From: a virus
Taxonomy: Duplodnaviria > Caudoviricetes
Virus record (IMG/VR): IMGVR_UViG_3300031993_000012
Span: 32,001-96,000 of that record
Strand: one strand, 5' to 3'
Length of the DNA stretch: 64,000 nt
Part shown: positions 1-64,000 of the stretch, in pieces
Layout of the letters: each line of letters begins with the position of its first letter
Numbering within the stretch: the first letter of the stretch is position 1
Notes under the pieces: generated by a model
Databases searched by the model: none
The model's input: the letters and a program-made list of their open reading frames with translations, nothing else
What the model was told of the DNA's origin: nothing
Program-made: the position numbers and the translations under genes

Positions 1-1
1 T

Positions 2-469
2 GATGATGGTGAATATCATGTTATTCACGCCAGTGAACTTAACAGATATATCAAAAATAATGGTTTGAATCCGTTACAAAAGAACATCAATAATTGTATT
101 GATGCTGACATAAAAGATTTCATCGACTATTATGAAGAATTAATAGCCATTATAAGAAGATACATGCCGGTTGATGAACCGACTGCTGCAAATGATACCG
201 AAAATGAATGGTATGTGGAATTCGTTCACTTACCATATTACATGTGTTCATCACTATCTAAATCATGTTTAATTGATGATGAGGATTATGATAACGGCGA
301 ATTCTTCAAATTTGTATTTGAATATGGATATAACGAAATGTCAAGGATTGTAATCAAATCATACAATAATGGTGAGACTAAGGGCCTCAAAGTTGATGAA
401 TACACAGTATCACCTGGCACAACAGTACCCATCGCTATATTCGAAGCACTTCGTGAGGCGTGTGAATAA
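2..469 (+). CDS. hypothetical phage protein (5' truncated by window edge)
   Basis: Frame is open from position 2 to TAA at 469, which overlaps the next ATG (TAATG). Confidence 0.7.
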   Translation, partial: DDGEYHVIHASELNRYIKNNGLNPLQKNINNCIDADIKDFIDYYEELIAIIRRYMPVDEPTAANDTENEWYVEFVHLPYYMCSSLSKSCLIDDEDYDNGEFFKFVFEYGYNEMSRIVIKSYNNGETKGLKVDEYTVSPGTTVPIAIFEALREACE

Positions 470-855
470 TGTTAGTTAAACACGCTATCATGTTGGCAGA
501 TTTTTCGCCAGACTATACACCATCTCAATTCCGAGAAAAGATTCTTGGAACAAACGCCACAGATGTTTACATTGGATTTACATCAATGGCTGATTTATTA
601 CAACGCAAACGACCAAAGGCAACATTAAAATGTATCGAAGAAATTGATAGATTTTACATTGCAACAATAGATATTCCAAAGAGGTATATCAAATTATACA
701 ATAAATTCAAAGAAGAAAAACCCGTATTATATATCCATCCGGTGTATCGTGCATCGGATGGAATTATATACCGTCATCCCGATCAATATTGGGTCGAGAT
801 GTGGTTAATGAACGGATTCTATGTTGATGAACCATTTAAAGGAGGTGAAAGTTGA
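469..855 (+). CDS. hypothetical protein
   Basis: 128-aa ORF coupled to both neighbours. Confidence 0.75.
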   Translation: MLVKHAIMLADFSPDYTPSQFREKILGTNATDVYIGFTSMADLLQRKRPKATLKCIEEIDRFYIATIDIPKRYIKLYNKFKEEKPVLYIHPVYRASDGIIYRHPDQYWVEMWLMNGFYVDEPFKGGES

Positions 856-1094
856 TGTACACCATTGAGGTATCATGGGGTGAGAAACGTGAATGCGTTT
901 TTAATCCTATACAGGAAGAAACAATCTGGGGAGTGATTCTCAGATTGCAAACATTGTGGAATGCTAATACATCCACATTAAATTTCTCCACAAAGATAAT
1001 GGAGAATGATAAAATTATTTATGATGGACCTCTCAATCAGTTTGTGATTGATGGTTTCCGTTATGATGTCATTAAGGAGATGATGAAAAAATGA
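852..1094 (+). CDS. hypothetical protein
   Basis: RBS AAGGAGGTGA; ATGA overlap with next gene. Confidence 0.75.
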   Translation: MMYTIEVSWGEKRECVFNPIQEETIWGVILRLQTLWNANTSTLNFSTKIMENDKIIYDGPLNQFVIDGFRYDVIKEMMKK

Positions 1095-3031
1095 ATAAGC
1101 TTGAAGTATTAACAATCGTAAAAGATTGGATACATGATTTGTCATATATTAATATGGAGACCGATGTTGAACATATTATGGATACTGATGGAGATACATT
1201 TAAAGTATATTATATTTCATCAGAATTCATAATTTCGATTACGTGGCTCGCACACAGTGAGTCTATCACCATTCTTATCAATCACCAATTTATCGCATCC
1301 ATTGAAAATAATGGTGAAATAGTTTATGATGAATCATACTACGAAGAAAAGCTTAAACCATTGGTTCAGTTTGATATTCGTTCTCTGATCAGCAGACTGA
1401 AACACCCACCGACGAAAGAATTCAAAGCATTCTGTAAAGGTGTTGAAGAATGGTTATCCCATTTGAATAATTCAACATTCAAATGGTATTGGTATTCTCC
1501 AACAGTGAATTCAATCGGTAAATGTTATAAAGTTAATGTTGGACCATTCGAGCGTTTATTCCATATCGAAAACTGTGATGGTGGAATTATACTGGATATC
1601 AATTATAATCAGACAATCAAATATATCGATGGTTTGGTAACAGTATTGCCTAAATCAGTAATTAAACCATTTACGTTTGAAGAAATATCACATTTACGTG
1701 ATACGATATTTTCCAGCATGCATAATGAGGAAAACAATCTCAAAATTATACGTATTGAGGAAATATTAAAACAGTGGTTATCGGATATGTCAATGACATA
1801 TACACGTAATGGTGAACATGCATATATTGCATGTATAACACAGCGTGGTTTACACCCATCTACGCACGCTCATATCGGCGTTAGTGTTCATGAGCAGAAT
1901 CCATGTATTTGGTTGTACAACACAACCAACCGCATTATTACATTCGATCCGGATAATAATTGGGAACCGGATATGTTAACTACATATTCTAATCATTATC
2001 CATTCTCTCATACTAATCTTACGAAACTCATGGCAATGTATGTTAAAGAATTTTGTGGTATTGATTATGAATTCCGCAATACAATATTTAATACAATTGA
2101 GCAGTTTTTAAAACGCAGATATCATGGGAGAATTGCGTTATCAAAAAACAATATCAAACATGTTAGATGGAATTTCCGTGGTAAAATCTTTGAATTCGTT
2201 TGGGTTCATGACAGATGGAGAGTATCTACTACCAATTTAGGTGTACACGTTCGAATCTCTGATATTTATCCATCTGGTGATATCAATATGGGTTCATGTA
2301 TAGGCTCAGAAGAAAAAGGTCTTATCAATGAAATCCGTGAAGCCATTAAACCAGTACCGGATTCCACGGATGAAGATTTACTGGAATCTATCAGTAAAGA
2401 ATACAGAACAATCACTGATGTACTGACTGATGATTTCAAGAAGAAAGTCAAGGAACGTAATACTGTAATTAATTCCAGTGATATTAATAATGTCATTAAC
2501 GTTATTAATGCTGGTGACATCCAGGAATTTCCTAGTAAAATTGAAGTTGCTGAGTCTATATTCCATCATAGACCTATAGATGAAATCAGAAAAGAGTTCA
2601 ATGATGCAGTTCATTCAATTAAACCGGAAACACTCTGGTTTGATTCAATGACTGATGTTATTGAAAATATTAAAAAGCAGGAGGAAAAAGAAATGCTTAT
2701 TGACGAAACATTGGCTGTTAAAATTGTTAAACAGCGGGGAGGTATGTATATACCGGAAATCAAACACGTACTCTTTAATGAGACAAAGCTTGTTACTACC
2801 GTAATATTTACGGATGGTGACAGAGTCACATCCAAATGCTGTGATGAAAATGTATTCGATCCCGAAATGGGATTCGCAATGTGCATCATGAAGAAGCTTT
2901 ATGGTAATCGCACACGTTTCCAGAAGGAAATCAAGAAATATCACAACGCAGGTATTCATCGGAATATCAAAATCGCAGAAAAAGCAGCGCGTAAAGAAAA
3001 AGAAAAAGAAGAAAACGACGCTGAAATATAA
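1091..3031 (+). CDS. large hypothetical protein with conserved phage C-terminal domain
   Basis: 646 aa; C-terminal IKHVLFN..VTTVIFTDGD..SKC....FDPEMGFAMCIMKK resembles a domain common in Bacillota phage proteins. Confidence 0.8.
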   Translation: MNKLEVLTIVKDWIHDLSYINMETDVEHIMDTDGDTFKVYYISSEFIISITWLAHSESITILINHQFIASIENNGEIVYDESYYEEKLKPLVQFDIRSLISRLKHPPTKEFKAFCKGVEEWLSHLNNSTFKWYWYSPTVNSIGKCYKVNVGPFERLFHIENCDGGIILDINYNQTIKYIDGLVTVLPKSVIKPFTFEEISHLRDTIFSSMHNEENNLKIIRIEEILKQWLSDMSMTYTRNGEHAYIACITQRGLHPSTHAHIGVSVHEQNPCIWLYNTTNRIITFDPDNNWEPDMLTTYSNHYPFSHTNLTKLMAMYVKEFCGIDYEFRNTIFNTIEQFLKRRYHGRIALSKNNIKHVRWNFRGKIFEFVWVHDRWRVSTTNLGVHVRISDIYPSGDINMGSCIGSEEKGLINEIREAIKPVPDSTDEDLLESISKEYRTITDVLTDDFKKKVKERNTVINSSDINNVINVINAGDIQEFPSKIEVAESIFHHRPIDEIRKEFNDAVHSIKPETLWFDSMTDVIENIKKQEEKEMLIDETLAVKIVKQRGGMYIPEIKHVLFNETKLVTTVIFTDGDRVTSKCCDENVFDPEMGFAMCIMKKLYGNRTRFQKEIKKYHNAGIHRNIKIAEKAARKEKEKEENDAEI

Positions 3032-3116
3032 AAAGGCAAAAGAAGTAACATATAATTACATCAATTAGAGATTGACGAACCTGTCAACTGAATGTTCAAT
3101 GTATAATTGATGACAT

Positions 3117-3199
3117 TACCGTTTGGCGACATACACAATCACTCATGTCGTTTCGATGAGTGTCAGACAGCAATCAATGTGTATGTTCGCCGACGGGTA
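3117..3199 (+). ncRNA. putative structured small RNA with internal hairpin + ACAGCAAT
   Basis: Long closing stem TACCGTTTGGCGACATACACA / TGTGTATGTTCGCCGACGGGTA enclosing CACTCAT-loop-ATGAGTG followed by TCAGACAGCAAT. Confidence 0.5.
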
Positions 3200-3204
3200 T
3201 TTGT

Positions 3205-3285
3205 GGATGTGTGGCGGAATGGCAGACGCGCTGGTCTCAAGTACCAGTTCCGAAAGGAGTGAGGTTTCGAGTACCTCCACATCTA
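3205..3285 (+). tRNA. tRNA-Leu(CAA)
   Basis: GGATGTG/CACATCT acceptor, CTGGT-CTCAAGT-ACCAG anticodon arm, long variable arm, GAGGT-TTCGAGT-ACCTC T arm; no encoded CCA. Confidence 0.9.
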
Positions 3286-3393
3286 TTACTGGGGTTACGT
3301 TTATATTACGGCTTCTGACTTTGCGGTTCATTGCGTAACTCCAGATCACCCCTAAAACCCGGGTAGCCTTTGCGTATCTACCCGGGCAAAAAA

Positions 3394-3507
3394 CGACGGA
3401 TAACTCAGTAGGTAGAGTACGTAAAGGAATCTAGATTTAGATTCGTACAGCAATCAGCTTGCATTCTAAGCACGGTGTCGTAGGTTCGAGTCCTACTCCG
3501 TCGACCA
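3394..3507 (+). ncRNA. tRNA-like gene with 38-nt insertion in anticodon stem (TCT/Arg anticodon if removed)
   Basis: Perfect acceptor CGACGGA/TCCGTCG+ACCA, D and T arms; insert 3423-3460 splits CGT|GC; residual arm CGTGC-ATTCTAA-GCACG. Confidence 0.75.
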
Positions 3508-3508
3508 A

Positions 3509-3608
3509 TGGTCATGATGGGTAATTCCCCATCTTGTATTTAAGATGGTAACAGCAATCATCGGTGAATAAATGACGTTCGAATCGTAAATATTATTCAT
3601 CATGACCA
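3509..3608 (+). ncRNA. tRNA-mimic-like RNA with hairpin-ACAGCAAT module
   Basis: TGGTCATGATG/CATCATGACCA closing stem ending in CCA, CCATCTT/AAGATGG hairpin + TAACAGCAAT, T-loop-like ACG-TTCGAAT-CGT. Confidence 0.55.
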
Positions 3609-3614
3609 ATCTAT

Positions 3615-3722
3615 GCGGATATTAGCTCAATTGGATAGAGCGTACGGCCATAAGGAATCTAGATTTAGATTCGTACAGCAATAACACCATAAGGTTATCA
3701 GTTCGAATCTGATATATCCGCG
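3615..3722 (+). ncRNA. tRNA-Arg-like body with anticodon loop replaced by the hairpin-ACAGCA module
   Basis: GCGGATAT/ATATCCGC stem, GCTC-AATTGGATA-GAGC D arm, ATCAG-TTCGAAT-CTGAT T arm; 39-nt loop containing AAGGAATCTAGATTTAGATTCGTACAGCAAT. Confidence 0.7.
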
Positions 3723-3726
3723 AATC

Positions 3727-3835
3727 AAACCCATTAGCCGCATAGTTTAGAATAGGTTAAAACGCTGAATATAATCTGAGCATACTAGGACTATTCGGAA
3801 AAGGTTGTTCGAATCGACCTGGGGTTAATGAGTTT
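3727..3835 (+). ncRNA. degenerate tRNA-like RNA with enlarged anticodon arm
   Basis: D arm GTTT-AGAATAGGTTA-AAAC, CTGAATA/TATTCGG stem with 20-nt loop, GGTTG-TTCGAAT-CGACC T arm, extended closing stem. Confidence 0.55.
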
Positions 3836-3843
3836 AATCATAT

Positions 3844-3960
3844 GAAGGTGTTAGTTTAGTTGGTTAAAACGCGTTAAGGAATCTAGTGATAGATTCGTAC
3901 AGCATATTATTTGCATATGGCGCACGAGACACATGTTCAAATCATGTACACCTTCTTCCA
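3844..3960 (+). ncRNA. tRNA-His-like gene with 38-nt insertion in anticodon stem (ATG anticodon if removed)
   Basis: 8-bp GAAGGTGT/ACACCTTC acceptor (G-1:C73-like); insert 3875-3912 splits CGT|GC; residual arm CGTGC-ATATGGC-GCACG. Confidence 0.7.
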
Positions 3961-3963
3961 GAT

Positions 3964-4570
3964 GTGACATTAGCGCAGTCGGTAGCGCATTCGCTTTAAA
4001 GGAGAAATAATATGGAATTATCAACACATGCTAAAGGAGTTGTAACAGAATTAGCTGTACAACAAGCATTCATTAAACATGGATTCGGCGTATCAGTCCC
4101 AGTGTTACCCACTTCTAGATATGACATGATTGCTGATATTGATAGCAATTTATTCAAAGTCCAAATTAAAACAGCTAAGAAACTTCCAAATTCAGATGCC
4201 TTTATGATCAGAACGAAATCAACTAGAACACATCGATACGGTGTATCCGTTGTTAAATATACAGCGGATGAAATTGATATGTTTGCTACATGTTATAATG
4301 GTGATGTCTATGTTGTTCCACAATATTTAGCACAAGGAACTGAATTCATTTTTAGAAATTCATCAGCGAGTAACCAGAAAGTTGGTATTCATTTTGCATC
4401 TGATTTTAAGTTGGATAATGTTGTTGAAAAATGGAGAAATCAATCATTATCATTCAACAATAACCAACTTTATTTGAATAATAATGTATTATGATTATAT
4501 GATATTATTCAAATATAATAATTATCCTTTAAAGCGTGGGTCGTGGATTCGAGTTCCACATGTCACACCA
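3964..4570 (+). tRNA. tRNA gene interrupted in its anticodon loop by an endonuclease ORF
   Basis: 5' half GTGACAT-TA-GCGC-AGTCGGTA-GCGC-A-TTCGC (3964-3994); 3' half GCGTG-GGTC-GTGGA-TTCGAGT-TCCAC-ATGTCAC-ACCA (4534-4570); acceptor halves perfectly complementary. Confidence 0.8.
4012..4494 (+). CDS. PD-(D/E)XK endonuclease, PDDEXK_5 / I-Ssp6803I-like homing endonuclease family
   Basis: KG..TE...F.K.G..VS.P.....RYD.I.D......VQIKT pattern; RBS AAAGGAGA. Confidence 0.8.
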   Translation: MELSTHAKGVVTELAVQQAFIKHGFGVSVPVLPTSRYDMIADIDSNLFKVQIKTAKKLPNSDAFMIRTKSTRTHRYGVSVVKYTADEIDMFATCYNGDVYVVPQYLAQGTEFIFRNSSASNQKVGIHFASDFKLDNVVEKWRNQSLSFNNNQLYLNNNVL

Positions 4571-4726
4571 TTGCGGTCTTCAGACAGCCGCAACAATTCC
4601 TAATCACGGCTGGCACTTATACATCCCTTCGTGTCAGCCACATATGTAACCAATGAGCTTGTCCATCTCAGAGGTTGCACCTCAATTGACAGCGATATCC
4701 ACGCCGCTGTTACATATCCTTTCATT

Positions 4727-4754
4727 TACGGCAGCTCCTTCGGGAGCTGCTGTA
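4727..4754 (+). terminator. stable UUCG hairpin closing the RNA island
   Basis: TACGGCAGCTCC-TTCG-GGAGCTGCTGTA; no clear U-tract, so it could be a processing or stability hairpin. Confidence 0.45.
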
Positions 4755-4782
4755 GTACCATTTATCTTTAGGAGGAATTTTT

Positions 4783-5523
4783 ATGTTACCCGAAATAATC
4801 AATTATGCTGATGAGAAAACTCACGAATTTCGTAAATCCATTGTCAGTGGTAAACCAAAAACAATATTGGTTATACATGATGATGACAGATCGAAATATC
4901 TTGGATTGTTTGCTATGTTAAGCGGCAATAAATGTGAGATAATAAACAATTCAACCGCAATGTATCATATATCCCACGACGTTATATTTGACGATGGTAT
5001 ATCAATTGATGATATTACATTCAATATATTTGATAAAGGTAATCTTTCTGAAACTCATGTCAGAATGGTAAAAATGCCAGATGATATATTAAATGAAACC
5101 ATCAGAGATATTGCATTAGGTAAAATAACCGAAGCTCCATTAGTAGTAAGCTTGTTGACGATGTATGAAAAATGTAATGGTACGGAATATATGACCAAAG
5201 TATACACAGATGTCAGATGCGATGATAAAACTGTCGATTTATATCATGATAATCATTATAATGTCACATCAAATTCAGAGAGAATCAAATCTACGGATCC
5301 TTATGATCAGATGGAAACAGCCATGATATTTAAAAACTATTTATCATATGGATTGACTGTGTGGTATATATTCCAAAAGGTCATTGGTGATGATGAATTA
5401 AAACAGTTCGTCACCAAATGCAAATGTAAACACAAATATTGTGGTAAAGAAATAACTGTTACTAAATATTCAATAGCATGTCAGAAATTGATACTTCATT
5501 TGGCTGAACGTATGAAAAAATAA
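4783..5523 (+). CDS. hypothetical protein
   Basis: 246 aa, RBS AGGAGG; followed by hairpin ATCCCCAGA/TCTGGGGAT + T run. Confidence 0.8.
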   Translation: MLPEIINYADEKTHEFRKSIVSGKPKTILVIHDDDRSKYLGLFAMLSGNKCEIINNSTAMYHISHDVIFDDGISIDDITFNIFDKGNLSETHVRMVKMPDDILNETIRDIALGKITEAPLVVSLLTMYEKCNGTEYMTKVYTDVRCDDKTVDLYHDNHYNVTSNSERIKSTDPYDQMETAMIFKNYLSYGLTVWYIFQKVIGDDELKQFVTKCKCKHKYCGKEITVTKYSIACQKLILHLAERMKK

Positions 5524-5602
5524 TATGATATCCCCAGATAATTCTGGGGATATATTTTTTGTGTAATATGAACATTAGAGTATAAAAACATTACATGAAT
5601 GA

Positions 5603-5677
5603 TTCCGTATCGCCAAGGGGTTAAGGCAGATGTCTTTGAAGCATCTATCGCTCGTTCGATCCGAGCTACGGAAACCA
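5603..5677 (+). tRNA. tRNA-Gln(UUG)
   Basis: TTCCGTA/TACGGAA+ACCA, GATGT-CTTTGAA-GCATC anticodon arm, GCTCG-TTCGATC-CGAGC T arm. Confidence 0.92.
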
Positions 5678-5919
5678 AAGGAAGTTTACTTCCAAACAGA
5701 TGTGAGGTTCACGTTTTCACATTTGTCTCCTTAACTTTTAGCCATGTGGATACTAGTTGCCACCTTCTCTGGTATCCACGCGCTTCTTTTGTTCTATATC
5801 CTACTTCTAATTTTAGCCCGGGTTATTCCCGGGCATCTATTTTTTTCAAATTCCATATTTATATTATTTAATTGGATTCTATGAACGTAGAATCAAAAAT
5901 ATATCGGAGGTATAAAAAT

Positions 5920-5994
5920 ATGTTTGCAAAATTAATCGAATTCATTAGAGGTATCGTATCATTCCTGAGCGGAATGTTATTTGCCATCAGATAA
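5920..5994 (+). CDS. 24-aa amphipathic peptide (not in ORF track)
   Basis: MFAKLIEFIRGIVSFLSGMLFAIR; RBS GGAGGT; stop overlaps RBS of next gene. Confidence 0.55.
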   Translation: MFAKLIEFIRGIVSFLSGMLFAIR

Positions 5995-6007
5995 GGAGGA
6001 ACATAAA

Positions 6008-6748
6008 ATGGAAATATTATTAGATAACAAAAGTATCGCTGAAAAGATTGCATATGTAGATGCAGTGGAGCGCGTTGCATTGTGTAGTAATCAGTATGTA
6101 TATACTGCATTTCATAATGTAATTGTCACCGATAATGTTGAATTTGATGTAGATTTCTACATAGGAGATCCACGAGAGGTAGATTGGGATTATACTCAGC
6201 TCGATGAAGAAACCGTTAGATTTAAATTCGACGAATCTGACATTAAACTTCTTAAGGAATGCCATAATAGTAAAGAGCTTAATCAGGTGGTTCACAAAAT
6301 TCTTATATCGTGTATCGAGAAGCTTAACAAAGAACTGAGTGATCTAATCGGTGCTGGATATGTTGATTTTCAAACAATGATCTACTATAATAACTATACG
6401 AATGTAATCAGAAGCTGGAAGAATCTTAGAATTGATTCAGGGTGGCAAATCAAAAAACCTAACAATTATGGTGCAACAGATAGCGTTAAACAGGGTGACT
6501 CTGATTGGGGTGTACTCCAATTTATATGGGGAACTGCTGTTTATAAATTTGGAGATTATGGTACATCTCCTAGAGTCGGATGGATAGATATCAAAGAACA
6601 TCCAGAATTCTATGAATGGATAGATGCTGTATGTTTCGATGACATCAGTAATAACATATCCGTGAAGACAAAAGAATTGACTAATGAATTCAGAAAGGTG
6701 GTGAAGAATATTGGGGCCGTCAGTCCTGAAGACAATCGTGCAACTTGA
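6008..6748 (+). CDS. hypothetical protein
   Basis: Start reassigned to ATG 6008 after AAGGAGGA. Confidence 0.8.
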   Translation: MEILLDNKSIAEKIAYVDAVERVALCSNQYVYTAFHNVIVTDNVEFDVDFYIGDPREVDWDYTQLDEETVRFKFDESDIKLLKECHNSKELNQVVHKILISCIEKLNKELSDLIGAGYVDFQTMIYYNNYTNVIRSWKNLRIDSGWQIKKPNNYGATDSVKQGDSDWGVLQFIWGTAVYKFGDYGTSPRVGWIDIKEHPEFYEWIDAVCFDDISNNISVKTKELTNEFRKVVKNIGAVSPEDNRAT

Positions 6749-6845
6749 TGTTCGATCAACTATTGATATGATTGTTGTCGCATTTTGTATGCTGATGATT
6801 ATCCGGTATGGTCAATATCGGAAGAAGAAAAGGAGTAAAAAGTAA
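6711..6845 (+). CDS. putative 44-aa small membrane protein (not in ORF track)
   Basis: TTG start after AAAGGTGGTGA; hydrophobic MIVVAFCMLMII then RKKKRSKK; TAATG coupling to 6845. Confidence 0.4.
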   Translation: MGPSVLKTIVQLDVRSTIDMIVVAFCMLMIIRYGQYRKKKRSKK

Positions 6846-7306
6846 TGGAAGACAAAATATATATTCATTATGGATCAGATCATTTTGACCCAGAATTATT
6901 TAAAGAAGCGGAATATGAATCTGAGTTCGATTTTAAACCCTATAAAGGTGGATTATGGGCATCAGAGGACACGGATGATGAGTCATATCATTCTTGGCGA
7001 GAATGGTGTGAAATAGAATGTTTTGAACTTTATAGGTTAGAAACATCTTTCCGTTTCAAACTTGCGGAACATCAGAAACCATTCGTAGTTAAAGATGATT
7101 CTATTATTGAAACTAAATATTGTGGTTATTGCAACCCATACAATATTCATCGATTTTCTCGGTTACATCTGAATTTAGATGAACTCAAACGTGATGGATA
7201 TACTCATATTGAGTTTCATAAAAATTCATGGACACACTGGGCTTTCTATAGCTGGGATTGCGATTGTATATTAATATTGGACCCAACGGTAATAGTCCCA
7301 GTGTGA
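6845..7306 (+). CDS. conserved-looking phage hypothetical protein
   Basis: YIHYG...KP.KGGLWAS...WREWC...WDCDCILIL motifs; RBS AAGGAG. Confidence 0.8.
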   Translation: MEDKIYIHYGSDHFDPELFKEAEYESEFDFKPYKGGLWASEDTDDESYHSWREWCEIECFELYRLETSFRFKLAEHQKPFVVKDDSIIETKYCGYCNPYNIHRFSRLHLNLDELKRDGYTHIEFHKNSWTHWAFYSWDCDCILILDPTVIVPV

Positions 7307-7322
7307 ATCGAGGTGATGAAGA

Positions 7323-7589
7323 ATGATTATAAATGACATGACAGTCATACCAAAGAAAGATAAAGAAACCGAGTATGACGTTGTTAAGGGACACAAACGG
7401 ACGATAACAATTAAACGACACAACATCGGATTACAATTCGAAGCGGAATTGACATTTGATGAATATTATTGGGTATTCGGTGATCGAAGACCTGAGAAAT
7501 TCAATCTGGCATTCGAATCCGCATTGTATGAATTTATCCGAGAAGAGTTCAAGGAGGACGAAGATGAACAAGTTAAAAATCACGGGTAG
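7323..7589 (+). CDS. hypothetical protein
   Basis: RBS GAGGTGA. Confidence 0.7.
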   Translation: MIINDMTVIPKKDKETEYDVVKGHKRTITIKRHNIGLQFEAELTFDEYYWVFGDRRPEKFNLAFESALYEFIREEFKEDEDEQVKNHG

Positions 7590-7860
7590 TACACCCCTGA
7601 ATTGCACCGGTCTCGTAACAGGAGACTATTACATCATTGATGATGGACATAAAAAGATCGGTCAATTAATATCGGCTACGATTTTGAATATTATATTCAG
7701 AATATATGTTTCGGATAACGTAGTCGTATATGATGAACTGAGAATCCCAACAATTGATTTGATTGACAGTTCTACGATAATCACACACATCGGTGATAAT
7801 TTACCGGTGAATGAGTTGGCTGAAATCCTTTGTGATATACCGAAGGATGAAATGATGTAA
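7564..7860 (+). CDS. hypothetical protein
   Basis: Start reassigned to ATG 7564 after AAGGAGGA. Confidence 0.7.
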   Translation: MNKLKITGSTPLNCTGLVTGDYYIIDDGHKKIGQLISATILNIIFRIYVSDNVVVYDELRIPTIDLIDSSTIITHIGDNLPVNELAEILCDIPKDEMM

Positions 7861-7861
7861 C

Positions 7862-8161
7862 ATGAAACTGTACAATGATTCATCAAACAACAAACAAATC
7901 GCAATCAAAGATATCATATACATGATAACGCAATTGGATAAATTTATCCAATTATATGACAAATGTATATACGAAACTGACGATGAACAACGTCGTGCAA
8001 TTACTAAACTGGAAGACATTGTTCATCTGTTCAAAAAACGCGACTTCGAATATTTGTTCGAAGATAAAATCAATCTGATTGATTGGGATACAACAACATC
8101 AAAATTCACTCCAGATGAAATAAAAGCATGGAGAGAATTCTTCAAAAAGAATCCGTATTGA
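7862..8161 (+). CDS. hypothetical protein
   Basis: 99-aa ORF in operon. Confidence 0.7.
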   Translation: MKLYNDSSNNKQIAIKDIIYMITQLDKFIQLYDKCIYETDDEQRRAITKLEDIVHLFKKRDFEYLFEDKINLIDWDTTTSKFTPDEIKAWREFFKKNPY

Positions 8162-8176
8162 AAGGAATGATAAACA

Positions 8177-9073
8177 TTGGATATCACACAATTTAAACCA
8201 TTCGTAATCGAGAAGCTACTATTGTCGTTGGTCAGACGACATCAGATTCGTTCGGTTACAAACACAGATACTCGTTTTGATATAGAAACGGAGAACCATA
8301 TAATTCATGGTTATTCGTATGAAGCACATGGTCTCCAATGTTTATCAATATCAATTGAACGAAATAAAGTTGAAGAATATTTAATAAAACTATATTACTC
8401 TGAACAAACGAAATATCACGAAATGATGAAACAACATTTATCGACATTCGATGCTGATGTGTTATCACCTTTGAACAATGTATTTGATGATTGGGATCAT
8501 GGTCGACTGGCTGTGATCTCATTCGGTCATCGTGATTCTGTTGCAAATTTATTTCGTTATAAAATTGCTGTCAGTCAACAAAACAAGTTAATGATTGCTC
8601 GATCCAAAAGTGGATTTTCATATGCATTCTTAGATTCCGATATGAAATCATTTATTGAGAATCGTGATCTAGGAATTACGACGAATATCATATTAAGGAG
8701 ACTTGATAATTTGGAATTTAAATCGTTGACTTCCGAAATGCCATTTGGTCCAGCGTTAGAGTTATTTGAAGACGCTATCAAAACTCCACTTGAAAAACCA
8801 CCTATACATTACAATATCATCACAATCAATTCGCGACCACCATATATTATGAAATCTCCTACGAGAAATGTATGGATTGTTGTATTAGAAATCGACGAAA
8901 AACATTCTAAATGTCGATCTGGTTATATTGATAATGAACCAGATCCATATGCAATATCGTGGAATGTATATAATATACGAACTACGAAGATATACTACTA
9001 TAAAGAATTACGTCGATATCAAATAATGCGTGGAAATGATTGTGTGGATATCACACATCTAATACGTGAATAA
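8177..9073 (+). CDS. hypothetical protein
   Basis: 298 aa, TTG start after AAAGGA. Confidence 0.75.
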   Translation: MDITQFKPFVIEKLLLSLVRRHQIRSVTNTDTRFDIETENHIIHGYSYEAHGLQCLSISIERNKVEEYLIKLYYSEQTKYHEMMKQHLSTFDADVLSPLNNVFDDWDHGRLAVISFGHRDSVANLFRYKIAVSQQNKLMIARSKSGFSYAFLDSDMKSFIENRDLGITTNIILRRLDNLEFKSLTSEMPFGPALELFEDAIKTPLEKPPIHYNIITINSRPPYIMKSPTRNVWIVVLEIDEKHSKCRSGYIDNEPDPYAISWNVYNIRTTKIYYYKELRRYQIMRGNDCVDITHLIRE

Positions 9074-9136
9074 TAATTATAACACCCGGGTTTAACCCGG
9101 GTGTATATAAACTTTTACTGTGAAAGGAATAATATA

Positions 9137-9520
9137 ATGGAAACCGTAAACATACCTTGGACACAAGAGGAAATCAATCTCAGATATTTGGATTTATTCA
9201 TTGAATGTTTGAATAAACCGATGGACAAGTTATTTGTGAATAATCGTTTACAAGTATCATTACCAAGTAAATATGTCCAATTCGATCCAGCACACGGTGC
9301 TTGTATCAAATATAATAATCTGATCAGAGGTCACGTCGACAAGGATTTTATAATTCAAGTCACAGATGTCATTAATGATGATTTACTTGAATACATGTCT
9401 GAAGAACGTTTGATGCTTATAAAAGAAAAGTATAGACGTTTCAGAAGAAAGTACATTCTTGAAACACGTGCTGATCTATTGTATGAGAAAATGAAACAGG
9501 AGCCTGAGGAAGATGAGTAA
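9137..9520 (+). CDS. hypothetical protein
   Basis: ATG 9137 after GAAAGGA. Confidence 0.7.
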   Translation: METVNIPWTQEEINLRYLDLFIECLNKPMDKLFVNNRLQVSLPSKYVQFDPAHGACIKYNNLIRGHVDKDFIIQVTDVINDDLLEYMSEERLMLIKEKYRRFRRKYILETRADLLYEKMKQEPEEDE

Positions 9521-9992
9521 ACTGAAAGAACTCAATAAAATACAACCATACATGACAACAAACTGTCAATTGGTATTCTCCAATAAATTCAACCCACTTG
9601 AGGTGTATGATATGCTCTTCAATGATGAAACTCTGAGAGCGTTATTTGAATCTCGTTGGGTATTATGTAGAATCGGAGAGTATCCAATGTCAAGATATGA
9701 CTACGATAGATTCATTACAAAGTTCTCTAGTCCCTGTGTAATGATGGATACAATCATTGAAATGGATCACACATATCAGGGCAACATTACAGTCCCAACA
9801 CAATACGAACCGATGTTCAGAAGTCTTGAACACCCGGTGATTCACCCGGTGGTTATAAGTAATACAGAGTCCATGACTGGATTCCGTATTGCATACTTCG
9901 TAGTATATGATAAATCTGAACTGATTTCTACCAACATCTATTCAGGTAAATGGTGGGACTATGGAAGGGATGATAAGAATGAAACTCGATAA
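9513..9992 (+). CDS. hypothetical protein
   Basis: 159 aa, overlaps upstream stop. Confidence 0.75.
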   Translation: MSKLKELNKIQPYMTTNCQLVFSNKFNPLEVYDMLFNDETLRALFESRWVLCRIGEYPMSRYDYDRFITKFSSPCVMMDTIIEMDHTYQGNITVPTQYEPMFRSLEHPVIHPVVISNTESMTGFRIAYFVVYDKSELISTNIYSGKWWDYGRDDKNETR

Positions 9993-10032
9993 AGGCTGGT
10001 ATTAGATGATATAATTTAGGAGGTATCCCAAT

Positions 10033-10476
10033 ATGAGTATGGACAAGATCCAAGAAGTACTTCATTCAGAATTCGACATCAAAACGCATAAAGAAACTTT
10101 CACTAACTATTTGGAAGTAATAATAGACGAAGAAGGAAGAATCATGTATGCCGTTCCATCACATATGGAAAGACTCATTAAAGTGTATATGGAACGATAT
10201 AATGTGACCCGTAAAGAAATCGTAAATAAACTTACATATGACGCACCATGTGAATATGGATTAGACCTATCCGCTTATCTGTGTGATAAGCTTCATTGTA
10301 TTTGTGTATGGTTTGATAGTTACAGAGGAAAACCTAATCAAATACAACTCAACAAATTGAAGACATTACGTCTGTCTGGTATATATCATGGTCCAGTCCA
10401 TGATATATATGAAGAAGAACAAAAGAAAATGAAAACATTAATAAATGAATTAAAAGAGTTTGCTAAGGAGGTATAA
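10033..10476 (+). CDS. conserved-looking phage hypothetical protein
   Basis: YLEVIID..G.I.YAVPSH motif; RBS AGGAGGT. Confidence 0.8.
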   Translation: MSMDKIQEVLHSEFDIKTHKETFTNYLEVIIDEEGRIMYAVPSHMERLIKVYMERYNVTRKEIVNKLTYDAPCEYGLDLSAYLCDKLHCICVWFDSYRGKPNQIQLNKLKTLRLSGIYHGPVHDIYEEEQKKMKTLINELKEFAKEV

Positions 10477-10477
10477 T

Positions 10478-10957
10478 ATGAATAAAAGGTTCAGAAAGAA
10501 GTGTAGGAAAGCAGCGAAGATTCATAAGAATATCTTCTATGCCTATAACCTGGCGCGCAAGCTCAATCAGCAGTGTAGTGGTTGTTCGTCAGATTACCAT
10601 CACTTCAGAAAGACCAATCTGAAACGTTGTCTAACATACCATAAGTGGTGTATAAAGCATAACAAGAAGCTGTCTGATATGTACTATAGTATTCAGACAA
10701 GAAACAAAAGAAAATATTCTCCAGAGTTCGTGTTTAATGCCTTGAAGGATTTCAAAAAGGGTCATCTAGTAGATGATATTTCTCATCCCGTTTCAAGTAG
10801 AGAAAACATTGAATATGCTCAATCTTGCGTGTTGGATTTTAGAATAACACCACGTTTCGAAATAAACGACGATGGTTCAATGAAACTTACATCGTTTGGA
10901 TTAGTTAAGGAGGATTTACATGAATCAACGACAAAAGAAAAAGCAGACAAATCGTAA
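10478..10957 (+). CDS. basic hypothetical protein
   Basis: ATG 10478 after AAGGAGGT; N-terminus MNKRFRKK. Confidence 0.75.
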   Translation: MNKRFRKKCRKAAKIHKNIFYAYNLARKLNQQCSGCSSDYHHFRKTNLKRCLTYHKWCIKHNKKLSDMYYSIQTRNKRKYSPEFVFNALKDFKKGHLVDDISHPVSSRENIEYAQSCVLDFRITPRFEINDDGSMKLTSFGLVKEDLHESTTKEKADKS

Positions 10958-11231
10958 ACCGTTCAACAAAGTTCATTCAGCCGTACGTTATGAGATAGCT
11001 ATCTACATAGAGAAGAGAGCAATCAAAGCTGGAATTGAACCTAACAAGAGAGCCATCTGGAGTTATACCAGATGGCTTGCTCATAACCTGTCAGAAGATG
11101 ACTGGTATAAAACAACATTAATCGCTTGCGGTGTACCGCGTGGTGTATTCACAAAATCTTTATGGGATATGAACGATGAAGAGATTGAATTCCTTGAAGC
11201 GCTTGGTGTTTATAAAGCTAAGGAGGATTAA
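10920..11231 (+). CDS. hypothetical protein
   Basis: RBS AAGGAGG; N-terminus MNQRQKKK. Confidence 0.75.
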   Translation: MNQRQKKKQTNRKPFNKVHSAVRYEIAIYIEKRAIKAGIEPNKRAIWSYTRWLAHNLSEDDWYKTTLIACGVPRGVFTKSLWDMNDEEIEFLEALGVYKAKED

Positions 11232-11233
11232 TT

Positions 11234-11446
11234 ATGGACCATGATTCCCAAGAGAACGAAATCATTGAAGTCAAAATACCAGGTAAGATCCTGAATATAA
11301 CTATCACAAAGAATGACTTTGGTTTAGCAGATGTTCTTATAAAAGATTTGACAAAAGACGAAATGGTTGTACTTATGGATCACATCTGTGAGTTATTCAA
11401 TGTCAGCGATGCCAATTTTTCAATAGAAAATAAAGAGGAGGATTAA
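11234..11446 (+). CDS. acidic hypothetical protein
   Basis: RBS AAGGAGG. Confidence 0.7.
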   Translation: MDHDSQENEIIEVKIPGKILNITITKNDFGLADVLIKDLTKDEMVVLMDHICELFNVSDANFSIENKEED

Positions 11447-11448
11447 TT

Positions 11449-11745
11449 ATGAGAGGCAAATGGTTTAGAAAGAAGAAGAAAGCTCTTAGAAAGAACTATG
11501 AAGCTTTCGTTAAGAATCGCACAAGACTTTACGATTACACCAAGGGATGTTCCAAGGTGATCTATTCAACAAAGGGTGAATATAAATTCGATTCAATGTC
11601 TTACAAGAAAGCACTTAACTACCATAAGAGAACAGTGATCATTCCGCAGGCTAGAAAAGAACTGGCAGAATTCATCGAACGTGGTCGTATGTTCTATGGT
11701 AGAAGATATAATTTCAAATTAGAAAAGGAGCATTTGTACTTATGA
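11449..11745 (+). CDS. basic hypothetical protein
   Basis: RBS GAGGAGG. Confidence 0.7.
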   Translation: MRGKWFRKKKKALRKNYEAFVKNRTRLYDYTKGCSKVIYSTKGEYKFDSMSYKKALNYHKRTVIIPQARKELAEFIERGRMFYGRRYNFKLEKEHLYL

Positions 11746-12539
11746 ACGATATCAAAGAACCAGACATAATCAAACAGTATGTTTGTATCGCAGAGAACAC
11801 AGATATGCATATCATGAAAGTGCTTGAAATCACAGGAGACCTTGATATAGCTAAAAGAGTGTGTATGGCTCACATATATGAAGTAGCTGAAAGGGAGAAA
11901 GATCCTGACTTAAAGGTCGAGAGCACAATGTGGAAGGAAGAGCTTGCAGGAATAACAATAACGTATCAACTCCGTGGTGAGAAGACCGATTCCACTGTAT
12001 ACAAAGTGAGAATCCTGTTCTTCGAAAGAGATTGGAACGAGATAATGAAGAGACGGAAACAGCTCACTGAGGTTACCGACACTCCGATTGTTACAGCATC
12101 TCAGGAACCTTCCAATCAGCCTCTGAAGAAGGCTCTCGATGAGATCAAAGATTACAAGAATCTTATTGGTCCTCCATCACATCCTCAAAATGAATATATG
12201 GAGTACAACTTCAAATATCTTTCAACTAAGCAGAATGGTGACAAATTGATCCCAGTTCTCAATATGAATGCATTCAAGTGGGGATTTCCCTACATGATAA
12301 TGACTAACATGTCGCCGTGCATAGATGGCAGATGCATATACACAGATGATGTTGTTGTAACATATGGAATTGCAGCATGCTTATCTAAAGATGACACCAC
12401 GGTCATATTCATATCAACTTATGATGAACTTGGAGACACAATGTTCGGTTGTATAAGAGAAATCAGAGTGAACGTAAAAGATCTTTGCAGTCGTGTAAAG
12501 ATTAAATGCGTAGGTATGATAGAAGGAGGAGTATTATGA
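11742..12539 (+). CDS. hypothetical protein
   Basis: 265 aa, ATGA overlaps at both ends. Confidence 0.75.
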   Translation: MNDIKEPDIIKQYVCIAENTDMHIMKVLEITGDLDIAKRVCMAHIYEVAEREKDPDLKVESTMWKEELAGITITYQLRGEKTDSTVYKVRILFFERDWNEIMKRRKQLTEVTDTPIVTASQEPSNQPLKKALDEIKDYKNLIGPPSHPQNEYMEYNFKYLSTKQNGDKLIPVLNMNAFKWGFPYMIMTNMSPCIDGRCIYTDDVVVTYGIAACLSKDDTTVIFISTYDELGDTMFGCIREIRVNVKDLCSRVKIKCVGMIEGGVL

Positions 12540-13297
12540 ATGATACAATCGTTAGAGACAAGAAGGTTATCTTTATGCGTGAGTATTGTCCTACTGAAGA
12601 GAGTTGTTTTAGCAGTAACGACATACTCACATTCATCTACAATTTGAGAGATAATGCTCAAGCTAACATCAATGAACGAATCGGTGTTGCACATGGTAAT
12701 ATTAAATATCATCGTTATATAGTAACGAATATGATATTCTATTTCGGATTTAAAATCATCGTAACAAACGATCTCATCAGTTGTCTTGATACAATGACGG
12801 ATTACGTGTTGGATTCATCCGAGATGCAATTCGCTATTGTATTTGATATGGATAAAGATGAAGTTTTATCAAATCCAAGAATCCACGCGTGTACACCAAC
12901 GGAAATACCGATGAAACGGATTTCATTCGATGGAACATTTGGAATCGTCGAAAGCTCGTATCCTGATGGATACGAAATGGTTGATACCGACAGCGAACTG
13001 TTACTTATATTTGATGAGCAATCTGATAAGATGTTCAAATATGATCAACTGTATTGGGTAACAATAAAGAATCCTCGTGAGAAAGAGTTCTTCGATGGTA
13101 AGTTCATTACAGATCACAATGTTGAATCGGTTACAAAATTAATCGAAAAACTCAACAAGGAAATTATACGCTGTAAAGCATGTGGAAAATATTTCATTTT
13201 CCGTGACAAAGAAAGAGAATGGTATGATGATCGTGGTTTTAAATATCCTCGTCGTTGTAAAACATGCTCTAATATCAACAAACATGTGAATTATTAA
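12536..13297 (+). CDS. protein with C-terminal zinc ribbon (zf-trcl-like)
   Basis: CKACGKYFIF...E.EWY...GF.YPRRCKTC; start 12536 after AGGAGGAG. Confidence 0.8.
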   Translation: MNDTIVRDKKVIFMREYCPTEESCFSSNDILTFIYNLRDNAQANINERIGVAHGNIKYHRYIVTNMIFYFGFKIIVTNDLISCLDTMTDYVLDSSEMQFAIVFDMDKDEVLSNPRIHACTPTEIPMKRISFDGTFGIVESSYPDGYEMVDTDSELLLIFDEQSDKMFKYDQLYWVTIKNPREKEFFDGKFITDHNVESVTKLIEKLNKEIIRCKACGKYFIFRDKEREWYDDRGFKYPRRCKTCSNINKHVNY

Positions 13298-13381
13298 AAT
13301 GACGCGCCCCATTTCGGTTCGCGTCACGTATTCATGATGATAGAATAATAAGTGTTGATCTTTGTAAGGAGGAAAATTAAT

Positions 13382-13696
13382 GTGATAACACCCGGGTCAA
13401 TATACTTCAATTGTTTAGGAGGAATACACATTGCAATACCTTTCAAAGAAGATTCTGGTGTTGTATTATTCATCATGTCGGATGTTTTAAATGATGAAGT
13501 TTATTTCACAACAGACGCTGATGAATTCATTGAAAGATATACATTGTATCAGGTATTCAATAAACCAAACAATGGAGAAGCATTTGATGAATTGGTTAAT
13601 AAAACCAAAGATAGGTATGATAAAATGAGGAGGAAATTAATTATGTCTGAAAATAATAGAATAGAATCAAAAACATATTGTGGTATAAACGAATAA
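13382..13696 (+). CDS. hypothetical protein
   Basis: GTG start after AAGGAGG. Confidence 0.6.
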   Translation: MITPGSIYFNCLGGIHIAIPFKEDSGVVLFIMSDVLNDEVYFTTDADEFIERYTLYQVFNKPNNGEAFDELVNKTKDRYDKMRRKLIMSENNRIESKTYCGINE

Positions 13697-13711
13697 TGAA
13701 AAAGGAGAATT

Positions 13712-14257
13712 ATGATGAATAACTTAACGATGAGAAATGATAAACTGCTCCAGAAGCGTTTCGATACGCTTAGAGCAGAAGCATATAAAAAATACGCCAA
13801 TGACCCAGAGATGGCAAAACTTGTAGCGGGTTCTTTATCAACAACCGCATTAGTCCTTGCTGGTATCTGGGTGGAGTTCCATGAACAGTTTAAATACGAC
13901 TCTTCATGGATTATGAACACTATGGGTAAATTGATGCCATTCATAAAATCATTTTCTAATGAACGTTTGAATGCGATCGCATTGGAGGATTTACCGAATG
14001 ATGTAATAACATTATTCGTCATACCCGAAAATAATAGAATCGAAGTGATCATTGGTACAACATCGGTTGCTAAGATAAAAGTAATTGATTCAGTTATTCG
14101 TGTCAACTTTAATAAAGAAAAGAAATTTGAATTATCTGCGTTCGTAGAAGAACATGTTACAGCAGCACTCGCAAAAGTCGATCATTTGACGCAACTGACT
14201 GAGGATGCGATTAATAAAATGATCAATGGCGAATCTGATGATGAGATAAACGAATAA
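13712..14257 (+). CDS. hypothetical protein
   Basis: RBS AAGGAG; followed by TATCCCCGGG/CCCGGGGATA hairpin. Confidence 0.8.
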   Translation: MMNNLTMRNDKLLQKRFDTLRAEAYKKYANDPEMAKLVAGSLSTTALVLAGIWVEFHEQFKYDSSWIMNTMGKLMPFIKSFSNERLNAIALEDLPNDVITLFVIPENNRIEVIIGTTSVAKIKVIDSVIRVNFNKEKKFELSAFVEEHVTAALAKVDHLTQLTEDAINKMINGESDDEINE

Positions 14258-14389
14258 AAGGTATATTATCCCCGGGATATCCCGGGGATAATACATATAA
14301 TTTTGGGTGTAATTCTATTACAGTAGAATTGGTCGACCCCCAGTGTATATTAATATTCCGGTCAAGTTTAATTGATTGGAGATGATACC

Positions 14390-14548
14390 ATGGATCAACA
14401 TTCACATGTTGTTATTCCGAAAAATCCATCCGGATTCATGAATAATATCATGAAATGGTATAATGAACATCCTACCGTTCATATACCGAAAAAGAATGAA
14501 CCGACAATAATACCGCTCGGTTCAAGTGTTGGTTTCATCAAAAACTAA
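14390..14548 (+). CDS. 52-aa hypothetical protein (not in ORF track)
   Basis: MDQHSHVVIPKNPSGF...GFIKN, RBS GGAGATGA. Confidence 0.4.
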   Translation: MDQHSHVVIPKNPSGFMNNIMKWYNEHPTVHIPKKNEPTIIPLGSSVGFIKN

Positions 14549-14616
14549 CATAACATCCATACACAAAAACATTCTCGATCCCGGAATATTAATATTACAC
14601 ATATTGTATGTAATGA

Positions 14617-14931
14617 TTAACCATTTAATTCGATACCGAATACATGTTGTACATATTTAACGTAACAATCCACATACATCAAATCATTAGCTTTGTCGTA
14701 TGTTACTTCGTAATACTTACCGTCTTGAAGATTTGTAGAAATCATTGCTTTCTGATTTCCTAAAATATATGAGTGTGTAACTTCATATACGTCATCAATA
14801 CTGAGTTTAACTTCATCAGTTGGATCTAATTGTTGACGTACAATATCAAGTACAGCTTGTCTTGCAGTAGCAATGAACTCGGTACTACCAAGAAATGGTT
14901 TATTGATCTTAATTATGTTATTCATTTTCAT
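14617..14931 (-). CDS. DUF6275-like phage protein
   Basis: DDVY......LGN.KA.IST...DGKYYEVTYD.....MYVD.Y pattern. Confidence 0.7.
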   Translation of the reverse strand: MKMNNIIKINKPFLGSTEFIATARQAVLDIVRQQLDPTDEVKLSIDDVYEVTHSYILGNQKAMISTNLQDGKYYEVTYDKANDLMYVDCYVKYVQHVFGIELNG

Positions 14932-15205
14932 TCACCCCATGTTTTACACGATCTGCTTGTTCAGCATATTTTGCGTCATTGAATCTACTAAGGTCGCCTG
15001 CTAAATAGCCCGTCACGCGGCGTATACGAACAAATGGAACTGAATGTTTATGAACTTCCAGTTTTGCATATCCTTTAGAATCAAATGATATTATCAATGT
15101 ATCAATGATTTCATCAGGATATTTCTTCGTTACGTAATCAACGTATGCTTGTTTCTCGGCCTCGGATATTTCGGTGATATCACCGTGCTTGAATATGATG
15201 TTCAT
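14918..15205 (-). CDS. stand-alone NrdD C-terminal glycyl-radical domain protein
   Basis: RIRRVTGYL...RFNDAKYAE..DRVKH matches the class III ribonucleotide reductase C-terminus; only 95 aa; RBS AAGGAGG. Confidence 0.8.
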   Translation of the reverse strand: MNIIFKHGDITEISEAEKQAYVDYVTKKYPDEIIDTLIISFDSKGYAKLEVHKHSVPFVRIRRVTGYLAGDLSRFNDAKYAEQADRVKHGVNENE

Positions 15206-15396
15206 ACAGAACCCTCCTTGATAATATAATTATATTAAACCATTGTACAATTATCTAGAATTCTTAAATTCTATATTTATATAATTCTTATGTATAATAG
15301 GAAAGTAACACTTTCTATTATCATATAATATCAATCTTTACGGGTTGTTCCCAGTGTATCTGTACAGATATGCGAATAACAAGAAAGGAGTACGTT

Positions 15397-16176
15397 ATGG
15401 CACGTACAAAGAAAACAACAGTAGAGGAAGCAACTGAGGAGAAGGTTGCATTCCAGCCCAAGAAGACAGTGAAGCTGTTCTTCTTCACAGAAATCCTTGG
15501 AAGCTGCCCCGCAGACAAGGAGATCTACTCAAAGTACATCGCAAAGAATCGTCTTGATGCACCAACCATTCAGGACGAACTCCAGATGGTACCTGAGGAA
15601 GAAGTTATCGAGCAGGGAACCACTTGCTTCCTGGTGAGGACCCACGGAAAGGATAAGGGTAAGCCCTGTCTGGCAGCGTATACAATTCTCGGTTTCATGA
15701 AAGAGAAGACCAAGTATCTCCGTCAGGAACCCGGTAATGGATTTGACAAATTCACCAACTACAAGTCCAAAATCGATGGTAATTTCAACATTGATAAACC
15801 GTTCATTACATTACATCTTCCCGAAGGAGAAGAAATGGGTATCTGTCAGAGACCTCTCAGGGCCGAGACTGCGCAGGGTCCGAGAGTAGCACTCGCTTCC
15901 AGCCTCACATGCCCTCCCGGTACAACCTGCGAATTCGAGCTCTATATCAATAACAAGGAGTTCAATAAGTACGCAATCGGTTGTCTCCGTAAAGGTTTCC
16001 TCAGTGGAACCGGTCAGTGGCGTTCTTCTCAGCAGAAAGGCAGATTCCTGTTTGAAATCTATGATGCTGATGATACTTATATTGACGGTAATACCAAAGA
16101 ACATGTAGGTTGTCTTTCAACTGATGCCAACTGGGAAGAAATGTGGAGCGACTTCCTCGACGAATATCGTCTGTAA
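15397..16176 (+). CDS. solitary Cas7/RAMP-like protein
   Basis: N-terminal strand KLFFFTEILGS, helix ILGFMKE, thumb-like RPLRAETAQGPRVAL, PGT.CEFEL, and C-terminal Gly loop GFLSGTGQWRS...GRF typical of RAMPs; RBS GAAAGGAG. Confidence 0.75.
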   Translation: MARTKKTTVEEATEEKVAFQPKKTVKLFFFTEILGSCPADKEIYSKYIAKNRLDAPTIQDELQMVPEEEVIEQGTTCFLVRTHGKDKGKPCLAAYTILGFMKEKTKYLRQEPGNGFDKFTNYKSKIDGNFNIDKPFITLHLPEGEEMGICQRPLRAETAQGPRVALASSLTCPPGTTCEFELYINNKEFNKYAIGCLRKGFLSGTGQWRSSQQKGRFLFEIYDADDTYIDGNTKEHVGCLSTDANWEEMWSDFLDEYRL

Positions 16177-16190
16177 TACCTAATACCAAT

Positions 16191-16220
16191 AATGAGCGCG
16201 GATAAAACCGCGCTCATTTT
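16191..16220 (+). terminator. intrinsic terminator / processing hairpin
   Basis: AATGAGCGCGG-ATAAAA-CCGCGCTCATT-TT. Confidence 0.75.
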
Positions 16221-16250
16221 GTATGCTGACTGAAACCAGTACTGTTTTAA

Positions 16251-17263
16251 GTGTAAAGTAAAGTCGAGTTAGGTTCAGTATTGGTTCAGTGGAGTTAAGT
16301 CTAGTCATGTACAGGTGTTGTGGAGCGGCGCTGTGTTTGGGTGATGCAAAGCGAAGTCTTGCTTAGGTATAGTACGGTATTGTCCCGTATGGGTATGATA
16401 ATGTTCCGCAAAGCACAGTGAGCTTTTGTAACGGTAAAGCTGAGTATTGCAGCGTTGAGGTATAGTCAAGTATGGTTGTGTGCTGTATAGGTCGGGCGAA
16501 GTTTCGTTCTGTATAGTGACGGTATAGTTATGAAGCGTAGCGTAGAGGTATGGCACGGTTACGCGCTGTACAGGCATAGTATGGTATCGTTATGTCATGG
16601 CACTGCATTGTGGTGTCTGGCATTGGCAATGCAAAGTAACGCGAAGCATTGGTGCAGTGAGGTGTTGTTCTGTGAAGGCATCATTATGAATCGTATTGTA
16701 ATGTGTGGATTTAGCTCGGTCTAGTTTTGTCCGGTGACGGCGTAGTAATGTTAGGCGAGGCGATGCAAAGGTGTCGTGCAGTGAAGCACCGTTTAGGCAT
16801 GGTAAAGCATAGCTTTGTTTAGGTGCGGCTGAGTCTGGTCCGGTTTTGTGAAGGTGCAGCAGGGTTCCGTGGTGCACTGTGGCGTAGAGTATCGGTATAG
16901 TCACGTAAGGTTTGGTATAGGCATGGTGTAGTAAAGCATAGTTGTGGTATAGCTATGCATCGTAAGGTTTGTATTGGTATAGTGTAGTCCTGTAACGCTG
17001 AGCACTGGTGTAGCGAGGTATTGCTCTGTCGAGTGGTGGTAAAGCATGACAAGGTAATGTTGAGTAGAGGTGAAGTGAAGTCTTGCGGGGTTTTGCTGTG
17101 GTACTGTGATGCGACCTATTGCTTTGTATTGGTACAGCTCAGCACTGTAATGTCGTGTCAGGTTCAGGTACAGTTTAGCCAAGTGAGGTGGAGTATAGTA
17201 TAGGTATAGATATGTACAGTCAAATGCTGTCAAGGTTAAGCTGAGTAAAGTCTACTTCTGTAA
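16251..17263 (+). repeat. nested pentamer array 1: about 34 units of G(GYNNN)n, putative guide-RNA array
   Basis: Hand parse, e.g. GGTGAT-GCAAA-GCGAA-GTCTT-GCTTA|GGTATA-GTACG-GTATT-GTCCC-GTATG; G/T-rich, C-poor plus strand. Confidence 0.9.
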
Positions 17264-17294
17264 TGAGTAAAATATAACGAAAGGAGTCTTATCC

Positions 17295-17696
17295 ATGAAA
17301 GATAAGAAAATCAAGAAAGTTTTGAAGTCGATTCAAAACGGAGAAATCTCAGCCAAACAACTGAAAGAAATCCTTGCTGAAAACCCCGAACTCAAAGACA
17401 TCATTGACTTAGTGAATCCTGAAGTCACATGGAAGAAACATCCAATGTATCCGTTCGTGGAAACATCGAGCAATGGTCAGATTAAAGTTTCTGGTGAACT
17501 TGTAAAGCCACGGGTATGGGATGGCTTGTTGAAAGTAACGCTGCAGTATGGCAAGAAACGGTTATACGCAGCGTTACTCATATTACAATGCTGGGAACCA
17601 TGTCCGGGTAAATTAACCGACTATACTGTCGGTTACATTGACGATAACGTCAATAACCTAAAGCCGTCTAATCTATATTGGAAGGCCAAAAAATAA
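17295..17696 (+). CDS. NUMOD4 + degenerate (probably inactive) HNH domain protein
   Basis: E.TWK...YP..ETSSNGQIK (NUMOD4-like); VGYIDDNVNNLKPSNLYW aligns to V.H.DG...NN...NL.W with His replaced by Tyr; RBS AAAGGAG. Confidence 0.7.
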   Translation: MKDKKIKKVLKSIQNGEISAKQLKEILAENPELKDIIDLVNPEVTWKKHPMYPFVETSSNGQIKVSGELVKPRVWDGLLKVTLQYGKKRLYAALLILQCWEPCPGKLTDYTVGYIDDNVNNLKPSNLYWKAKK

Positions 17697-17708
17697 ACGA
17701 CAGTTTAT

Positions 17709-19010
17709 GTGTAAAGTAAAGTGTGGTTCTGTCGTGTTTTGGCATAGCAATGTGTGATATCGTTTCGTATTGGTAAAGCAGAGCATAGTGTAATGCTGTG
17801 AAGGTATGGTAGGGTAAAGTAACGCAAAGGTATCGCGTTGTTCAGTGATGTGACGGTTTGGTAGGGTAATGTAGTGTGTAGCTATGGCATAGCGATGTTC
17901 TGTGAAGTGCGGTCGCGTATTGGTATCGTAAAGTATTGCGGTGTCGCGTAGAGGTTTAGCTTGGTGCTGTATAGTACTGGTGGAGCATAGTTAGGCACAG
18001 CTGGTCTTTGTTTTGTGCTGGTATGGTATGGCGTAGTATAGTCTGCAACGGTGTAGCAAAGTAGCGCGGTGTTCAGGTATAGTGATGATAGTTTTGTTCT
18101 GTATCGGTAAAGTGCTGTATTGCTGGGTAATGGTATTGTATTGTCGCATATTGTCTTGTGAGGGTGAAGGGCAGTATTGTCGCGTAGAGTAGCGGCAAAG
18201 CATAGTGATGTCGCGCAGCGTCATGGTAAAGTCAAGTGATGCTATATGGTGTCAGGTGATGGTAATGTGGGGCAATGTGTAGTATAGTAGAGGCGAAGTC
18301 TAGCGATGCTAGGTTCTGGTGTAGTATAGTACCGGAACGTCTAGTATTGGTACAGTGGAGTACAGCGTTACGAAGTGCTGGTACTGTTAAGTGATGTGTA
18401 GTGTCGGTATGGTAATCCGTAGTGTAGTAGAGGTAATGTGGGGTGTGGCACTGTATAGGTGTGGTGTAGTGTTGTATCGTAATGTCAGGTAATGGCAACG
18501 TAGTACATGGCAATGGTTCAGTGTAGTGCCGCATAGTCACGTAGAGGTTTAGTCTGGTGCCGCATGGTCAGGTTGCGGTTTAGCCTAGTTTCGCTTAGTC
18601 CAGGTAATGTTAAGTCTAGTGTAGTTTTGGTTCAGTGATGTGTGAAGTAATGGTATAGCAATGTCTGGTACTGGTATGGTATAGTCACGTGAAGTGTCGG
18701 TTTGGCGGAGTAAGGTTTAGCTCAGTGATGGCGTGGTAGAGTAAAGCGCGGCACATCGTCGTAATGGCGTAGTCTCGTATAGTATAGTAAAGGTAAAGTG
18801 AAGTATAGTGCTGTAATGTGCCGGTGAGGCAAAGCAAGGTCCCGCTTGGTATTGGTTTGGTGCAGTCAAGTTATGTCACGGTAACGCAGTACATAGTAAT
18901 GTATGGTACAGGCTCAGTTCAGTAGAGCTATGTTTTGGCGAAGCGGGGTATTGTCAAGCGTAGTATGGGTTTCGCAGGGTCCTGTTATGCATTGTGTCGG
19001 TGCTGTGTGA
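17709..19010 (+). repeat. nested pentamer array 2: about 45 units of G(GYNNN)n
   Basis: Same grammar and same first 14 nt (GTGTAAAGTAAAGT) as array 1. Confidence 0.9.
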
Positions 19011-19033
19011 CAGCATTAAAAACCTACACACTT

Positions 19034-19076
19034 AAAAAAAGAATATTCCCGGGTCGCTCCCGGGTATTCTTTTTTT
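19034..19076 (+). terminator. intrinsic terminator after array 2
   Basis: A7-GAATATTCCCGGG...CCCGGGTATTC-T7. Confidence 0.75.
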
Positions 19077-19115
19077 GTTCACGATTTGATAATTTATACG
19101 AAAGGAGTTGTTTTT

Positions 19116-19928
19116 ATGGCAACTGTATTACAACCAGACCGAGTTGTTACATGTAACGGAGTCAAGGTAAATCAATATTTTCTGACCGTGAACAATCCAT
19201 TTCATATTGATATGCCTACATCGGAAATGAATAAAGTCATTGGTGTAACAATTCACAATACCGATTGGATATCTGTTATCCAAGGTAGTACACCCGCAGA
19301 GCAATATACACGTGCAACCGTCAATGGTAATATGAATGATGTCCGTGTTCATTATTATGTTGATGATAAATGTGCATGGCAAAATTTACCATTGAATCGT
19401 GCAGGATGGCATGCTGCTGATGGTAAAGGTGATGGTAACAGAAAGACAATCGCTATTGAATGCATCATGTCACCAAATTACAATGGTATCGATCAAGCAT
19501 CAGAATTAAACTGTGCACGTTTGGCTGCGTATTTACTCCATGAATACAAACTCGATATCAATCATTTGTATACACATACACATTGGTTGAATGTTAAAAA
19601 TGGTAAACGTGGTGATGTTGATTTTTTGAATACGGATCCCAGCCCCGAGAAACGGTGCCCTTTGTATATTCTTCCACATTGGAATGAATTCAAAGAAAAA
19701 GTTCATGATTATTTGAATGAACTGAACAATGGTAATGAAATCAATCATACAAATGATATGATATATTTGAAACAAGGAACTCCGATATATCCGAACGCGG
19801 GTGTGAATACCAGAATGAGTGGAATAATAAAAACATCATGCAAATATACAATCGTTGAAAGACGTACTGCATATGGTATAACATGGGGTAGATTAAAATC
19901 AAATAAAGGATGGGTTAAATTGAAATAA
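19116..19928 (+). CDS. endolysin, N-acetylmuramoyl-L-alanine amidase (Amidase_2) with C-terminal SH3-like domain
   Basis: VTIHNT, VHYYVDD, WHAADG..GN..TIAIE, THTHW, K.CP; C-terminal YTIVE....WGRLKS.KGWV. Confidence 0.92.
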   Translation: MATVLQPDRVVTCNGVKVNQYFLTVNNPFHIDMPTSEMNKVIGVTIHNTDWISVIQGSTPAEQYTRATVNGNMNDVRVHYYVDDKCAWQNLPLNRAGWHAADGKGDGNRKTIAIECIMSPNYNGIDQASELNCARLAAYLLHEYKLDINHLYTHTHWLNVKNGKRGDVDFLNTDPSPEKRCPLYILPHWNEFKEKVHDYLNELNNGNEINHTNDMIYLKQGTPIYPNAGVNTRMSGIIKTSCKYTIVERRTAYGITWGRLKSNKGWVKLK

Positions 19929-19960
19929 TGAATGCGGGGGTATCACCCCCGCTCATTATA

Positions 19961-22174
19961 TTATACTTGTGAATATCCGAATTTACGATTCATCCATGTG
20001 TTTGCACCAGCCATGATTGAATCACCAATATTGTCAAATGTATGTCGTAATGCGGACGATGTTAATGCGAGTTTCGTTACTAAACGAACTGCGGGATTTA
20101 CACGATATTTATCACAACCACACATCTGTGCGATATAATCAAACATTGTATTGTTATTCAAGAATGTTGATATTTCGTTCATCGGTGATGTCATTAATAC
20201 GTGTTGCAAATCTGTAACTGTAATTTGTACATCTATTGCTAACGGATAACCATTGATGGAAACATCTGTTTGTCCGGGGTTCTTTGTTACTGATAATGAT
20301 GTGATCATTCCTAAACGGGTTCCCCATAATCCAGGAACGTTTGCTTGAATGATTGGTGGAAATGCGTATGCAGCCGCGTTGTTTTTTGATAAACGTGGTA
20401 ATGCCATACCCATTAAATAGAATAATGGAACCAATACATTTACTAAATATGAATACGGGTCTCCCGATGGTGATACCAAATGTGTTGTAAATGATACAGT
20501 TTGTTGTGATGTTGATGATTGGAATATCTGTGGATATATAGTATGATCACCAGTAAATGATTTCGTAAAACCACCGACGATTGCTGCAGTAAAACGTCCA
20601 ATACCACCACCGAGTGTACTCATTACCGCTTCAGCAGCATTTGTTCCTTTCTGTGCGAGATTGATAATAATATCATCTGCTTTAGTGGTAGAAGCATTTG
20701 TAAGAAATGCGATTTCATTACCGAATGATTGACCTTGATTCATGATACCAAATAATTGTGAATCACCAACATTGTTTGTATATGTTTCATTGAATGAATT
20801 TGGGTCTACCATTAATGATACATATTGAGATGTATCTCCTTCGATGTTGTCTCGTTGAGTAACTGCCCCTAATCCATCAGTTGGTGTAATGTAACGATAA
20901 TTACTCCAAACATCATCGCCTTTATCAGAAACATTTGCATTCATTCCGATTGGGAATAATTGTTCACCGATTCTAACTGGTGCTTTCTGTAATCCGAGCA
21001 TTATTACTGCAGTATTAATCATCATCTTAACATTGTTGATGTATGTGTACCAATCCGCTTCGAAAGTGTAGAATGGTTGTTGAACTGATAATGATGTCAA
21101 TAATGATGCTGTTATACCAGCCGCTCCACCAAGTATGGAATCACCAATCGAATCTATCATCTGACGTGTTTCACCGGTTATGTTTGCAACTTCAACATCT
21201 GCATCAACGCCTTCTAATCCTAACTCGGATGCTTTGGCCATTGTGAAATCATCACCATCATCACCAATTTCAATACTGAAAGCATCAAACGCTGCTTCTT
21301 GATTAACAACCTTTTCCATTACTGTGGTTTCTGATAAACCCGGAACAGATGTATCATCTTTACCATAAATATCATATGTATTTAATGCTTTCAGATAATT
21401 CTTTGTTTGGTTGAGTATTCCCCATAAAGAACCGACACCACCGGTGAATCGTGCACGTCCAACGAAGAAATTGCATATTGGTGCATCTTGTAATATTTTT
21501 TGTAAATAATAATCACCGACTGGACCATAGTGTGAATCGTCATATGCTGATAATAATCTCATATCACACATATTGGTTAATTGCGGTGGTGCACCGAATA
21601 AACGTGGTGAATATAATTTCAATAATGGATTTGATTGTGTTGGTGCGGATGACGATGATGAATATGATTGTTGTATACCCGCAGTTGGTATATAATAATT
21701 ATTTGATGTATTTCCGGTGATTTGATCTGTTAATAATTGCTGTGCTTCATTGGAAACTTCTTCTTGTGTTTTTGTTGCAGTTTGACCTTCTTCGTATTTA
21801 CCAACGGCATTCCGATACGTCTTATACAGTAAAGTCGTATCATCATTACTACCGATGATTCTGGCATATGCAGCTGGATTAGAAGTTTTCAAATCATCCA
21901 ATGATCGAAGTGTAACCATGGTTTCTGAATCGCCTAATCGGTCAATTAAATCATTGATTGGTTTGTTTTGTAATGCACCTTCGTAACCTTGACCTTCGAC
22001 TAATTGTGAACGTAAATCTTCACTCATTAAATCGATGATGGTTTGTGCTCTATCAGGTTGATCTGCTTCAATTGCTGCATCTATTAAGTCTGTACCGGTT
22101 TCGGTTAATCCCATATTAAACAACATTTCACGTCGTTCTTCGGGTGTCGGATTATCATATAATGACATAAACAT
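19961..22174 (-). CDS. putative virion (baseplate/tail) structural protein
   Basis: 737 aa; late-promoter motif upstream; C-terminal PPII...G....GMITSLSVTK....NGYPL.IDV.ITVTDL resembles tail-tube/baseplate-like folds. Confidence 0.6.
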   Translation of the reverse strand: MFMSLYDNPTPEERREMLFNMGLTETGTDLIDAAIEADQPDRAQTIIDLMSEDLRSQLVEGQGYEGALQNKPINDLIDRLGDSETMVTLRSLDDLKTSNPAAYARIIGSNDDTTLLYKTYRNAVGKYEEGQTATKTQEEVSNEAQQLLTDQITGNTSNNYYIPTAGIQQSYSSSSSAPTQSNPLLKLYSPRLFGAPPQLTNMCDMRLLSAYDDSHYGPVGDYYLQKILQDAPICNFFVGRARFTGGVGSLWGILNQTKNYLKALNTYDIYGKDDTSVPGLSETTVMEKVVNQEAAFDAFSIEIGDDGDDFTMAKASELGLEGVDADVEVANITGETRQMIDSIGDSILGGAAGITASLLTSLSVQQPFYTFEADWYTYINNVKMMINTAVIMLGLQKAPVRIGEQLFPIGMNANVSDKGDDVWSNYRYITPTDGLGAVTQRDNIEGDTSQYVSLMVDPNSFNETYTNNVGDSQLFGIMNQGQSFGNEIAFLTNASTTKADDIIINLAQKGTNAAEAVMSTLGGGIGRFTAAIVGGFTKSFTGDHTIYPQIFQSSTSQQTVSFTTHLVSPSGDPYSYLVNVLVPLFYLMGMALPRLSKNNAAAYAFPPIIQANVPGLWGTRLGMITSLSVTKNPGQTDVSINGYPLAIDVQITVTDLQHVLMTSPMNEISTFLNNNTMFDYIAQMCGCDKYRVNPAVRLVTKLALTSSALRHTFDNIGDSIMAGANTWMNRKFGYSQV

Positions 22175-22191
22175 TCTCCTTTCAAGTTGAG

Positions 22192-22209
22192 ATTACTTTT
22201 GGGTTGACC
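22192..22209 (-). promoter_or_regulatory. putative phage late promoter
   Basis: GGTCAACC-CAAAAG-TAAT on minus strand just upstream of RBS; motif recurs (see findings). Confidence 0.6.
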
Positions 22210-22284
22210 AAACATATTTGTATTTCATATTTATATCATTAAAATGTAACAGTCAGGTACTGTTCATTATTTCAGAAAGGAAGC

Positions 22285-24660
22285 GTGTTTATGAGTAAAA
22301 TCCAAACATTTAAAGACGATGAAATGTACATCAAAACTTCTGATATTGATGCAATTCAACGTCGTCCATCAATGTACATCAGCCAGGTTGGTCTTGGAGG
22401 TGCAGGTCAAATATGTCGAGAGTTGATTGATAATTCTCGTGATGAGTGTATCAAAAAAGATTCTCCCGGTGATGAGATATACATTGAAATCGATGACAAA
22501 CATCTATTTGTCAAAGATAATGGTCGTGGTATCGCAACTGATTTATTACAGAAAGTATATGAAACCAATCAGGCTGGTTCGAGTATGTTAAGAGCTGGTG
22601 GTGAAACTGTTGGTGAAAATGGTTCTGGTACCGCATTGGCAACTGCACTCAGTGGAACATTGATTGTCACAACCACCAGACCACAAGAAAAGAAAAAGCT
22701 CACACTCGAATATCACGATGGTAAATTAGCCGATAAGAAATTAGAAAAATATACCGGCAATGAACATGGACTCAGTAACTATTTCGAACCATCTAAGTTT
22801 TATCTGGGAACAAACAAAATTCCTGTTGATGATTTAGCAGAATGGATTCGTGATTTTGATTATACTATTAACAATGAATACAAAATCATTTATAAGATAA
22901 GAAACAAAGAATACAAAGTTGAACATAAACCGTTAAAGAAATATATCCAATTACACTGCACGGACGCAAATGCATTCTCAACATTCCCAATGGAATTCAG
23001 TTGTAAAGGAAAACTTGATGAAGATTTTCAGGGTAAAACATATCATCGTACATTTAATGTTGATGCTGTGTTGGTTTATGCACATCCGGAATATACCGAT
23101 GATTTGATATGTCAATCATGGATGAATAAAATAAATACAATTCAACACGGTTCACATCTGAGTGGTGTACTCAAAGGATATCAAATGTTTATAACCGAAA
23201 AATGTATCAAACGCAATAAGAAGTTAGAAGATGAAGATCTCCGTAAAGATATTATCAATCATCTTCATATTGTTGTAAACGCCCGTTGTAATCTCGCACA
23301 TATGTTCTCTGGTCAGACCAAGTACAATTGTATTTCTCCAGATTTGGAAAAAGCAATCATTGATGCTACATATGAATCATTGAATAAGAATGTTACAAAA
23401 GAAATCGTTGATCAGTTTGTTGATATGGTTATCGGTAATCATCGTGCACGTGTTGCGGGTGAACAATCCAGAAATATCAATAAAGCCGTCAAGGATGATA
23501 AAAAATGGGTTCAACCAAAATGTTTCATTCCGTGTTCAAATGTCAAGTGTGAATTTCCACGTGAACTGTATATGGTTGAAGGTAATTCAGCAGGTGGTGG
23601 TTTACGTGCGGCACGAGATGCACGTTTTCAAGCAATATTCCAAGCTCGTGGTAAAACATTATCCGTTTGGAGCAAAGCGATAGAAGAAGTGTTAAAATCC
23701 CAAGTATGGAGAGATTTCATAAAATGTTTAGGTTGTGGTATTGGTCCAACATTCAACATGAAGAAACTCAAATATGATAAAATTATTATTGCAACTGATG
23801 CTGATATAGATGGTTTCCAAATCAGAGTATTAGATGTATCATTGTTTGTAATGTTTTATCCGGAAATCATCCAAGCTGGTAAATTGTATATTGCAGAACC
23901 ACCACTGTATCGTCTTGAACAAGGTAAGAAACATTTCTATGTTGCAACTCAGAATGAATACATTGATGTATGTATCAAATCAATTGGTGATATTAAGATT
24001 GAATTCCCCGAAAGACCAAAACATCAAATCACCGCAACAACATTTGTTCATCTTACATTCAATTATTTATCGGATCTCAGAGATGCAAGTATCACTAGAA
24101 ATGTCAATCCTCAGTTCTTAGAATACATTGCATGGGGAATTGCAAATAATGGAGGTGACATCAATAAGTTTATCAAGAACATAACCAAGTGGCAGAAACA
24201 ACTCGCAGATGTATATCCTGAGTTAGGTTATGATGATAAAACCCATCAGATTACAAATGTAATTGATTACCATGATCAACTGGTTGTATTAGATGAATAT
24301 TTGGTTGAATCAATCAAATCCATAATTGATACAATAATGATTTATGGTGTAATGATTACATATACATCGAAGAAACTCGGTACATCGGTAACAAATACGT
24401 TGTCAAATTTCTATGCTGATATGGAGAAATATTATCCGACAATCAAGAACCGTTACAAAGGTTTAGGTTCGTCGCCAGCAATTATATCCAAAGAAGTTAT
24501 CATGGATCCGAAGACACGTAGAATTATTCGTCTTACGATGAATGATGCATTAATTATGCAACAGATGGGTGTTTTGTTGGCAAAGGATAAAGATTCTTTG
24601 TTAGCACGTAAAGATCTCATCAGTAGTTTCCACTTTACAAAGAATGACATAGATAATTAA
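22285..24660 (+). CDS. gyrB: type IIA topoisomerase B subunit (GyrB/ParE-like)
   Basis: RRPSMYI, ELIDNSRDE, DNGRGI, FSGQTK, EGNSAGG, RGK, TDADIDG, PPLY, RYKGLG. Confidence 0.93.
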   Translation: MFMSKIQTFKDDEMYIKTSDIDAIQRRPSMYISQVGLGGAGQICRELIDNSRDECIKKDSPGDEIYIEIDDKHLFVKDNGRGIATDLLQKVYETNQAGSSMLRAGGETVGENGSGTALATALSGTLIVTTTRPQEKKKLTLEYHDGKLADKKLEKYTGNEHGLSNYFEPSKFYLGTNKIPVDDLAEWIRDFDYTINNEYKIIYKIRNKEYKVEHKPLKKYIQLHCTDANAFSTFPMEFSCKGKLDEDFQGKTYHRTFNVDAVLVYAHPEYTDDLICQSWMNKINTIQHGSHLSGVLKGYQMFITEKCIKRNKKLEDEDLRKDIINHLHIVVNARCNLAHMFSGQTKYNCISPDLEKAIIDATYESLNKNVTKEIVDQFVDMVIGNHRARVAGEQSRNINKAVKDDKKWVQPKCFIPCSNVKCEFPRELYMVEGNSAGGGLRAARDARFQAIFQARGKTLSVWSKAIEEVLKSQVWRDFIKCLGCGIGPTFNMKKLKYDKIIIATDADIDGFQIRVLDVSLFVMFYPEIIQAGKLYIAEPPLYRLEQGKKHFYVATQNEYIDVCIKSIGDIKIEFPERPKHQITATTFVHLTFNYLSDLRDASITRNVNPQFLEYIAWGIANNGGDINKFIKNITKWQKQLADVYPELGYDDKTHQITNVIDYHDQLVVLDEYLVESIKSIIDTIMIYGVMITYTSKKLGTSVTNTLSNFYADMEKYYPTIKNRYKGLGSSPAIISKEVIMDPKTRRIIRLTMNDALIMQQMGVLLAKDKDSLLARKDLISSFHFTKNDIDN

Positions 24661-24677
24661 AGAAGGGATGGATTAGT

Positions 24678-26726
24678 ATGTTCAATTATAATATCGATAC
24701 CGAGGTTAATGAATCAGAGTTCGATGACCTCAGAGAGATGGATGAAATAACCGACGTCGATCAGTTATTGGAGTTAATTGGTGTGCCTGTGATTATCAAC
24801 AGGCACATTTCCGACATTGAAACATTCATGAGAAGAGTTGTGGATATTGCAGTAATGTGTTGGAGTAATGATGATGGAAATGGCGATACACTTGAGCATA
24901 CTAGAATCAATTTTAAAGTATCCGCTGAAAGTGTTGTTACATATTCATTACCATTGAACGCATTCATGTTCTTTCTCATATTCATCAATCCGATAATCAA
25001 ATACGTTGAAGACATCAAGATTGAAGATTTCATATTTGAACCACCATTGATTGAGAAAGAAACGATTGCGATTATCAATCGTATCATGAGAGTATTACAA
25101 CAGTTCATGCATCCAATGTCTGAGATATACGAAGTAATCGCAAATGTTCTGTTATATATGTCTGAGCTTAACAGAATATTTGGTCAAGCATGTATCCAAA
25201 TATTTACGACTGAAAATCTGTTTCTTGACCATTACAGAGAATCTGCAATCATTCGTGATATCAATAATACTGTATATCCACGTAACATGCAGACTGCAGA
25301 TATTGTTGAAGAAAACAGTAAACGTTTCATATTGTTACGTGATGAAATGATTAAACGTGGAAATCCGTTATTCATAGATGATCGTTTCACACGTATACTC
25401 AAACAGAAACAGATTGAAGAATTGTTCATTCATTTCGGTCAGATACCAGATGGACGTAATATTGTCAATGTTCAAATGAATGGTAATGGATTCAACGATG
25501 GATACAAGGATCCGGAAGTAATTTATGCGGCAGCAATTGCAGCACGTGTTCCGGATTTGATGAATGCTGACTATATGGGCGTGGTTGGATACTTTGCACG
25601 AAACTTGTGGATTCTCACATACGGAACAATATCCAAGAAAGTAAACGATTGTGGTTCAAAGAATCCGATTCCAATTGTGATTGATGAATCCGCACTCAAG
25701 ATGTTCGATGGACGTTATTATTATAAAAATAAACACGATGGAATTCGTCGTGTGTTCCATAAAACAGATACGCATCTTTTAGGTCAACAGCTCTGGTTCC
25801 GTTCACCATGTACATGTAATCTGAACAATGATGTTTGTCATATATGTTATGGTAATGCAGCATTGCGTGTCAAAGATTTCAACGGTGGATTTGTATGTAC
25901 AACACAATTCATGACAGGACCAATCAATCAGAATGTTTTATCAGCAAAACATTTATTGAAAGCAAATGCGGAACTCATTGTATTTACCAATAATCTGGAT
26001 AAATATTTCGAAATGGATTCCTGTCAACTTTCCGTCAAAGAAGATGTTAAGAAGTTTGATATATTCATTCGTGAAGATTATATGGATGACATCACCGAGA
26101 AATTCGAAATGTTTATTGGTAAGAATATGGAACCAATCACCATTACAAATTACGCAAATATCAATATCAGCAAAACCGTATTATCCAAAGCAAAGATTAT
26201 ATCAATCGACGATGTTAATTATTATCGTATCAATTCATCAAAGGTTGAAGATGATCTGTGTACACTGACTCCAATCAATAAAATGATGACAGAGAAATAC
26301 CTGAAGATGATGCATCTGTTAGATAATAACATTGTTAAATATGATAATGTATCTGACGTTGTTACAGAGCTTTATCATTTACTTGATGGAACAATACCGT
26401 TATTATCAACACATGGAGAAATCATCATTGGTTGTTTACTCCGTAATCATGAGAATCCAATGCGTCGTCCGAATTGGTTGAATTATGATGAACCGTATCA
26501 GATGGTACGTGTTAAAACCGCATTGTCGAATACGGATTCATTCACAGAAGCAGTTGCATCTGAACAAACAAATCATCATCTTCGTCATGCTGTATTCGAT
26601 CGTCGTAATACAATCAATAAAATCGGTGCACGCTCATTCATTGACTTCTTATTCGGTTATACCAGAAAAGATATGACAGAAAAAGAACTTGCAGAAACAA
26701 TGAAAAGCAACGGTTGGATATTATAA
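24678..26726 (+). CDS. phage multisubunit RNA polymerase beta-prime C-terminal subunit
   Basis: Bridge-helix-like GYFARNL, DCGS, zinc site RSPCTC...VCHICYG, trigger-loop-like QNVLSAKH; no DxDGD in this fragment. Confidence 0.85.
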   Translation: MFNYNIDTEVNESEFDDLREMDEITDVDQLLELIGVPVIINRHISDIETFMRRVVDIAVMCWSNDDGNGDTLEHTRINFKVSAESVVTYSLPLNAFMFFLIFINPIIKYVEDIKIEDFIFEPPLIEKETIAIINRIMRVLQQFMHPMSEIYEVIANVLLYMSELNRIFGQACIQIFTTENLFLDHYRESAIIRDINNTVYPRNMQTADIVEENSKRFILLRDEMIKRGNPLFIDDRFTRILKQKQIEELFIHFGQIPDGRNIVNVQMNGNGFNDGYKDPEVIYAAAIAARVPDLMNADYMGVVGYFARNLWILTYGTISKKVNDCGSKNPIPIVIDESALKMFDGRYYYKNKHDGIRRVFHKTDTHLLGQQLWFRSPCTCNLNNDVCHICYGNAALRVKDFNGGFVCTTQFMTGPINQNVLSAKHLLKANAELIVFTNNLDKYFEMDSCQLSVKEDVKKFDIFIREDYMDDITEKFEMFIGKNMEPITITNYANINISKTVLSKAKIISIDDVNYYRINSSKVEDDLCTLTPINKMMTEKYLKMMHLLDNNIVKYDNVSDVVTELYHLLDGTIPLLSTHGEIIIGCLLRNHENPMRRPNWLNYDEPYQMVRVKTALSNTDSFTEAVASEQTNHHLRHAVFDRRNTINKIGARSFIDFLFGYTRKDMTEKELAETMKSNGWIL

Positions 26727-26732
26727 GGAGGG

Positions 26733-27794
26733 ATGATTATGTATACACCAAAGAATTATCCTTCCGGTAGATTATCCGGAATGGTTAAACCAAAATATCT
26801 CATCATCAAAAGTTTACTTGGTGAAGATTATGATACATCACATGGAGTTGATATCTATATTGATCTCAACACATTCATTACCGCAATGATTTCATCAAGA
26901 AATTATTTGTCAGCATTACCGTTTAACGAAGACGCTCAAGCAGATATAGTTGCATCATTCATTCATATTGCATTGCATTGGAAGAACTTTTCTCGTCAAT
27001 GGGATGATGCAAAGATATTCTTGATAATGAATGATTATGAGAATCCGTTATGTTGTGAACAGAAATCATTGAAATCATACTTACATCCATACAAGGATAA
27101 AATCAATTCCAGTATGTATGATAATTTTCGTTACTATCTCACAGAAGCGGTTAATATCACACAAAAAGTATTTCAGTTCATTCCGAATATGTATCTGATT
27201 AAATGTAAAGATTTCGATTCATTAGTATTTCCAACGGTACTCAAAGGATATGAATTGAATAACAGAAAACGTATAATCGTTACTGGTAATAATCTCTTTA
27301 CAGGATATATGTTTGAACCGAACTGTCGTGTGATATATTCCAAATGTCGTCATACTGGAATATCACAAGTATACGATCCAATCATGATTGCCAAAAGCAT
27401 ATCAAAGATTGATGACGATGCAATCGATATATTCATCAAGAATAAAGTATTCTATAATATGTTGAATATAATTGTCGGTGACTTCGATCGTGGTATCCTT
27501 GGAATGACTGGATTGGGTATTACCAGAATCGCAACTGAGATTGCACGTAATTACGAAAAAGGTATTATACCGAATGATCCTAAAAGTATTGAATCATTGT
27601 TGAGTGTGGTTGATGCTAATTATCATTCGTATATAAAACAATCATATCCATTGGTGGATTTAAAAACACATGGAAACATGGTTAAACAATCATCAATTGA
27701 AACAATCAAATCCGAACAGATGATTGATAATATCGACATCGATGGTTTGAGAGAATTCTCAATCGATGGTGTAAACTTACTTGAACTGATATAA
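26733..27794 (+). CDS. divergent 5'-3' exonuclease/FEN (PIN-like) fold protein
   Basis: IYIDLNT N-terminal strand; GDFDRGILGMTGLG resembles the H3TH motif. Confidence 0.5.
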   Translation: MIMYTPKNYPSGRLSGMVKPKYLIIKSLLGEDYDTSHGVDIYIDLNTFITAMISSRNYLSALPFNEDAQADIVASFIHIALHWKNFSRQWDDAKIFLIMNDYENPLCCEQKSLKSYLHPYKDKINSSMYDNFRYYLTEAVNITQKVFQFIPNMYLIKCKDFDSLVFPTVLKGYELNNRKRIIVTGNNLFTGYMFEPNCRVIYSKCRHTGISQVYDPIMIAKSISKIDDDAIDIFIKNKVFYNMLNIIVGDFDRGILGMTGLGITRIATEIARNYEKGIIPNDPKSIESLLSVVDANYHSYIKQSYPLVDLKTHGNMVKQSSIETIKSEQMIDNIDIDGLREFSIDGVNLLELI

Positions 27795-27805
27795 TGATAA
27801 TACCC

Positions 27806-27989
27806 CGGGAAATCCCGGGGTATTCTTTTTTCTAGAAAATGGAAATTCCATATATATATTATTAATATGAAGAAAGAGTAAATAATATACTCAATCTTCA
27901 GTCAAATTAATCAAAACTTTTAACTGGGGTAACTGGTCTAGTCAACTAACCTGCAACAAATTATGTATGCAGGTCCAGGAGGTAAACTT
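27806..27989 (+). promoter_or_regulatory. duplicated promoter + structured 5' leader, copy 1
   Basis: CATATATAT..TATTATTAATATGAAGAAAGA, GAAG/CTTC hairpin, CCTGCA/TGCAGG hairpin; homologous to 28520-28694. Confidence 0.75.
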
Positions 27990-28388
27990 ATGGCAACCAA
28001 TGAAATCATCAATAATATTCTAGACAGACATGCTTGGCATGTTGGAGAAGAACATAAGTATTTCTTAGGTAACGATATCGTCTATGATTATTGGGAGGGT
28101 GATTATGAGATCCTCCCGAAGGATGATGAACCCTCTATCATTGGAATAGGGGTATCAATCTGGGATGAAGATCATGAGACTAATTTTTACGTAATTATCA
28201 CAGATGATGGTTCGCTGTATTATTACAGTGGAACAATCCGTCAAAAAGAACACATTCGTGATATTATAGTCAATAAAAAATCATCATCTTACACAAAGAT
28301 TTGTGTTCATGAGTACGCCGACGAAATCGGTTGGTCTCTTAAAGATATAATTGATTTCGCGGCACTTAGATGCCAGCTGTTCGAATAA
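27990..28388 (+). CDS. hypothetical protein (cassette 1)
   Basis: ATG 27990 after AGGAGGT. Confidence 0.75.
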   Translation: MATNEIINNILDRHAWHVGEEHKYFLGNDIVYDYWEGDYEILPKDDEPSIIGIGVSIWDEDHETNFYVIITDDGSLYYYSGTIRQKEHIRDIIVNKKSSSYTKICVHEYADEIGWSLKDIIDFAALRCQLFE

Positions 28389-28478
28389 AACACCCATCTC
28401 AACGCGGGTGTATAATAATAGCGTAATGTCCAAAAAGTGACCAAACGAATAAAAGAAGCCCCCATAATGGGAGCTTCT

Positions 28479-28519
28479 TTTTTCTTGTTTAGAAATCGAA
28501 ATCATCTCCACCACCGGTA
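28479..28519 (+). repeat. 41-nt exact direct repeat of 29114-29154
   Basis: TTTTTCTTGTTTAGAAATCGAAATCATCTCCACCACCGGTA in both places. Confidence 0.9.
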
Positions 28520-28694
28520 CGGGAAATCCCGGGGTATTCTTTTTTGCTATAATATTAATATTCTACATATATATTATTAATATGAAGAAAGAATAAAATA
28601 TATTCGATCTTCAATCAAATCAATTCTTTTCAGGGCGTAAGTAGCCTAGTCAGCTAGCCTGCAAATTATGTATGCAGGTCCCAGAGGTACATTT
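28520..28694 (+). promoter_or_regulatory. duplicated promoter + structured 5' leader, copy 2
   Basis: Same elements and order as 27806-27989. Confidence 0.75.
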
Positions 28695-29087
28695 ATGAGA
28701 AGACATAGTGTAAGAGCCGATGAGGCAATAGTTAGAATGTTTCATCCAGAAAACCTTTTAAAGGTGTCATACCATGGTGACAGCATCCCTCACCTTTGTA
28801 TAGAAGTCAACGCTGATTATGAGCGCTGTCTCACAATAGCAAAGTTGTGGGACACATTCCACCTGGTGCGTGTAATGCGCACTAACACGGGGCGTGACAT
28901 TGTAGAGGAGTCCCGCCCTGTAACATCAGGTATAAAGCCGAGCAGCCTGTATCTCTCGGGTTATGCGTTAGAAAATTATGACTCGATGATAGAGATAATG
29001 GATGGAATAAACCATCCGGAGTCACATCCCGAAATCAACCTCTTCTTTGACGAGGTCGAGGCATACATCAGAGAGAACGAAGAATGA
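28695..29087 (+). CDS. hypothetical protein (cassette 2)
   Basis: ATG 28695 after GAGGT; no visible similarity to the cassette 1 protein. Confidence 0.75.
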   Translation: MRRHSVRADEAIVRMFHPENLLKVSYHGDSIPHLCIEVNADYERCLTIAKLWDTFHLVRVMRTNTGRDIVEESRPVTSGIKPSSLYLSGYALENYDSMIEIMDGINHPESHPEINLFFDEVEAYIRENEE

Positions 29088-29123
29088 TTTAATGCTCCCC
29101 ATTACGGGGAGCATTTTTCTTGT

Positions 29124-30173
29124 TTAGAAATCGAAATCATCTCCACCACCGGTAGATGCACCGTCAGATGTATTGGTTGTATCAGAGCCAGTATCATCTG
29201 ATGTGGTGGATGTTGTGGTCATTGGTTTTGTTGGTTCATTCGATGTTGATGGTTTGTTAGAAGATTTCTTTTTTCTATCCTTAGCTTCTTCAGCAGCACG
29301 TGAATCGTAATGATCAATCTGTGCTTTCAGATTATTCATCTTGATATTATACTTCTCGATGTTCTTCTTGTACTTAGATTCGATCTTACGTTTACGGTCA
29401 CTTTCAGGTATTCTCAGATAGTCAGCGTATGCTTCTTTAGTTGCTTCATATAATGAAGCAATTTCTTCATACTTCTCAATCTTTCTATCATACGAACGCA
29501 TCAGTATTGCATTGAAGAATGATATCGGATTGATTTCTTTTGCACTTCTGAATATCTTTGGAATTACTCCTAAAGCTTTAACTGCAATTCCAGCCACTGC
29601 ATCAATTGCTGTATTGACACCTTCTTCGAAATACTCACTGAGATCTTCGTGGAATGTTGCATATTCAGTATATGTTGCACGAATGTATTCATCGATCTTC
29701 TTATCCAGATCATCGTTAAATGTTCTGATAAACCAACTCATATCATTCTTTCTGGAAATCTTATCTGGTTTATATACCAGACCTTTTTCAGTTGCTTCTG
29801 TTGATGCATAAATACGTGCAAGCTCACCAACCAGTACACGATATGCAACAGTAAACAATGCTGTGAATAAACTGTTACGTTCATCAGGTTTATTCAAATA
29901 TGCAAGTACCATCTGAGGGAAGATTGGACGATGCAATGTGAGGAACATCGTTTTGATATCCTTTGCATCTGTCGCAGGATACTTTTTCAATGTTGATAAA
30001 TCTGCAATCTGTTTATCAATGAATTTGTACATCGGAACTTTTCTGATGTCACCTTTACATTTGAATTCATCACTACTTTTATTAGAATATATCTCACCTA
30101 ATACTTTCATGATATTCTGCATATCATCTAACTCTTGAGCAGATGGTTTGCGTTTAAAAATACTCATACCCAT
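29124..30173 (-). CDS. putative virion protein with S/T/D-rich C-terminal tail
   Basis: 349 aa at end of structural operon. Confidence 0.6.
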   Translation of the reverse strand: MGMSIFKRKPSAQELDDMQNIMKVLGEIYSNKSSDEFKCKGDIRKVPMYKFIDKQIADLSTLKKYPATDAKDIKTMFLTLHRPIFPQMVLAYLNKPDERNSLFTALFTVAYRVLVGELARIYASTEATEKGLVYKPDKISRKNDMSWFIRTFNDDLDKKIDEYIRATYTEYATFHEDLSEYFEEGVNTAIDAVAGIAVKALGVIPKIFRSAKEINPISFFNAILMRSYDRKIEKYEEIASLYEATKEAYADYLRIPESDRKRKIESKYKKNIEKYNIKMNNLKAQIDHYDSRAAEEAKDRKKKSSNKPSTSNEPTKPMTTTSTTSDDTGSDTTNTSDGASTGGGDDFDF

Positions 30174-30188
30174 TTTACACTCCTTTCA

Positions 30189-32003
30189 TCAACCGAGTAA
30201 CTTAAAGATGTCACGTGTCTTAGAACCAGCAGTTGACAATTCAGCAAGCTGTTTATTGACGGATGCAAGTGAATGAACCTCATAATCATCATGGTTATCC
30301 GGAAGGAGAATCTTAATGGATTCAGCATCAGTATCGATTACAACCATGGAGATGAGGAAGAGTTCCTTGCAGAGTTTAGCAGCAGTACGACCATTCAACA
30401 GATCGATTCCAGTCTTTGCCTTGACATTAATAACATCGCCAGCAGAAATTATGAGTGATGCGTTTGGAATTACACCAAAATCGAAATCATCTTCGATCTG
30501 TGATTTAACAACACTCCATGTGATGTTCTTACCTTTGATTGCTGCCTTTGTGGGAGCATCTCCAGTCATATGTGCGAGCTCGTACAAACGACGATACCAT
30601 TTACGTTTAGGATCACGTGAATCAACTGCGGTTTGTTTCTTCTGTTTAACCTTGAATACAATATCACGGAAGAACTTAAGCTCACCTGCACGCCACTTGG
30701 CTTTACGTGCAATCTTATTCATTTCCTTAAGAGGATATTCTGCAACATCCGGAAGTATATCAGCATCAATAACACGATTGAATGTTTTAACGCCGATTAC
30801 ATAATTGACTGGTTTTGAAAGCGTTCCGTCCTGAGCTTTAACATGATATGAAACATTCATCATGAGTGGTTTCATTGTATTGAGTTTCTTAAGTTTGGAT
30901 TCATCAAGAATCTCAGGTGCTTTAGGAGCATACTTCCATTTACGCTCCTTCTCTGCTTCTTTTAAATCTTCGGCACGTTCTTTCTCGCGTTGTTTATCAA
31001 GATGACGTTCACGAACCTGAGTATGCTGGAACTTCTTACGTTCTAATTCATCACGTTTTGCTTGTGCCTTTTCATCACGTTCGTCTTTATATTGCTGATA
31101 ACCAAATTTCGCAAGAGCCAGATTATACTCACGATTACTGTCATCGATTTGTTTCTGAAGTTTTCTAAGCTTTTCGATTTCGTCTCCTCGTTTTTTCGCA
31201 TCGTTGAGTTCGTTTTCTGCTTCTTTTATAGTAGCCTTATATTCATCCAGTGCTTTCTTTTCGACACTACGTTTCTCAGCTTCTTCAGCACGTTTGTCAG
31301 CTTCAACCGCGTGTTTCATTGCACCTTCAGCTCGTTTATACTGTCTAGTACTTTCTTTTTTAAAGTACGCTGTTGTATCATTAGCATCTTTCAGTTCATC
31401 ATTAAGATCTTTGATATGTTCTCCAGCCTTTTTAAGTTTTTCGGTAAGTCTTTCAATTTCATAATCTTTAGCATCTTGAGCGTCTTCTTGGAAGTAATGA
31501 TCAAACTCAGACAATGGTTGTTTGTTGTATTGTTCAACAATCACACGACCATCAGCATCTTCGATACTCATAATACTGAATTCCAATGAGTCACCATTTT
31601 CCATAACGATTTCATTATGTACAGCATCATGAGCATAATCCATATCAGTATATTCAACATATCTGTTGGTATCTGATTGATATGCAGCAAATGGTGTTCT
31701 GTTCTTAACCAATGATTCATCAACAATTGGATTCAAACTTAATGCACTCTGAAGATATGATGCATATACTTGTTCGAGTAACGATGAAGTTGCAGTTGCA
31801 TAATCCAACTGAACAGATGATGAAATAAATACAGGGAATTCAAACAGATTTCCCTTGGCTGCGGCTATGATTGATTTACTATGAGCACGATATGGCTCTG
31901 ATGCACCATAGACTTTTTTACCAGTTTCTAAAGCACGACCATATTCACGCATACCAGTATCGTACGCTTTAGCGGCGGTATCTTTAATAGCCATTAAAAT
32001 CAC
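30189..32003 (-). CDS. putative virion structural protein with central coiled coil
   Basis: 604 aa; K/E/R-rich coiled coil between globular ends; structural operon context. Confidence 0.6.
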   Translation of the reverse strand: MILMAIKDTAAKAYDTGMREYGRALETGKKVYGASEPYRAHSKSIIAAAKGNLFEFPVFISSSVQLDYATATSSLLEQVYASYLQSALSLNPIVDESLVKNRTPFAAYQSDTNRYVEYTDMDYAHDAVHNEIVMENGDSLEFSIMSIEDADGRVIVEQYNKQPLSEFDHYFQEDAQDAKDYEIERLTEKLKKAGEHIKDLNDELKDANDTTAYFKKESTRQYKRAEGAMKHAVEADKRAEEAEKRSVEKKALDEYKATIKEAENELNDAKKRGDEIEKLRKLQKQIDDSNREYNLALAKFGYQQYKDERDEKAQAKRDELERKKFQHTQVRERHLDKQREKERAEDLKEAEKERKWKYAPKAPEILDESKLKKLNTMKPLMMNVSYHVKAQDGTLSKPVNYVIGVKTFNRVIDADILPDVAEYPLKEMNKIARKAKWRAGELKFFRDIVFKVKQKKQTAVDSRDPKRKWYRRLYELAHMTGDAPTKAAIKGKNITWSVVKSQIEDDFDFGVIPNASLIISAGDVINVKAKTGIDLLNGRTAAKLCKELFLISMVVIDTDAESIKILLPDNHDDYEVHSLASVNKQLAELSTAGSKTRDIFKLLG

Positions 32004-32046
32004 TCCTTTAAAATAATAAAATGTTAATGGGGAGAATTACTCCCCA

Positions 32047-32601
32047 TTATTCAAGACGCATCACTTTTAATAATGCTTTAGGTACTTTATCCATGTATTC
32101 GATAGTAACTTCATAACGTGGTCGATTAGAATAATATTTGTTTGTATGTGATTCTACAATCAATCTATCATCTTCAAGTATTCCCTGTTTACCACGTTTT
32201 TCATTATGAGTCATCATATCGAATACAGCTTTGTCGAAGTTATCGACATCACCGATGTTTCCCCACGGTCTTATATACCCGTGTTCTGCCAAAAACTTCT
32301 GACTCTTTGTCATACTATTTGGAATTGGCATATAAATGTCAACTTTGATTTTACACGGAGTCGTTATATATAAACCATTTAATTTTGGACACACGACATC
32401 ATTGAAGAATTTTGCATTCTTTGCAGCTCCAGGTACATATACACGATATCCAGATAAACGTGGACGATGTGATGGTACTGGAACTGTTGGTATTATAAAT
32501 GATACCTTTTTCCATTTGATCTTTTTATATACAGCAAGAAAACTGAGAACCGTATTCTTGACTGTTGTAGAAAGATTATCAAGCTCTGTAATGATACTCA
32601 T
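32047..32601 (-). CDS. rusA: RusA-family Holliday junction resolvase
   Basis: P.PS.RPR, DVDNFDKAVFD, EDDRLIV. Confidence 0.85.
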   Translation of the reverse strand: MSIITELDNLSTTVKNTVLSFLAVYKKIKWKKVSFIIPTVPVPSHRPRLSGYRVYVPGAAKNAKFFNDVVCPKLNGLYITTPCKIKVDIYMPIPNSMTKSQKFLAEHGYIRPWGNIGDVDNFDKAVFDMMTHNEKRGKQGILEDDRLIVESHTNKYYSNRPRYEVTIEYMDKVPKALLKVMRLE

Positions 32602-32614
32602 ATATTACACACCA

Positions 32615-33922
32615 TTAGTTTGCATATATACGGTAATAAATGAGTATCTCCCAGTCCGATTGGATTGGTAATGCATTAAATGTGTAATATGTTATGAGCT
32701 TTATACGTTGAGCTTCATCAGTGATTTCACCTTCAGAAATAGAATATGCAGCAGTATCAGCGTATTCTTTGAACTTGTCTGTTGCATAAACAAATTGATC
32801 CAGATGATATAAATCATTGACTTCAATGTTTGTGGATAAACGGAGATGATCTTTAATGGTGTTGAAATCAATTGTTTCGCCTTCACCGGTATCAATGATA
32901 GTGTTCATATCTGTCATGAATGCATCGATATGAGTTTCGGTAATTGTTTCCCCGAGTGTAGCAGATAATACTTCATTGATTTCAAACGCAATCTGTTGAA
33001 TCTTTGCAACCAATTCAGCATCATATTCAGTGTTACCAAATATGAGTTTTATGATCTTCTGTACATGAGTATCGTATAATCTTTCAACGACACTAATAGC
33101 ACCCGGTATAGCATCATATGCAACCAAACCAAGTTCATTGATTTGTGCAGTACCAGTATTTCCATCGTGATTGAAATATGCAATACAATCGTTTTCATCT
33201 AATGATAAATGACACTCTGCATATGATTCAATACGATTTGTTTTGCCCTGACCATTTGGTGCACCCGGTCCGAGGTCATCTTGTGTAACGGGATCAACAT
33301 AATCCCAACGTTCACCATCTTTCCACCATGAATGGTATATATGTGGTGTATCATCAAACTTCTTAATGTAGTATGCTTTTACATTATTATTTGATGAAGA
33401 TGAGGGACGATGAATACCGAGATATTTATTTGCTTCAGTTGGTGATAATGCAGTAAGATCAGTTGTTTCTCTGAATGGAATTGCATTTCTTAAACGTGTA
33501 AATGCATAATTGGTATTCTTTGCGGTGATTGCATCTTCTGCAGAACCACCATTACCAATCATAAATCCCTGAATGAAATGAGTTGCTGAAATATTAGTAT
33601 CCATTTCAGTATAATCATCAGGATTGATTCCGATGCGCATTTGATCGTCATTGTTGAGATCCGGTATAATGATTGTTGAATCCTTACCCATATCTTCTGC
33701 ATCAGTACCGGGACCATGGTATGAGTCCAGGTATAAACCGAACATCTTCATCAGTACCCACTGGTATCCAGAAATGGATATGACATTGGTACTCTTTTCA
33801 TGGAACACCTTTTCTCCGGTAATTTTGTTTCTGCGATATATACTGATTTCTCCAACCAATCCATGGGTATCACCAACATTGATTGAATCTTCGAATAATA
33901 TCGCTCTATCATTCTTATTCAT
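32615..33922 (-). CDS. putative baseplate/tail structural protein
   Basis: IGNGG...INELGL motifs as in baseplate/fibre attachment proteins; context. Confidence 0.55.
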   Translation of the reverse strand: MNKNDRAILFEDSINVGDTHGLVGEISIYRRNKITGEKVFHEKSTNVISISGYQWVLMKMFGLYLDSYHGPGTDAEDMGKDSTIIIPDLNNDDQMRIGINPDDYTEMDTNISATHFIQGFMIGNGGSAEDAITAKNTNYAFTRLRNAIPFRETTDLTALSPTEANKYLGIHRPSSSSNNNVKAYYIKKFDDTPHIYHSWWKDGERWDYVDPVTQDDLGPGAPNGQGKTNRIESYAECHLSLDENDCIAYFNHDGNTGTAQINELGLVAYDAIPGAISVVERLYDTHVQKIIKLIFGNTEYDAELVAKIQQIAFEINEVLSATLGETITETHIDAFMTDMNTIIDTGEGETIDFNTIKDHLRLSTNIEVNDLYHLDQFVYATDKFKEYADTAAYSISEGEITDEAQRIKLITYYTFNALPIQSDWEILIYYRIYAN

Positions 33923-33934
33923 TAAATAACCTCC

Positions 33935-36900
33935 TTAATCGATGATTTGTCCATCTATATGGTACCAACCCGTCCATGAGTTGTTCTTTTTATATCGTAT
34001 ATAAACAATACCCAATTTTTCAAATGAGTATAATTTCTGAATGGCATAACCGGAATCAGATATAACGGGTTTCTGTTCAACACGGAATATACCTAAACCG
34101 GTAGTAGGACGATGTTCAATTGAATCGGTTGTATCTGCATCAGCATAATAATTTCCGGTAGTCAGATTGTTTAAATCGAAACCATTCTTCAGTTTCTTAA
34201 TATCGTAATCTGCTTCGAGTGTAAGCTTACCATCTTTATCAAATGTCAATCCAGCACCGACATTAACACCGATACCACCTTGCTGAGAAACTGATACATT
34301 ACCATTGGCATCCGCGCTAATGGCTTTGATGTTGTATGTGTTTGTCAAACCACGTGATGTATCGATTGGTGCAATCAGTTTACCATCGGGATCAAACATC
34401 AATCCATCGTCTTTAAGAGCAACCAAACGTGAACGATATTCAGTATGGATTTCATCAGTATCACCGGATGGAACATAACCAATGTCATTTGCACGGATTC
34501 TTATGATTAATGAATTCGGACCACCTGTATCATTTTCTGAATTCCATGTCACATTACCAGCAATTGATAATCCCAAACCATATTTGGTATTTATATATGC
34601 TGAAAGTGGTATATTTTTATCAAGTGCAGATTTGTTCTGTAATAAGTTAACAACTGGATGCTGGTTACTCATCATATCAGTTTCATGATATATCGTTGGA
34701 TTTATGCTCAACGACAACTTCTTTTCATCACCGATAAAATCAAACGAATGATCAGCAAGTATATGAAGTTGTTTCTTAATATCTTCACCTTCACCACGGC
34801 GTTCTACAACTAATCCTTGACCAGCACGTACTTCCAAACGTTTGTCTGAATTAATACCGATTGATTCATTATCATAACGAACACATACTTTACCAGATAA
34901 ATCGAATGGATGATCACTGTAAGTATCCCATGTTTCAGGTGTCACATATTCACCACGAATCTCCAAACCATCACCGACATTCACCATCAATCCACCAGAT
35001 AATGCATATGATTCAAGTTGCTCGTCTGTTATTGGTAATGGGTCAGTATTAATATACGGATCTTCGTTTTTACCGAACATTGATTTTTCCAATTTATCAT
35101 GTGCACCAATAACACGTAATCCAGACATATTAAACATGTATAACGGATTAGTGTATACACTTTCTTCAGTCTCACTACCACGACCAAGTGCTTTGGGTTT
35201 AACGACTTTGAATAAATTGACGCCGATATATGAAGGCGGTTCTTTTTCGTATGTCGGATATGTGTATGGTATTGATGCAGACCAGTTTACTGCATACTTC
35301 GAACCATATTTGGTTACACCATCAGAAGACTCTTGTACGCATATATCATGCGGAATCAAACACAGCGACAAGTCAGTCATTATTGTAATACCACCAACTG
35401 AAGCTTGATCGTTTGGCATTACATCAACCGGACCACCTGGGAGCACAGCCATACGTTTCATACGGTTTGGTTCAACCAAACTATTTCCAGCATATGGAAC
35501 AACTCTTGCGGATTTACCATCGTGACGATATTCGCCCCAGTTTTCCGCAATTGCAATACCGGAAATATCCAATGTTCGATTCCACAAACCATTTGCATTT
35601 ACGTGACCTTTACGTGTTTTAACTTCTATTACGTCACTGAACTGGTCTTCATGAAATTCCTTGTCGTATATTTTATACTGTAAGCTATTACCTACCAATG
35701 GACGTAATGAATAGAAATCAACTGTATATCCAGTTGTCGGTGATAATCTATCAGGTGCAGATGTTACTTTACCAATACACATACCACGCATCATCAGTTC
35801 ATACGATGTTCCAGGTGGAATCTGATATTTGGCTTTAATCCAACAATCATTGCTTTCTATAAAGACTGAATATCCTGATGCGGTAGATGTATTTCTGATA
35901 CTGATATAACTATCACCGGTATCAGTTGGATCAACTGGTGCTGGATACCCTGCATTTTCATCGTATGGATTCATATAACGAATGATCGGTTTTGTTTCGT
36001 ATATACCACCACCCGGTCCAATATCAGGCATATCATCGATAGTAATTGGTTCACAGTATAACAGATTAACTGATGCAACTGGTCCTTCAAATGCACCATC
36101 TTTGATTCCGGTTACAACAAACTTTGCTTTCAAAAATGGTTTATCAACGTCAACAATATCACCGACACGATAACCATCACCAGATTTATTATAATTGAAT
36201 TGTTTATCATCCGGATTGGTTTTAACCAACTCCACATAATTCTTTTCAGCATTCAATGTATACAGCGGACCATCCTGAATACGGTAATCTTTGAAGTTAC
36301 ATACAACAGTATCATTCTTATGCAGTGATAAATCTTTAAGATAAAAATTACCACCGATTGGTGGTGATAGACGTCTACCATTGATCTGAATATTACATTG
36401 TGGATATTCTATTTGAGTACCAGGTTCTGTACTTGTTGTAGATAACATACCACCTAAGAAAATATATGTACCCGGATGCTGAGTGTCTTCAGTATAATTT
36501 CCGTAAATTCCATCATAGAAATGCAACTTACCGGAAATCATCGTATCATCAATCTTCAGACCTTTTTCACTGGCAGTACCTTCGTGATTAACATACAATG
36601 CACGTTCACTGGATGAAATATTAACACGCAATTCACCGGCTTTCATTTCCGGATGTGTTGTATCAGAAACCACATTTTTGTATATCAGAGAATCATCAGT
36701 CAAACCGATACCATTGATTGGTTTTGTATTGGCAACAAGAACATTTGTAAGTGGATCAAGAACAATACAACCAATATATGGACGTGTATCATCAGTGTCA
36801 TTCCAATGTTCAACATAAAATGGAGCAAACAAATCATCCAAATTATGCTGATTCAAGCATTCATTTAAATCACTTTCAGTATCAAATAATTTAAGTTTCT

Positions 36901-37219
36901 TAAAACCGAATTGTTTTGTGAGTTCATCGATTACCCAACTTTTTATATCATTGAATGATATGTTGTCAACATTCTCAAGACCAACATCGGATGAATCTAA
37001 AACAACAACACCAGTTCTACCATTAACGGAGTTCACAACACGAGCAAGTTTATTGTTTATTGCCGCCCATATACGTTCAAGTGTTTCATTTAATGCTGTA
37101 CCTGATTGGTCATCGTTCACAGATTTTGTGTTCGTACTAGGATAAATATCTTCAGAAACAACGTCATCACCAACAATGGTTTCTCTCGAAAGCTGCACTT
37201 TGTCATCCATTAAAATCAC
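33935..37219 (-). CDS. tail fibre-like protein with C-terminal knob domain
   Basis: VNSVNGRTG.V.L...DVGL.NVDN fibre motif, G.GL repeats, C-terminal DLNNL.TG.Y...YIR.....W..W knob pattern. Confidence 0.75.
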   Translation of the reverse strand: MILMDDKVQLSRETIVGDDVVSEDIYPSTNTKSVNDDQSGTALNETLERIWAAINNKLARVVNSVNGRTGVVVLDSSDVGLENVDNISFNDIKSWVIDELTKQFGFKKLKLFDTESDLNECLNQHNLDDLFAPFYVEHWNDTDDTRPYIGCIVLDPLTNVLVANTKPINGIGLTDDSLIYKNVVSDTTHPEMKAGELRVNISSSERALYVNHEGTASEKGLKIDDTMISGKLHFYDGIYGNYTEDTQHPGTYIFLGGMLSTTSTEPGTQIEYPQCNIQINGRRLSPPIGGNFYLKDLSLHKNDTVVCNFKDYRIQDGPLYTLNAEKNYVELVKTNPDDKQFNYNKSGDGYRVGDIVDVDKPFLKAKFVVTGIKDGAFEGPVASVNLLYCEPITIDDMPDIGPGGGIYETKPIIRYMNPYDENAGYPAPVDPTDTGDSYISIRNTSTASGYSVFIESNDCWIKAKYQIPPGTSYELMMRGMCIGKVTSAPDRLSPTTGYTVDFYSLRPLVGNSLQYKIYDKEFHEDQFSDVIEVKTRKGHVNANGLWNRTLDISGIAIAENWGEYRHDGKSARVVPYAGNSLVEPNRMKRMAVLPGGPVDVMPNDQASVGGITIMTDLSLCLIPHDICVQESSDGVTKYGSKYAVNWSASIPYTYPTYEKEPPSYIGVNLFKVVKPKALGRGSETEESVYTNPLYMFNMSGLRVIGAHDKLEKSMFGKNEDPYINTDPLPITDEQLESYALSGGLMVNVGDGLEIRGEYVTPETWDTYSDHPFDLSGKVCVRYDNESIGINSDKRLEVRAGQGLVVERRGEGEDIKKQLHILADHSFDFIGDEKKLSLSINPTIYHETDMMSNQHPVVNLLQNKSALDKNIPLSAYINTKYGLGLSIAGNVTWNSENDTGGPNSLIIRIRANDIGYVPSGDTDEIHTEYRSRLVALKDDGLMFDPDGKLIAPIDTSRGLTNTYNIKAISADANGNVSVSQQGGIGVNVGAGLTFDKDGKLTLEADYDIKKLKNGFDLNNLTTGNYYADADTTDSIEHRPTTGLGIFRVEQKPVISDSGYAIQKLYSFEKLGIVYIRYKKNNSWTGWYHIDGQIID

Positions 37220-37243
37220 TCCTTTATATAGTTATATACCGGG

Positions 37244-37297
37244 TGTAAACGCTGTGGTAATGTACGTTCGACCGCGGGTATTACCAGTTGGTTGACT
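37244..37297. promoter_or_regulatory. pair of face-to-face putative late promoters
   Basis: Plus TGTAAACG-CTGTGG-TAAT (37244-37261); minus AGTCAACC-AACTGG-TAAT (37280-37297). Confidence 0.55.
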
Positions 37298-37319
37298 GTA
37301 TAATCTACCCGAAAGGACA

Positions 37320-40300
37320 GTGATTTCTATGGCAGAATCAGTTGTTTTAAACAATTATTCTGATGATTCTCAGATCAAATCGTTTATTAATAATAATCTG
37401 ATGCCACGTGTATTCAAGAATATACCATTGAATGTTTTGAACATGGGTGAGTTTTCTATTATAAATGAATATTTGTCACAAGGAATGGAAAATCTTGCAT
37501 TCACGTCATCATTTTATTTCAATGAAAGTTTTATAACCAAAGCCGTATTACCAGATTCAATATTTGCAGAAGCTGCATTATTCAATCTCGGTTATTCATT
37601 TGCAACTCCATCTGCATGTAATATGTTATTGGAATTGAATCTCGATGACATATATCGAAACGCAACATTGAATTCAGAAACCGGGTTATATGAATTCATA
37701 CTGGATAAAGATACAATCATAAATCTGTTGGATAATGGTAATGAATATTCATTGGATTATGATATATTGATTCAATATCGAAATGTACAAACATCTGAAA
37801 GTACAGCTCCGATACCAGCATGGAATTGTCAATATACCAATATGGATGAATTGAATGTTATTGCAACGAATAAAGATCGTTATATAACATACCGAGTTAC
37901 AACAAAATGGTTATGTTTATTCATCCAAGTAAATGAATATAAACGAACCAAGTATGTCGTTACAAATAACACAACCAGTGGTATTGCAACATCGGACAAA
38001 TTGATTACATGTACAAATCACATTTGTGGATTTGATGTTAAATACGTTGATACTGATGGAACGTATCAATGGATTCCACATGATCACATATTACCAATAC
38101 ATTCAAATGTTACCGACAATGAACCATACATTCATTATGTAATGGACAACCCACAAACCATTCGTTTCATGTTCCAACTCGATGGACCGAAACGTTTTAC
38201 ACCAACAATGAATTCACGTTTCGAAATATATGTCTATACATGTCATGGAGAAGCAGCAAACTTCAAAGAATGGGATAATGAAGAATCGCAACCAAAGGTG
38301 ATATCAAAGGTTAATAAATATCCAAACAATGCAAATGTTTTGAAAGCATGTTTCGTTCTTGCAGGTGGTAGTTTCGGTGGTACAAACATTGGTACAGTTG
38401 AAACCGTTCGTCGTGAAACTATTGAAGCATATAATACTGTACATGTATTATCGACTGATCATGATTTAGCTGAGTGGATGAAAACATTTTATTTCAAAAA
38501 TGTATTGTATCCATATTTCTTCAAACGTCGTGATGATCCATGGGGTCGTATCTGGAGTGGTTATTTGGCACTCAAAGATGATGATGATTATGTTTACAGA
38601 ACCAATACACTTCATGCGTATATTCCATACAATGTTTTGTATAGTAACAATGAGAATACTGTAACAAACAATGAAATCATTATACCACCCGGATGGACAT
38701 GGGTTTATAATGATTACACTGAACGAATGACATTACATCCAATAACAAAAACCGCGTCTAATAAAGTTGAAACGGTTAAATCGTTGGATAGTTATCCGGA
38801 TAAATTTGTATTTGCAAATCCATTTGGTATTCGTATTCAGAAAGAACCATTTGCTATGGGATATTTTAATCCTTGGGTAAATCAATTCTTAACAACTACG
38901 AATACTGGATTTAAGAATATAAATCCAACTGATGACACTGATCCGGTTGTATTATATCATGCGACTGCAGTTTATACTGAGATACAACGTTTGTACAAAG
39001 ATGATTATTACCGTTTGACAACATTCATTTTACCATCAATTGATTATTGGGGTACACGTAATAATTCATTGGTTCCATATTTACGACGCAATGCAACTGA
39101 ACCTGCATTCGTTACTCAGATATGGAATTATTTCCAACATCCATTGGATATGTATGCACCATCAATTCCAATGATTGCATTATCTGAAGATGAAGATGGT
39201 TATTTACCTTATGACAAAGAAAAGACATATTTCTGTGTTGAAACAAAGAATCAGATAGATGGTTCATCATGGAGTTTACAAAACATCTGGATTGATGATT
39301 ACACGAGTATTGAACATAAACGTGTATATTTACCAATAAATGGTGAAATTACCAGATTGGTTGGTTCTGACGATATCTGGGGAACGAATGGTATCTGTAA
39401 AGATTACTCCGTATATTCAACGGGTATAACTGATATCAATATTTATCCTGTGACAATTGTTGATAAAGGCATTGAATTTGGTCGTGTACAAAATCAGAAT
39501 TATTATCGTATGGGATTAGATGAATCTGCTGTTACTGGTAGAATCAGAAAGATCGTTGTTGACAATGCAACATTATCATCTGAAACTGCATATGGTGAAA
39601 ATCGTTTGTATCGTATCGGTGATAAATACAACAACGTTTATCTCAATATACATTACGATGATGGGACCGTTGATGCTGTATTGATTTCAAATGCTGCTGT
39701 TGTTTATACACCATATAAGTGTGTGTATGATGAAGTATCTGGTATGTACGAAATCGATATGCAGAATGTATCCGGTGGCGAAGTAATTGTTTATGCAGAA
39801 ATGAAACCTGCTGCTGACAGTGGATCTATTGAATATTACCGTGTACCTTTCTCGGTAATAGAAAAGAATACACCTCTCTTCAGCATAGAAAATAAACTGT
39901 TGCCAGTTGCTGATAATAATATGCGTGTTATTATATCTGCATCAATAAATGGCGCTGTTGTTGGATATACTGAAATGCAACCTGTATCTCGTGAGAATGA
40001 TGGTAGCTATCGTTACGATGTTCAGATTTATCCATTAAATGAATTGGTTGATATCGATGATCGTATTGCTATTGCTTCTACCGATATCGGTGGTGGCTCA
40101 TGGATATCTCTTAACCGTGGATCCGCAGTTACAGTAAATGCATCAGATCCAAAGTTCAAAATATCAATACTGGTACGCGCAGAAACACCGAACTATGAAT
40201 CTGAAATTTATGGTAATTCAAAATATGATGGATTCCGTATTGTTGATGAATACACAATTGATTCATTTGAGTTGGTTCAAGAATTAAAAGAAATGCGATC

Positions 40301-41372
40301 GATTGTTGATTTCGGTGACAGCACCGTTCCATCAAAAGAACAGATGTCGAATTACAATAGTTTCATCGGTTTGTATAATCCATCATCTGAAGAAAATAAT
40401 ATCTATACATTATACAAATATGCATATGATCGTACTAATGGAATGCGTGATACATATCCATTACCGTATGATGAAGTGGTTGTGACCGCAACGAATATGC
40501 TTAATGAATTCGATGAATATCTGTTGGTATATCAAGAAATCATATCATCAATTGTTCCAACAAGTATGACAGAGATTGCAGATGTAATAAAATCAATCAC
40601 TGAATCTAAATCGGAAACACTTGATGATGTTGATTGGGATAATGTAGCCGCAGTGCTTCAAGGTTATATCGGTAGAATAAATAATGCATTCTCAACTGTC
40701 AATGTCAACGGAGGAGTTAATATTCAATTGGTTCCATTTGTTGAAAGTAGTCTGATGGTTAATGATCGATTCGGTAATTTCGTTGAATCATTTGTAAATG
40801 TTCACAAGGTAATTGAACCCATCATTTTCAACAGATTAGATGGTAACCATTATCTTGATTGCAAACTGATTGCAACTTATGGACTTCCACATACATATTG
40901 TACAGATATTGAGAAGATGAAAAATCTTCCGAAGGATCAAACACACTTCTGGCCAAACTTAGCAATACAAATATCATTTGATGTAAAATTCAAGAATCCT
41001 GCATTAACCACAAATACAACTGATGAATTGAAGAACATTGTTAAATCATACTTCAATAAATTAACAACGCTTCATACATCAACTGACACTGTTAGCATGA
41101 ATAACAATATTTACATTTCACGACTCATACACGAGATGGGTAATCATGATAATGTTGAATATTTGAAATTCAATGGATTCTATACAGATGAAGCTAAAGA
41201 TCCAAATGGTGATTACATGGATGCAAATATCCAAGTCATCGTTCAGCGTTGGGATACTTTAGAAGATTTCCCGAAGTACAGTAGTAACGGAAAACAAATT
41301 TCCGAATTGGAAAACTTTGTTCCGGAAATGTTCGTACTTGATAATGATAGCATCATAATCAATAGCATATGA
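37320..41372 (+). CDS. putative baseplate wedge protein
   Basis: 1350 aa; NESFITKA.L..SI...A...GY..ATPS N-terminus, T.HGEAANF and GGT....E...R motifs of wedge proteins. Confidence 0.7.
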   Translation: MISMAESVVLNNYSDDSQIKSFINNNLMPRVFKNIPLNVLNMGEFSIINEYLSQGMENLAFTSSFYFNESFITKAVLPDSIFAEAALFNLGYSFATPSACNMLLELNLDDIYRNATLNSETGLYEFILDKDTIINLLDNGNEYSLDYDILIQYRNVQTSESTAPIPAWNCQYTNMDELNVIATNKDRYITYRVTTKWLCLFIQVNEYKRTKYVVTNNTTSGIATSDKLITCTNHICGFDVKYVDTDGTYQWIPHDHILPIHSNVTDNEPYIHYVMDNPQTIRFMFQLDGPKRFTPTMNSRFEIYVYTCHGEAANFKEWDNEESQPKVISKVNKYPNNANVLKACFVLAGGSFGGTNIGTVETVRRETIEAYNTVHVLSTDHDLAEWMKTFYFKNVLYPYFFKRRDDPWGRIWSGYLALKDDDDYVYRTNTLHAYIPYNVLYSNNENTVTNNEIIIPPGWTWVYNDYTERMTLHPITKTASNKVETVKSLDSYPDKFVFANPFGIRIQKEPFAMGYFNPWVNQFLTTTNTGFKNINPTDDTDPVVLYHATAVYTEIQRLYKDDYYRLTTFILPSIDYWGTRNNSLVPYLRRNATEPAFVTQIWNYFQHPLDMYAPSIPMIALSEDEDGYLPYDKEKTYFCVETKNQIDGSSWSLQNIWIDDYTSIEHKRVYLPINGEITRLVGSDDIWGTNGICKDYSVYSTGITDINIYPVTIVDKGIEFGRVQNQNYYRMGLDESAVTGRIRKIVVDNATLSSETAYGENRLYRIGDKYNNVYLNIHYDDGTVDAVLISNAAVVYTPYKCVYDEVSGMYEIDMQNVSGGEVIVYAEMKPAADSGSIEYYRVPFSVIEKNTPLFSIENKLLPVADNNMRVIISASINGAVVGYTEMQPVSRENDGSYRYDVQIYPLNELVDIDDRIAIASTDIGGGSWISLNRGSAVTVNASDPKFKISILVRAETPNYESEIYGNSKYDGFRIVDEYTIDSFELVQELKEMRSIVDFGDSTVPSKEQMSNYNSFIGLYNPSSEENNIYTLYKYAYDRTNGMRDTYPLPYDEVVVTATNMLNEFDEYLLVYQEIISSIVPTSMTEIADVIKSITESKSETLDDVDWDNVAAVLQGYIGRINNAFSTVNVNGGVNIQLVPFVESSLMVNDRFGNFVESFVNVHKVIEPIIFNRLDGNHYLDCKLIATYGLPHTYCTDIEKMKNLPKDQTHFWPNLAIQISFDVKFKNPALTTNTTDELKNIVKSYFNKLTTLHTSTDTVSMNNNIYISRLIHEMGNHDNVEYLKFNGFYTDEAKDPNGDYMDANIQVIVQRWDTLEDFPKYSSNGKQISELENFVPEMFVLDNDSIIINSI

Positions 41373-41405
41373 AATAGTAGGAGGGGCTAAAGCCCCTCCG
41401 ATATA

Positions 41406-44288
41406 TTAACTTCTTTGAATCTTAAATGTGAACGTATCTGTTGGTTGAACACGTTTTGGATTGTTGATTGTTTGTATTGTATTTGTTGTTCCAGTAATCT
41501 TATGAATTCTTGAACGTGCCAGTGGATTGAATCTCATCGTTGCACCAGATACAATTACATCATACTCTTTGTATACCGTATGATATATTCCATATTCACT
41601 GGAGAATGTAGTATTCGATGAATGTATATATTCATCAATATGATTATTATCATACAAATCACCAATATCCAATAAATATGATGTGAGTTCTGTTGCGGTT
41701 GTTAAACTGTTCAACGGATATTGACAACCGAGATCTGCATTATAAACATTATTGGATATCTCCAATCCAACAAATGAACCGTTCGTATTTGTCGAGAAAC
41801 GTCCATGAGTTGTTAAATTGATAACATCCATTTCGTTTTCTAAATCTCTGAATACAGTCGGATTATTATCCAGCACCAAGATAAATGGTACACCTTTATC
41901 ATACATCGGGTCTTGTGAAAATGTTGCTGGAATCGATGCTGGGAATATAAAGCATTCATCACATGACCGGAATGTTGTATCCCATATTCCAGATGGATGT
42001 GAATTGAATGGATGTATAGCTGATGTGGTTGATACCGGATCACCAATCTCCACAGATTCATCAGTTGTTATGTTATAATATATGATTGTATACTGGTTGT
42101 AGTTTTGATCATATACACGGATGTATACATGATTCTTCCAACCGGTAATTCCATTCATCAGATAATTTCCGTTGATTGTAAATGTTTTGGTTACAGTACT
42201 GGTCGACATATCATAAACGTTGAACTTAAGTGATGATAAATCAGATGAATCACGATAAACACATAATGTCGTTTTGTTCAATGCAATTCCCCACATGCCG
42301 GAAATAACCGATGTTTCTGAACCTGCATTTGCATACAAATCAACAATACCAATTTCTTGATCATTATTATGTACTGCAACAACATATCCTTCATCCGTGA
42401 ATGAATGTAATGTTTCAGTATCATGTGTTTGATGCGTGAATGGAATCTGAACATCGACATATGTTGGAGAAACTGTTTTATCATTTGATATCGTGTATAT
42501 ACGATAACAACCAGCAGCATAGTTGTTGTTTGCAGTGTTTGAAGTATGTGCTTTATGTGCGATTACTAAACGATCACCATCATCCGTCAGTTTAAACATT
42601 CCAAGTGAATTGGTGTTCATTCCATCGTAAGTTCCACCAACATATCCAGCACAATTAATATTGTCATAATTCTGGATTGTATATGTTACAACATTTGAAG
42701 AATCATCTGGATAAATTATTTTATTAATACCAACCAAACAGTTGCATTTCGGATTTGGTATAAGTTCCATCTGATATTCTGATCTGGTATTAACAACTAA
42801 TCCAGTCACATCAATTGTATATCCGGTGTTTACGTTGTCAAGTTGTAAACATGTGAAATCATAATTTGGAACCAATGATGTATTCGATGAACATATGTAG
42901 AAACGTTTATTTCTATAAGCAGATTCAACATTTGTTTTTGTCACTTCAACCCATGTTGTTGGATCCCAGTATGAATCAGTTGCCCATACATGTGCCGTTG
43001 ATGTATTGAATGATAATATGTCATAATCACCAGCTTTACTGTTTGGATATATCCATACTTCAATCGGATCACTATTCAGAATCGTTTTGTAATAAACATT
43101 GTATATGAATGAATGGTCATATATGAATGATGAGTCCCCAAGGAAATCTTCATCAACCCATTGATGTGAATTATGGTTGTATACCTTTATATGTGATGCT
43201 GATAACTGATCGAGTTGTAAACGTGCACGATAATTTTTGTGCGTTTGTAATGTTGTATTGGCATTTGTACAATATGTCCATAATGCATCGGTGAACGTGT
43301 TATCATTGAAATTCGTCATTGCAGTAATTTCAATTGATTCCGGTGATGACATATGAATACTGTTATTGTGATCAATTATTGATACGACTGAACGATGTGA
43401 AGTACTTGAATCTTTGACCAAGAATTTTGATACCCATCCTTCTTCGTATAATTTTGGTGTCGTATATGACATAACACCAGTTACTGATCCTTCTACGGTA
43501 TCAACAGTATTGAACATATTGACATCTGTAAGACCGTCGATTGAATGTGTATATCTGTCATATAAACGACACTGTCCTTTACTGGAACAACCGATGTTTG
43601 TTGCCAATGTTACAAGATACAGATAAGGACTGATGACAGTATAATTATCATTTGTCCATGCCGCGTTGACCATCGAACCAACATTCATAATGACGCCAGT
43701 GTATACGATAACCGTTGTTTTTTCGTTAATACGTTTCTGGAATGATGACACATTACCATATTCATCATAAATACGAGAATGAGTAACACCTTCTTTTGTA
43801 CTCCAGCTTTCAGTAGTCTCCCAGACCAGCATTATTTCAGTAATGGTTTTATCTTCGCTAATACCGGGGATATCATAATCGAAATCTGCACGTAATGTGA
43901 ATGCATGTGCGGATACGAGATTCGTTATATTGTCATATACAAGCGGTGATGTTTGATCAAGTGACATCTGATATCGTTTATCACACTTCGCTTCAGCAAC
44001 TAATTCTTCAAGATCTGTATCCGCTGGATTGATTGGTGAAGTACCAGTTCCAATTCTGATTCTTGGAGCATGTGGATCAAACCATTCGAAACTTTTTGCG
44101 GTTGCAATAAATGATAAACCTTTGTTGGTTAACATATTAACACCGAACTTTTCTTCTGTTATATTACCATTTCTATCTTCTGATATTATATGATAAATAT
44201 TATTGAAATGCGGAATATCATCATTGATATTTAATTTCGTTCGATATATGTCAATGAATTGTTTAACATTATCGGGAAGTCCATTCAT
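41406..44288 (-). CDS. tail/receptor-binding protein, paralogue of 44850-47468
   Basis: 960 aa, beta-rich; shared EK.G.N.LT..G, ATD.YW and KITGTT.TI..N motifs. Confidence 0.65.
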   Translation of the reverse strand: MNGLPDNVKQFIDIYRTKLNINDDIPHFNNIYHIISEDRNGNITEEKFGVNMLTNKGLSFIATAKSFEWFDPHAPRIRIGTGTSPINPADTDLEELVAEAKCDKRYQMSLDQTSPLVYDNITNLVSAHAFTLRADFDYDIPGISEDKTITEIMLVWETTESWSTKEGVTHSRIYDEYGNVSSFQKRINEKTTVIVYTGVIMNVGSMVNAAWTNDNYTVISPYLYLVTLATNIGCSSKGQCRLYDRYTHSIDGLTDVNMFNTVDTVEGSVTGVMSYTTPKLYEEGWVSKFLVKDSSTSHRSVVSIIDHNNSIHMSSPESIEITAMTNFNDNTFTDALWTYCTNANTTLQTHKNYRARLQLDQLSASHIKVYNHNSHQWVDEDFLGDSSFIYDHSFIYNVYYKTILNSDPIEVWIYPNSKAGDYDILSFNTSTAHVWATDSYWDPTTWVEVTKTNVESAYRNKRFYICSSNTSLVPNYDFTCLQLDNVNTGYTIDVTGLVVNTRSEYQMELIPNPKCNCLVGINKIIYPDDSSNVVTYTIQNYDNINCAGYVGGTYDGMNTNSLGMFKLTDDGDRLVIAHKAHTSNTANNNYAAGCYRIYTISNDKTVSPTYVDVQIPFTHQTHDTETLHSFTDEGYVVAVHNNDQEIGIVDLYANAGSETSVISGMWGIALNKTTLCVYRDSSDLSSLKFNVYDMSTSTVTKTFTINGNYLMNGITGWKNHVYIRVYDQNYNQYTIIYYNITTDESVEIGDPVSTTSAIHPFNSHPSGIWDTTFRSCDECFIFPASIPATFSQDPMYDKGVPFILVLDNNPTVFRDLENEMDVINLTTHGRFSTNTNGSFVGLEISNNVYNADLGCQYPLNSLTTATELTSYLLDIGDLYDNNHIDEYIHSSNTTFSSEYGIYHTVYKEYDVIVSGATMRFNPLARSRIHKITGTTNTIQTINNPKRVQPTDTFTFKIQRS

Positions 44289-44304
44289 AATATCAACACT
44301 CCTT

Positions 44305-44832
44305 TCATGTTATTGTGGCTTCGTTTGAACTGATGTTTGTTATTTGTAAAAATCCATCAATCTCGGAATTATGAGTTGTGATTATTGATGCTGCATTAAT
44401 TGTATTATTCGTACATGTAAATGTACAATTATGAATCTCGAAATTATCATATACTATCGCAGTATCCCGAGTATATTCATAAATATTGATTGTATCATTC
44501 GCAATGGTTATTGATGGAGTTGGGATCTCGTATGGTCCATACACATCAACCGATCGTTTTGAATATGTTTCAATCGTTACGTTTCCATTGGTAATAACCA
44601 TTGATGGATTCTGGATTTCATATGGTCCATATACATCAACATCAGTTTCAACATATGTTACAACATTTGCAGGTGTAGTTCCAATACCAACAATTGATAT
44701 AGTATGATCAATGTAGAATGGAGTACGTCGTTGATTTGCAACATATACACCAGAAACCGGGATCAATTGGTGAATATCTCCCGGTTTGATTACGTGTTTA
44801 TATACTTCTTTGGATTTGAATATATTTGCCAT
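44305..44832 (-). CDS. tail-associated protein with three ~31-aa repeats
   Basis: VDVYGPYEI..PS..I.N....I..Y twice plus one degenerate copy. Confidence 0.65.
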   Translation of the reverse strand: MANIFKSKEVYKHVIKPGDIHQLIPVSGVYVANQRRTPFYIDHTISIVGIGTTPANVVTYVETDVDVYGPYEIQNPSMVITNGNVTIETYSKRSVDVYGPYEIPTPSITIANDTINIYEYTRDTAIVYDNFEIHNCTFTCTNNTINAASIITTHNSEIDGFLQITNISSNEATIT

Positions 44833-44849
44833 ATAATCAACTCCTCATG

Positions 44850-47468
44850 TTAATTTGATTCTCCCGGTGGTTTACCGTAGAATGTTGGTGTATTTGAGAA
44901 CGACAATGAGAACTCTTTATTCGTTAATGATTTCGTATGATTTAAAGCCATGATTGTACGTGTGGTTCCGGTTATTTTTATCGGCATGAAATTAATCAAT
45001 GGACACATAATTGCATCCAGTATGAAATAATTGTTGTATATGAATCCACGCACATATGAGTCAACAGATTGAGTTGTATATGTGTTTGAACTCCAATCAC
45101 CCGTATACATATATTGACCGATATCAATGAAACGATAGAACCATTCGTCACCAGCAGTATCGCGTTCAGTAACGGTCACCATACATAACGAATTGCCTAT
45201 TTCAGCAATCTGTGTACCTGATAAATGATAATACTGTGAATCATACTGAGCATTCAATTTTGTATTATCAAGTATACGTATATTTGTAATATCGTCAATC
45301 GATACACATGCAACAGAATCATGATAACCAACACGACGGTTTCCGTATGTGATTAACATGTTTGATACACATTTATACAATGGACCATTACCATCAGCAG
45401 CGGTATCAATTGGAATAATAGTATTCGAACTCGTGAATGTTCCAGTACGAATATCACATATGAATGTTTGTGTTCCGGTTAATATGAATACATAATTAGT
45501 ATGTGCCATTATATAATGAATCGTAGATGTTAATCCCGAAGGTAAATTGAATTCATTAACATTCGTTGATGTCGATGTATCATAGATGATTAATTTTGTT
45601 GAATCATCATTGATATACGCAACACGTGTTGTATGCCACATCAAACAACCAATTGTGACGTTGGTTAACGATGATACTGTTGGTGTTGTTGATGTAAATT
45701 TAACAACATCCAAACATTTATTATCACCGGATGAAATACATAATAAACCACTATCATTTGTTGAATATTGACGTTTGTCCGCAGATGCCGTAAGTGTTAT
45801 TGTTGTTGGTATATTTAATGTACCATTTGACAATGTTGACATATCATACAGATATCCCGTAGTAGAATCAGTTGTCAATAACCATTTTCCGTACGTAAAT
45901 GGATATCCATGAGTCGACAATGTTTCAACATGATTTCCGGTTATCGAAAATGCTTGAATAACGTCTACACCATTTCCACCGTATGAAATCGATACGTTAT
46001 AATCAGAATTATCAATTGTAAAGAATCCAAGTCGATGTTGTAATGATGAATATGCCGATGGTGTATCTTGATATCCACTTGACGATGTATCAATCTTCAA
46101 ATAGAATGTACCTTGACGAACCGGATCTAACGATATATTATTTGTATTTGATAACCAATAACGTTTCGTTTGTGCATTCGCCGGTATGCTTGCACGATTG
46201 GTTATTTGAATCCAATCATTGTTTGGAAGATTCAAACCATGCCAATATTTGTCAGTCGCATATAATGTTTGTACATTACCGCGAATCTGTAATATCGGAT
46301 CTGCAGGATTGATATTCTGATAAACGTACAATGTTTCTTTACTGGAATTATTACTATAAACCAACGGTTTTGCATATGTTTTCGACATTGTAGTTTCATC
46401 GAATAAATGATTCGGTGAATTATTATAGAACAACGTATTATCCCAGTTTCCGTTTTTATAATTGAATGTGGTGACTGATGATACTGTCATCTGTGTAATT
46501 GGTATTTCGCGACCAATTGCGTCTGCAAATCCGTTTTGATCAAACGGATTATGTGAATGCCATATCGGTGATGTGAAAGATTCCGGTTCTGATAATTGTT
46601 GTGGTTGTATTATTAAGAATCCATCTGCTTCACAGCTGAAACCATCAACATATGTATTATCCGGATCCGATGATGATAATATAACCGGATTCATTATCAA
46701 TGATTTCGTGATTGTTGAATTTACGATTGCTGAACGTGAACGTGAATAAATTTCACGATTTGTTTTGCCATTCATACCATTGTACGATTCACGTTTAAAT
46801 GTTGATACTGTTGGGATATCCATACGGTTCATCATTATATATGCGGATGTTATAACGGAATAACTATTGTTAGCATATCCATTAAGGATCAAACTCTCTA
46901 AGAACGAGCAACACATATAAACTTCAATGGATAATTTTGTACCGGGTGATTTTGTAATGGTTGCTTTATCACCATGATTATCATATACGAATGAATGTGT
47001 CCATAATTCATCCCAATCATCACCAATACCATATTCGGTTATTGCAACATCGGAACTAACACCAGCGATGTTCTCTGCGAATTCACCAACCATGTATTTC
47101 ATTATGGCGGTAATACGACCATTGTCACTTTGATCACCTTGAGCAAAATACAACGGATACGAATAATCGTATGGCTGGTTTTTATCTGTCGCCGCAAGAC
47201 CGTTAAACAAAACGGCATTCATGATACGTGATGTTTTATCAAAAGAATTTGAACCTTCACCAACATACAGTTTCTTTGGAAATGATGGAGTTCCATCGAC
47301 ACCGAAGAATTGTTGGAAACCGTAATCAGTTAACAAATTCATTCCATACTTTTCATCAATACATATGCCATCGGATGTGTACGTTTTTGCAACGTACACA
47401 TTTGACACATGGCCGGTTTTCATATTCATATTATCCATGAATCTAAAAACCTTTTCGATATCTGTCAT
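44850..47468 (-). CDS. tail/receptor-binding protein, paralogue of 41406-44288
   Basis: 872 aa, motifs shared with its paralogue. Confidence 0.65.
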   Translation of the reverse strand: MTDIEKVFRFMDNMNMKTGHVSNVYVAKTYTSDGICIDEKYGMNLLTDYGFQQFFGVDGTPSFPKKLYVGEGSNSFDKTSRIMNAVLFNGLAATDKNQPYDYSYPLYFAQGDQSDNGRITAIMKYMVGEFAENIAGVSSDVAITEYGIGDDWDELWTHSFVYDNHGDKATITKSPGTKLSIEVYMCCSFLESLILNGYANNSYSVITSAYIMMNRMDIPTVSTFKRESYNGMNGKTNREIYSRSRSAIVNSTITKSLIMNPVILSSSDPDNTYVDGFSCEADGFLIIQPQQLSEPESFTSPIWHSHNPFDQNGFADAIGREIPITQMTVSSVTTFNYKNGNWDNTLFYNNSPNHLFDETTMSKTYAKPLVYSNNSSKETLYVYQNINPADPILQIRGNVQTLYATDKYWHGLNLPNNDWIQITNRASIPANAQTKRYWLSNTNNISLDPVRQGTFYLKIDTSSSGYQDTPSAYSSLQHRLGFFTIDNSDYNVSISYGGNGVDVIQAFSITGNHVETLSTHGYPFTYGKWLLTTDSTTGYLYDMSTLSNGTLNIPTTITLTASADKRQYSTNDSGLLCISSGDNKCLDVVKFTSTTPTVSSLTNVTIGCLMWHTTRVAYINDDSTKLIIYDTSTSTNVNEFNLPSGLTSTIHYIMAHTNYVFILTGTQTFICDIRTGTFTSSNTIIPIDTAADGNGPLYKCVSNMLITYGNRRVGYHDSVACVSIDDITNIRILDNTKLNAQYDSQYYHLSGTQIAEIGNSLCMVTVTERDTAGDEWFYRFIDIGQYMYTGDWSSNTYTTQSVDSYVRGFIYNNYFILDAIMCPLINFMPIKITGTTRTIMALNHTKSLTNKEFSLSFSNTPTFYGKPPGESN

Positions 47469-47469
47469 A

Positions 47470-50400
47470 CTAATCCTCCCTTCTGATTTCGGCTGAAATT
47501 AATTTCTTATAATCACGATTGATATGTACAGATTTAATTTCTTCAGCATATGTTTCAGCATCATATTGAAGATTTCCAACATGAATTGACATATATGATG
47601 AATTGAATCTGATGTATCTATAATCGTACACAAATGCTTGGGCTTGATAACTATTCATTGGGTATATTGAACGATTGTATTTATAACCCAGATTATATTT
47701 CGCTGACGATTGATAATTGGTTGTAAATAATTTGTAATATGGTAAGAAGAAGTATTGTTTGAATGGAGTACCTAATACAACCGGATTTCCGTCAGTATCA
47801 ATATTATTGGCAATCGGTCTGAAATCATTCAATGTGAATTGTAATGGTAAACTTACAAATGATTTGTATGTATCATATACATCATTGGGTTTCAATTCAC
47901 ATATATAAAGATTCATCAAACCATTGCATGTTATGTACAAAATATTATTTGATACATATACCGACGTTGGTGTCGTTGATGATAATGGGATTACGAATGT
48001 TCCAAGTAATGTTAAATCTGTACTTGAATAAATTGCAACTGTATCAGAACCACCGGAAACTTCCGATACAACAAATATACGTTCATCGTCTGCACATACT
48101 ACAGAATTCTTGCTGGAGAACGATGCACATGTGTCATCTGATAGATCAAATGAATAGAATGTATTTTTATCTAATCTTGCGATTATATAATTACCACTGT
48201 AAACGATTTCACCGAATACACCATTTGGTGATGAATATATCTGTCGAACTGTTTCTTGCAAACGTGTGTTATAGAAATTAATATGCTTATCAGTTAATGT
48301 ATGATACAAGAATACTTCATCATTATACCAACATATACGTCCACCTGCGATTTGATCCTGTGTAATTATTTTCATTTTACCAACAAGATCAGTTTGATCG
48401 ACAATGGAATTCAACGGAATTCTCCAGAAGAAACTTTTATTACGATACACGGTGATATATACGTCAGTATCATTAATTAAGAAATCTCCGACTTGGTTAT
48501 ATATGGATGATTCATAATTCATTTCCAATTCTGATAATGTTGTCTCGAATATAACAGTAATTGTTTTTGTTATTATATTGAAACTCGATAATCTGATATG
48601 GGTATCATTCATACTCATTAATGTATAAACAATACGATTACGTACCTTCGAATTTATATAACCAATCTTTGTGATTGTTGTTCCATCCAACATTGTTTGT
48701 GGAATGAAATCATTGTATTTAGTTGGTATTTTATTATATTCACCGACAGACATTAAATCCGTTGGTCGTTTATAAACCTTTTCATGTTCAATTGGTGGTT
48801 CACTGTGATCTGTACGTGTTGATGTGGTTGATATTGAATAAACCTGATATTCATGGTCAGGTTCATCATCCATAACAAATGTCATGTCGATACGTTGTTG
48901 AGATTCATATGGTTCTGATTTAACCGTATATTCGATATTAGAATCAAAGTTCTCTGTATCAATTGATATTTCATCAATATAATTGGATGTATTGATTAAT
49001 GTTGTAACGTGTAATGTATTTGGAACGGTGACGTATGCAACACCGCTAATGTTGTCATCAGGGTCATTGAAGTATATGTCATAATTACCAACGAGACCAT
49101 TTTCATTTTCGATTGTTGAAGTACCATACTCCATAATCGCAGAAAGTGTAATCGTTTCAACACCTGGAACCAATGTCCATAATTCATTTTCAGAATCATA
49201 TGTTTTAATTCCTACAGTGTCTCTGATTAACAGCTTGCTGGTTGTCACACCATTAACCGTGATTGTTATCGAACCGAATTTATTGGTGTTACCACCCTGG
49301 ATATTAACGGCATCTGTCATATGATATTTAGAATCTGGAATATAGCCAGTTGGTTTATACGATGATGCTGTTAATACATAACCAGAACCGCCACAACCGT
49401 AACGATCATCATCACCACCACTGTCAGGTTCGGTTCCACAGCCACCAAACCAGCCACCGCCACCGGAACCACCGTTGCCACCATTAACATTACCACCAGC
49501 ACCGCCGTATCCAAAACCACCGTTGGTTTCAGGATATTCATTTGTCGGTGATGCAATCTGAGTACCTGGTCCAGCATTATATCCATATCCATATGTACGA
49601 GTATCTTCACCACCTTCGGTACCACCACCATGACCAGCATGAACGTCATTATCGTTGCCATTACAACCACCGCCACCACCAGCACCACCGGCGACAATTA
49701 TACGTGATAACAACGAGTTTGTGGTATTGATGTATGTGTATTCGTATGTCGTTTTGTCTTCATCTGGTACAGCTGGTCCAGCAATAAAATCACGATTGTA
49801 AAATGTCCCAGCATAGAAAGTTTGTCGTAATATATCATACATTCCAAGCGCATCATCTGAATTACGTTTACATGGAACCAGATAACATTTGAATTCACTT
49901 GATTCATATACTTTGAATGAATACATCTTACCGATCATTGTCGCGCCATCATAATTGTTATTGTTATTCAAACCGAACAGACGCATTACCCTTTCGCCAT
50001 CAACCTGGCCACCAGATGAATTTGTCCAGCCATCGATCAATTGACCATTATCATCATACCATGATGCAGAAGCACCATCAGTTATAATAGTAACATTTTG
50101 ATCTCTCGGGAATGTAGAATCGTAATGATGATATTCATCACTATTACATCCATAACATGGATACCAATCCCATGCATATTGAGCAAAGAATACATGAGCG
50201 CGTACTCTTTGATCCGTACGCGCACCATATATACCAACGTATCCAACATTGTTACTTGTGGATGATACATAACAATGGCATTCAATTCTTGTGTCTGATT
50301 TATGAATGTAACCAATATCGATATATGGACCACCTTCGGATTCCAAGTATTCCAATTCAGTATATCCAGATGGAACAGACAGTACTTCAGTAACTGTTTC

Positions 50401-52782
50401 TGGTTTTAATAAACGAACATCAGTACCACCACCAGATGCAGTCGCTTGTGATTTATATGTGGTCGTGTCCGAACATGCACCACCATTGAATGTAGAATTC
50501 GGGAATCGTGATTGATACATATTTGATATACCATCAGGATACATCAACGCATGTGTTGGACAACCACCGACGACCAGATATACATCCGTTGGTTCTGATA
50601 ATGATAACGAACCTGCAACATGTCCACCATATGCAAGTTTCGTTGTATTCAATGTCCAACGATTACAACCAGCAGCACCATCACATGTTATACGATAATC
50701 ACCAACTGGCAATGTGAGTTTTTCATAATTACCAGTGCATATTGATTTAATCGTATCACCGTTTTTGATTTTTGTCGTTTGTTTACATATGATGACTTTT
50801 GCTTGATTGGAACAACCGGAATTCATATACGCATGTTGGAAGTAATATTTAGAAGTTGGAATATACCCAGTCGGTTTATGTGAATTGGCGGTTAATACAT
50901 AACCAGAACCACCACCTCCACATGTTACGGAATTTGATTGATAACTGTATGCCAGACCGGTGTAACCACCAAACCAGCCACCACCACCACCGCCATCGCC
51001 TTCGCCACCACCACCAGTAGCGTCAATTCCGGTTTTGCGTATTCCATCTTGTCCACGACCAAAATGTGCACCCTCAGTTTGTGTTGGATATATACGTGCA
51101 TTATATGCTTGACCTGTGGTACCACCAATAGCACCACCGCCACCGGCATTATTATTATTACCGGTCATCCAGTCTCCTCCAGCACGCCATCCACCACCAG
51201 CTCCACCAGCAACCATTATACGTGACATAAGTGAATCACGTTGAGTTGTATGGATATCTACTGCATTAGATGAAGCTAATTGTTTTCCGGGTTTGTAATA
51301 AGTATGTGTCATTTTGAATGATTGTTTGATTATCATAAATGACATATTTGCATTAACAGTTGCACCATTTGCAACAGTGAATTCAATACAGTTGATTGTT
51401 TGTAAACGTAAACCGGATGGACCGGTGAAATAATCATATGCCGGGTATCCATCAGCATAAGTTTCATATGCAGTAAACGTATCATATGTTGAATCATAAT
51501 ATCCGAATTTAAATGTAATTGTATTTGGTATTGATTGTGGATTTATGAATGCTACTGAATAACCATTCTTATCATCATATGAACCGATCTCTGGAATATA
51601 TACCGGTGTGCGTAACATCGCACGATATATTGCGGTATTAGATGCAGTACCAGAAATTGAATAATTGCCTTCATCAATAATAAATCGCACACCATCAACA
51701 GTATCATCATCATTGACTGCCATTGATAATATATTTGGAGAATAATCTCCATCATATGCAGTAAATGTATTTGCACATACATCATAGAATCCTGGAGTAT
51801 CATCTGAGTTACGAATAACCGGAATGAATTTATGAACATCATTACCATCTTCCGATATAGTAAATGAATGCATAATTCCAGGACATGAATTGTTATAGAA
51901 GAACGTTGAATTGTCTGATGTTTTATGTTGACCAAAGAATGACAATGTTGGTATCAAATATTCAGATTTGGCGAAATCAAATGATGCACATCCGATACCA
52001 TAATCTTCCGAATGATATACAGTTTGAGAATCATATGCATGCCATGTTATTTCAGTTCCTGTGAAGTTGTATATTACTCGACCGGGTAATACATTATTTG
52101 CACAATATTCCGTTTCAAATCCACCAGGTGTACCTGCCAAATATTTATCACTACCACTAACACGCAAACAAAATGAATATATCATTTTAACCGGGTCACT
52201 GGTTGTTGAGTTATATGAACCAAATAAATTCTGATAACTATACCAATCCGCAGACAGATATTCGAAATCTATCTCTAATGTAGTTGATCCTTTTGGTATA
52301 TAACCAGTATCAAAATAACTATCGTATTTACTACATAATTGCGTCAATACAGTATAATCATTTGGAATATTAACGGTCGTTGTTACAACAGATTCGGGTG
52401 TAACATTTAAACGTATATCTGATGCACCACCACCGGATGGACCAGAATGCCATTGTGTTGGTTTAACGGATTTACCACCTCGACCACCACCATTATATCC
52501 ACCTGGAGTAAATTGATCATTCGTATTACCGAGTTGACCATCACCACCGACGACAGCATATAACGTGGTATCTTCATTAAATGTGATGACACCCATTGAC
52601 ATACCACCTAAAGGCATACTTGATGTCTCTTGATGTGAATCTGAATATCCACCACGTGCACCATAACACATCATCAAATATGTTCCCGGATGCAATGTGA
52701 ATTGTTCTGGTTGTCCAGTGTATGTGAATTCCTCGATTACTTCAAATAACGTATCTTTATATACGTATAACTCACGACTCAT
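47470..52782 (-). CDS. large tail protein with two glycine-rich (ALK/LTK GRD-like) domains and lectin-like inserts
   Basis: Two copies of GGG.(S/T)D.RL...SRI.VAGGAGGG...GGGGWFGG...GGSGYV. Confidence 0.75.
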   Translation of the reverse strand: MSRELYVYKDTLFEVIEEFTYTGQPEQFTLHPGTYLMMCYGARGGYSDSHQETSSMPLGGMSMGVITFNEDTTLYAVVGGDGQLGNTNDQFTPGGYNGGGRGGKSVKPTQWHSGPSGGGASDIRLNVTPESVVTTTVNIPNDYTVLTQLCSKYDSYFDTGYIPKGSTTLEIDFEYLSADWYSYQNLFGSYNSTTSDPVKMIYSFCLRVSGSDKYLAGTPGGFETEYCANNVLPGRVIYNFTGTEITWHAYDSQTVYHSEDYGIGCASFDFAKSEYLIPTLSFFGQHKTSDNSTFFYNNSCPGIMHSFTISEDGNDVHKFIPVIRNSDDTPGFYDVCANTFTAYDGDYSPNILSMAVNDDDTVDGVRFIIDEGNYSISGTASNTAIYRAMLRTPVYIPEIGSYDDKNGYSVAFINPQSIPNTITFKFGYYDSTYDTFTAYETYADGYPAYDYFTGPSGLRLQTINCIEFTVANGATVNANMSFMIIKQSFKMTHTYYKPGKQLASSNAVDIHTTQRDSLMSRIMVAGGAGGGWRAGGDWMTGNNNNAGGGGAIGGTTGQAYNARIYPTQTEGAHFGRGQDGIRKTGIDATGGGGEGDGGGGGGWFGGYTGLAYSYQSNSVTCGGGGSGYVLTANSHKPTGYIPTSKYYFQHAYMNSGCSNQAKVIICKQTTKIKNGDTIKSICTGNYEKLTLPVGDYRITCDGAAGCNRWTLNTTKLAYGGHVAGSLSLSEPTDVYLVVGGCPTHALMYPDGISNMYQSRFPNSTFNGGACSDTTTYKSQATASGGGTDVRLLKPETVTEVLSVPSGYTELEYLESEGGPYIDIGYIHKSDTRIECHCYVSSTSNNVGYVGIYGARTDQRVRAHVFFAQYAWDWYPCYGCNSDEYHHYDSTFPRDQNVTIITDGASASWYDDNGQLIDGWTNSSGGQVDGERVMRLFGLNNNNNYDGATMIGKMYSFKVYESSEFKCYLVPCKRNSDDALGMYDILRQTFYAGTFYNRDFIAGPAVPDEDKTTYEYTYINTTNSLLSRIIVAGGAGGGGGCNGNDNDVHAGHGGGTEGGEDTRTYGYGYNAGPGTQIASPTNEYPETNGGFGYGGAGGNVNGGNGGSGGGGWFGGCGTEPDSGGDDDRYGCGGSGYVLTASSYKPTGYIPDSKYHMTDAVNIQGGNTNKFGSITITVNGVTTSKLLIRDTVGIKTYDSENELWTLVPGVETITLSAIMEYGTSTIENENGLVGNYDIYFNDPDDNISGVAYVTVPNTLHVTTLINTSNYIDEISIDTENFDSNIEYTVKSEPYESQQRIDMTFVMDDEPDHEYQVYSISTTSTRTDHSEPPIEHEKVYKRPTDLMSVGEYNKIPTKYNDFIPQTMLDGTTITKIGYINSKVRNRIVYTLMSMNDTHIRLSSFNIITKTITVIFETTLSELEMNYESSIYNQVGDFLINDTDVYITVYRNKSFFWRIPLNSIVDQTDLVGKMKIITQDQIAGGRICWYNDEVFLYHTLTDKHINFYNTRLQETVRQIYSSPNGVFGEIVYSGNYIIARLDKNTFYSFDLSDDTCASFSSKNSVVCADDERIFVVSEVSGGSDTVAIYSSTDLTLLGTFVIPLSSTTPTSVYVSNNILYITCNGLMNLYICELKPNDVYDTYKSFVSLPLQFTLNDFRPIANNIDTDGNPVVLGTPFKQYFFLPYYKLFTTNYQSSAKYNLGYKYNRSIYPMNSYQAQAFVYDYRYIRFNSSYMSIHVGNLQYDAETYAEEIKSVHINRDYKKLISAEIRRED

Positions 52783-52812
52783 TATATCACCTTCTTTCTA
52801 CAATTATAATTA

Positions 52813-53259
52813 TTAAGTAAGATCATAAGGTTCACCAGTGCTGTCATATATTGCAACAAGTGTATCCTGTGGCAGATTGTTGATAGTTTCTTGATCTGGA
52901 TTGGAGCCAAATGTAACGATTGATGATTCGAAACCAACAATCTTCAATTTGATACTACCAGGTGTACCATCACCATGATAATCAAGATCAAAGTTTCTAC
53001 TCGTATATCCAGTTAATACACGATATACAGTTTCTTCATGTACGAGTAATGTATTACGAGCGTAATATTTACCACTTTCATAATCGACGATTGTAGCATT
53101 GCCACCACCGCTACCTCCACCACCTTGGGATAATTCAAGCTGGTCGAGTTTATCTGCAATTTCCTGAAGTTTTTCATTATTTGCCGTAATAGCATTCTTC
53201 AGTTTTGTAAATATTTCTGTAATTGTCATATTAATCAATCTCCTTCCGGATTCAACCAT
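52813..53259 (-). CDS. hypothetical virion-associated protein
   Basis: Coiled coil, Gly linker, small beta domain; start may be ATG at 53229. Confidence 0.7.
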   Translation of the reverse strand: MVESGRRLINMTITEIFTKLKNAITANNEKLQEIADKLDQLELSQGGGGSGGGNATIVDYESGKYYARNTLLVHEETVYRVLTGYTSRNFDLDYHGDGTPGSIKLKIVGFESSIVTFGSNPDQETINNLPQDTLVAIYDSTGEPYDLT

Positions 53260-53429
53260 TCGTAGATACGATTGTCAATCTGGGTTAATGTAGCCAGTTT
53301 ACTTTCCTCTTGAGTTATTATAGGAATAAGATTCTCATTCAGAAAGTTTTCTAACCATTCGGCGGTAATCACGTTACATGTACCATCCGGCAGGTTAAAT
53401 GTAAGCGGTTTATTTTTATCAAATGCCAT
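53235..53429 (-). CDS. hypothetical protein, first gene of late operon
   Basis: RBS AAAGGAGTGA; late motif at 53453-53470. Confidence 0.7.
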   Translation of the reverse strand: MAFDKNKPLTFNLPDGTCNVITAEWLENFLNENLIPIITQEESKLATLTQIDNRIYEWLNPEGD

Positions 53430-53452
53430 ATAGCTTCACTCCTTTGTGTAAG

Positions 53453-53470
53453 ATTACAAATCGGTTGACC
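53453..53470 (-). promoter_or_regulatory. putative phage late promoter
   Basis: GGTCAACC-GATTTG-TAAT. Confidence 0.6.
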
Positions 53471-53559
53471 TATAGGAATACCCGGAACATACAATAAAAA
53501 TCATTATGATTGAACATATAAGTATTATTATCAAACCAAATGAAAGGTAGGTATTTAAC

Positions 53560-53742
53560 ATGAATATCACAGTTTATGATAGAGCCAATGGTCAAGTTGT
53601 TGCGGAATTAATGACTGCAACTGCAAACGACGTATTGAAGTTCATCCAAAAAGGATTCAAAGTTATAGATAATTATACAAAACAAGAATTGTCTGAATCC
53701 GATGTTTTATCGATGGTAGGAATGTCCGAGTGTGTAATATAA
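53560..53742 (+). CDS. hypothetical protein
   Basis: 60 aa, RBS GAAAGGTAGG. Confidence 0.65.
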   Translation: MNITVYDRANGQVVAELMTATANDVLKFIQKGFKVIDNYTKQELSESDVLSMVGMSECVI

Positions 53743-53823
53743 ATTTCTACATTCGGTATACATATCATTAGCATGAATAGGATACAAGGATATCCATTCA
53801 AATAAACTCAAAGGAGAATTATT

Positions 53824-54261
53824 ATGGCAGGAATTTTTAGCATGGGTGCATTCGTTGCATATGGTAACGCAGCACTCAACAATCAGAAGGGTAAGTCCAG
53901 TGATCTTCAGGAAGCTTTCAGAGCTGACCTTAAGAAGAACATTGCAATCGCAGGTTATCCTTCGAAGGACGAAATCGGTATCATTGATGAAATCGATAAC
54001 TTCACATTCGAGAACACTCTCAAGCATGTACCTCAGTTGGTATCTGACTATATGAGAGATGAGAACAGAAAGTTCAATATCCCTGCACCCGATGGTAGCT
54101 GTACTGATGCTACAATCGAAATTGTCCATAAGGACAAGCAGACTAAAACGGGTGTTGCAAAACTTGGTAACGGCAAAGAGCCTATTCCGTGGGAGTCAAC
54201 CATCAAAGAACATGATGAGTTTGCAATTACCAACCGCAGAGATCCGTTCAAAGTAAAGTAA
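53824..54261 (+). CDS. hypothetical protein, probably highly expressed
   Basis: RBS AAAGGAGA; codon usage rich in AAG/TTC/AAC; followed by GGTGGGGCC/GGCCCCACC hairpin. Confidence 0.8.
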   Translation: MAGIFSMGAFVAYGNAALNNQKGKSSDLQEAFRADLKKNIAIAGYPSKDEIGIIDEIDNFTFENTLKHVPQLVSDYMRDENRKFNIPAPDGSCTDATIEIVHKDKQTKTGVAKLGNGKEPIPWESTIKEHDEFAITNRRDPFKVK

Positions 54262-54344
54262 TCTTCATGGCATATTTGTGCATGCTTCCTTAAGACACAT
54301 GAAAGGTGGGGCCACATGGCCCCACCCCAAGTGTGTTTATTTTT

Positions 54345-57300
54345 TTAACTGCTAACCATAGCGGTGATAACATCTGGAATTGCATCATCATACATATCAG
54401 ATGAATTTGCTGAAGTTGATGTACCTCTATTGGTACCAATGTTCTCTAGCTTATCCAGTATCTTGTTGAGTAACTTTTCTGTTCTCGGTGAACGTGTATT
54501 GAATTCTGTCTTTATAAGATAATTCAGTAAATCAACACGACTGAGATCAGCAGTATCATTATTGATACCACCTTGGATAGTATAGTTATTGACTGTATAT
54601 GAACCCTCGTTATCATAACCATAGCTCATTAATGTATCGAGCGCGTTATTACTCAGAGGGGGAATACTATTAATTGTATCATCACCGGCACCATATACTC
54701 CGGTTGGAATAAAGAATCCGGAATCAGTTGAATTATAATCAAAATCACCACATGCGGTTGAATCTTGATTAAGCTGTTTAAGTGTTTTCTGTTGTGTCTT
54801 AGATAACAGAATATCACGGTTAACGTTCGAATACGTTTTATCATATGATGTCGAGAATGTAACGTATGGTGCGTCTACATCTTTGGTGATTGTTTTTGGT
54901 GTACCGAATTTACCACTTGTCGTACCAACGAATTGTTTAGTTGTATATTTACCTGTGTAAGGTCCTCTTGCAGTAAACCAGTGGTTTCTATAATATGATT
55001 GCCATCTCTGTCCAGTAGCATCCGTTTCTGCTGTACTCTTATAGAATGTCAGGTTTTCAGAAGAACCTTTCCATTTACTTATACGAGCATCTGATTCAGA
55101 GTTAATACTATTGACTGTATTACCACGATATGATTTATTCTTGACATCAGATGTCAATGCAAAGTCTGACATTTGACCCCAACCACAGAGAGTACCCCAT
55201 TGTGAACTGTAACCAACATAAACGAAATACCAGCTACCAGTTGTAGTAACTTTTGTGTATCTCTTATTGTTTTGAAGTTTACATGTTATCTTGGCGCTTG
55301 TACTTGGTTCAAGATACAAATATACATCACCATATCCTTTGGTAGTAAGCTGATCGTTACTCCATAAAGTACCACCGGTATGTTTCTTTTTCATTGTATG
55401 ATAAAGATCATTACGTTCGGTGTTGGTTGCATATATACGAGTATCACCTTCAAGACCTTCACCATCACCTTTTTCACCTTCATCGTCATAATCGTAATCA
55501 CCGAATGATGAAGATGATGAATTTGCCGCACTAATGGCAGCAGCAGTTGTATCAAGTTGACCTTGAACTGTACCAAGCATGTTCTTATAGTATTCAGGAA
55601 GATCATTTGCATAATCTCCAAGTATTGATGATATATCAAATGCGGCAACAGAACCACCACCGCCACCAGAAGCACCAGTTCCATATCCTTCAGCTTGACC
55701 ATTATCCAGCATCCAGTTATATGCTTCAACAGCAGTACGCATGTGACGAGCTTGACCGGTTGTCTTTGCAAAGTCATATGGTACAAGAGCGTTACCAACG
55801 TAATGTCCCATTGCTTCAGCGATATCAGTATCAGCATACGGACCCCATCTGTCTCCCTGTCCGAGTTTCGGAGCATATCCAAGAGCTTCTTTCATGGAGT
55901 TACCGTAATAACGATTGAAGTTAACGTTCTTTGCACGATCGTATGTTGATGTTGGAGAGAAGTATGTTTCGCCAATGTATTTCAACTGTTCAGCCAATGT
56001 AGAACCATACTTAGTTTCATTTGCACCAGAGTGTGAGTTCTTTGCATCTGGTATCCAGTTCATAAGACCGAATGCATACTGCTTACCAATATTATCCCAT
56101 ACAACTCGTGTCAGTGATTCTTCACCAGTAAGCTTCTTAGCGCCATTTTCGTGAATACCAATTGCAGCAACCATCGCAGTCTGTGGAGCCGTAAATCCAG
56201 CTTTCTTTGCAGCACCCCAATAGTCAGCCTTTGTAAGTTTGTCAGGATAATATTTCCATTGTGGAGATGCATTCTCCATTGCTTTACTGAGTTTGATTTT
56301 ACCTTGTGCATTCTTACCCATACTTGCAGCCATTGATACACCTGCAGCTCCTGCGGCAGCAGCACTACCACCAGTAGCCTCTGAATCAACAGCACCTTTG
56401 AAACGCAGTATTCGAGTAACACCATCAGCAGCGGTTAATGTTTGTGGCAGTAATGATATCCAGTCAGAATTACCATCCAGATATGCAGCACCAGCTTTAC
56501 CTGATTTGACAATACCTTCTTGACCCTGACCAACACCGGTACCACCATCGTAACCTTTAGCACTCCATGAACCTGCATCAGAACCATCAATGAACATACC
56601 GACGTGTTCTTGTGCACAGAGAATATCACCAGGTCTAGCGGATCCAGTTTTGAACTGTAAAATCTCCCAGTCATCAGACGGATTACCTTCGGAGTCAACA
56701 ACAAGATCTTGTTTGTTCTTCTGATAAAGATCATATGTACGAATACCAGTGCCATCACCACTACTGAAATTATATCCCATAGCTTTAACGGCTGCAGACA
56801 TAAGACCAGAACAGTCTTGCCTAAAATGTTTCAGTTCTGTACCATCTCTAAGAGTTACAGGACCAACGTCGCGGGATGTTGAATAAACACCGCCATTATT
56901 TTTAACAGCAGCTTCAAATACAGCAGCTGCAGCAGCATAAAGTGAATTAATATCACCACCACCGCCACCGGAACCACCAACGGCTCCACTACCACCACTA
57001 TTAGCAGCAGTTGTTGCAGTCAATGCTTCACCGAGTTTCTTAACAGCGATAGATGCTTTCTTAGCCTTAACGTATTCACTATCTTCACCTTCAAGCAGAT
57101 GTTTAAATCCACCAGTTACAATAGGATTACCATTTTCATCATGTACGATATTACCTTGAGCATCTTTCTGATAAACAACATACGGTTCATAGTAGTCTTT
57201 GCTGCTTTCAACGAATGATTCATATTGCTGTTTTAAATCATCGGTGATTGTATCATTAACAACCATTGAAATGTATTTGTTTCTTAATACTGAACTGGAG

Positions 57301-60300
57301 CTCCACGCATCAGAAATACGTTTCTCATATTCTTCAGGAGTTTCGCCGTCCTTCATAGGATTCTCAGCACGATACAAATCCATTGCTTTGATAACTTTAT
57401 TCTGGTAATCTTCATCAGAATAATTATCACGTGCTTCTTTAGCAATTTTACTTTCACGATCTTCTTTTTCTTGATTCTCAACCATTTCATCAACTTCTGC
57501 AGATGAATCAGTATTAAACAATTTACCGAAAATTCCAGAAAGTGACATAAGGTTTGCCATTGCTTCTTTAGTTTCATCTGAGAATGCTGCAAGTGAATCA
57601 ACGTCACCTGAACCATATATTCCCATAAGCGATGAACCAGCAACAGAGTTTGCTGAACGGCGTTGGATTCTACCAGTCATCGGATTTGATACATATACTC
57701 CACCATAGTGATCAGTACCAATTGCATTCAGATAATGGTTATTACCGTTACGAGTACCAAACTCAACACCACTTCCAACAAGTGTAATTGGATTATTCGG
57801 TGATGCCTTTTTCAGTGAACTCATCGTTACACCACCGACTTTAGTACCCATACCTAAGGCATTAGATGCAGATAAATATCCACCAACCGATGTTCCACGC
57901 GATGGATCATATGTGCCATGTGATGTCATTTTAGAAGCCAATGCAGACGCAGATATATTTGAACCTGTACGACGATTATATGCATCAGCCAATGCAACCG
58001 GACCACATCCACGACGTGACATATTTAAGTAATTACCATATGATGATTGTGAATCACCACTACCGATAACACTTATATCAGCATTTGAATATGGTATATC
58101 ACCACCAGAGTATGATGTTTGATATCCGTTACTTGATGAATCAAAACCAGAGTTTGTATCCGATTTAACGGTTGTATTAGTATCAACCGACGCATTATCA
58201 GTCTTCATTATTGTAGTAGCATTTGAATCACCAAAATCAGTACTGATATTATGCATCAAACGGAAACCCTTTTGAAGTTGAGCTACACCATCGGTTGTCA
58301 TTTGATCGGATTTCTCCAATAATGATTGTCCAAGCATTGAGATTTTATTCTCTTCATTTACCCATGGGAGTAATGATGCTAATTCACCAACGGTTGTGAT
58401 TATACGTCCGAGACCACCGATGATACCACCGACACCGGATTCAGCAATACCAAATATTGATATACCGAGACCCTTTATGAAATTCGCGGTGTCTTTAATA
58501 TCTCCAAGTCCAGATAATAATCTTAATGGACCGAATTTGAACAATTTTAACTGAAGCTTCTTATCTTCTTCGCGCTCTTCTTCGTGTTGCTTTTGAGCGT
58601 CTTTATTGTCTTCATCAGTTTTGTCATCACGTTCTTTGAAGTATTTAATGAGCGCTTGACCGGTTTTAGATACACCTTCCTTGGCCAATACACCAAGTAC
58701 ACCACCACCTGCAGCAGCAACCACAGTAGTAGCGCGATCAATTGCCTTACGTTTAACCATCTTTTCAGCTTCCTCGATAGAAAGCTTACCGCTCATAATT
58801 TGATCGTAAATTTCTTCACGTTTTGTTTTATTAAGTGGATACATAAGTTTAGCCAAACGATTAGCAACTTCATCCTTATTACCAGATGTAAGTTTATCAT
58901 GTATACCACCTTTGACCTTAGATGCAACTTGCTTTGCACCTTGTGCCAAACCATATGCAGCAATACCACCGACACCACCTGCGAGAACAGCTCCGGTTGC
59001 GAGCATCTTTTTACGCAGCATCTTCTTGGCGTCTTCTTCGGTGATCTCACCACTCATCATCTTTTCGTATACTTCTTGACGTTTTTCTTTATTGACTGGA
59101 TGTAAACGTTTAGAATACTTTTCAGCAATTTCATGTTTCTCATCAGAACTCTTTGCTTTGTATTCAGTATCCTTTTTCTTTTTCTTGTCAGCAGCTTCTT
59201 TGTCTTCACCTGTATCTGTAAGACCACATTCTTTATAGTATTGAGCACGTTTCTTTTTATCAAATGGATGCATAAGAACACCAAATGCTTTTGCAAATTT
59301 GGTGGTTAACCATTTAACACCCTTAGCAATCCATTCGACTGGTTTGAGTACAACGTTTACAATCTTACCAACTGCTTTTCCTAAGAACTCAAGCCATGGA
59401 CCGAGTGGTTTAAGAATTGTATTAACTGCTTCACCAAGTAATGTGAGGATTGGTTCAAGCGCAGTCAGTATAGGAGCAATGATACCAGTAACAGATTTAA
59501 CAATCTCACCGATTGATTTAGTCAATATCTTCAATACAGGTTTCAGAGTTTTGTTCAATGTTTTAAACAAACCGCTGAATGATTTTGCAATACCTTTAAC
59601 AACAGAAGTTACTGTTTTAAATAATATCTTAAATCCTTCAACACCCATAAAGATATTGAATAAGATACCAGCGATACCAGACATGATTCCACCCATACCA
59701 CCAAGTATCTTAGAGATACCACCAAGTTTACCACCTAACTTGGAACCAATCTTATCACCTATACGTGAGAACACACTACCTTTCTTTTCACCACCAGCAG
59801 GTTTCTGTTGATCAGCTCCTACTGTAGGCATTGAAGGTGTGGGTGCCGGTTTTGGTTGCGATGTTGGTGGAGTTGTTGTTGATGGAGTTTGTGTGCTGAT
59901 AGAATCCATTGTTGGTGGATTCTGTTGTGCACCAATTGTTGGCATCAATGATTGTGTTGGATTCGTTGGTTTTTGTTGTGTTGGAGTATTAACCTTTGGA
60001 GCTGTTATTGAATCCATCGTCGGAGGTTCGTCTTTCTTCTTTCTACTATTAAGGAAACTACGTAATCTACCGGGTTTCTTCTCTTCTGATTCTCCTTCCG
60101 GTTTCTCTTTCTTTTTAAACAATTCTTTGGTTCCTTGCCATACTTGTTTTGCACCGGTTGTTATTTTGCCAATGTTCTTTTGAAGTTGTTTCTTAAAGAA
60201 ATTGATTACCGGCGACATGAATTTCTTGGCTGCACCAAATGCAGTCTTCAATGCTGTTGTTATTCCTGCAATCAATGGAGCGAAGAAATTCTTCAGTATT

Positions 60301-62900
60301 CCTTTACCAGCAGAAAACAACTTACTGAGAAGACCACCTTTTTCACTCTTTTTAGCAGAACGATCAATCATTCCACCAACTGCTGCACGAAGTCGTGCTT
60401 TCAACTTCTGATTCTTGATTCTGGAGATTTCCATCATGATAGCTTGTTTATCAGGACCACTATCACCATCTTCAGCAGAAGTTTCCATCATTGACATTAC
60501 GAGATCCATCTGATACTTATCTTCTTGAGATATATCATCACGGTTACCGTAATCTTGTGCACGTTTCAGTGATTTCTCTAAATATTTATCATATTTATCA
60601 GATGCACCACCGAAATGTTCAGATATGAATGATGATGCTTTATCCTTCGCGGAATCATATAATTCATCGCCTTTACGTGACATGAATTCATCGAATTTTC
60701 CACGTATGGAGTCACCAATACCACCACCATACAAACCGACTAACGAAGAACCCGCAACACCGTTGATAGAGCGTTTATGAACTTTTCCATCAAGTGGATT
60801 CATTACATATACATTGCCACCACCATCGGACCCAATGACATTTACAAAATGATTGTTTCCATATGCAGTACCAAATTCAGGTCCAGATCCAAGTAATGTA
60901 ATGGGATTATCACCAGATGCCATTCTTAATGACATATTATTTACAGCACCAGGCGTAAGTGGATGACCCATCATTGCGGAAGCATTCATGAAATTACCAA
61001 CATTCATTCCATGTTTAGGATCATACATTCCACGACGATTCAGCATATCAGCTAATGCAACCGGACCACATCCATTTCTGGCAATGTTTAAATAATTACC
61101 ATATGCAGATTGATTATATGAATTACCCGAACCATGTTCTCTGAGTATTTTCTCAAACTCTTTAATTTGTTCTTTGAGATTTCTAATATCCTCAGAATGA
61201 CGAAGTTTCTCAGGACCTTTCATTTTATCATATTGACGCATCTGCTCTTTAGCATCTTCAAGTTTATCAATTGTATCAGATACTTGGCTGGTACGTTTAT
61301 TTTGTTTAACTGCAGCTTCACGTACACTGGACATATCAACTTTACCAGCGAGACTAGAGAAGCTTGAACCAGATGATGCGAACTCTGTACGTTTTACATG
61401 TAAATCCTGATATGTTTTATTTACACCATTACAGAAATTACGTGCATCTTCACCTTGTGCAATTGCAAGAAATACTGAACGAACTGCACTCATCCAGTCG
61501 ATTCCTTTTTTCTTGAGACTAGCAGCCATGATAGTTGCAGTTTCAACAATTGCAGCTTCCGTGAGTTTTGAATCACTCAGTAATCTATTTGGATCTAAAC
61601 GATTGATGTTTGATTCATATATCAATTGTGCAAACACACCATTCAATGTATTCGTAATCATTGATATATCAGCACGAGATAAATCCTTATTGGTACGCTC
61701 TTCAAATAATTGATTACGTCCTTTCCATGAAACACCTGAACTTTGGAATGAACTTTTTGCAAGATCTCCCCAACGTTCTTGTCGGTATTGTTCACGATTC
61801 TTTTCTTCATCTTTTTCCCATTTCTCACGAGCTTTTGTACCAAGTGTTGATGTTCCCTGGGTGAGTTCACCATTCTTACCGACATTATAATTCATGCCAG
61901 TAACACCTTTAGCAATGATACGTAAGTATTCAGGAATTGTTTTGATGATGGTAGTACGGACATAACCATCGAATGTTGCTTGTTTATTATCAAAACCTTT
62001 GACAACATCTTCCTTGTAGTTATGAGTTGATTCACCACGTTTGATGTCACCAAATAATGTTTTGAATGGTTTCGATGATATAAGATCTTCCAGACCACGC
62101 TGAACTGCTTCTCCAAGTGTGTTGTTGATAGTCTCCATAGTTTTATCAATACTACGACCACCGAGTATCTTTAATTCTTTACCACCGAGACCCGACATTT
62201 GATATGCCATCTGTAATATGTCAGAAGGACCAGCACCCTTAAGCATTGACAACATGCTACCATATCCCATAGCATCTCCAATATATCCACCACCGCTGTT
62301 CTTAGCAGTGTTGTAAATACTATTAAGAGACAAACGTCCTTGGCTATCGTACAACGACATTTTAGCTTGTTCGGTCTTCTCCGCCTGATATACATTACAG
62401 AAAGCATCGAGTTTTTTCGATATTCCTAGTAAAGTAGTATTGATATTATTTACAGATGTAAGGATTTCTGAAGAACGTTGATTGATTGTAGAAACAACTT
62501 CCGCTGTAGAAGCCATTGTTGTTTCTGCTTGACGTGCTCCAAGTTGAACCATGATACTGGATTGACGTTTCGTTATATCCTTCATGGCATCTTTGTCTAG
62601 TACAGTAGAATCTTTATCTTCTTCAGCACCAGTATCAAACCCGGGGTCATAATCATCATCTTCACCGGTATCACCAAATTCACTTTCTTTCTGGTAGAAC
62701 CAATCGTGAATACCACGGAAGTTGAAGTTACGCTTCATATTCTTCAGAGTATCAGTGCTGTTTTTAGCAGCTCTCATAACATCAGTACGCACCGCGTTAG
62801 CATCATTTACTAACTCGACGGCGTTACCCATATACTCTTTACCCTGTTCAATGGTAGCGTCCTTCAGTATCTTCAGACTCTGAGCGAGTAAACTTCCCAT
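54345..62900 (-). CDS. giant tape-measure-like / tail lytic protein (two C39-like peptidases, NlpC/P60-like, tail-lysozyme-like domains)
   Basis: GCGPVALA..H..NP twice; QDCSG..PGDIL...HVGMF; AIGIHENG..FGLMNW..EQL.YI; amphipathic tape-measure-like helices. Confidence 0.8.
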   Translation of the reverse strand: MGSLLAQSLKILKDATIEQGKEYMGNAVELVNDANAVRTDVMRAAKNSTDTLKNMKRNFNFRGIHDWFYQKESEFGDTGEDDDYDPGFDTGAEEDKDSTVLDKDAMKDITKRQSSIMVQLGARQAETTMASTAEVVSTINQRSSEILTSVNNINTTLLGISKKLDAFCNVYQAEKTEQAKMSLYDSQGRLSLNSIYNTAKNSGGGYIGDAMGYGSMLSMLKGAGPSDILQMAYQMSGLGGKELKILGGRSIDKTMETINNTLGEAVQRGLEDLISSKPFKTLFGDIKRGESTHNYKEDVVKGFDNKQATFDGYVRTTIIKTIPEYLRIIAKGVTGMNYNVGKNGELTQGTSTLGTKAREKWEKDEEKNREQYRQERWGDLAKSSFQSSGVSWKGRNQLFEERTNKDLSRADISMITNTLNGVFAQLIYESNINRLDPNRLLSDSKLTEAAIVETATIMAASLKKKGIDWMSAVRSVFLAIAQGEDARNFCNGVNKTYQDLHVKRTEFASSGSSFSSLAGKVDMSSVREAAVKQNKRTSQVSDTIDKLEDAKEQMRQYDKMKGPEKLRHSEDIRNLKEQIKEFEKILREHGSGNSYNQSAYGNYLNIARNGCGPVALADMLNRRGMYDPKHGMNVGNFMNASAMMGHPLTPGAVNNMSLRMASGDNPITLLGSGPEFGTAYGNNHFVNVIGSDGGGNVYVMNPLDGKVHKRSINGVAGSSLVGLYGGGIGDSIRGKFDEFMSRKGDELYDSAKDKASSFISEHFGGASDKYDKYLEKSLKRAQDYGNRDDISQEDKYQMDLVMSMMETSAEDGDSGPDKQAIMMEISRIKNQKLKARLRAAVGGMIDRSAKKSEKGGLLSKLFSAGKGILKNFFAPLIAGITTALKTAFGAAKKFMSPVINFFKKQLQKNIGKITTGAKQVWQGTKELFKKKEKPEGESEEKKPGRLRSFLNSRKKKDEPPTMDSITAPKVNTPTQQKPTNPTQSLMPTIGAQQNPPTMDSISTQTPSTTTPPTSQPKPAPTPSMPTVGADQQKPAGGEKKGSVFSRIGDKIGSKLGGKLGGISKILGGMGGIMSGIAGILFNIFMGVEGFKILFKTVTSVVKGIAKSFSGLFKTLNKTLKPVLKILTKSIGEIVKSVTGIIAPILTALEPILTLLGEAVNTILKPLGPWLEFLGKAVGKIVNVVLKPVEWIAKGVKWLTTKFAKAFGVLMHPFDKKKRAQYYKECGLTDTGEDKEAADKKKKKDTEYKAKSSDEKHEIAEKYSKRLHPVNKEKRQEVYEKMMSGEITEEDAKKMLRKKMLATGAVLAGGVGGIAAYGLAQGAKQVASKVKGGIHDKLTSGNKDEVANRLAKLMYPLNKTKREEIYDQIMSGKLSIEEAEKMVKRKAIDRATTVVAAAGGGVLGVLAKEGVSKTGQALIKYFKERDDKTDEDNKDAQKQHEEEREEDKKLQLKLFKFGPLRLLSGLGDIKDTANFIKGLGISIFGIAESGVGGIIGGLGRIITTVGELASLLPWVNEENKISMLGQSLLEKSDQMTTDGVAQLQKGFRLMHNISTDFGDSNATTIMKTDNASVDTNTTVKSDTNSGFDSSSNGYQTSYSGGDIPYSNADISVIGSGDSQSSYGNYLNMSRRGCGPVALADAYNRRTGSNISASALASKMTSHGTYDPSRGTSVGGYLSASNALGMGTKVGGVTMSSLKKASPNNPITLVGSGVEFGTRNGNNHYLNAIGTDHYGGVYVSNPMTGRIQRRSANSVAGSSLMGIYGSGDVDSLAAFSDETKEAMANLMSLSGIFGKLFNTDSSAEVDEMVENQEKEDRESKIAKEARDNYSDEDYQNKVIKAMDLYRAENPMKDGETPEEYEKRISDAWSSSSVLRNKYISMVVNDTITDDLKQQYESFVESSKDYYEPYVVYQKDAQGNIVHDENGNPIVTGGFKHLLEGEDSEYVKAKKASIAVKKLGEALTATTAANSGGSGAVGGSGGGGGDINSLYAAAAAVFEAAVKNNGGVYSTSRDVGPVTLRDGTELKHFRQDCSGLMSAAVKAMGYNFSSGDGTGIRTYDLYQKNKQDLVVDSEGNPSDDWEILQFKTGSARPGDILCAQEHVGMFIDGSDAGSWSAKGYDGGTGVGQGQEGIVKSGKAGAAYLDGNSDWISLLPQTLTAADGVTRILRFKGAVDSEATGGSAAAAGAAGVSMAASMGKNAQGKIKLSKAMENASPQWKYYPDKLTKADYWGAAKKAGFTAPQTAMVAAIGIHENGAKKLTGEESLTRVVWDNIGKQYAFGLMNWIPDAKNSHSGANETKYGSTLAEQLKYIGETYFSPTSTYDRAKNVNFNRYYGNSMKEALGYAPKLGQGDRWGPYADTDIAEAMGHYVGNALVPYDFAKTTGQARHMRTAVEAYNWMLDNGQAEGYGTGASGGGGGSVAAFDISSILGDYANDLPEYYKNMLGTVQGQLDTTAAAISAANSSSSSFGDYDYDDEGEKGDGEGLEGDTRIYATNTERNDLYHTMKKKHTGGTLWSNDQLTTKGYGDVYLYLEPSTSAKITCKLQNNKRYTKVTTTGSWYFVYVGYSSQWGTLCGWGQMSDFALTSDVKNKSYRGNTVNSINSESDARISKWKGSSENLTFYKSTAETDATGQRWQSYYRNHWFTARGPYTGKYTTKQFVGTTSGKFGTPKTITKDVDAPYVTFSTSYDKTYSNVNRDILLSKTQQKTLKQLNQDSTACGDFDYNSTDSGFFIPTGVYGAGDDTINSIPPLSNNALDTLMSYGYDNEGSYTVNNYTIQGGINNDTADLSRVDLLNYLIKTEFNTRSPRTEKLLNKILDKLENIGTNRGTSTSANSSDMYDDAIPDVITAMVSS

Positions 62901-62938
62901 AATTTTACCTCCTCTTTAAATAGATTTCCTTCTCAGGA

Positions 62939-62956
62939 ATTACCTGTGGGTTTGAC
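62939..62956 (-). promoter_or_regulatory. putative phage late promoter
   Basis: GTCAAACC-CACAGG-TAAT upstream of the giant gene. Confidence 0.55.
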
Positions 62957-62997
62957 CCAAATAAAATAATGGGCGGGGATTAACCCCGCCACATATA

Positions 62998-63756
62998 TCA
63001 AAAAAAGGTTATATCGGTGATTAAATCGAGGTGAAATGTCTGGCGCCATTGTTCAACAAGTTCATTACGTGCAGCTTCAGCACCACTCCATTCATCGATT
63101 TTCAATTGGATTTCTTTGTATGCTGAACCGACATTCACCATGTTCTTTAATTGTGAATATAATGAACGTTCCACGTCAAGTGTTGCTAAACGCATAAAGG
63201 ATTCTACTTGTGACTCCGGTATCGTTTCACCAGTTAAATCATGTTGGCATTCCGCAATGAAATGTAAGAACGCATCTTTTGGCATATCAAATAATTGTAT
63301 TGTATTATATCCTTGCCATTGAGATGTTTGTGGTTGTGATGTTATTCCAGAATATTTATTTATTGCCGCACCGGTAGATACAGCATTCAATATATCCTGT
63401 GGATAATAAGAACCGAATCCAACAAATGGTGAACCAATCGTGAATGTATTTGATGTAATTTCACCACTCTGGTATTTATCAGATGCATAATACGCAGCAG
63501 CAGTAAATACTTCAGTTGTTGTAATTGCTGCCGGTAACATATAGATTCCAACATTACCAGATCCAGGATATTTTTCCACCAGATTCTTTCGGGATTCATA
63601 GCATTCACGAATCCATGGTTTGAAACGAGAGAAAGTTCTGATACTCATTTTGATAATATCAGCAATAACAACTTCAGTTGGTTGTTTAAATGGTAATGAT
63701 ATTGCATTCAATCCATGTGACATTTTAATATCATTAACACAATCTGATATGTTCAT
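62998..63756 (-). CDS. putative virion (neck/head-tail) protein
   Basis: 252 aa, structural context; followed by GGCGGGG/CCCCGCC hairpin. Confidence 0.55.
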   Translation of the reverse strand: MNISDCVNDIKMSHGLNAISLPFKQPTEVVIADIIKMSIRTFSRFKPWIRECYESRKNLVEKYPGSGNVGIYMLPAAITTTEVFTAAAYYASDKYQSGEITSNTFTIGSPFVGFGSYYPQDILNAVSTGAAINKYSGITSQPQTSQWQGYNTIQLFDMPKDAFLHFIAECQHDLTGETIPESQVESFMRLATLDVERSLYSQLKNMVNVGSAYKEIQLKIDEWSGAEAARNELVEQWRQTFHLDLITDITFF

Positions 63757-63768
63757 ACATCATACACC

Positions 63769-63987
63769 TCATTTCTTTTTCATACGATGAATTACTGGTG
63801 TATCTTTATTTTCATATGCAGAATAAAGTTCAGGTGAAATGGTTTTGCTGAAACGGGAATTACGTGTTACGAGATACAGATATATTTGCGAATCGTCTCT
63901 ATATACTTTCATCAGTTTGCGATACTGATTATCCGTCATTTTCAATATTGTATCTTCTTCCAACGACGATGTATCCTTTTCCAACAA
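63769..63987 (-). CDS. hypothetical protein (may start beyond the window edge)
   Basis: ORF track; abuts RBS of next gene. Confidence 0.55.
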   Translation of the reverse strand: MLEKDTSSLEEDTILKMTDNQYRKLMKVYRDDSQIYLYLVTRNSRFSKTISPELYSAYENKDTPVIHRMKKK

Positions 63988-64000
63988 TGATTGAAGTCTC

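What the first reader, a model, noticed from the sequence alone, without database searches (positions are those of the whole stretch)
3394..3960. tRNA genes carrying the same hairpin-ACAGCA module in the anticodon arm
Seen: three tRNA bodies contain AAG-GAATCTA-NNNN-TAGATTC-GTACAGCA. In two (3423-3460, 3875-3912) the insert is exactly 38 nt at the same site (CGT|GC). Removing it restores a perfect CGTGC/GCACG stem and 7-nt loop (TCT; and ATG on a His-like 8-bp acceptor). In the third it replaces the loop and is flanked by a CCATAAGG direct repeat (3648, 3687), whose removal would leave no loop. Established: bacterial tRNA introns are normally large self-splicing group I/II introns. Inference: either a protein-spliced mini-intron, or a family of tRNA-scaffolded RNAs displaying a protein-binding module, e.g. 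decoys for anticodon nucleases or Y-RNA-like RNAs.
Basis: partly seen in the sequence, partly recalled or inferred. Interest (0 to 1): 0.82.

Follow-up and report, generated by a model that had tools for sequence, protein, structure and literature searches.

The report
Invariant hairpin insert in phage tRNAs
A group of ~250-kb gut and rumen phages carries the same 36-39-base hairpin inside the anticodon stem of otherwise normal arginine and histidine-like tRNA genes; both the tRNA and the insert appear to be under selection, yet the insert fits no known intron, ribozyme or repeat, so how it is handled is an open question.

Summary
The window has three exact copies of WAAG + 7-bp hairpin + GUACAGCA, and the 182-kb record has no others. 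Two are 38-nt inserts at CGU|GC (tRNA position 29/30). Removing them in silico gives tRNA-Arg(UCU) and a G-1:C73 tRNA with anticodon AUG. I found the insert in every relative examined, 14 distinct genes on three tRNA bodies.

There are two separate signals of selection. Acceptor, D and T stems are 100% paired, with 14 of 17 pairs changed on both sides. Twelve of 14 genes keep a perfect 5-bp anticodon stem and a 7-nt loop. The module itself is almost invariant (3 of 26 columns vary, against 47 of 66 in the scaffold). It stays intact in two genes whose anticodon arm is destroyed.

It is not a group I intron, a BHB intron, an Rfam family, a CRISPR-repeat copy or a dispersed mobile element. No RtcB, RNA ligase, EndA or Ro60 gene was found in the partial genomes.

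Best reading (about 0.4): a protein-excised intervening sequence whose hairpin RNA has a role of its own. The main rival is a tRNA-scaffolded protein-binding RNA that is never removed. The scan has reported other hairpin mini-inserts in phage tRNAs on other DNA, but not this family.

The parts
3394..3507 (+). tRNA-Arg(UCU) gene with encoded ACCA end. Exon 1 is 3394-3422, the insert 3423-3460, exon 2 3461-3507.
   Evidence: Rfam tRNA 44.4 bits with a 49-nt insertion. ARAGORN calls Arg(tct) after in-silico removal. 110 of 114 positions are identical to L039.
3423..3460 (+). 38-nt insert at tRNA position 29/30. Parts: AAAG (3423-3426), hairpin HP1 (3427-3444; 7 bp, loop GAUU), GUACAGCA (3445-3452), and a linker whose GCAA (3450-3453) can pair with UUGC (3459-3462) to form HP2.
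   Evidence: Arm model R1 scores 80 bits here.
3615..3721 (+). tRNA-like gene on the GCGGATA body with an 8-bp acceptor. The module is intact (HP1 3655-3672, GUACAGCA 3673-3680), but the anticodon 3' strand and loop are missing. The direct repeat CCATAAGG lies at 3648-3655 and 3687-3694.
   Evidence: R1 scores 35 bits. ARAGORN finds no tRNA after removal. Against L230 the module is 26/26 identical, with 21 differences in 66 scaffold columns.
3844..3955 (+). tRNA with G-1:C73 and anticodon loop AUAUGGC (AUG). The 38-nt insert is 3875-3912 (HP1 3879-3896 with loop GUGA; GUACAGCA 3897-3904).
   Evidence: R1 scores 69 bits. ARAGORN calls His(atg) after removal.
3118..3200 (+). Long-stem leader RNA at the start of the tRNA transcript. 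Inside it a 6-bp hairpin is followed by ACAGCAAUCA (3167-3176). Its link to the module is uncertain.
   Evidence: Fold z-score -4.4. The 10-mer occurs only three times in 182 kb, all within 400 nt. Not a hit of model R1. The A of ACAGC is not kept in the leaders of relatives.
3508..3600 (+). tRNA-like RNA with a 10-bp terminal stem and a T-loop-like UUCGAAU. It holds an 8-bp hairpin followed by ACAGCAAUCA (3551-3560). Its link to the module is uncertain.
   Evidence: 96% conserved in L237:7132-7236. Not a hit of R1.
3735..3828 (+). tRNA-like paralogue of the 3844-3955 gene (near-identical D arm, 8-bp acceptor). Its anticodon arm is enlarged and has no HP1.
   Evidence: ARAGORN low-stringency call and inspection. 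No relative found.
3964..4570 (+). Neighbouring tRNA-Lys(UUU), split at position 33/34 by a 530-nt insert that is almost entirely a PD-(D/E)XK homing-nuclease ORF (4012-4494). This is context only and not part of the module family.
   Evidence: An uninterrupted Lys gene exists in L039.

Best explanation
The insert is a clade-specific intervening sequence in real phage tRNA genes. The ancestral host gene was tRNA-Arg(UCU); some lineages now carry it in a G-1:C73 tRNA with an AUG or CUG anticodon.

It always sits between nucleotides 29 and 30, on the 5' strand of the anticodon stem. It consists of WAAG, a 7-bp hairpin with a free 4-nt loop, the invariant octamer GUACAGCA, and a variable 6-9-nt linker.

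At 36-39 nt it is too small to splice itself, and it is under purifying selection of its own.

Proposed mechanism (inferred, not shown):
1. The precursor folds as a cloverleaf whose anticodon stem carries the insert as a bulged arm.
2. A sequence-specific protein reads the hairpin and its flanks and cuts at both edges of the bulge.
3. The two exon ends stay paired to the GCACG strand, so they form a nick in a helix that an RNA ligase can seal.
4. The released ~38-nt hairpin RNA, or its complex with the protein, has a function of its own. This would explain why the module survives intact in genes whose anticodon arm has decayed.
For: **The host genes are tRNAs.**
- Removing the insert gives ARAGORN-grade tRNAs in 12 of 14 distinct genes: Arg(tct) in 7, His(atg) in 3, Gln(ctg) in 2.
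- Acceptor, D and T stems are 100% paired, and 14 of 17 pairs changed on both sides. No shuffle out of 500 reached the observed score.
- The inner anticodon pairs G30:C40 and C31:G39 and a 7-nt loop are kept in 12 of 13. Seven genes have the loop AUUCUAA and one has CUUCUAA.
- AGA makes up 26% of Arg codons and CAU 81% of His codons in this phage.
- Only lineages with an NUG anticodon carry a tRNA-His guanylyltransferase (Thg1) gene 3-4 kb upstream. That covers all of L014/L050/L053, L241, L052 and L236, and none of 9 other lineages.

**The insert is selected in its own right.**
- Only 3 of 26 non-loop module columns vary, against 47 of 66 scaffold columns, 4 of 4 loop columns and 6 of 8 linker columns.
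- One hairpin pair changed A:U to U:A in L237.
- The module is 26/26 identical in L225 and in window copy 2, although their anticodon arms are destroyed. L225 still shows two compensatory stem changes.

**The insert cannot self-splice by any known route.**
- Its length is 36-39 nt, and it has no Rfam hit even at E<=10.

**Distribution.**
- Every relative examined carries it.
Against: - There is no expression or junction data, so removal of the insert is pure inference.
- No RtcB, Rnl1/Rnl2-type ligase or EndA gene was found in the 182-kb record (68% complete) or in two partial relatives. The enzymes would have to be host-encoded or of an unknown family.
- The distance from the hairpin to the 3' edge varies (14-17 nt), so a single ruler measured from the hairpin cannot set both cuts.
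- Survival of the module in two dead tRNAs is not expected of a mere intron and fits the scaffold rival equally well.
- Four genes have A33 in place of the near-universal U33.
- The Thg1 association may reflect a single evolutionary event, and L054 (CUG) has no Thg1 within 10 kb.
- Invariance of all seven stem pairs is unusual for RNA recognised by a protein.
Confidence: 0.4

Rival explanations
1. The RNA is a tRNA-scaffolded functional RNA and the insert is never removed. The tRNA body supplies expression, RNase P/Z processing and stability. The hairpin with its 4-nt 5' and 8-nt 3' flanks is the payload: a high-affinity site for a host or phage protein. One possibility is a decoy or sponge for a defence nuclease, including a CRISPR-repeat-like 'RNA anti-CRISPR'.
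For: - The module is far more conserved than its carrier and persists where the anticodon arm is gone.
- The scaffold stems of those two genes still pair, with compensatory changes.
- The layout (4-5 nt, hairpin with a free loop, invariant 8 nt, about 30 nt in all) matches the layout of type I-E/I-F CRISPR repeats as I recall them. Phage solitary repeat units that act as RNA anti-CRISPRs are known (PMC10651486).
- Four genes lack U33.
Against: - The canonical Arg loop and a perfect 5-bp stem with a 7-nt loop are kept in most lineages, which a mere scaffold does not need.
- Anticodon identity tracks the presence of Thg1.
- No array or any other copy of the repeat was found in 185,579 species genomes. 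The single match was a chance hit in a coding region.
- The JGI metagenome collection gave seven matches, all of them the phage tRNA genes. That collection includes samples in which the phages were found.
- No Ro60/TROVE gene was found.
Confidence: 0.28
2. The insert is a selfish palindromic DNA element, or the footprint of a homing-nuclease cassette, that landed in tRNA genes and inactivated them. On this view its uniformity comes from gene conversion in a recombination hot spot, not from any function.
For: - The tRNA cluster is packed with HNH and PD-(D/E)XK homing nucleases.
- tRNA alleles are mosaic between phages: 95-100% identical within an allele class and 55-70% between classes, and the classes do not follow phage lineages.
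- Different tRNA bodies share the same anticodon stem and partly the same D arm, as co-conversion would produce.
- An interrupted 7+4+7 palindrome is a typical site for a dimeric DNA-binding protein.
- Two carriers are clearly dead as tRNAs.
Against: - The loop and linker have diverged freely while the stem and flanks have not, which is the opposite of homogenisation.
- The scaffolds show compensatory evolution and no disruptive changes.
- The insert sits at exactly the same tRNA position and orientation in three bodies and occurs nowhere else in 182 kb.
- No uninterrupted allele of this anticodon arm exists in IMG/VR.
- Thg1 co-occurs with the anticodon type.
Confidence: 0.12
3. The tRNA works with the insert in place. 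The anticodon stem still forms, the 38 nt protrude as an extra arm, and this arm recruits a factor or shields the tRNA from host anticodon nucleases.
For: - The insert lies in the stem, so the 7-nt anticodon loop stays continuous.
- Both inner stem pairs are conserved.
- The cloverleaf with a bulged arm is within about 2 kcal/mol of the alternative with HP2.
Against: - I know of no tRNA with an extra arm in the anticodon stem.
- From general knowledge of ribosome structure, the anticodon stem is closely packed in the A and P sites, so a clash is likely.
- This reading does not explain the two carriers without an anticodon arm.
Confidence: 0.1
4. The arm is a new small ribozyme. Its three-way junction of outer stem, HP1 and HP2, with invariant junction strands WAAG and GUACA, would cleave or splice itself.
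For: - The invariant purine-rich junction strands next to helices with free loops resemble small self-cleaving ribozyme cores.
- HP2 keeps its GCAA/UUGC stem while its loop varies from 3 to 7 nt.
Against: - No match to any ribozyme family in Rfam 15, even at E<=10.
- HP2 is broken in L054 and L236 and absent in window copy 2.
- Exact excision plus ligation by a roughly 40-nt RNA is unprecedented.
Confidence: 0.08

Closest known systems
'Enigmatic' introns in tRNA genes of Lak megaphages (Devoto et al. 2019, PMC6784885), and the other hairpin mini-inserts in jumbo-phage tRNAs noted earlier in this scan
   Same: Both are short, non-ribozyme inserts in phage tRNA genes. In both, the insert sequence is nearly identical between genomes and the way it is removed is unknown.
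   Different: Those inserts were mapped as anticodon-loop introns by tRNAscan in eukaryotic mode, and some look like mini-tRNAs. This one lies in the anticodon stem at 29/30. It is one sequence family shared by tRNAs of different identity, and it persists where the tRNA has decayed.
Archaeal protein-spliced tRNA introns at non-canonical positions (bulge-helix-bulge, EndA plus RtcB; review PMC4090602)
   Same: Both are small introns that can sit in stems, are removed by proteins and restore an exact cloverleaf.
   Different: I could not draw a bulge-helix-bulge motif at these junctions. No EndA homologue was found. Archaeal intron sequences are not conserved in this way. The host here is a bacterium.
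Group I introns of bacterial tRNA genes (bioRxiv 10.1101/2020.01.27.920355; PMC3984707)
   Same: Both interrupt the anticodon arm of a bacterial-type tRNA. In both a U precedes the 5' junction and homing nucleases are found nearby.
   Different: This insert is 36-39 nt, whereas from general knowledge a group I core needs more than 200 nt. It has no catalytic core and no Rfam hit, its last base is U or C rather than G, and it sits in the stem rather than the loop.
Archaeal tRNA-Trp intron that carries a box C/D guide RNA (from my own knowledge, not checked here)
   Same: It is a precedent for a tRNA intron that is itself a functional small RNA. That is the dual role proposed here.
   Different: It belongs to a different RNA class and a different domain of life. 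No C/D boxes are present here.
RNA anti-CRISPRs / solitary repeat units of phages (Camara-Wilpert et al. 2023, PMC10651486)
   Same: Both are phage-encoded RNAs of about 30 nt made of a short 5' flank, a hairpin and an 8-nt 3' flank, kept invariant in sequence.
   Different: No matching CRISPR repeat was found in genomes or metagenomes. This RNA is embedded in a tRNA rather than standing behind its own promoter.

Membership tests
Group I intron in tRNA | Catalytic core (P3-P9) detectable by the Rfam Intron_gpI model | tested here: not met
   The insert is 36-39 nt. cmscan over 2900-6000 at E<=10 gave no intron hit.
Group I intron in tRNA | U before the 5' splice site and G as the last intron base | tested here: not met
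   U29 precedes the insert in 12 of 14 genes, but the last insert base is U (or C in L054 and L236), never G.
Protein-spliced (archaeal/eukaryal type) tRNA intron | Removal restores a canonical cloverleaf | tested here: met
   ARAGORN calls a tRNA in 12 of 14 genes after in-silico removal.
Protein-spliced (archaeal/eukaryal type) tRNA intron | Bulge-helix-bulge at the two junctions | tested here: not met
   By inspection of the alignment and the folds, the intron ends can form only 2-3 A-U/G-C pairs. I could draw no 3-4-3 motif.
Protein-spliced (archaeal/eukaryal type) tRNA intron | Splicing endonuclease and RNA ligase available | tested here: inconclusive
   PF01974, PF01139, PF09414 and PF09511 are absent from G000 (68% complete), and PF01139 and PF09414 are absent from two partial relatives. 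The PF09511 search matched nothing in any control genome either, so it is uninformative. The host genome is unknown.
Protein-spliced (archaeal/eukaryal type) tRNA intron | Spliced RNA detected | not testable with these tools
   No transcript data are available.
RNA anti-CRISPR / solitary CRISPR repeat unit | Sequence similarity to a CRISPR repeat of a host | tested here: not met
   Exact-pattern scans of GTDB species genomes gave one chance hit in a coding region. The JGI metagenome scan found only the phage tRNA genes, one match per contig. Diverged repeats would have been missed.
RNA anti-CRISPR / solitary CRISPR repeat unit | Repeat-like layout (hairpin plus 8-nt handle) | tested here: met
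   4-5 nt, then a 7-bp hairpin with a 4-nt loop, then the invariant 8-mer GUACAGCA.
Bacterial Y RNA / YrlA with Ro60 (Rsr) | Rfam Y-RNA match and a TROVE-domain partner | tested here: not met
   No Rfam hit. PF05731 is absent from G000.
Known self-cleaving ribozymes (hammerhead, twister, pistol, hatchet, HDV-like) | Match to the family covariance model | tested here: not met
   No such match at E<=10.
Miniature palindromic mobile element (MITE, REP, IS200/IS605-derived) | Many dispersed copies and target-site duplications | tested here: not met
   There are only three copies in 182 kb, all at the same tRNA position. Only copy 2 has flanking direct repeats.

The most novel reading that the evidence does not exclude
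Bacteria or their phages may have a protein-dependent tRNA splicing route. A sequence-specific factor would excise an invariant hairpin from the anticodon stem (29/30), and the exons, held together as a nicked helix, would be ligated. The excised ~38-nt hairpin RNA would itself be an effector, for example an inhibitor or decoy of a host defence nuclease. One gene would then yield both a tRNA and a small RNA.
Probability: 0.25. Interest if true: 0.85.

Novelty: new variant of a known kind. Interest (0 to 1): 0.66.

Why it matters
Protein-dependent tRNA splicing is regarded as a trait of archaea and eukaryotes. In bacteria and phages only self-splicing introns have been shown to work.

Short unexplained inserts in phage tRNAs have been noticed, but their fate is unknown. 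This family is a good test case for four reasons:
- It is small.
- It has a sharply defined invariant core.
- It occurs in tRNAs of two identities and in decayed carriers.
- It comes with natural variants: six different loops, one compensatory pair and two broken HP2 stems.

Showing either excision or a bound protein would reveal one of two things: a new RNA-processing activity, or a new way for phages to deliver a small RNA on a tRNA carrier.

Tried and rejected
- **Rfam.** Searches at gathering and E<=10 thresholds returned only tRNA.
- **Phage GenBank collection.** No near match. Distant matches covered tRNA parts only.
- **CRISPR-repeat mimic.** The GTDB genome scan gave one chance hit in a coding region.
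- **Uninterrupted allele.** A search for the D-stem plus CGUGCA-N6-GCACG arm in IMG/VR gave 45 hits, all in coding sequence.
- **Relaxed module pattern.** That scan was wasted.
- **VIPR link.** The array start in the window and the VIPR preprint show no similar hairpin.
- **Antisense target.** No exact reverse complement of ACAGCAAUCA exists in the genome.
- **tmRNA-like reading.** Reading frames from the GCA codon give no consistent tag, and ARAGORN finds no tmRNA.
- **One family of five?** The arm model R1 does not hit the leader RNA or the 3508-3600 RNA. Relatives have GCAGCA rather than ACAGCA in their leaders. I therefore treat the 'five-member family' as unproven beyond the shared 10-mer.
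- **Arg gene as a recent transfer.** The 96% identity of the Arg gene between the window and L039 at first suggested this. It turned out to be part of the general mosaicism of the whole cluster.
- **Candidate processing enzyme.** The 246-aa ORF inside the cluster (4783-5523) has no Pfam or PHROG hit. The Atlas gave only weak leads (0.82). The AlphaFold model was unusable at pLDDT 30.
Full report
**1.

The sequence shows three tRNA-like bodies on the + strand, at 3394-3507, 3615-3721 and 3844-3955. Each contains AAGG, a 7-bp hairpin (GAAUCUA / UAGAUUC) with a 4-nt loop, and GUACAGCA. The pattern occurs exactly three times in the 182-kb virus record that holds the window, all here and all in one orientation. 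A reversed-pattern control found none.

In copies 1 and 3 the extra segment is 38 nt (3423-3460 and 3875-3912) and lies between CGU and GC. Deleting it in silico gives sequences that ARAGORN calls tRNA-Arg(tct) and tRNA-His(atg). Rfam's tRNA model already scores copy 1 at 44 bits across a 49-nt insertion.

Copy 2 has the module but no 3' anticodon strand.

**2. Setting**

The window is part of a 182-kb IMG/VR record estimated to be 68% complete. Relatives assemble to 240-254 kb.

The genes sit in a small tRNA cluster just downstream of a 646-aa ORF. The order in the window is:
- a long-stem leader RNA;
- Leu(CAA);
- the Arg gene with the insert;
- a tRNA-like RNA;
- copy 2;
- another tRNA-like RNA;
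- copy 3;
- a tRNA-Lys(UUU) split by a PD-(D/E)XK homing-nuclease ORF;
- Gln(UUG).

**3. The family**

I found relatives by three routes: exact-pattern scans of IMG/VR and JGI metagenomes, a search with the conserved C-terminal domain of the upstream ORF (92 homologues), and retrieval of the flanking DNA of those homologues. Every relative whose tRNA cluster could be read carries the insert.

Fourteen distinct genes were aligned (A2):
- **CGACGGA body, encoded ACCA end, UCU anticodon:** window copy 1, L039, L237.
- **The same body, anticodon arm destroyed:** L225.
- **GCGGATA body with G-1 paired to C73, UCU anticodon:** L230, L234, L238, L232. L242/L243 is a further variant of this type that was not included in the alignment.
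- **GCGGATA body, loop AAAUGAA (AUG):** L014, L052. L240 and L241 are identical to L014.
- **GCGGATA body, loop AACUGGA (CUG):** L054, L236.
- **GCGGATA body, arm destroyed:** window copy 2.
- **A third body with G-1:C73 and loop AUAUGGC (AUG):** window copy 3.

The insert is 36-39 nt long and always lies after nucleotide 29.

**4. Conservation has two layers**

Counting pairs on A2 gives the following:
- The acceptor, D and T stems are 100% paired, and 14 of their 17 pairs changed on both sides.
- No shuffle out of 500 reached the observed covariation score, and all slid controls collapse.
- This includes the two genes without an anticodon arm. L225 differs from L039 by C1:G72 to G1:C72 and by a G:C to U:A change in the T stem.

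All 14 are therefore maintained as folded tRNA-like RNAs.

The anticodon arm is also maintained. The pairs C27:G43 and G28:C42, U29:A41 (paired in 12 of 14), and the two inner pairs G30:C40 and C31:G39 (paired in 12 of 13) are all kept. The loop is exactly 7 nt in 12 genes. In eight of them it is the standard Arg loop: AUUCUAA in seven and CUUCUAA in L237.

On top of this, the module is almost frozen. Only 3 of 26 non-loop columns (AAGG, both hairpin strands, GUACAGCAA) vary among the 14 genes. By comparison, 47 of 66 scaffold columns, 4 of 4 hairpin-loop columns and 6 of 8 linker columns vary. The hairpin loop takes six forms: GAUU, GUGA, GAUG, GUUG, CAUC and GUAU. The only stem change is compensatory, A:U to U:A in L237.

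A second small helix (HP2) forms between GCAA, which overlaps the invariant octamer, and UUGC, whose last two bases are G30 and C31. It is kept in 11 of 13 genes, with loops of 3-7 nt. It competes with the inner anticodon pairs, and the two folds differ by about 2 kcal/mol.

**5. What it is not**

- **Rfam family, including ribozymes, Y RNA and group I:** none matches, even at E<=10.
- **Group I intron:** the size, the last base (U or C) and the position in the stem exclude it.
- **Bulge-helix-bulge intron:** I could not draw the motif at the junctions.
- **Copy of a CRISPR repeat or a type III antitoxin repeat:** a scan of 185,579 species genomes gave one chance hit in a coding region. The metagenome scan returned only the phage genes, one match per contig.
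- **Dispersed mobile element:** there are three copies in 182 kb, all at the same tRNA position.
- **Variant of an existing uninterrupted allele:** no uninterrupted tRNA with this anticodon arm exists in IMG/VR.
- **Known processing enzymes:** RtcB, Rnl2-type ligase, EndA, TROVE/Ro60 and Thg1 genes are absent from the partial genome. The Rnl1-type search matched nothing in any control genome either, so it says nothing. RtcB and Rnl2-type ligase are also absent from two partial relatives.

A covariance model of the arm (R1) finds only the three copies in the window. The two other RNAs that carry a hairpin followed by ACAGCAAUCA (3140-3176 and 3529-3560) are not hits. The 10-mer itself is not chance: it occurs three times in 182 kb, all within 400 nt and on one strand. 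In the leaders of relatives, however, the first base is not kept. I therefore leave the link open.

**6. Evidence that the anticodon matters**

A Thg1-family gene (tRNA-His guanylyltransferase; PF04446; phrog_4717 at E = 3e-77) lies 3-4 kb upstream of the cluster in L014/L050/L053, L241, L052 and L236. These are exactly lineages whose insert-bearing tRNA has G-1:C73 and an NUG anticodon. None of nine lineages with UCU or a destroyed arm has it, and neither does the window's genome.

The caveat is that the Thg1 lineages may form one clade, so this could be a single event. L054 (CUG) has no Thg1 within 10 kb.

CAU is 81% of His codons and AGA 26% of Arg codons in this phage. Both an AUG-anticodon tRNA-His and a tRNA-Arg(UCU) would therefore be useful to it.

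**7. Interpretation**

The tRNA layer says that in most lineages the product should work as a tRNA. The insert must then be removed or tolerated.

The module layer says that the hairpin and its flanks are read in a sequence-specific way, and that they are kept even where decoding is impossible.

A plain intron explains the first layer only. A plain scaffold explains the second only. A selfish DNA footprint explains neither the free divergence of loop and linker nor the compensatory changes.

The reading that covers both layers is an intervening sequence with a job of its own:
1. A protein recognises the hairpin plus WAAG and GUACAGCA.
2. The arm is cut out at the edges of the bulge.
3. The exon ends remain paired to GCACG as a nick that a ligase can seal.
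4. The released hairpin RNA, or its protein complex, acts elsewhere.

Every step after folding is inferred. I put this reading at about 0.4. The never-removed scaffold or decoy reading is at about 0.28, and the others are lower.

**8. The neighbourhood**

The cluster is a recombination hot spot. HNH and PD-(D/E)XK homing-nuclease genes are scattered through it. The Leu, Lys and Gln genes occur as allele classes that are 95-100% identical within a class and 55-70% between classes, and the classes are distributed incongruently among phages.

This explains why the window's Arg gene is 96% identical to that of L039 while its neighbours are 68-76% identical. It could also explain how one anticodon arm came to sit on three tRNA bodies.

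**9. Novelty**

Short unexplained inserts in phage tRNAs were reported for Lak megaphages (PMC6784885). This scan has noted other, unrelated hairpin or mini-tRNA inserts in jumbo phages.

This family differs in four ways: it sits in the stem at 29/30, it has an invariant core, it is shared by tRNAs of different identity, and it persists in decayed carriers. I class it as a new variant of a barely characterised kind.

Noticed in passing
L236:4233-4976, L014:9896-10624, L241:129-875, L052:3-182: A Thg1-family tRNA-His guanylyltransferase gene lies 3-4 kb upstream of the tRNA cluster in some relatives. Only lineages whose insert-bearing tRNA has an AUG or CUG anticodon on a G-1:C73 body have it, though L054 (CUG) has none within 10 kb. 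From my own knowledge, a phage Thg1 is unusual.
   Followed up: partly
window 3204-5677 against L039, L225, L230-L243: The Leu, Lys and Gln tRNA genes occur as allele classes that are 95-100% identical within a class and 55-70% between classes. The classes are distributed incongruently among related phages, next to HNH and PD-(D/E)XK homing-nuclease genes. tRNA-Met stays 93-100% identical throughout. This looks like nuclease-driven cassette exchange, as with T4 SegB.
   Followed up: partly
window 3964-4570; L237:7239-7903: tRNA-Lys(UUU) is split at position 33/34 by an insert that consists almost entirely of an ORF encoding a PDDEXK_5 nuclease. L237 has a second such case, and there the insert also holds what looks by eye like a tRNA with anticodon UUA (about L237:7290-7360).
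   Followed up: partly
window 3426-3441 and the same place in relatives: AAGGA, then 6 nt, then AUG, UUG or AUU in the hairpin loop, followed directly by UAG, forms a Shine-Dalgarno plus start-stop mini-ORF in several loop variants. It is absent from the GUGA and GUAU variants. This may be chance.
   Followed up: no
window 4573-4600; L039 about 3925-3950; L230 about 8300-8340; L237 about 7905-7925: A conserved hairpin directly after tRNA-Lys has the loop UCUUCAGACAR. Its stem covaries between phages (GCGG/CCGC against GGUGG/CCACC).
   Followed up: no
window 3735-3828: A further tRNA-like gene has an 8-bp acceptor and nearly the same D arm as the 3844-3955 gene. Its anticodon arm is enlarged (6-bp stem, 22-nt loop) and has no hairpin module. 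No relative was found.
   Followed up: partly
window 3345-3393; L039:2465-2512; L225:8322-8369; L237 about 6975-7020: A 9-bp GC-rich hairpin (CCCGGGUAG / CUACCCGGG) followed by an A run travels with the CGACGGA-type Arg gene as one conserved cassette.
   Followed up: no

Follow-up and report, generated by a model that had tools for sequence, protein, structure and literature searches.

Homing endonucleases that reside in essential or useful genes are thought to survive there under the cover of self-splicing introns or inteins. Free-standing enzymes can also split their target gene, as mobE splits nrdA in phage Aeh1. Inserts of other kinds interrupt RNA genes in archaea, which have bulge-helix-bulge tRNA introns and split tRNAs, and in bacteria, where rRNA intervening sequences are removed by RNase III. 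The endonuclease I-Ssp6803I resides in a group I intron of the tRNA-fMet gene of Synechocystis (Bonocora and Shub 2001, as cited in PMC3984707), and T4 SegB is a free-standing homing endonuclease located in a tRNA cluster (PMC13096335). The Lak megaphages possess tRNA introns described as "enigmatic"; one of them, in a tRNA-Thr gene, contains a further tRNA gene (PMC6784885). We found no published description of an endonuclease accompanied by a spare tRNA, both nested in a split tRNA gene.

The locus described here lies in a stretch of 64,000 nucleotides (the window) taken from a 182-kb IMG/VR virus record with a GC content of 36% and an estimated completeness of about 68%. It contains a tRNA gene interrupted by the reading frame of a homing endonuclease (Table 1). 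The 5′ half carries the acceptor strand GTGACAT, a standard D arm and the anticodon-stem strand TCGCT followed by T32 and T33. The 3′ half begins with TTTAA (anticodon TTT, A37 and A38) and continues with the stem strand AGCGT, the variable loop GGGTC, a T arm (GTGGA/TCCAC), the acceptor strand ATGTCAC, A73 and an encoded CCA. The acceptor strands of the two halves pair at 7/7 positions, and ARAGORN, run with introns allowed, recognizes the split gene as tRNA-Lys(UUU) with the insert between nucleotides 33 and 34. The initial annotation had placed the reading frame within the anticodon loop of a single tRNA, and the two halves indeed belong together rather than deriving from different ancestral tRNAs.

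Table 1. Features of the interrupted tRNA-Lys gene, in window coordinates.
Feature	Position	Strand	Basis
tRNA-Lys(UUU) 5′ half, nt 1–33	3964..3997	+	Sequence, ARAGORN, intact L002 allele
Insert, 530 nt, between tRNA positions 33/34	3998..4527	+	ARAGORN with introns allowed; comparison with L002:3849-3921
tRNA-Lys 3′ half	4528..4570	+	ARAGORN; stem and variable-loop segment identical to L002
5′ arm of inverted repeat, CGCTTTAAAGGA (anticodon stem, T32-T33, AAAGGA of ribosome-binding region)	3992..4003	+	Sequence, fold, shuffles
3′ arm of inverted repeat, TCCTTTAAAGCG	4525..4536	+	Sequence
Shine-Dalgarno AAGGAG, 7 nt 5′ of ATG, partly paired within the repeat	3999..4004	+	Sequence; predicted fold
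PD-(D/E)XK homing endonuclease, I-Ssp6803I family, 160 aa	4012..4494	+	Pfam, 2OST profile match, conserved motif
AT-rich 3′ spacer	4495..4527	+	With the ORF end forms a local A-U hairpin (fold); conserved in L128

The insertion-free allele that the initial annotation had suggested seeking in related phages is present in a syntenic relative, L002 (IMGVR_UViG_3300028591_000146), which has an uninterrupted gene in the same place (3849–3921). Its anticodon arm reads ACGCT-CTTTTAA-AGCGT, and the segment AGCGT-GGGTC is shared with the window. Compared with this allele, the 5′ half in the window has an extra T at the junction of the D stem and anticodon stem, as well as a T·T mismatch at 27:43. The spliced loops TT-TAA-AA and CT-TTA-AA, offered earlier with an ochre suppressor in mind, would imply an ochre-suppressor or Leu anticodon; both readings are unlikely in view of the intact L002 allele and the ARAGORN call. 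Judged by these sequences, the split gene is a tRNA-Lys(UUU) and not a suppressor. ARAGORN detects no second tRNA-Lys in the 182-kb record, which is 68% complete, and exact copies of the 3′ half were found neither in IMG/VR nor in JGI metagenomes. The only relatives found for the upstream gene, encoding a protein of 646 aa, are those of L001 and L002.

The insert starts with AAAGGAGAAATAAT, followed by the 160-codon reading frame and the 33-nt AT-rich spacer. The previously given lengths of about 17 nt upstream and 39 nt downstream are correct when counted from the stem ends; within the insert, the non-coding sequence amounts to 14 nt (3998–4011) and 33 nt (4495–4527). The encoded protein matches the Pfam family PF11645 (PDDEXK_5) with 71.1 bits (cut-off 26.1; E 1.2e-19) over residues 4–134, and a profile built from 18 homologues matches PDB 2OST, the structure of I-Ssp6803I, with E 2e-13 over residues 3–120. 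The catalytic motif YD...D...QxK is invariant in this profile (Y37, D38, D42, Q51, K53), confirming the assignment to I-Ssp6803I-type homing endonucleases that had been proposed from the sequence.

The two arms of a perfect 12-bp inverted repeat, CGCTTTAAAGGA and TCCTTTAAAGCG, were correctly identified in the initial annotation. They pair in both the MFE and centroid folds of the 610-nt precursor, surrounded by an otherwise normal cloverleaf, with a duplex energy of −20.7 kcal/mol compared to −8.8 ± 2.3 for 200 shuffles (best shuffle −19.8). The weight placed on this helix is nevertheless reduced by its composition: six of the 12 pairs are intrinsic to the tRNA arm (CGCT/AGCG, 32:38 and 33:37), and three more arise from the UUU anticodon facing AAA of the Shine-Dalgarno region, so that 9/12 are owed to tRNA symmetry and the anticodon. 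The remaining three join the Shine-Dalgarno GGA to a TCC that is also found, without a partner, in the closest relative of the window copy (L128, 94% identical protein), where the repeat is absent and only the 5-bp stem pairs. The repeat is probably in the main a by-product of an AAAGGAG site inserted beside a self-complementary tRNA arm with a UUU anticodon, although it may happen to lower endonuclease translation from read-through transcripts. A 7-nt direct repeat, TTTAAAG, was considered as a target-site duplication left by a transposon and rejected: TTTAAA, a palindrome, comes from the tRNA loop, and the terminal inverted repeats differ between lineages.

Homologues of the endonuclease form 17 protein clusters, mostly from gut metagenomes; none was found in IMG/VR. 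The surrounding DNA was examined at 16 distinct places (40–95% amino acid identity), and all 16 are located in phage tRNA clusters. Both halves of an outer tRNA are identifiable at 14 of them, the 5′ half upstream and the 3′ half right after the stop codon, with complementary or nearly complementary acceptor strands (one mismatch in L134); only a 3′ remnant was identified in L126 and L147. A complete inner tRNA is located 20–40 nt upstream of the reading frame at 11/16 places. It is a tRNA-Lys in eight cases (tRNA-Lys(UUU) in L122, L131, L145, L132, L134, L136 and L138; L142 has a 6-nt anticodon loop) and a tRNA-Met in three (L126, L146 and L147), and its type follows the endonuclease clade in the tree. 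The outer tRNAs of these nested relatives look dead: L131, L145, L132, L134 and L138 retain no credible 7-nt anticodon loop, the anticodon stem of L132 has decayed, and the outer 3′ stem strand is missing or unrecognizable in L122, L136 and L141, to which the acceptor mismatch of L134 may be added.

The reading frame stands alone in the loop only in the window, L144 and L148. An intermediate arrangement occurs in L128–L130 (94% amino acid and 96% nucleotide identity to the window copy) and in L141, where the outer 5′ half is fused within the anticodon loop to no more than the 3′ half of an inner tRNA; the fusion has mismatched acceptor strands and a loop, CTTTAA, that is one T short. The upstream piece of L128 is nearly identical to the 3′ half of the L131 inner tRNA, including the spacer and ribosome-binding site, which argues for a nested cassette as the ancestor of the lineage of the window and L128, followed by reduction. 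In the window even the L128-type remnant is absent. Its bare form would accordingly represent a reduced derivative of the nested cassette, with reduction the probable direction of change in view of this sequence relationship.

The shortened loop CTTTAA is found in tRNA-Lys genes adjoining the endonuclease in three independent lineages: at L128:850-856, at the junction between the 5′ half and inner 3′ half of L141, and at L142:145-218. It may be a cleavage-site scar conferring immunity to the endonuclease. In addition, ARAGORN predicts a tRNA with a CUA anticodon, of the amber-suppressor type and labelled Pyl, at L148:1107-1176 and L149:162-231, adjoining an endonuclease-split tRNA in a related phage contig.

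The gene is evidently mobile, given a nearly isogenic pair of empty and occupied alleles and a reading frame more conserved than its flanks. The empty L002 and the occupied L128 share 99.0% identity over 300 bp upstream and 94.7% over 250 bp downstream, with no difference in the 3′ exon. In the 5′ exon, L128 departs from L002 by five clustered changes within otherwise 99% identical sequence, which may represent a co-conversion tract. DNA identity between the window and L128 is 96% in the reading frame and 81% in the downstream flank; the corresponding values for L144 and L148 are 92% and about 74%. The same cassette is also found within different outer tRNAs, both in L131 and L145 and in L132 and L138. 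Empty and occupied alleles, with an endonuclease gene more similar than its flanks, are what characterizes intron-less homing, and together with the exchange of outer tRNAs they are, at the level of sequence comparison, signatures of an actively homing gene.

Five nested relatives possess helices of 18–25 bp that extend the outer anticodon stem as far as the stop codon or across it, with energies of −22 to −51 kcal/mol versus −10 to −17 for shuffled sequences. These clamps move with the cassette into different outer tRNAs (L132 vs L138, L131 vs L145). The L134 helix is perfect over 24–25 bp, its arms carry mirrored indels relative to L132, and L138 has one G·U pair. No such clamp exists in L128, L141, L144, L148, L122 and L136. 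The clamps might subject the endonuclease mRNA to RNase III-type processing or to control, organize splice sites, or be a feature acting at the DNA level.

Other tRNA-like genes of the window also contain inserts. Three of them (3394–3504, 3615–3724 and 3843–3956) share a hairpin-ACAGCA module composed of AAGGAATCTA, a 4-nt loop and TAGATTCGTACAGCA. The first and the last carry it as a 38-nt insert in the anticodon stem, following CGT at 29/30, and in the remaining gene (approximately 3615–3724) it replaces the loop. Removal of the 38-nt insert restores a CGTGC/GCACG stem and leaves loops that read TCT (Arg) or, in the gene with a His-like 8-bp acceptor stem, ATG. The module is conserved across diverged phages (L002:2515-2627, L001:13908-14020, L131:416-529 and L145:283-396), its genes have no spare copies, and it is neither a group I intron nor a carrier of a bulge-helix-bulge motif. 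A 14-mer from it has at least 118 hits in IMG/VR, all attributable to chance except those in L001 and L002. A link between the AAAGGA at the start of the endonuclease insert and the AAAGGA opening the 38-nt modules was discarded, as this Shine-Dalgarno-like motif is inseparable from chance. Longer anticodon-arm inserts of 43–79 nt occur in tRNAs of related phages (L141:1182-1332, L132:1319-1449, L144:644-796 and L148:938-1070); in at least three of these a common hairpin precedes TGCAG, and an ACTTC motif lies farther downstream. Such inserts may constitute another class in phage tRNAs that still lacks an explanation. No tool calls a tRNA at two additional degenerate tRNA-like sequences (3508–3606 and 3737–3830), one of which combines a 10-bp terminal stem with a TTCGAAT loop and the motif ACAGCAATCA.

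Directly 3′ of the tRNA-Lys gene, the window contains a structured RNA of about 190–200 nt (4571–4775) with five hairpins, the last being a terminator-like stem. It is conserved in L002:3924-4110, L128:1465-1650, L131:1861-2046 and L145:1718-1910, with compensatory changes at ten pairs, and matched no family in Rfam. The single-stranded segments CATATGTA and ACATATCCTTTCA are invariant, and ACATATCCTTTCA looks like an anti-Shine-Dalgarno sequence.

We propose that a homing-endonuclease cassette devoid of a ribozyme invades the anticodon loop of phage tRNA-Lys(UUU) genes. By analogy with I-Ssp6803I, and judging from the insertion site and the L002/L128 allele pair, the enzyme would cut the pseudo-palindromic anticodon stem-loop DNA of uninterrupted tRNA-Lys genes in co-infecting relatives, and repair from the occupied allele would copy the endonuclease gene into the cut one. 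The invaded tRNA would be lost because there is no ribozyme. The usual form of the cassette would make up for this with a replacement tRNA, complete and matching the lost one in type (Lys or Met), nested between the outer halves upstream of the reading frame. The window copy appears to have lost this spare, so the tRNA-Lys is most likely disrupted and non-decoding: relatives usually carry a spare tRNA-Lys, which suggests that the window tRNA is broken rather than spliced, and the missing spare, the two lesions of the 5′ half and the absence of another tRNA-Lys from the record lead us to read it as a disrupted gene. We regard homing of this kind, with inactivation of the tRNA, as the probable origin of the locus. 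The initial annotation had weighed two possibilities, an intron that does not splice itself and an mRNA packaged in a tRNA shell; the comparative data favour this third one.

Another conceivable origin is a self-splicing intron, of group I or another kind, whose core is hidden by overlap with the reading frame. In its favour, the type member I-Ssp6803I lies in a tRNA-fMet group I intron (Bonocora and Shub 2001, via PMC3984707), and the 5′ exon ends in U. The initial annotation, however, saw no ribozyme scaffold, and searches bear this out. A permissive Rfam scan of positions 2800–6200 (E ≤ 10) found the tRNAs but no group I or group II intron, either around or overlapping the reading frame; at Rfam gathering thresholds there was none in the whole window, and the insert itself matched no Rfam family. 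The group I model is able to yield candidates in this genome, as shown by a 30-bit match (E 5e-7, below the 50-bit gathering score) at G000:C1:29601-29889 (L137), about 2.1–2.4 kb before the window start. The insert terminates in ...TTATCC, its final base being C and not the G of a group I intron; 14 and 33 nt of non-coding sequence leave little room for a core; homologous reading frames work as free-standing genes between tRNAs; and no 3′ non-coding sequence whatsoever separates the stop codon from the anticodon stem in L144 and L148. A self-splicing intron is therefore very improbable. Independently of the insert, the match at G000:C1:29601-29889 may reflect a conventional group I intron elsewhere in the phage.

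The bare copies themselves look at first sight like spliced genes. In the three independent bare forms (the window, L144 and L148), as well as in the L128 type, pairing is complete in the acceptor, D and T stems and no nucleotide of a 7-nt loop is missing; L144 and L148 differ by a compensatory change at 27:43. These points speak against disruption, but recent homing into diverged alleles explains them equally well. Under a protein-dependent alternative, a host or phage endoribonuclease would cut out the 530-nt insert, after which an RNA ligase would rejoin the two halves into a working tRNA-Lys(UUU), the acceptor stem and 12-bp helix keeping them in contact. The intact cloverleaf with an exactly restorable loop in the window, L128, L144 and L148 is consistent with this, as are the predicted helix, which places the two junctions 3 bp apart, the long co-varying clamps of relatives, and the unexplained tRNA introns of gut Lak megaphages, one holding a tRNA (PMC6784885). 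The conserved non-group-I 38-nt inserts of neighbouring tRNAs without spare copies hint that some non-ribozyme removal pathway may exist. On the other hand, inspection by hand of the window and its relatives revealed no bulge-helix-bulge motif, the helix running continuously across both junctions, and no Pfam domain of a splicing endonuclease (EndA, PF01974), RtcB (PF01139) or RNA ligase (PF09414) was found in the 182-kb phage record, which is 68% complete. The repeat is not conserved in the closest relative, and the 5′ half contains an extra nucleotide and a mismatch. Splicing is not a requirement of the family in general, for most relatives possess replacement tRNAs, and the anticodon loop is gone from the outer tRNAs of these. 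Enzymatic tRNA splicing is not known in bacteria. We consider splicing of the window tRNA unlikely, and its broader version, in which a cut-and-ligate pathway in a bacterial host removes both this insert and the 38-nt inserts of its neighbours, is equally doubtful. A different role for the tRNA halves would require no ligation: RNase P and 3′ processing enzymes could trim a tRNA-shaped shell, defining and stabilizing the endonuclease mRNA, while a long clamp would serve as an RNase III target and a paired Shine-Dalgarno sequence would keep read-through translation low. Sequestering of the ribosome-binding site is a known theme for phage homing endonucleases, the Shine-Dalgarno GGA does lie within the helix, and the clamps of five relatives, reaching from the outer anticodon stem to the stop codon and travelling with the cassette, suit such a role. 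Yet the family does not require a clamp (six relatives lack it), the 12-bp helix of the window is too short for RNase III, and most clamp arms are perfect Watson-Crick duplexes, which fits a DNA-level origin too, so a shell of this kind seems rather improbable. Loss of the tRNA through homing remains our preferred reading, with the reservation that halves regarded purely as junk do not explain the 18–25-bp clamps of the five nested relatives.

The endonuclease of the window resembles I-Ssp6803I (2OST) in its protein family, PF11645, its conserved catalytic motif and its site, a tRNA anticodon loop whose stem-loop DNA is pseudo-palindromic. Unlike I-Ssp6803I, it has no surrounding group I intron, its target is tRNA-Lys (tRNA-Met in a sister clade), and its family is found in gut jumbo phages, where relatives carry a spare tRNA inside the split gene. 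With free-standing phage endonucleases such as SegB and mobE it shares the lack of an intron, presence/absence polymorphism between near-isogenic phages, a gene more conserved than its flanks, linkage to phage tRNAs and a target gene that can be split. It differs from them in belonging to another nuclease family, in lying inside an anticodon loop and not between genes, and in the nested replacement tRNA that serves the family as compensation, along with the long clamps of some copies. Archaeal tRNA introns and rRNA intervening sequences are similar in that the helix at the insert ends continues a stem of the mature RNA and draws the halves together. However, the bulge-helix-bulge motif of archaeal introns is absent from the window, EndA and RtcB being likewise not found in the 68% complete record, and removal by RNase III, as in rRNA, would here leave an unligated, non-decoding tRNA. 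The Lak introns are comparable by description (PMC6784885) and not by sequence homology: they too occur in gut jumbo phages, interrupt tRNA genes with inserts matching no Rfam class and include a tRNA nested in a tRNA. No endonuclease gene was reported for them, whereas here the nested tRNA comes with a homing endonuclease.

The element is a real and well-defined feature, a ribozyme-free, tRNA-targeting homing cassette in reduced form. Its family appears to depart from the common strategy of hiding in introns or inteins, inserting into the anticodon loop without a ribozyme and, in its usual form, supplying a replacement tRNA. The nested cassettes offer a mechanism by which a "tRNA inside a tRNA intron" could arise in gut megaphages. 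If the bare forms were spliced after all, they would reveal an RNA-processing pathway not known in bacteria; should it consist of cutting and ligation, bacteria and phages would gain their first example of tRNA splicing by enzymes and not by a ribozyme, with a homing endonuclease gene riding in the intron and the clamps acting as organizers of the splice sites. Phage tRNA-Lys genes are both targets and counter-weapons in anticodon-nuclease defence, and the cassette would tie endonuclease drive to these same genes.

What the first reader, a model, noticed from the sequence alone, without database searches (positions are those of the whole stretch)
15397..19076. Solitary Cas7/RAMP-like gene coupled to long GY-NNN periodic arrays: candidate RNA-guided system with non-contiguous guides
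Seen: a 259-aa protein with a RAMP-type C-terminal Gly loop (GFLSGTGQWRS...GRF) is followed on the same strand by about 2.3 kb of non-coding sequence. There GY recurs every 5 nt, separated by variable trinucleotides, and the block ends in a terminator. No cas1/2/3/5/6/10 gene or classical CRISPR repeat-spacer array was seen in this window. Established: Cas7-family RAMPs polymerise along guide RNA with a fixed nucleotide period. Inference: each subunit grips a GY anchor and displays the variable bases, so a target is read as a gapped code, plausibly against competing phages or host genes. From memory (not verified here) this resembles recently reported phage VIPR systems with GGY/NN repeats. 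This locus differs in having three variable positions per period and an extra-G punctuation.
Basis: partly seen in the sequence, partly recalled or inferred. Interest (0 to 1): 0.97.

Follow-up and report, generated by a model that had tools for sequence, protein, structure and literature searches.

The report
Jumbo-phage VIPR guide-RNA system
A giant gut or rumen phage carries a VIPR system, a CRISPR-related RNA-guided DNA silencer first described in 2026, made of one small Cas7-like protein plus about 85 short guides written in five-base steps; it is a real, large example of an already known kind, and its reading rule and targets are still unknown.

Summary
Window 15397-16176 encodes a 259-aa RAMP protein. 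Two same-strand arrays follow (16252-17262 and 17710-19010). They hold 445 pentamers, 92% of them G-Y-NNN, and end at a terminator. The arrays have a second level: one extra G precedes every 5-6 pentamers, giving about 85 modules of 26 or 31 nt.

This is a VIPR system (bioRxiv 10.64898/2026.04.26.720920). The protein folds as a Cas7/Csm3-type RAMP and shares the G-loop motif GxGxWR..GRF with SUSP1 Vipr (PDB 36pp). In 42 of 43 viral homologues the same arrays lie beside the gene. The preprint already lists YNNNG repeats and 'staggered' arrays, so the two claimed differences are not new.

Points added here:
- The 5-6-unit module occurs across the family and matches the published 5-6 subunits per filament turn.
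- The G1-contacting Asp of SUSP1 is Gln here.
- Sister phages swap whole modules and conserve the ones they keep.
- The HNH-like gene is conserved within the clade and probably cannot cut DNA.

No targets were found and the decoding rule is still open. The scan has filed the same kind of system on other DNA before.

The parts
15201..15230 (+). Promoter-like site upstream of vipr (TTCATA-18-TATAAT)
   Evidence: Consensus scan, 10 of 12 matches. This is weak evidence on its own: the count of such sites in the region equals that in shuffles.
15397..16176 (+). vipr gene: a 259-aa stand-alone RAMP (RRM core, thumb hairpin at about residues 148-172, G-loop at about 200-217)
   Evidence: No Pfam, PHROG or NCBIfam family. 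AF2 model with pLDDT 82 and pTM 0.81. Foldseek top hits are Csm3/Cas7 RAMPs at E about 5e-7. The VIA search gives Z up to 11.5 and all 50 top rows are CRISPR RAMPs. The family profile hits the G-loops of Cas7 and Csm4. hhalign against SUSP1 Vipr is collinear, E 5e-4.
16191..16218 (+). 11-bp hairpin between vipr and array 1 (attenuator, terminator or processing element)
   Evidence: Found. Sister phage L059 carries a compensatory A-T to G-C change in the stem.
16235..16264 (+). Leader and start of array 1 (..CAGTACTGTTTTAAGTGTAAAGTAAAGT)
   Evidence: Nearly the same sequence opens array 2, and it is conserved in L059. The GTAAAGT start is semi-conserved in L001 and L003.
16252..17262 (+). vrRNA array 1: about 33 modules of [G]+(GYNNN)x5-6
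   Evidence: Parse. Same-strand arrays lie next to the homologues. The RNA is no more structured than shuffles, z = 0.26. No Rfam family matches.
17295..17696 (+). 133-aa HNH-like gene, a candidate vipr-accessory protein (vap): an N-terminal three-helix segment plus an I-HmuI-like domain with Tyr in place of the catalytic His
   Evidence: phrog_959 'HNH endonuclease', E 7e-11. The only clear structural match of the AF2 model (pLDDT 69) is I-HmuI, 1u3e, probability 1.00. Y114 aligns with I-HmuI His75 and G113 with Asp74, and Y114 is invariant in the three homologues aligned. The gene is on the same strand in L059, L075, L003 and L001/L002.
17700..17722 (+). Leader and start of array 2
17710..19010 (+). 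vrRNA array 2: about 50 modules, including some short or degenerate ones
   Evidence: TRF independently reports a 31-nt period at 18515-18621.
19048..19075 (+). Intrinsic terminator ending the vipr-array unit
   Evidence: GC hairpin plus T-run.

Best explanation
This is a VIPR (Viral Interference Programmable Repeat) system of a rumen or gut jumbo phage.

Expression: vipr, array 1, the HNH-like gene and array 2 are probably transcribed as one unit, from a promoter near 15201 to the terminator at 19048.

Assembly: the Vipr RAMP binds the array RNA with one protomer per pentamer. By homology with SUSP1 Vipr, the G-loop Trp and Arg and the thumb clamp the invariant G and Y of each unit and flip them out. 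The variable bases are left exposed to pair with double-stranded DNA.

Guide unit (inference): each 26- or 31-nt module is one guide. A module is a GG start followed by 5-6 pentamers, which corresponds to about one turn of the Vipr filament. The +1 frame slip at each extra G stops a filament from running on in register, so it sets guide boundaries without the structured 3' tail that type II vrRNAs use.

Function (inference): the roughly 85 different guides direct sequence-specific binding and transcriptional silencing of rival mobile elements, such as other phages, prophages or satellites of the same host. The conserved HNH-derived protein acts as a DNA-binding accessory factor and has probably lost nuclease activity.

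Shown here: the anatomy, the fold, the shared G-loop motif, the linkage across the family, and the evolutionary behaviour of the arrays.
Inferred only: transcription and processing, the filament-per-module model, the decoding rule and the targets.
For: 1. RAMP fold. The AF2 model has pLDDT 82. Every top match is a Cas7, Csm3 or Cmr4 protein (Foldseek E about 5e-7; VIA Z up to 11.5). The family profile hits the G-loops of Cas7 and Csm4 in the PDB.

2. Link to reference Vipr. hhalign against SUSP1 Vipr (confirmed as PDB 36pp) is collinear over 172 columns, E 5e-4. The G-loops align as G-T-G-Q-W-R...G-R-F here and G-V-G-D-W-R...G-R-F in SUSP1.

3. Contact residues. The cryo-EM paper assigns W178 to G2, R179 to Y3 and D177 to G1. 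Here W and R are kept and D is Q. Q is invariant in 55 relatives, and none of them conserves G at the G1 site (16-35% G). The three lineages that lack the Arg are among the lowest in pyrimidine at repeat position 2.

4. Repeat anatomy as in the observation check. The preprint lists YNNNG repeats and staggered arrays.

5. Linkage. Same-strand period-5 G arrays lie next to the gene in 42 of 43 IMG/VR relatives and in most genome contigs relatives. The 5-6-unit punctuation recurs even in GC-rich members.

6. Module size. The 5-6 units per module equal the published filament periodicity of 6 subunits per turn when free and 5 when DNA-bound.

7. Selection. Against sister phage L059, the punctuating G shows 0 changes in 59 sites, G 4%, Y 6% (mostly C-T changes), n3 6%, n4 14% and n5 11%. 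Third codon positions of vipr have changed at 27%. Other sister pairs give similar results.

8. Cassette behaviour. 44 of 78 modules are shared with L059, 12 of them identical. The remaining 34 modules here and 42 of 86 in L059 are unique. Modules are not paralogous to each other.

9. Context. The window is in a virus record of 182 kb, with no Cas1, Cas2 or CRISPR array.

10. RNA. The array RNA is unstructured.
Against: - The sequence link to the one reference Vipr is weak: hhalign probability is 31% against a single sequence, and the family profile finds nothing in the SUSP1 genome. Membership therefore rests on fold, motif and array linkage.
- There is no conserved 3' tail or pseudoknot of the type II kind.
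- No natural target was found under any decoding rule. Own genome and 43 kin loci gave nothing above shuffles. Eight IMG/VR scans and one metagenome scan gave either zero or chance-level hits.
- Under the published NN + 1-skip rule a 5-unit module specifies only 10 nt. 16 of 72 modules then have perfect matches in the phage's own genome, the same rate as shuffled guides. So either the rule or the guide unit differs from type II.
- Expression and processing of the arrays were not tested.
- I could not see the preprint's figures or tables, so I cannot say which of its seven types this belongs to.
Confidence: 0.85

Rival explanations
1. Same VIPR machinery, but the functional guide is not the single module. 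The kilobase transcript, or stretches of several modules, is coated by one long filament. The extra G is a hinge or bulge once per helical turn, and targets are read across module boundaries.
For: A single module read by the canonical NN rule is too unspecific: 10-12 nt, with own-genome perfect matches as frequent as for shuffled guides. There is no conserved processing signal or ribozyme at the boundaries. The spacing of the extra G equals one filament turn.
Against: Three-module read-through decoding with boundary gaps of 0-3 nt gave no match above shuffles in 661 kb of own and kin DNA. Sister phages gain and lose whole single modules while the neighbours stay identical, as expected if each module is an independent unit. 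The preprint describes staggered arrays as consecutive individual vrRNAs.
Confidence: 0.15
2. The arrays are mainly decoys or sponges and not offensive guides. They would be a large pool of vrRNA-like repeats that soaks up or redirects the Vipr proteins of competing phages, as satellite-encoded solo vrRNAs do.
For: The third VIPR paper shows that stand-alone vrRNAs redirect a rival's Vipr to decoy sites. No targets were found for any guide tested.
Against: The arrays are tightly linked to their own vipr gene in 42 of 43 relatives. The variable positions of retained modules are under purifying selection and the modules are all different, which a pure sponge would not need. The target searches had low power.
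Confidence: 0.05
3. The 133-aa HNH-like gene is a selfish homing-endonuclease remnant that happened to land in the array. It is not a functional partner of Vipr.
For: It belongs to a phage HNH homing-endonuclease family. This genome carries other homing-type endonuclease insertions according to earlier notes. The gene is absent from the 40 more distant IMG/VR loci searched with it. Its position varies: directly after vipr in L001/L002, between the arrays elsewhere.
Against: It is kept on the same strand inside the vipr-array unit in five independent loci whose Vipr proteins are 95% to 51% identical. Tyr replaces the catalytic His in all three homologues aligned, which fits a retained non-nuclease role better than a decaying mobile gene. 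Both arrays have their own identical leader, so the gene did not simply split one array. The preprint reports vap proteins with HNH domains.
Confidence: 0.25
4. The periodic tract is not an RNA-guide array at all. It would be a simple-sequence or replication-slippage artefact, or a coding region with a pentapeptide-like bias.
For: ORFs of 50-110 aa can be drawn through the arrays, mostly on the minus strand.
Against: The period is 5 and not 3. G and Y are fixed while all 64 triplets occur at the other positions. The phase shifts by +1 every 5-6 units, which would break any reading frame. The same grammar sits beside homologous RAMP genes in dozens of unrelated phages with different base composition. 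The invariant positions are under strong selection.
Confidence: 0.01

Closest known systems
VIPR systems with alternative YNNNG repeats and 'staggered' vrRNA arrays (types other than II; bioRxiv 10.64898/2026.04.26.720920, methods and legend of fig. S18)
   Same: A lone RAMP gene flanked by long arrays of 5-nt repeats in which only G and Y are fixed. Consecutive guides abut with a 1-nt boundary. The genome is viral, with no cas genes. Accessory proteins with HNH domains are reported.
   Different: I could not see the figures or tables, so the identity of type is not verified. The preprint did not confirm staggered arrays by RNA sequencing and gives no decoding rule for YNNNG repeats. This locus is very large, with about 85 modules over 2.3 kb.
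Type II VIPR of Escherichia phage SUSP1 (Vipr ALH47069.1, PDB 36pp; vap1; four vrRNAs)
   Same: A small RAMP with RRM, thumb and G-loop. The G-loop motif GxGxWR..GRF is shared. One protomer binds per pentamer. The host is a phage. The locus is a compact vipr + accessory gene + same-strand arrays.
   Different: SUSP1 repeats are GGY/NN with two variable bases, 9-16 units per vrRNA, followed by a roughly 40-nt structured tail. Here the repeats are G-Y-NNN, 5-6 units per module, with no tail. The G1-contacting Asp177 is Gln here. The accessory proteins are unrelated. The protein here is 259 aa against 195 aa, with N- and C-terminal extensions. Sequence similarity is marginal.
CRISPR class 1 backbone RAMPs (Csm3/Cmr4/Cas7 of types III and VII)
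   Same: Best structural matches, Z 9-11.5. They use the same thumb and G-loop mode of binding RNA, with a fixed nucleotide period and flipped bases.
   Different: The period is 6 nt, with 5 paired bases and 1 flipped. They work in multi-protein effectors on repeat-spacer crRNAs acquired by Cas1-Cas2. None of those parts is present here.
I-HmuI, HNH homing and nicking endonuclease of Bacillus phage SPO1 (PDB 1u3e), compared with the 133-aa gene
   Same: The fold of the N-terminal HNH domain, 26% identity over 93 columns.
   Different: Tyr and Gly replace His75 and Asp74, the catalytic pair as I recall it from the I-HmuI literature. The C-terminal DNA-binding modules of I-HmuI are absent, and a three-helix N-terminal segment is added.

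Membership tests
VIPR (Vipr + vrRNA) | Stand-alone small RAMP protein with RRM core, thumb hairpin and glycine-rich loop | tested here: met
   AF2 model with pLDDT 82. All top fold matches are Cas7, Csm3 or Cmr4. The profile matches the G-loops of Cas7 and Csm4.
VIPR (Vipr + vrRNA) | Sequence homology to a reference Vipr protein (SUSP1 Vipr, PDB 36pp) | tested here: inconclusive
   hhalign is collinear over 172 columns, E 5e-4, but probability is only 31% against a single sequence. The motif GxG[DQ]WR..GRF is shared. The family profile finds nothing in the SUSP1 genome.
VIPR (Vipr + vrRNA) | Same-strand tandem pentanucleotide repeats next to vipr, with fixed G(G)Y and hypervariable remaining positions | tested here: met
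   445 units, 92% G-Y, three variable positions. This is the YNNNG variant named in the preprint, not the canonical GGY/NN.
VIPR (Vipr + vrRNA) | Protein-array linkage conserved among homologues | tested here: met
   42 of 43 IMG/VR relatives. L001, L003, L059 and L075 also carry arrays.
VIPR (Vipr + vrRNA) | No cas genes or CRISPR array; mostly viral or proviral genomes | tested here: met
   182-kb virus record. Cas1 and Cas2 are absent while control genomes ring. No CRISPR-like array.
VIPR (Vipr + vrRNA) | Conserved structured 3' tail capping each vrRNA (type II feature) | tested here: not met
   The boundary consensus is weak. No Rfam family matches. Folding energy equals that of shuffles. 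The preprint allows tail-less staggered arrays, so this excludes type II and not VIPR as a whole.
VIPR (Vipr + vrRNA) | Neighbouring accessory (vap) gene with a DNA-interacting domain | tested here: met
   The HNH-like gene is conserved inside the unit in five loci.
VIPR (Vipr + vrRNA) | vrRNAs are expressed and co-purify with Vipr | not testable with these tools
   Needs small-RNA sequencing and a pull-down.
VIPR (Vipr + vrRNA) | Variable bases specify gapped DNA targets (1-nt skip) in rival mobile elements | tested here: inconclusive
   No enrichment over shuffled guides locally. Collection scans gave zero or chance-level hits. Power was low because modules are short and only exact patterns could be scanned.
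CRISPR-Cas class 1 | Repeat-spacer array, Cas1-Cas2 adaptation genes and a multi-subunit effector | tested here: not met
   Only the Cas7-like fold is shared.

The most novel reading that the evidence does not exclude
The large 'Q-loop' branch of Vipr proteins has Gln in place of the G1-reading Asp (1,110 clusters at 50% identity). It may use a recognition code different from the published GGY/NN + 1-skip rule. In this reading each protomer fixes only G-Y and presents three informative bases. The guide is a tail-less module of one filament turn (5-6 protomers, 15-18 read bases), delimited purely by a +1 frame slip. Modules are gained and lost as cassettes between sister phages, which hints at an unknown way of acquiring or exchanging guides.
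Probability: 0.3. Interest if true: 0.75.

Novelty: new member of a known kind. Interest (0 to 1): 0.45.

Why it matters
VIPR was described only in 2026 and has been characterised experimentally only for type II (GGY/NN, long tailed guides). This locus is a clean and very large example of the uncharacterised G-Y-NNN, frame-slipped branch, which appears to be the commoner form in gut, rumen and environmental phages.

The analysis here gives testable handles for that branch:
- a residue-level explanation for the relaxed anchor (Asp to Gln in the G-loop);
- a structural rationale for the 26/31-nt module (one filament turn);
- evidence that all three variable bases and the punctuating G are under selection;
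- cassette-like turnover of guides between sister phages;
- a conserved, probably nuclease-dead HNH-type partner.

If the branch reads three bases per protomer, that would widen the design rules for this minimal programmable DNA-binding platform. As a discovery of a new kind of system, however, it has been overtaken by the preprints.

Tried and rejected
1. Family libraries for the protein. Pfam, PHROGs and NCBIfam gave nothing. A single-sequence PDB search also gave nothing.

2. The family profile against the SUSP1 genome gave no hit.

3. The structure libraries I could search predate PDB 36pp, so no direct structural superposition on Vipr was possible.

4. Self- or kin-targeting. Eight decoding rules per module, scanned against the 182-kb genome and 456 kb of kin loci, matched shuffled guides. 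Three-module read-through with gaps of 0-3 nt did the same. One perfect own-genome match under '3 read + 1 skip' (module 16547) is within chance.

5. Reading n3n4n5 as sense codons. There was no stop depletion and no fit to codon usage beyond shuffles.

6. Collection scans.
- n3n4-skip of the 8-unit module 16853 gave 14 IMG/VR hits, which is chance level. The skip bases matched n5 about 25% of the time and other guides did not cluster there.
- Contiguous 21-mers of modules 17131, 17886 and 18458 gave 0 hits in IMG/VR. Module 17131 also gave 0 in metagenome contigs.
- The '3+1' and '3+2' registers of 17131 gave 0 hits.
- n3n4-skip of 17131 gave at least 120 hits. One locus, L200, had 9 guide hits against 2.3 +/- 1.5, but this is not significant once the seed hit is removed and 120 loci are allowed for, and part of it comes from AT-rich low-complexity guides.

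7. Long guides in relatives. The apparent 13-20-unit runs in L026 and L027 were parse artefacts; those arrays are also punctuated every 5-6 units.

8. Paralogy among modules. There was none beyond chance, except the pair 18494/18880.

9. Host genomes.

10. Complex prediction for Vipr with the HNH-like protein.

11. The supplements of the preprint are not held, so the type assignment could not be looked up.

Full report
WHAT IS THERE. The ORF at 15397-16176 (+) encodes a 259-aa protein ending in GFLSGTGQWRSSQQKGRF. A conserved hairpin follows at 16191-16218. After it come two arrays on the same strand, 16252-17262 and 17710-19010. A 133-aa ORF at 17295-17696 separates them, and an intrinsic terminator at 19048-19064 closes the unit.

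Fourier analysis gives a period of 5.18-5.20 nt in the arrays and 3.0 in the flanking genes. A Viterbi parse yields 445 pentamers. Position 1 is G in 93% and position 2 is a pyrimidine in 95%. Positions 3-5 are variable and use all 64 triplets. The parse score is 543 against 85 +/- 13 for shuffles.

The non-integer period has a cause. One extra G is inserted after mostly 5 units (29 blocks) or 6 units (28 blocks), and 75 of 81 phase slips are a single G. This gives about 85 modules of 26 or 31 nt. The base before the extra G avoids G (6%), and the first unit of a module is biased towards GT-A-T-A. Otherwise the boundary carries little information.

Both arrays open with the same leader, GTGTAAAGTAAAGT. 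The array RNA is no more structured than shuffles (z = 0.26) and matches no Rfam family. These are the only such arrays in the 182-kb virus record that holds the window. CheckV rates that record about 68% complete, so it is a jumbo phage. Cas1, Cas2 and CRISPR-like arrays are absent.

THE PROTEIN. No Pfam, PHROG or NCBIfam family matches. The protein nevertheless has a large unannotated family: 191 close clusters and 1,110 clusters at 50% identity with E <= 1e-3. The most conserved stretches are QRPLRAETAQGPRVA and G-x-G-Q-W-R-x-S-G-K-G-R-F.

A profile of 41 members hits the G-loop region of type VII Cas7 (E 0.003) and of Csm4 (E 0.012) in the PDB. An AlphaFold model (pLDDT 82, pTM 0.81) has an RRM-like core, a long beta-hairpin at residues 148-172 (the thumb) and the glycine loop. 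Foldseek returns only CRISPR RAMPs at the top, at E about 5e-7. A Foldseek-independent search of 48,161 chains gives Z up to 11.5 for Cmr4 and Csm3, and all 50 best rows are CRISPR RAMPs.

IT IS A VIPR SYSTEM. Three 2026 preprints describe Viral Interference Programmable Repeat systems. In these systems a lone RAMP, Vipr, polymerises on vrRNAs made of pentanucleotide repeats. It sequesters GGY and presents NN to pair with double-stranded DNA, skipping every third target base. This silences rival phages and satellites.

I located the reference locus in phage SUSP1 through its GGYNN repeats. I confirmed that ALH47069.1 is the protein of PDB 36pp, 'SUSP1 Vipr protein'. Profile-sequence comparison of my family with it is collinear over 172 columns (E 5e-4; probability only 31% against a single sequence). 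It aligns G-T-G-Q-W-R...G-R-F here with G-V-G-D-W-R...G-R-F in SUSP1.

42 of 43 IMG/VR relatives have same-strand period-5 G arrays directly next to the gene. So do the metagenomic relatives L001, L003, L059 and L075. The family occurs in Clostridia, Saccharibacteria, Bacteroidales, Anaerolineae, Thermodesulfobacteriota, an Asgard-archaeon MAG and a cultured Porcincola intestinalis strain.

ARE THE CLAIMED DIFFERENCES NEW? No. The preprint's methods state that loci without YNNGG repeats have 'NNNGG, YNNNG, and NNNNG repeats'. YNNNG is G-Y-NNN read in another register. Its legend to fig. [quoted passage not shown] That fits the extra-G punctuation. I could not see the figures or the supplementary tables. 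So I cannot name the type, and the match to 'staggered' rests on the legend text. Earlier reports of this scan filed G-(GY-NNN)n arrays on other phage DNA as VIPR as well. I treated those as leads only.

WHAT THIS ANALYSIS ADDS.

(a) A residue-level rationale for the relaxed anchor. In SUSP1 Vipr, G1 is read by H17 and D177, G2 by R138 and W178, and Y3 by R179 among others. Here W and R are kept and D177 is Gln. Gln is invariant in 55 relatives, and none of them conserves G at the G1 site (16-35% G). The three lineages that lack the Arg (His or a deletion) are all among the lowest in pyrimidine at repeat position 2. This is suggestive, but there are only three of them.

(b) The 5-6-unit module is found across the family, including GC-rich members whose modules open GGCA. 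It equals the published filament periodicity of 6 subunits per turn when free and 5 when DNA-bound. I infer that a module is one guide and about one filament turn. I also infer that the +1 slip ends the filament register in place of a structured tail. In SUSP1 the repeat tract also ends with a +1 slip (GGTAT-G-GGTAG) where the tail begins.

(c) Selection. Against sister phage L059, whose Vipr is 95% identical, the punctuating G shows 0 changes in 59 sites. G changes at 4%, Y at 6% (nearly all C-T changes), n3 at 6%, n4 at 14% and n5 at 11%. Third codon positions of vipr have changed at 27%. Pooled over sister pairs the rates are G 2.9%, position 2 6.1%, n3 8.0%, n4 9.3% and n5 11.2%. In the four most diverged pairs, third-codon rates are 24-28%. 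All three variable bases of retained modules are therefore constrained, n5 somewhat less than the others. This analysis covers only alignable modules.

(d) Cassette turnover. 44 of 78 modules have a counterpart in L059, and 12 of those are identical. The other 34 modules here and 42 of 86 in L059 are unique. Module lengths, including the rare 7-, 8- and 12-unit ones, are preserved. Modules are not paralogues of one another.

(e) The accessory gene. The 133-aa protein matches phrog_959, 'HNH endonuclease' (E 7e-11). Its model (pLDDT 69) matches only I-HmuI. Its invariant Tyr114 and Gly113 align with I-HmuI His75 and Asp74. That those two residues are catalytic is my recollection of the I-HmuI literature. 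The gene is kept on the same strand inside the unit in L059 (100% identity), L075 (68%), L003 (54%) and L001/L002 (51%, there placed directly after vipr). It is absent from the 40 more distant IMG/VR loci searched with it. I read it as a clade-specific, probably nuclease-dead accessory protein. The rival reading, a homing-endonuclease remnant, keeps about 25%.

DECODING RULE AND TARGETS: OPEN. Under the published NN + 1-skip rule a 5-unit module specifies only 10 nt. 16 of 72 modules then have perfect matches in the phage's own genome, the same rate as shuffled guides. That sits badly with a specific silencer. Together with the constraint on n5 and the Asp-to-Gln change, it makes a three-base reading plausible.

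I could not confirm any rule. Local scans under eight rules, and read-through scans, gave nothing above shuffles. Triplets do not behave as sense codons. Exact-pattern scans of IMG/VR and of the metagenome collection gave zero or chance-level hits. These tests have low power, because only exact patterns of a few long modules could be scanned and the host genome is unknown.

VERDICT. The remaining interest lies in the uncharacterised G-Y-NNN, frame-slipped branch, its possible three-base code and its cassette-like guide turnover.

Noticed in passing
window 14617-14931 (-) and 14918-15205 (-): A DUF6275 / phrog_918 gene and a 95-aa fragment resembling the C-terminus of anaerobic ribonucleotide reductase NrdD sit divergently just upstream of vipr. 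Both are syntenic in L059, L075 and L001. DUF6275-like ORFs also lie about 2.7 kb from vipr in the distant loci L022 and L039. It is unclear whether either is linked to VIPR, or why NrdD is present as a stand-alone C-terminal piece.
   Followed up: partly
L014 (SUSP1, KT454805 27500-29250, minus strand): Each SUSP1 vrRNA repeat tract ends with a +1 slip (..GGTAT G GGTAG..) where the conserved tail begins. This is the same kind of extra-G junction that punctuates the arrays here. It may be a general 'end of guide' signal for Vipr filaments.
   Followed up: no
L076, L024/L025, L016/L017 (G-loop region of the Vipr homologues): The only family members that lack the Arg after Q-W (His or a deletion) have among the lowest pyrimidine content at repeat position 2 (0.20-0.46). 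In SUSP1 this Arg stacks on Y3. This is possible protein-RNA co-variation, based on three independent lineages only.
   Followed up: partly
L084 (Porcincola intestinalis strain Oil+RF-744-WCA-WT-11, NZ_VULZ01000013, about 3483-12163): A cultured Lachnospiraceae isolate carries a family member (36% identity) with a G-NNNN array punctuated every 5-6 units. It would be a tractable organism for experiments on this VIPR branch.
   Followed up: partly
L080 (Promethearchaeota MAG, WJMJ01000154): A Vipr homologue (37% identity) lies on a contig binned to an Asgard archaeon. No array was detected within the 8.6 kb fetched. This could be a mis-binned viral contig or an array-less copy.
   Followed up: no
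L200 (IMG/VR locus fetched): Nine modules of this phage match the 12.5-kb, 35%-GC locus perfectly under the n3n4-skip rule, against 2.3 +/- 1.5 for shuffled guides. This is not significant after removing the seed hit and correcting for 120 loci, and several of the hits come from AT-rich guides. It would be worth re-testing with a full-contig, mismatch-tolerant search.
   Followed up: partly
window 18494-18514 and 18880-18910: This is the only clearly duplicated guide segment in the arrays. The two copies match at 11 of 12 variable bases and share a degenerate ACAT unit.
   Followed up: no
window 19116-19928 (+): An Amidase_2 endolysin (phrog_15001, E 1.5e-78) lies directly downstream of the VIPR terminator. 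It is syntenic in L059 and L075.
   Followed up: no

What the first reader, a model, noticed from the sequence alone, without database searches (positions are those of the whole stretch)
16251..17263. Two-level grammar: 5-nt period punctuated by one extra G, giving 26/31-nt units
Seen by hand parsing: units are G(GYNNN)n with n mostly 5 or 6 (range about 4-8), e.g. GGCAAT-GCAAA-GTAAC-GCGAA-GCATT|GGTGCA-GTGAG-GTGTT-GTTCT-GTGAA. I found no two identical units. Anchor deviations are mostly G to A (AT/AC), indels are rare, and the strand is C-poor. Junctions are biased (GTATT|GGT, GTAGA|GGT, |GGTATA). Inference: the register is under selection while NNN content varies freely, which is unlike a microsatellite. 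The +1 G could mark guide boundaries or cleavage sites, giving 10-18 informative bases per unit. C depletion would keep the RNA unstructured.
Basis: partly seen in the sequence, partly recalled or inferred. Interest (0 to 1): 0.88.

Follow-up and report, generated by a model that had tools for sequence, protein, structure and literature searches.

The report
Phage VIPR guide-RNA array, staggered type
The odd five-letter rhythm with an extra G every 26 or 31 letters is real. It is the guide-RNA array of a VIPR system, a CRISPR-like, phage-borne RNA-guided DNA-silencing machine first described in 2026. This makes it a large new example of a recently known kind, not a new kind.

Summary
Window 16252-17264 is 34 units of the form G(GYNNN)n, mostly 26 nt (n=5) or 31 nt (n=6). 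A second array of about 45 units lies at 17710-19009. G-G autocorrelation peaks at lags 5, 26, 31, 57 and 62. A two-level test pattern matches 38 times against 0 in shuffles.

The gene just upstream (15370-16176) has a Cas7/Csm3-type RAMP fold. Its family sits next to such arrays in 92 of 112 array-first IMG/VR loci and 73 of 77 protein-first loci.

This matches VIPR systems: a Vipr RAMP protein plus vrRNA pentamer repeats (bioRxiv 10.64898/2026.04.26.720920 and .720927). Those preprints already list YNNNG-type repeats and "staggered" arrays offset by 1 nt.

New here:
- The 5n+1 rule holds across more than 100 loci.
- The G-loop reads Q-W-R instead of SUSP1's D-W-R, which fits a relaxed first G.
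- Related strains differ by 5-nt and whole-unit indels.
- The phage carries about 79 units.

No RNA data and no targets were found. The idea that C depletion keeps the RNA unstructured is not supported.

The parts
15370..16176 (+). vipr-like gene (268 aa): a small Cas7/Csm3-type RAMP protein with G-loop GTGQWRSSQQKGRF
   Evidence: AF2 model has pLDDT 81, and the top 50 Foldseek PDB hits are all Cas7/Csm3/Cmr4/Cas7-11. The family profile hits type VII Cas7 at 3e-5. The family lies next to period-5 arrays in 92/112 and 73/77 loci. There is no Pfam, PHROG or NCBIfam match.
16191..16218 (+). 11-bp GC-rich hairpin between the vipr stop codon and array 1; a weak terminator or processing element
   Evidence: The T-run on the + strand is short. 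Most related loci have no such hairpin and the array starts about 15 nt after the stop codon.
16251..16264 (+). 14-nt leader GTGTAAAGTAAAGT at the start of array 1
   Evidence: This 14-mer occurs only at 16251 and 17709 in the whole 182-kb record.
16252..17264 (+). Array 1: 34 units G(GYNNN)n, candidate staggered vrRNA array
17295..17696 (+). 133-aa NUMOD4/HNH-like ORF with the catalytic His positions replaced (AAL for HRL, VGYID for V-H-ID); candidate accessory protein or domesticated homing endonuclease
   Evidence: phrog_959 'HNH endonuclease' at 6.7e-11; sequence; weak tblastn match to a Lactobacillus phage HNH. It is kept intact at about 83-95% identity in contigs of other runs. It is not a recurrent neighbour in other loci.
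17709..17722 (+). Second copy of the 14-nt leader
17710..19009 (+). Array 2: about 45 units with the same grammar
19001..19015 (+). Small hairpin TGCTGT-GTG-ACAGCA at the array end
   Evidence: read
19048..19076 (+). Intrinsic terminator (CCCGGG stem followed by a T-run) closing the module

Best explanation
This is a VIPR (Viral Interference Programmable Repeat) system in a bovine-gut jumbo phage. It consists of one vipr-like RAMP gene and two long arrays of pentamer-repeat guide RNA (vrRNA) on the same strand.

Shown:
- The RAMP fold of the protein.
- The tight, widespread link between this protein family and period-5 arrays.
- The 5n+1 grammar.
- Slower evolution of the G and Y anchors than of the N positions.

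Inferred by analogy with the solved SUSP1 VIPR:
- The region is transcribed rightward.
- One protomer binds each pentamer and holds the G and the pyrimidine through its thumb and G-loop. The thumb R-P and the G-loop W-R are conserved.
- The variable bases are presented for gapped pairing with double-stranded DNA of competing mobile elements, which silences them.
- Q replaces the G-loop Asp that reads the first G in SUSP1. This fits repeats of the form NGY-NN (written YNNNG in the preprint) instead of GGY-NN.

My model for the second level: a cooperative filament advances in 5-nt steps. The extra G therefore throws the next anchor out of register, ending one filament of 4-8 protomers (5 or 6 here, about one helical turn) and starting the next. 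The phase slip itself would be the punctuation, with no tail, handle or ribozyme. Whether the units are then cut apart is not known.
For: Grammar and statistics.

Protein:
- RAMP fold and profile hit to type VII Cas7.
- The family holds 2,626 clusters (at 50% identity) at E<=1e-3 and 1,077 at 1e-30.
- Three copies are predicted to pack head-to-tail: ipSAE 0.46, best control 0.00. That mark was reached by 20 of 30 proteins solved as pairs and 1 of 23 solved as single chains. Runs agree in at least 42% of contacts and partner pLDDT is at least 67. Cas7 filaments are solved, so this pass may reflect likeness only.

Linkage of gene and array:
- The family is immediately upstream on the same strand (median gap 13-15 nt) in 92 of 112 array-first loci.
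- A period-5 G array is adjacent in 73 of 77 protein-first loci: 56 downstream, 9 upstream, 7 both, plus 1 downstream with the upstream side off the contig.

Unit lengths over all loci: 31 (322), 26 (309), 36 (163), 21 (123), 41 (62). In the protein-first strict arrays, 97% of units are 5n+1 and the extra base is G in 150 of 179.

Literature I read:
- Vipr plus GGY/NN vrRNAs, seven types, alternative NNNGG/YNNNG/NNNNG repeats, staggered arrays with 1-nt offsets, HNH-type vap genes.
- Structure: one protomer per repeat; G1 read by H17 and D177, G2 by R138 and W178, Y3 by R179; 6 subunits per turn in the binary complex and 5 in the ternary.
- Non-canonical motifs such as WGT/NN.

Direct check on SUSP1: GGYNN arrays flank its 195-aa gene. 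hhalign aligns its GVGDWRPRFGRF with our GLGQWRNSGxGRF. Q216 is invariant in A1.

Strain variation in contigs of other runs is by pentamers and cassettes: +5, +5, -5, two 31-nt skips, and one net loss of 98 nt equal to units 17922+17953+17979.

No Cas1 is present, and only one vipr gene is in the record.
Against: - Sequence similarity to the characterised type II Vipr is marginal: hhalign probability 33%, and only over the G-loop. The family profile finds nothing in the SUSP1 genome. Placement inside the Vipr clade therefore rests on fold, G-loop motif and array context, not on a tree.
- The units are short. They have 5-6 repeats against 9-16 in the characterised vrRNAs, and they lack a 3' tail or pseudoknot.
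- Under the published two-base rule a unit specifies only 10-12 positions. 14 of 72 units find a perfect match by chance in the phage's own 182 kb, the same as shuffled units. Single-unit specificity is therefore doubtful.
- I could not see figure S18, so the equation 'staggered = 5n+1' is my reading of its legend.
Confidence: 0.85

Rival explanations
1. Same protein and RNA, but the array is not a set of separate guides. It is one continuous kilobase-long RNP filament, and the extra nucleotide once per helical turn relieves strain. It serves as a scaffold, a sponge, or a very long composite guide that reads one contiguous target.
For: - Units of 5-6 repeats equal the 5-6 subunits per turn of the SUSP1 filament.
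- No tails, ribozymes or promoters lie between units.
- Single units carry little information.
Against: - Across loci n ranges from 4 to 8, and some phages favour 36/41 nt. That fits poorly with one fixed helical geometry.
- Strains gain and lose whole units, as expected for independent cassettes.
- The preprint describes staggered arrays as sets of processed vrRNAs.
Confidence: 0.1
2. A DNA-level element. The mean period of 5.17 nt is half a helical turn (10.3 bp), so the tract could be a protein-wrapping or R-loop-prone region. Examples would be a replication origin or a zone of primase start sites of the GYN type.
For: - 26/5 and 31/6 give 5.17-5.2 nt per unit.
- GC skew is 0.3-0.44.
- T4 and T7 primases use GTT/GCT/GTC sites (my own knowledge, not tested here).
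Against: - The strand asymmetry, the fixed orientation relative to the RAMP gene (87 of 94 on the same strand) and a partner with an RNA-binding fold all point to a transcript.
- Position 3 is not T-enriched, as T4-type primase sites would need.
- The same arrays occur in about 40-kb phages of 32-69% GC next to the same gene.
Confidence: 0.03
3. A decaying pentanucleotide microsatellite without function.
For: Period 5, and local duplications such as the period-31 match at 18515-18621.
Against: - All 81 units are distinct.
- Tandem Repeats Finder detects almost none of it.
- Anchors are conserved 2-3 times better than the N positions between contigs.
- The 5n+1 rule recurs in unrelated phages.
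Confidence: 0.01

Closest known systems
Type II VIPR of Escherichia phage SUSP1 (Vipr + vap1 + vrRNAs); bioRxiv 10.64898/2026.04.26.720920 and .720927
   Same: - A small phage-encoded RAMP sits next to non-coding tracts of 5-nt repeats whose G and pyrimidine are fixed and whose other bases vary.
- The G-loop W-R and the thumb R-P are conserved.
- There is no cas1 and no CRISPR array.
- I confirmed the SUSP1 arrays and gene directly.
   Different: - SUSP1 has four separate vrRNAs of about 100 nt, each with 9-16 GGY-NN repeats and a conserved pseudoknotted 3' tail.
- Here about 79 tail-less units of 4-8 repeats abut one another, offset by one G.
- The first G is fixed only in the first repeat of a unit.
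- The G-loop Asp is Gln.
- There is no vap1 homologue.
- Protein similarity is marginal.
'Staggered vrRNA arrays' and alternative YNNNG repeats, listed in the same preprint (fig. S18 legend; type-classification methods)
   Same: The legend says individual vrRNAs derive from positions offset or overlapping by 1 nt, the end of one marking the start of the next. YNNNG is the unit seen here.
   Different: - The preprint says only the ribozyme-interspersed and single-vrRNA architectures were confirmed by small-RNA sequencing, not the staggered ones.
- The text I could read gives no unit-length rule, no targeting rule for YNNNG repeats and no protein determinant.
Non-canonical VIPR-like clusters (for example WGT/NN and TGH/NN) found by a genomic language model; bioRxiv 10.64898/2026.10.21.760802
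   Same: Period-5 arrays with a degenerate first position lie beside a Vipr-like fold. In the window the base before GY is A or T in 70% of repeats.
   Different: Those clusters are described as about 10 repeats per element. No second-level punctuation is mentioned in the passages I read.
Cas7 backbone of class 1 CRISPR effectors (Csm3/Cmr4 of type III, Cas7 of type VII)
   Same: Best structural and sequence matches. One protomer per short RNA segment, with the thumb flipping bases.
   Different: - CRISPR Cas7 steps by 6 nt without base specificity.
- It needs a repeat-derived handle, Cas5/Cas10 or Cas14 partners and a repeat-spacer array. None of these is present here.

Membership tests
VIPR system | Small (about 20 kDa) stand-alone RAMP protein with RRM core, thumb and glycine-rich loop | tested here: met
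   The 268-aa protein has a core of about 200 aa. The AF2 model is Cas7-like. The G-loop GxGQWRxxGxGRF aligns with the SUSP1 GVGDWRPRFGRF.
VIPR system | The protein belongs to the Vipr clade, separate from Cas5/6/7 | tested here: inconclusive
   No tree was built. hhalign to SUSP1 Vipr gives probability 33%. The profile finds no match in SUSP1. The best PDB sequence hit is type VII Cas7 at 3e-5. Vipr structures appear to be absent from the PDB copies searched.
VIPR system | Adjacent non-coding tandem pentamers with conserved GGY, or a related consensus (YNNNG, NNNGG, NNNNG), alternating with variable bases | tested here: met
   G 96%, Y 98%, three variable positions. Anchors evolve 2-3 times more slowly than N positions.
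VIPR system | Minimal locus: no cas1/cas2, no CRISPR array; phage-borne | tested here: met
   No Cas1 in the record and no CRISPR-like repeats. The record is an IMG/VR virus with phage genes.
VIPR system | The array is transcribed and the RNA co-purifies with the protein | not testable with these tools
   No RNA run is listed for this DNA.
VIPR system | Variable bases match natural DNA targets under a gapped (1-nt skip) rule | tested here: inconclusive
   No enrichment over shuffled guides under eight rules, in the phage's own genome or in 1.3 Mb of related loci. One 8-repeat unit scanned in IMG/VR gave 14 chance-level hits. The search space was too small for a fair test.
VIPR system | Accessory vap gene | tested here: not met
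   No recurrent partner gene in 112 loci. The HNH-like ORF is unique to this phage lineage. This is not fatal: by my count of the preprint's text, six vap families serve seven types, so one type may lack a vap.
CRISPR-Cas type III / VII | Repeat-spacer array, Cas5 and Cas10 or Cas14 partners, 6-nt Cas7 step | tested here: not met
   Period is 5, not 6. There are no long direct repeats. No conserved partner gene is present.
Type III toxin-antitoxin RNA arrays (ToxI-like) | Tandem near-identical repeats of about 36 nt next to an endoribonuclease toxin gene | tested here: not met
   All 81 units differ. The neighbouring protein has a RAMP fold.

The most novel reading that the evidence does not exclude
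In this large VIPR clade the guide boundary is encoded only by a one-base phase slip. Filaments of 4-8 protomers delimit themselves by register, with no handle, tail or ribozyme. Because the pocket for the first G is relaxed (Asp to Gln), all three variable bases per repeat may be read. That would be a different code (15-18 informative bases per 26/31-nt unit) from the published two-base, one-skip rule.
Probability: 0.25. Interest if true: 0.7.

Novelty: new member of a known kind. Interest (0 to 1): 0.35.

Why it matters
VIPR was described only in 2026 and is proposed to be older than CRISPR. So far only the tailed GGY-NN type has been studied by experiment.

This locus and its more than 100 relatives give a clean statement of the second-level grammar of the untested "staggered" type: units of 5n+1 nt with the extra base G. 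They also offer a candidate protein determinant for the relaxed first G, and natural evidence that units are gained and lost as cassettes.

With about 79 units, this phage would be a rich source of guides for working out what such short units can target.

Tried and rejected
- Rfam at gathering thresholds found only tRNAs.
- blastn of the region against GenBank phages, in near and distant modes, found nothing.
- The 14-nt leader proved too unspecific as an IMG/VR probe.
- Two literature searches on pentanucleotide periodicity gave nothing relevant, as did one on Cas7-like filaments. The lead to VIPR came from the scan's earlier notes.
- Coding was rejected: period 5, and NNN triplets read as codons show 16 stops against 21 expected. 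Long open frames in high-GC arrays are what that composition gives.
- A specific conserved fold was rejected.
- No RNA holder is listed.
- Target searches: eight skip rules showed no enrichment. One perfect NNNx self-match at genome 177492-177510 is at the level of shuffled controls. The IMG/VR scan for unit 16853 gave chance-level hits.
- Exact-sequence look-ups of three family members gave short or DNA-less contigs.
- No supplementary files are held for the preprint.

Full report
**What is in the sequence**

Window 16252-17264 is non-coding, G-rich and C-poor (G 32%, C 13.5%). It has a strict two-level rhythm.
- G-G autocorrelation is twofold at lag 5. It fades at lags 10-20 and returns to twofold at lags 26 and 31, and again at 57 and 62. 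A coding control is flat.
- A dynamic-programming parse gives units of one G followed by n pentamers GYNNN. Array 1 has 14 units of 26 nt and 14 of 31 nt, plus a few of 36 or 41.
- The same grammar continues at 17710-19009, with 19 units of 31 nt and 15 of 26 nt.
- Both arrays open with the same 14-mer, which occurs nowhere else in the 182-kb record.
- Anchor G is 96% and Y is 98%. The extra base is G in 94% of units. All 81 units differ.
- A pattern spanning one junction matches 38 times against none in 100 shuffles.

**Surroundings**

The module is bounded by a hairpin after the upstream gene and by a clean terminator at 19048-19076. Between the arrays lies a 133-aa HNH/NUMOD4-like ORF whose catalytic histidines are replaced.

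The host record is an IMG/VR virus from a bovine gut metagenome, estimated 68% complete. It has a split RNA polymerase distantly like those of AR9, PBS1 and phiR1-37.

**The key link**

By information content, fewer than one hit was expected. These loci hold arrays of 0.3-2 kb with the same grammar.

Clustering the flanking ORFs gave one family of about 210 aa. It is present in 92 of 112 loci, on the array's strand, ending a median 13-15 nt before the array. The window's ORF 15370-16176 is a member.

The family has no Pfam, PHROG or NCBIfam model.
- Its profile hits type VII Cas7.
- Its AlphaFold model (pLDDT 81) matches only Cas7/Csm3/Cmr4/Cas7-11 chains among the top 50.
- It comprises 2,626 clusters at 50% identity in 1.8 billion proteins.

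To remove ascertainment bias I fetched 80 loci by protein alone. Of 77 with usable flanks, 73 have a period-5 G array next to the gene. Control windows inside the gene never exceed 1.25 on the same score, where the threshold is 1.6.

Unit lengths across all loci are 31, 26, 36, 21 and 41, in order of frequency, so always 5n+1.

**What it is**

- VIPR pairs a small phage-encoded RAMP (Vipr) with vrRNAs made of GGY/NN pentamers. The NN bases pair with DNA while skipping every third target base, and the complex silences competing phages and satellites.
- The methods list alternative NNNGG, YNNNG and NNNNG repeats.
- The legend of fig. S18 describes "staggered" arrays whose vrRNAs are offset by 1 nt, the end of one marking the start of the next.
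- The text says only the ribozyme-interspersed and single-vrRNA architectures were confirmed by RNA sequencing.
- A second group reports non-canonical motifs such as WGT/NN.

I confirmed the reference case directly. SUSP1 carries GGYNN tracts around a 195-aa gene.

**How it probably works**

In the SUSP1 structure there is one protomer per repeat. G1 is read by H17 and D177, G2 by R138 and W178, and Y3 by R179 of the next protomer. The filament has six subunits per turn, or five when bound to DNA.

hhalign aligns the SUSP1 G-loop D-W-R with Q-W-R in our family. The Gln is invariant in A1, and the thumb R-P is kept. That fits arrays in which G2 and Y3 are fixed but G1 is free, although this is an inference from two cases.

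Three copies of the window's protein are predicted to pack head-to-tail: ipSAE 0.46 against 0.00 for the best control. That mark was reached by 20 of 30 proteins solved as pairs and 1 of 23 solved as single chains. Runs agree in at least 42% of contacts and partner pLDDT is at least 67. This may reflect likeness to solved Cas7 filaments.

A filament that steps by 5 nt would lose register at the extra G. I therefore read the slip as the punctuation that ends one short filament and starts the next.

In-phase GGY also occurs inside units, in about 18% of repeats. The boundary is therefore the slip, not the GG as such.

**Evolutionary tests**

Between homologous arrays of different contigs the anchors differ at 4-6% of sites and the three N positions at 11-13%. 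The 624 matches used are not independent of one another.

Contigs from four other runs carry relatives of this locus. The genes are alignable but the arrays are reshuffled:
- insertions of 5 nt at 16545 and 18514;
- a 5-nt loss at 18187;
- 31-nt skips at 17735 and 18342;
- a net loss of 98 nt that equals three consecutive units.

**Limits**
- No RNA data exist for this DNA.
- No targets emerged under any of eight skip rules, in a small search space.
- Under the published rule a 26/31-nt unit specifies only 10-12 bases, which is too few to be unique. The code for this clade is therefore open.
- The arrays are not predicted to be less structured than the rest of the genome.
- No accessory gene is shared across the clade. 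Neighbours are early-region genes such as SSB, Bro-N and XRE. By my reading this suggests the preprint's vap-less type.

**Verdict**

This is a real and striking pattern. It is explained as a staggered, YNNNG-type VIPR array with its RAMP gene, so it is a new and large member of a kind published in 2026.

Noticed in passing
window 24678-26726 (+): A 682-aa RNA polymerase beta'-like protein, about 25% identical to those of Bacillus phages AR9 and PBS1, Yersinia phiR1-37 and Staphylococcus jumbo phages. The host phage is a distant relative of the jumbo phages that carry their own multisubunit RNA polymerase.
   Followed up: partly
window 3394-3504 (+): Rfam calls a tRNA spanning 111 nt that ARAGORN does not report, which suggests a tRNA with an insertion. 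Ordinary tRNA-Leu and tRNA-Gln lie at 3204-3286 and 5603-5677.
   Followed up: no
proteins P0001 (458 aa) and P0002 (432 aa): The two best hits of the family profile are double-length proteins, each with two matched stretches. They look like tandem fusions of two Vipr-like domains.
   Followed up: no
L256:3640-4250: In one relative, a gene whose translation carries typical HNH motifs sits between the vipr-like gene and its array, and the array starts only near 4250. This echoes the HNH-like ORF between the two arrays of the window. It was read by eye and not scanned against a library.
   Followed up: partly
L294, L303 and seven other loci: In 9 of 77 protein-first loci the period-5 array lies upstream of the vipr-like gene only, and in 7 it lies on both sides. 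The gene-then-array order is therefore usual but not fixed.
   Followed up: partly
window 19116-19928 (+): An Amidase_2 (N-acetylmuramoyl-L-alanine amidase) gene, probably the endolysin, follows the VIPR module directly.
   Followed up: no
window 18822-18968: The 3' end of array 2 has no counterpart in any of the four other runs laid. Two runs carry 283 different letters in its place, so this is the most variable part of the locus.
   Followed up: partly
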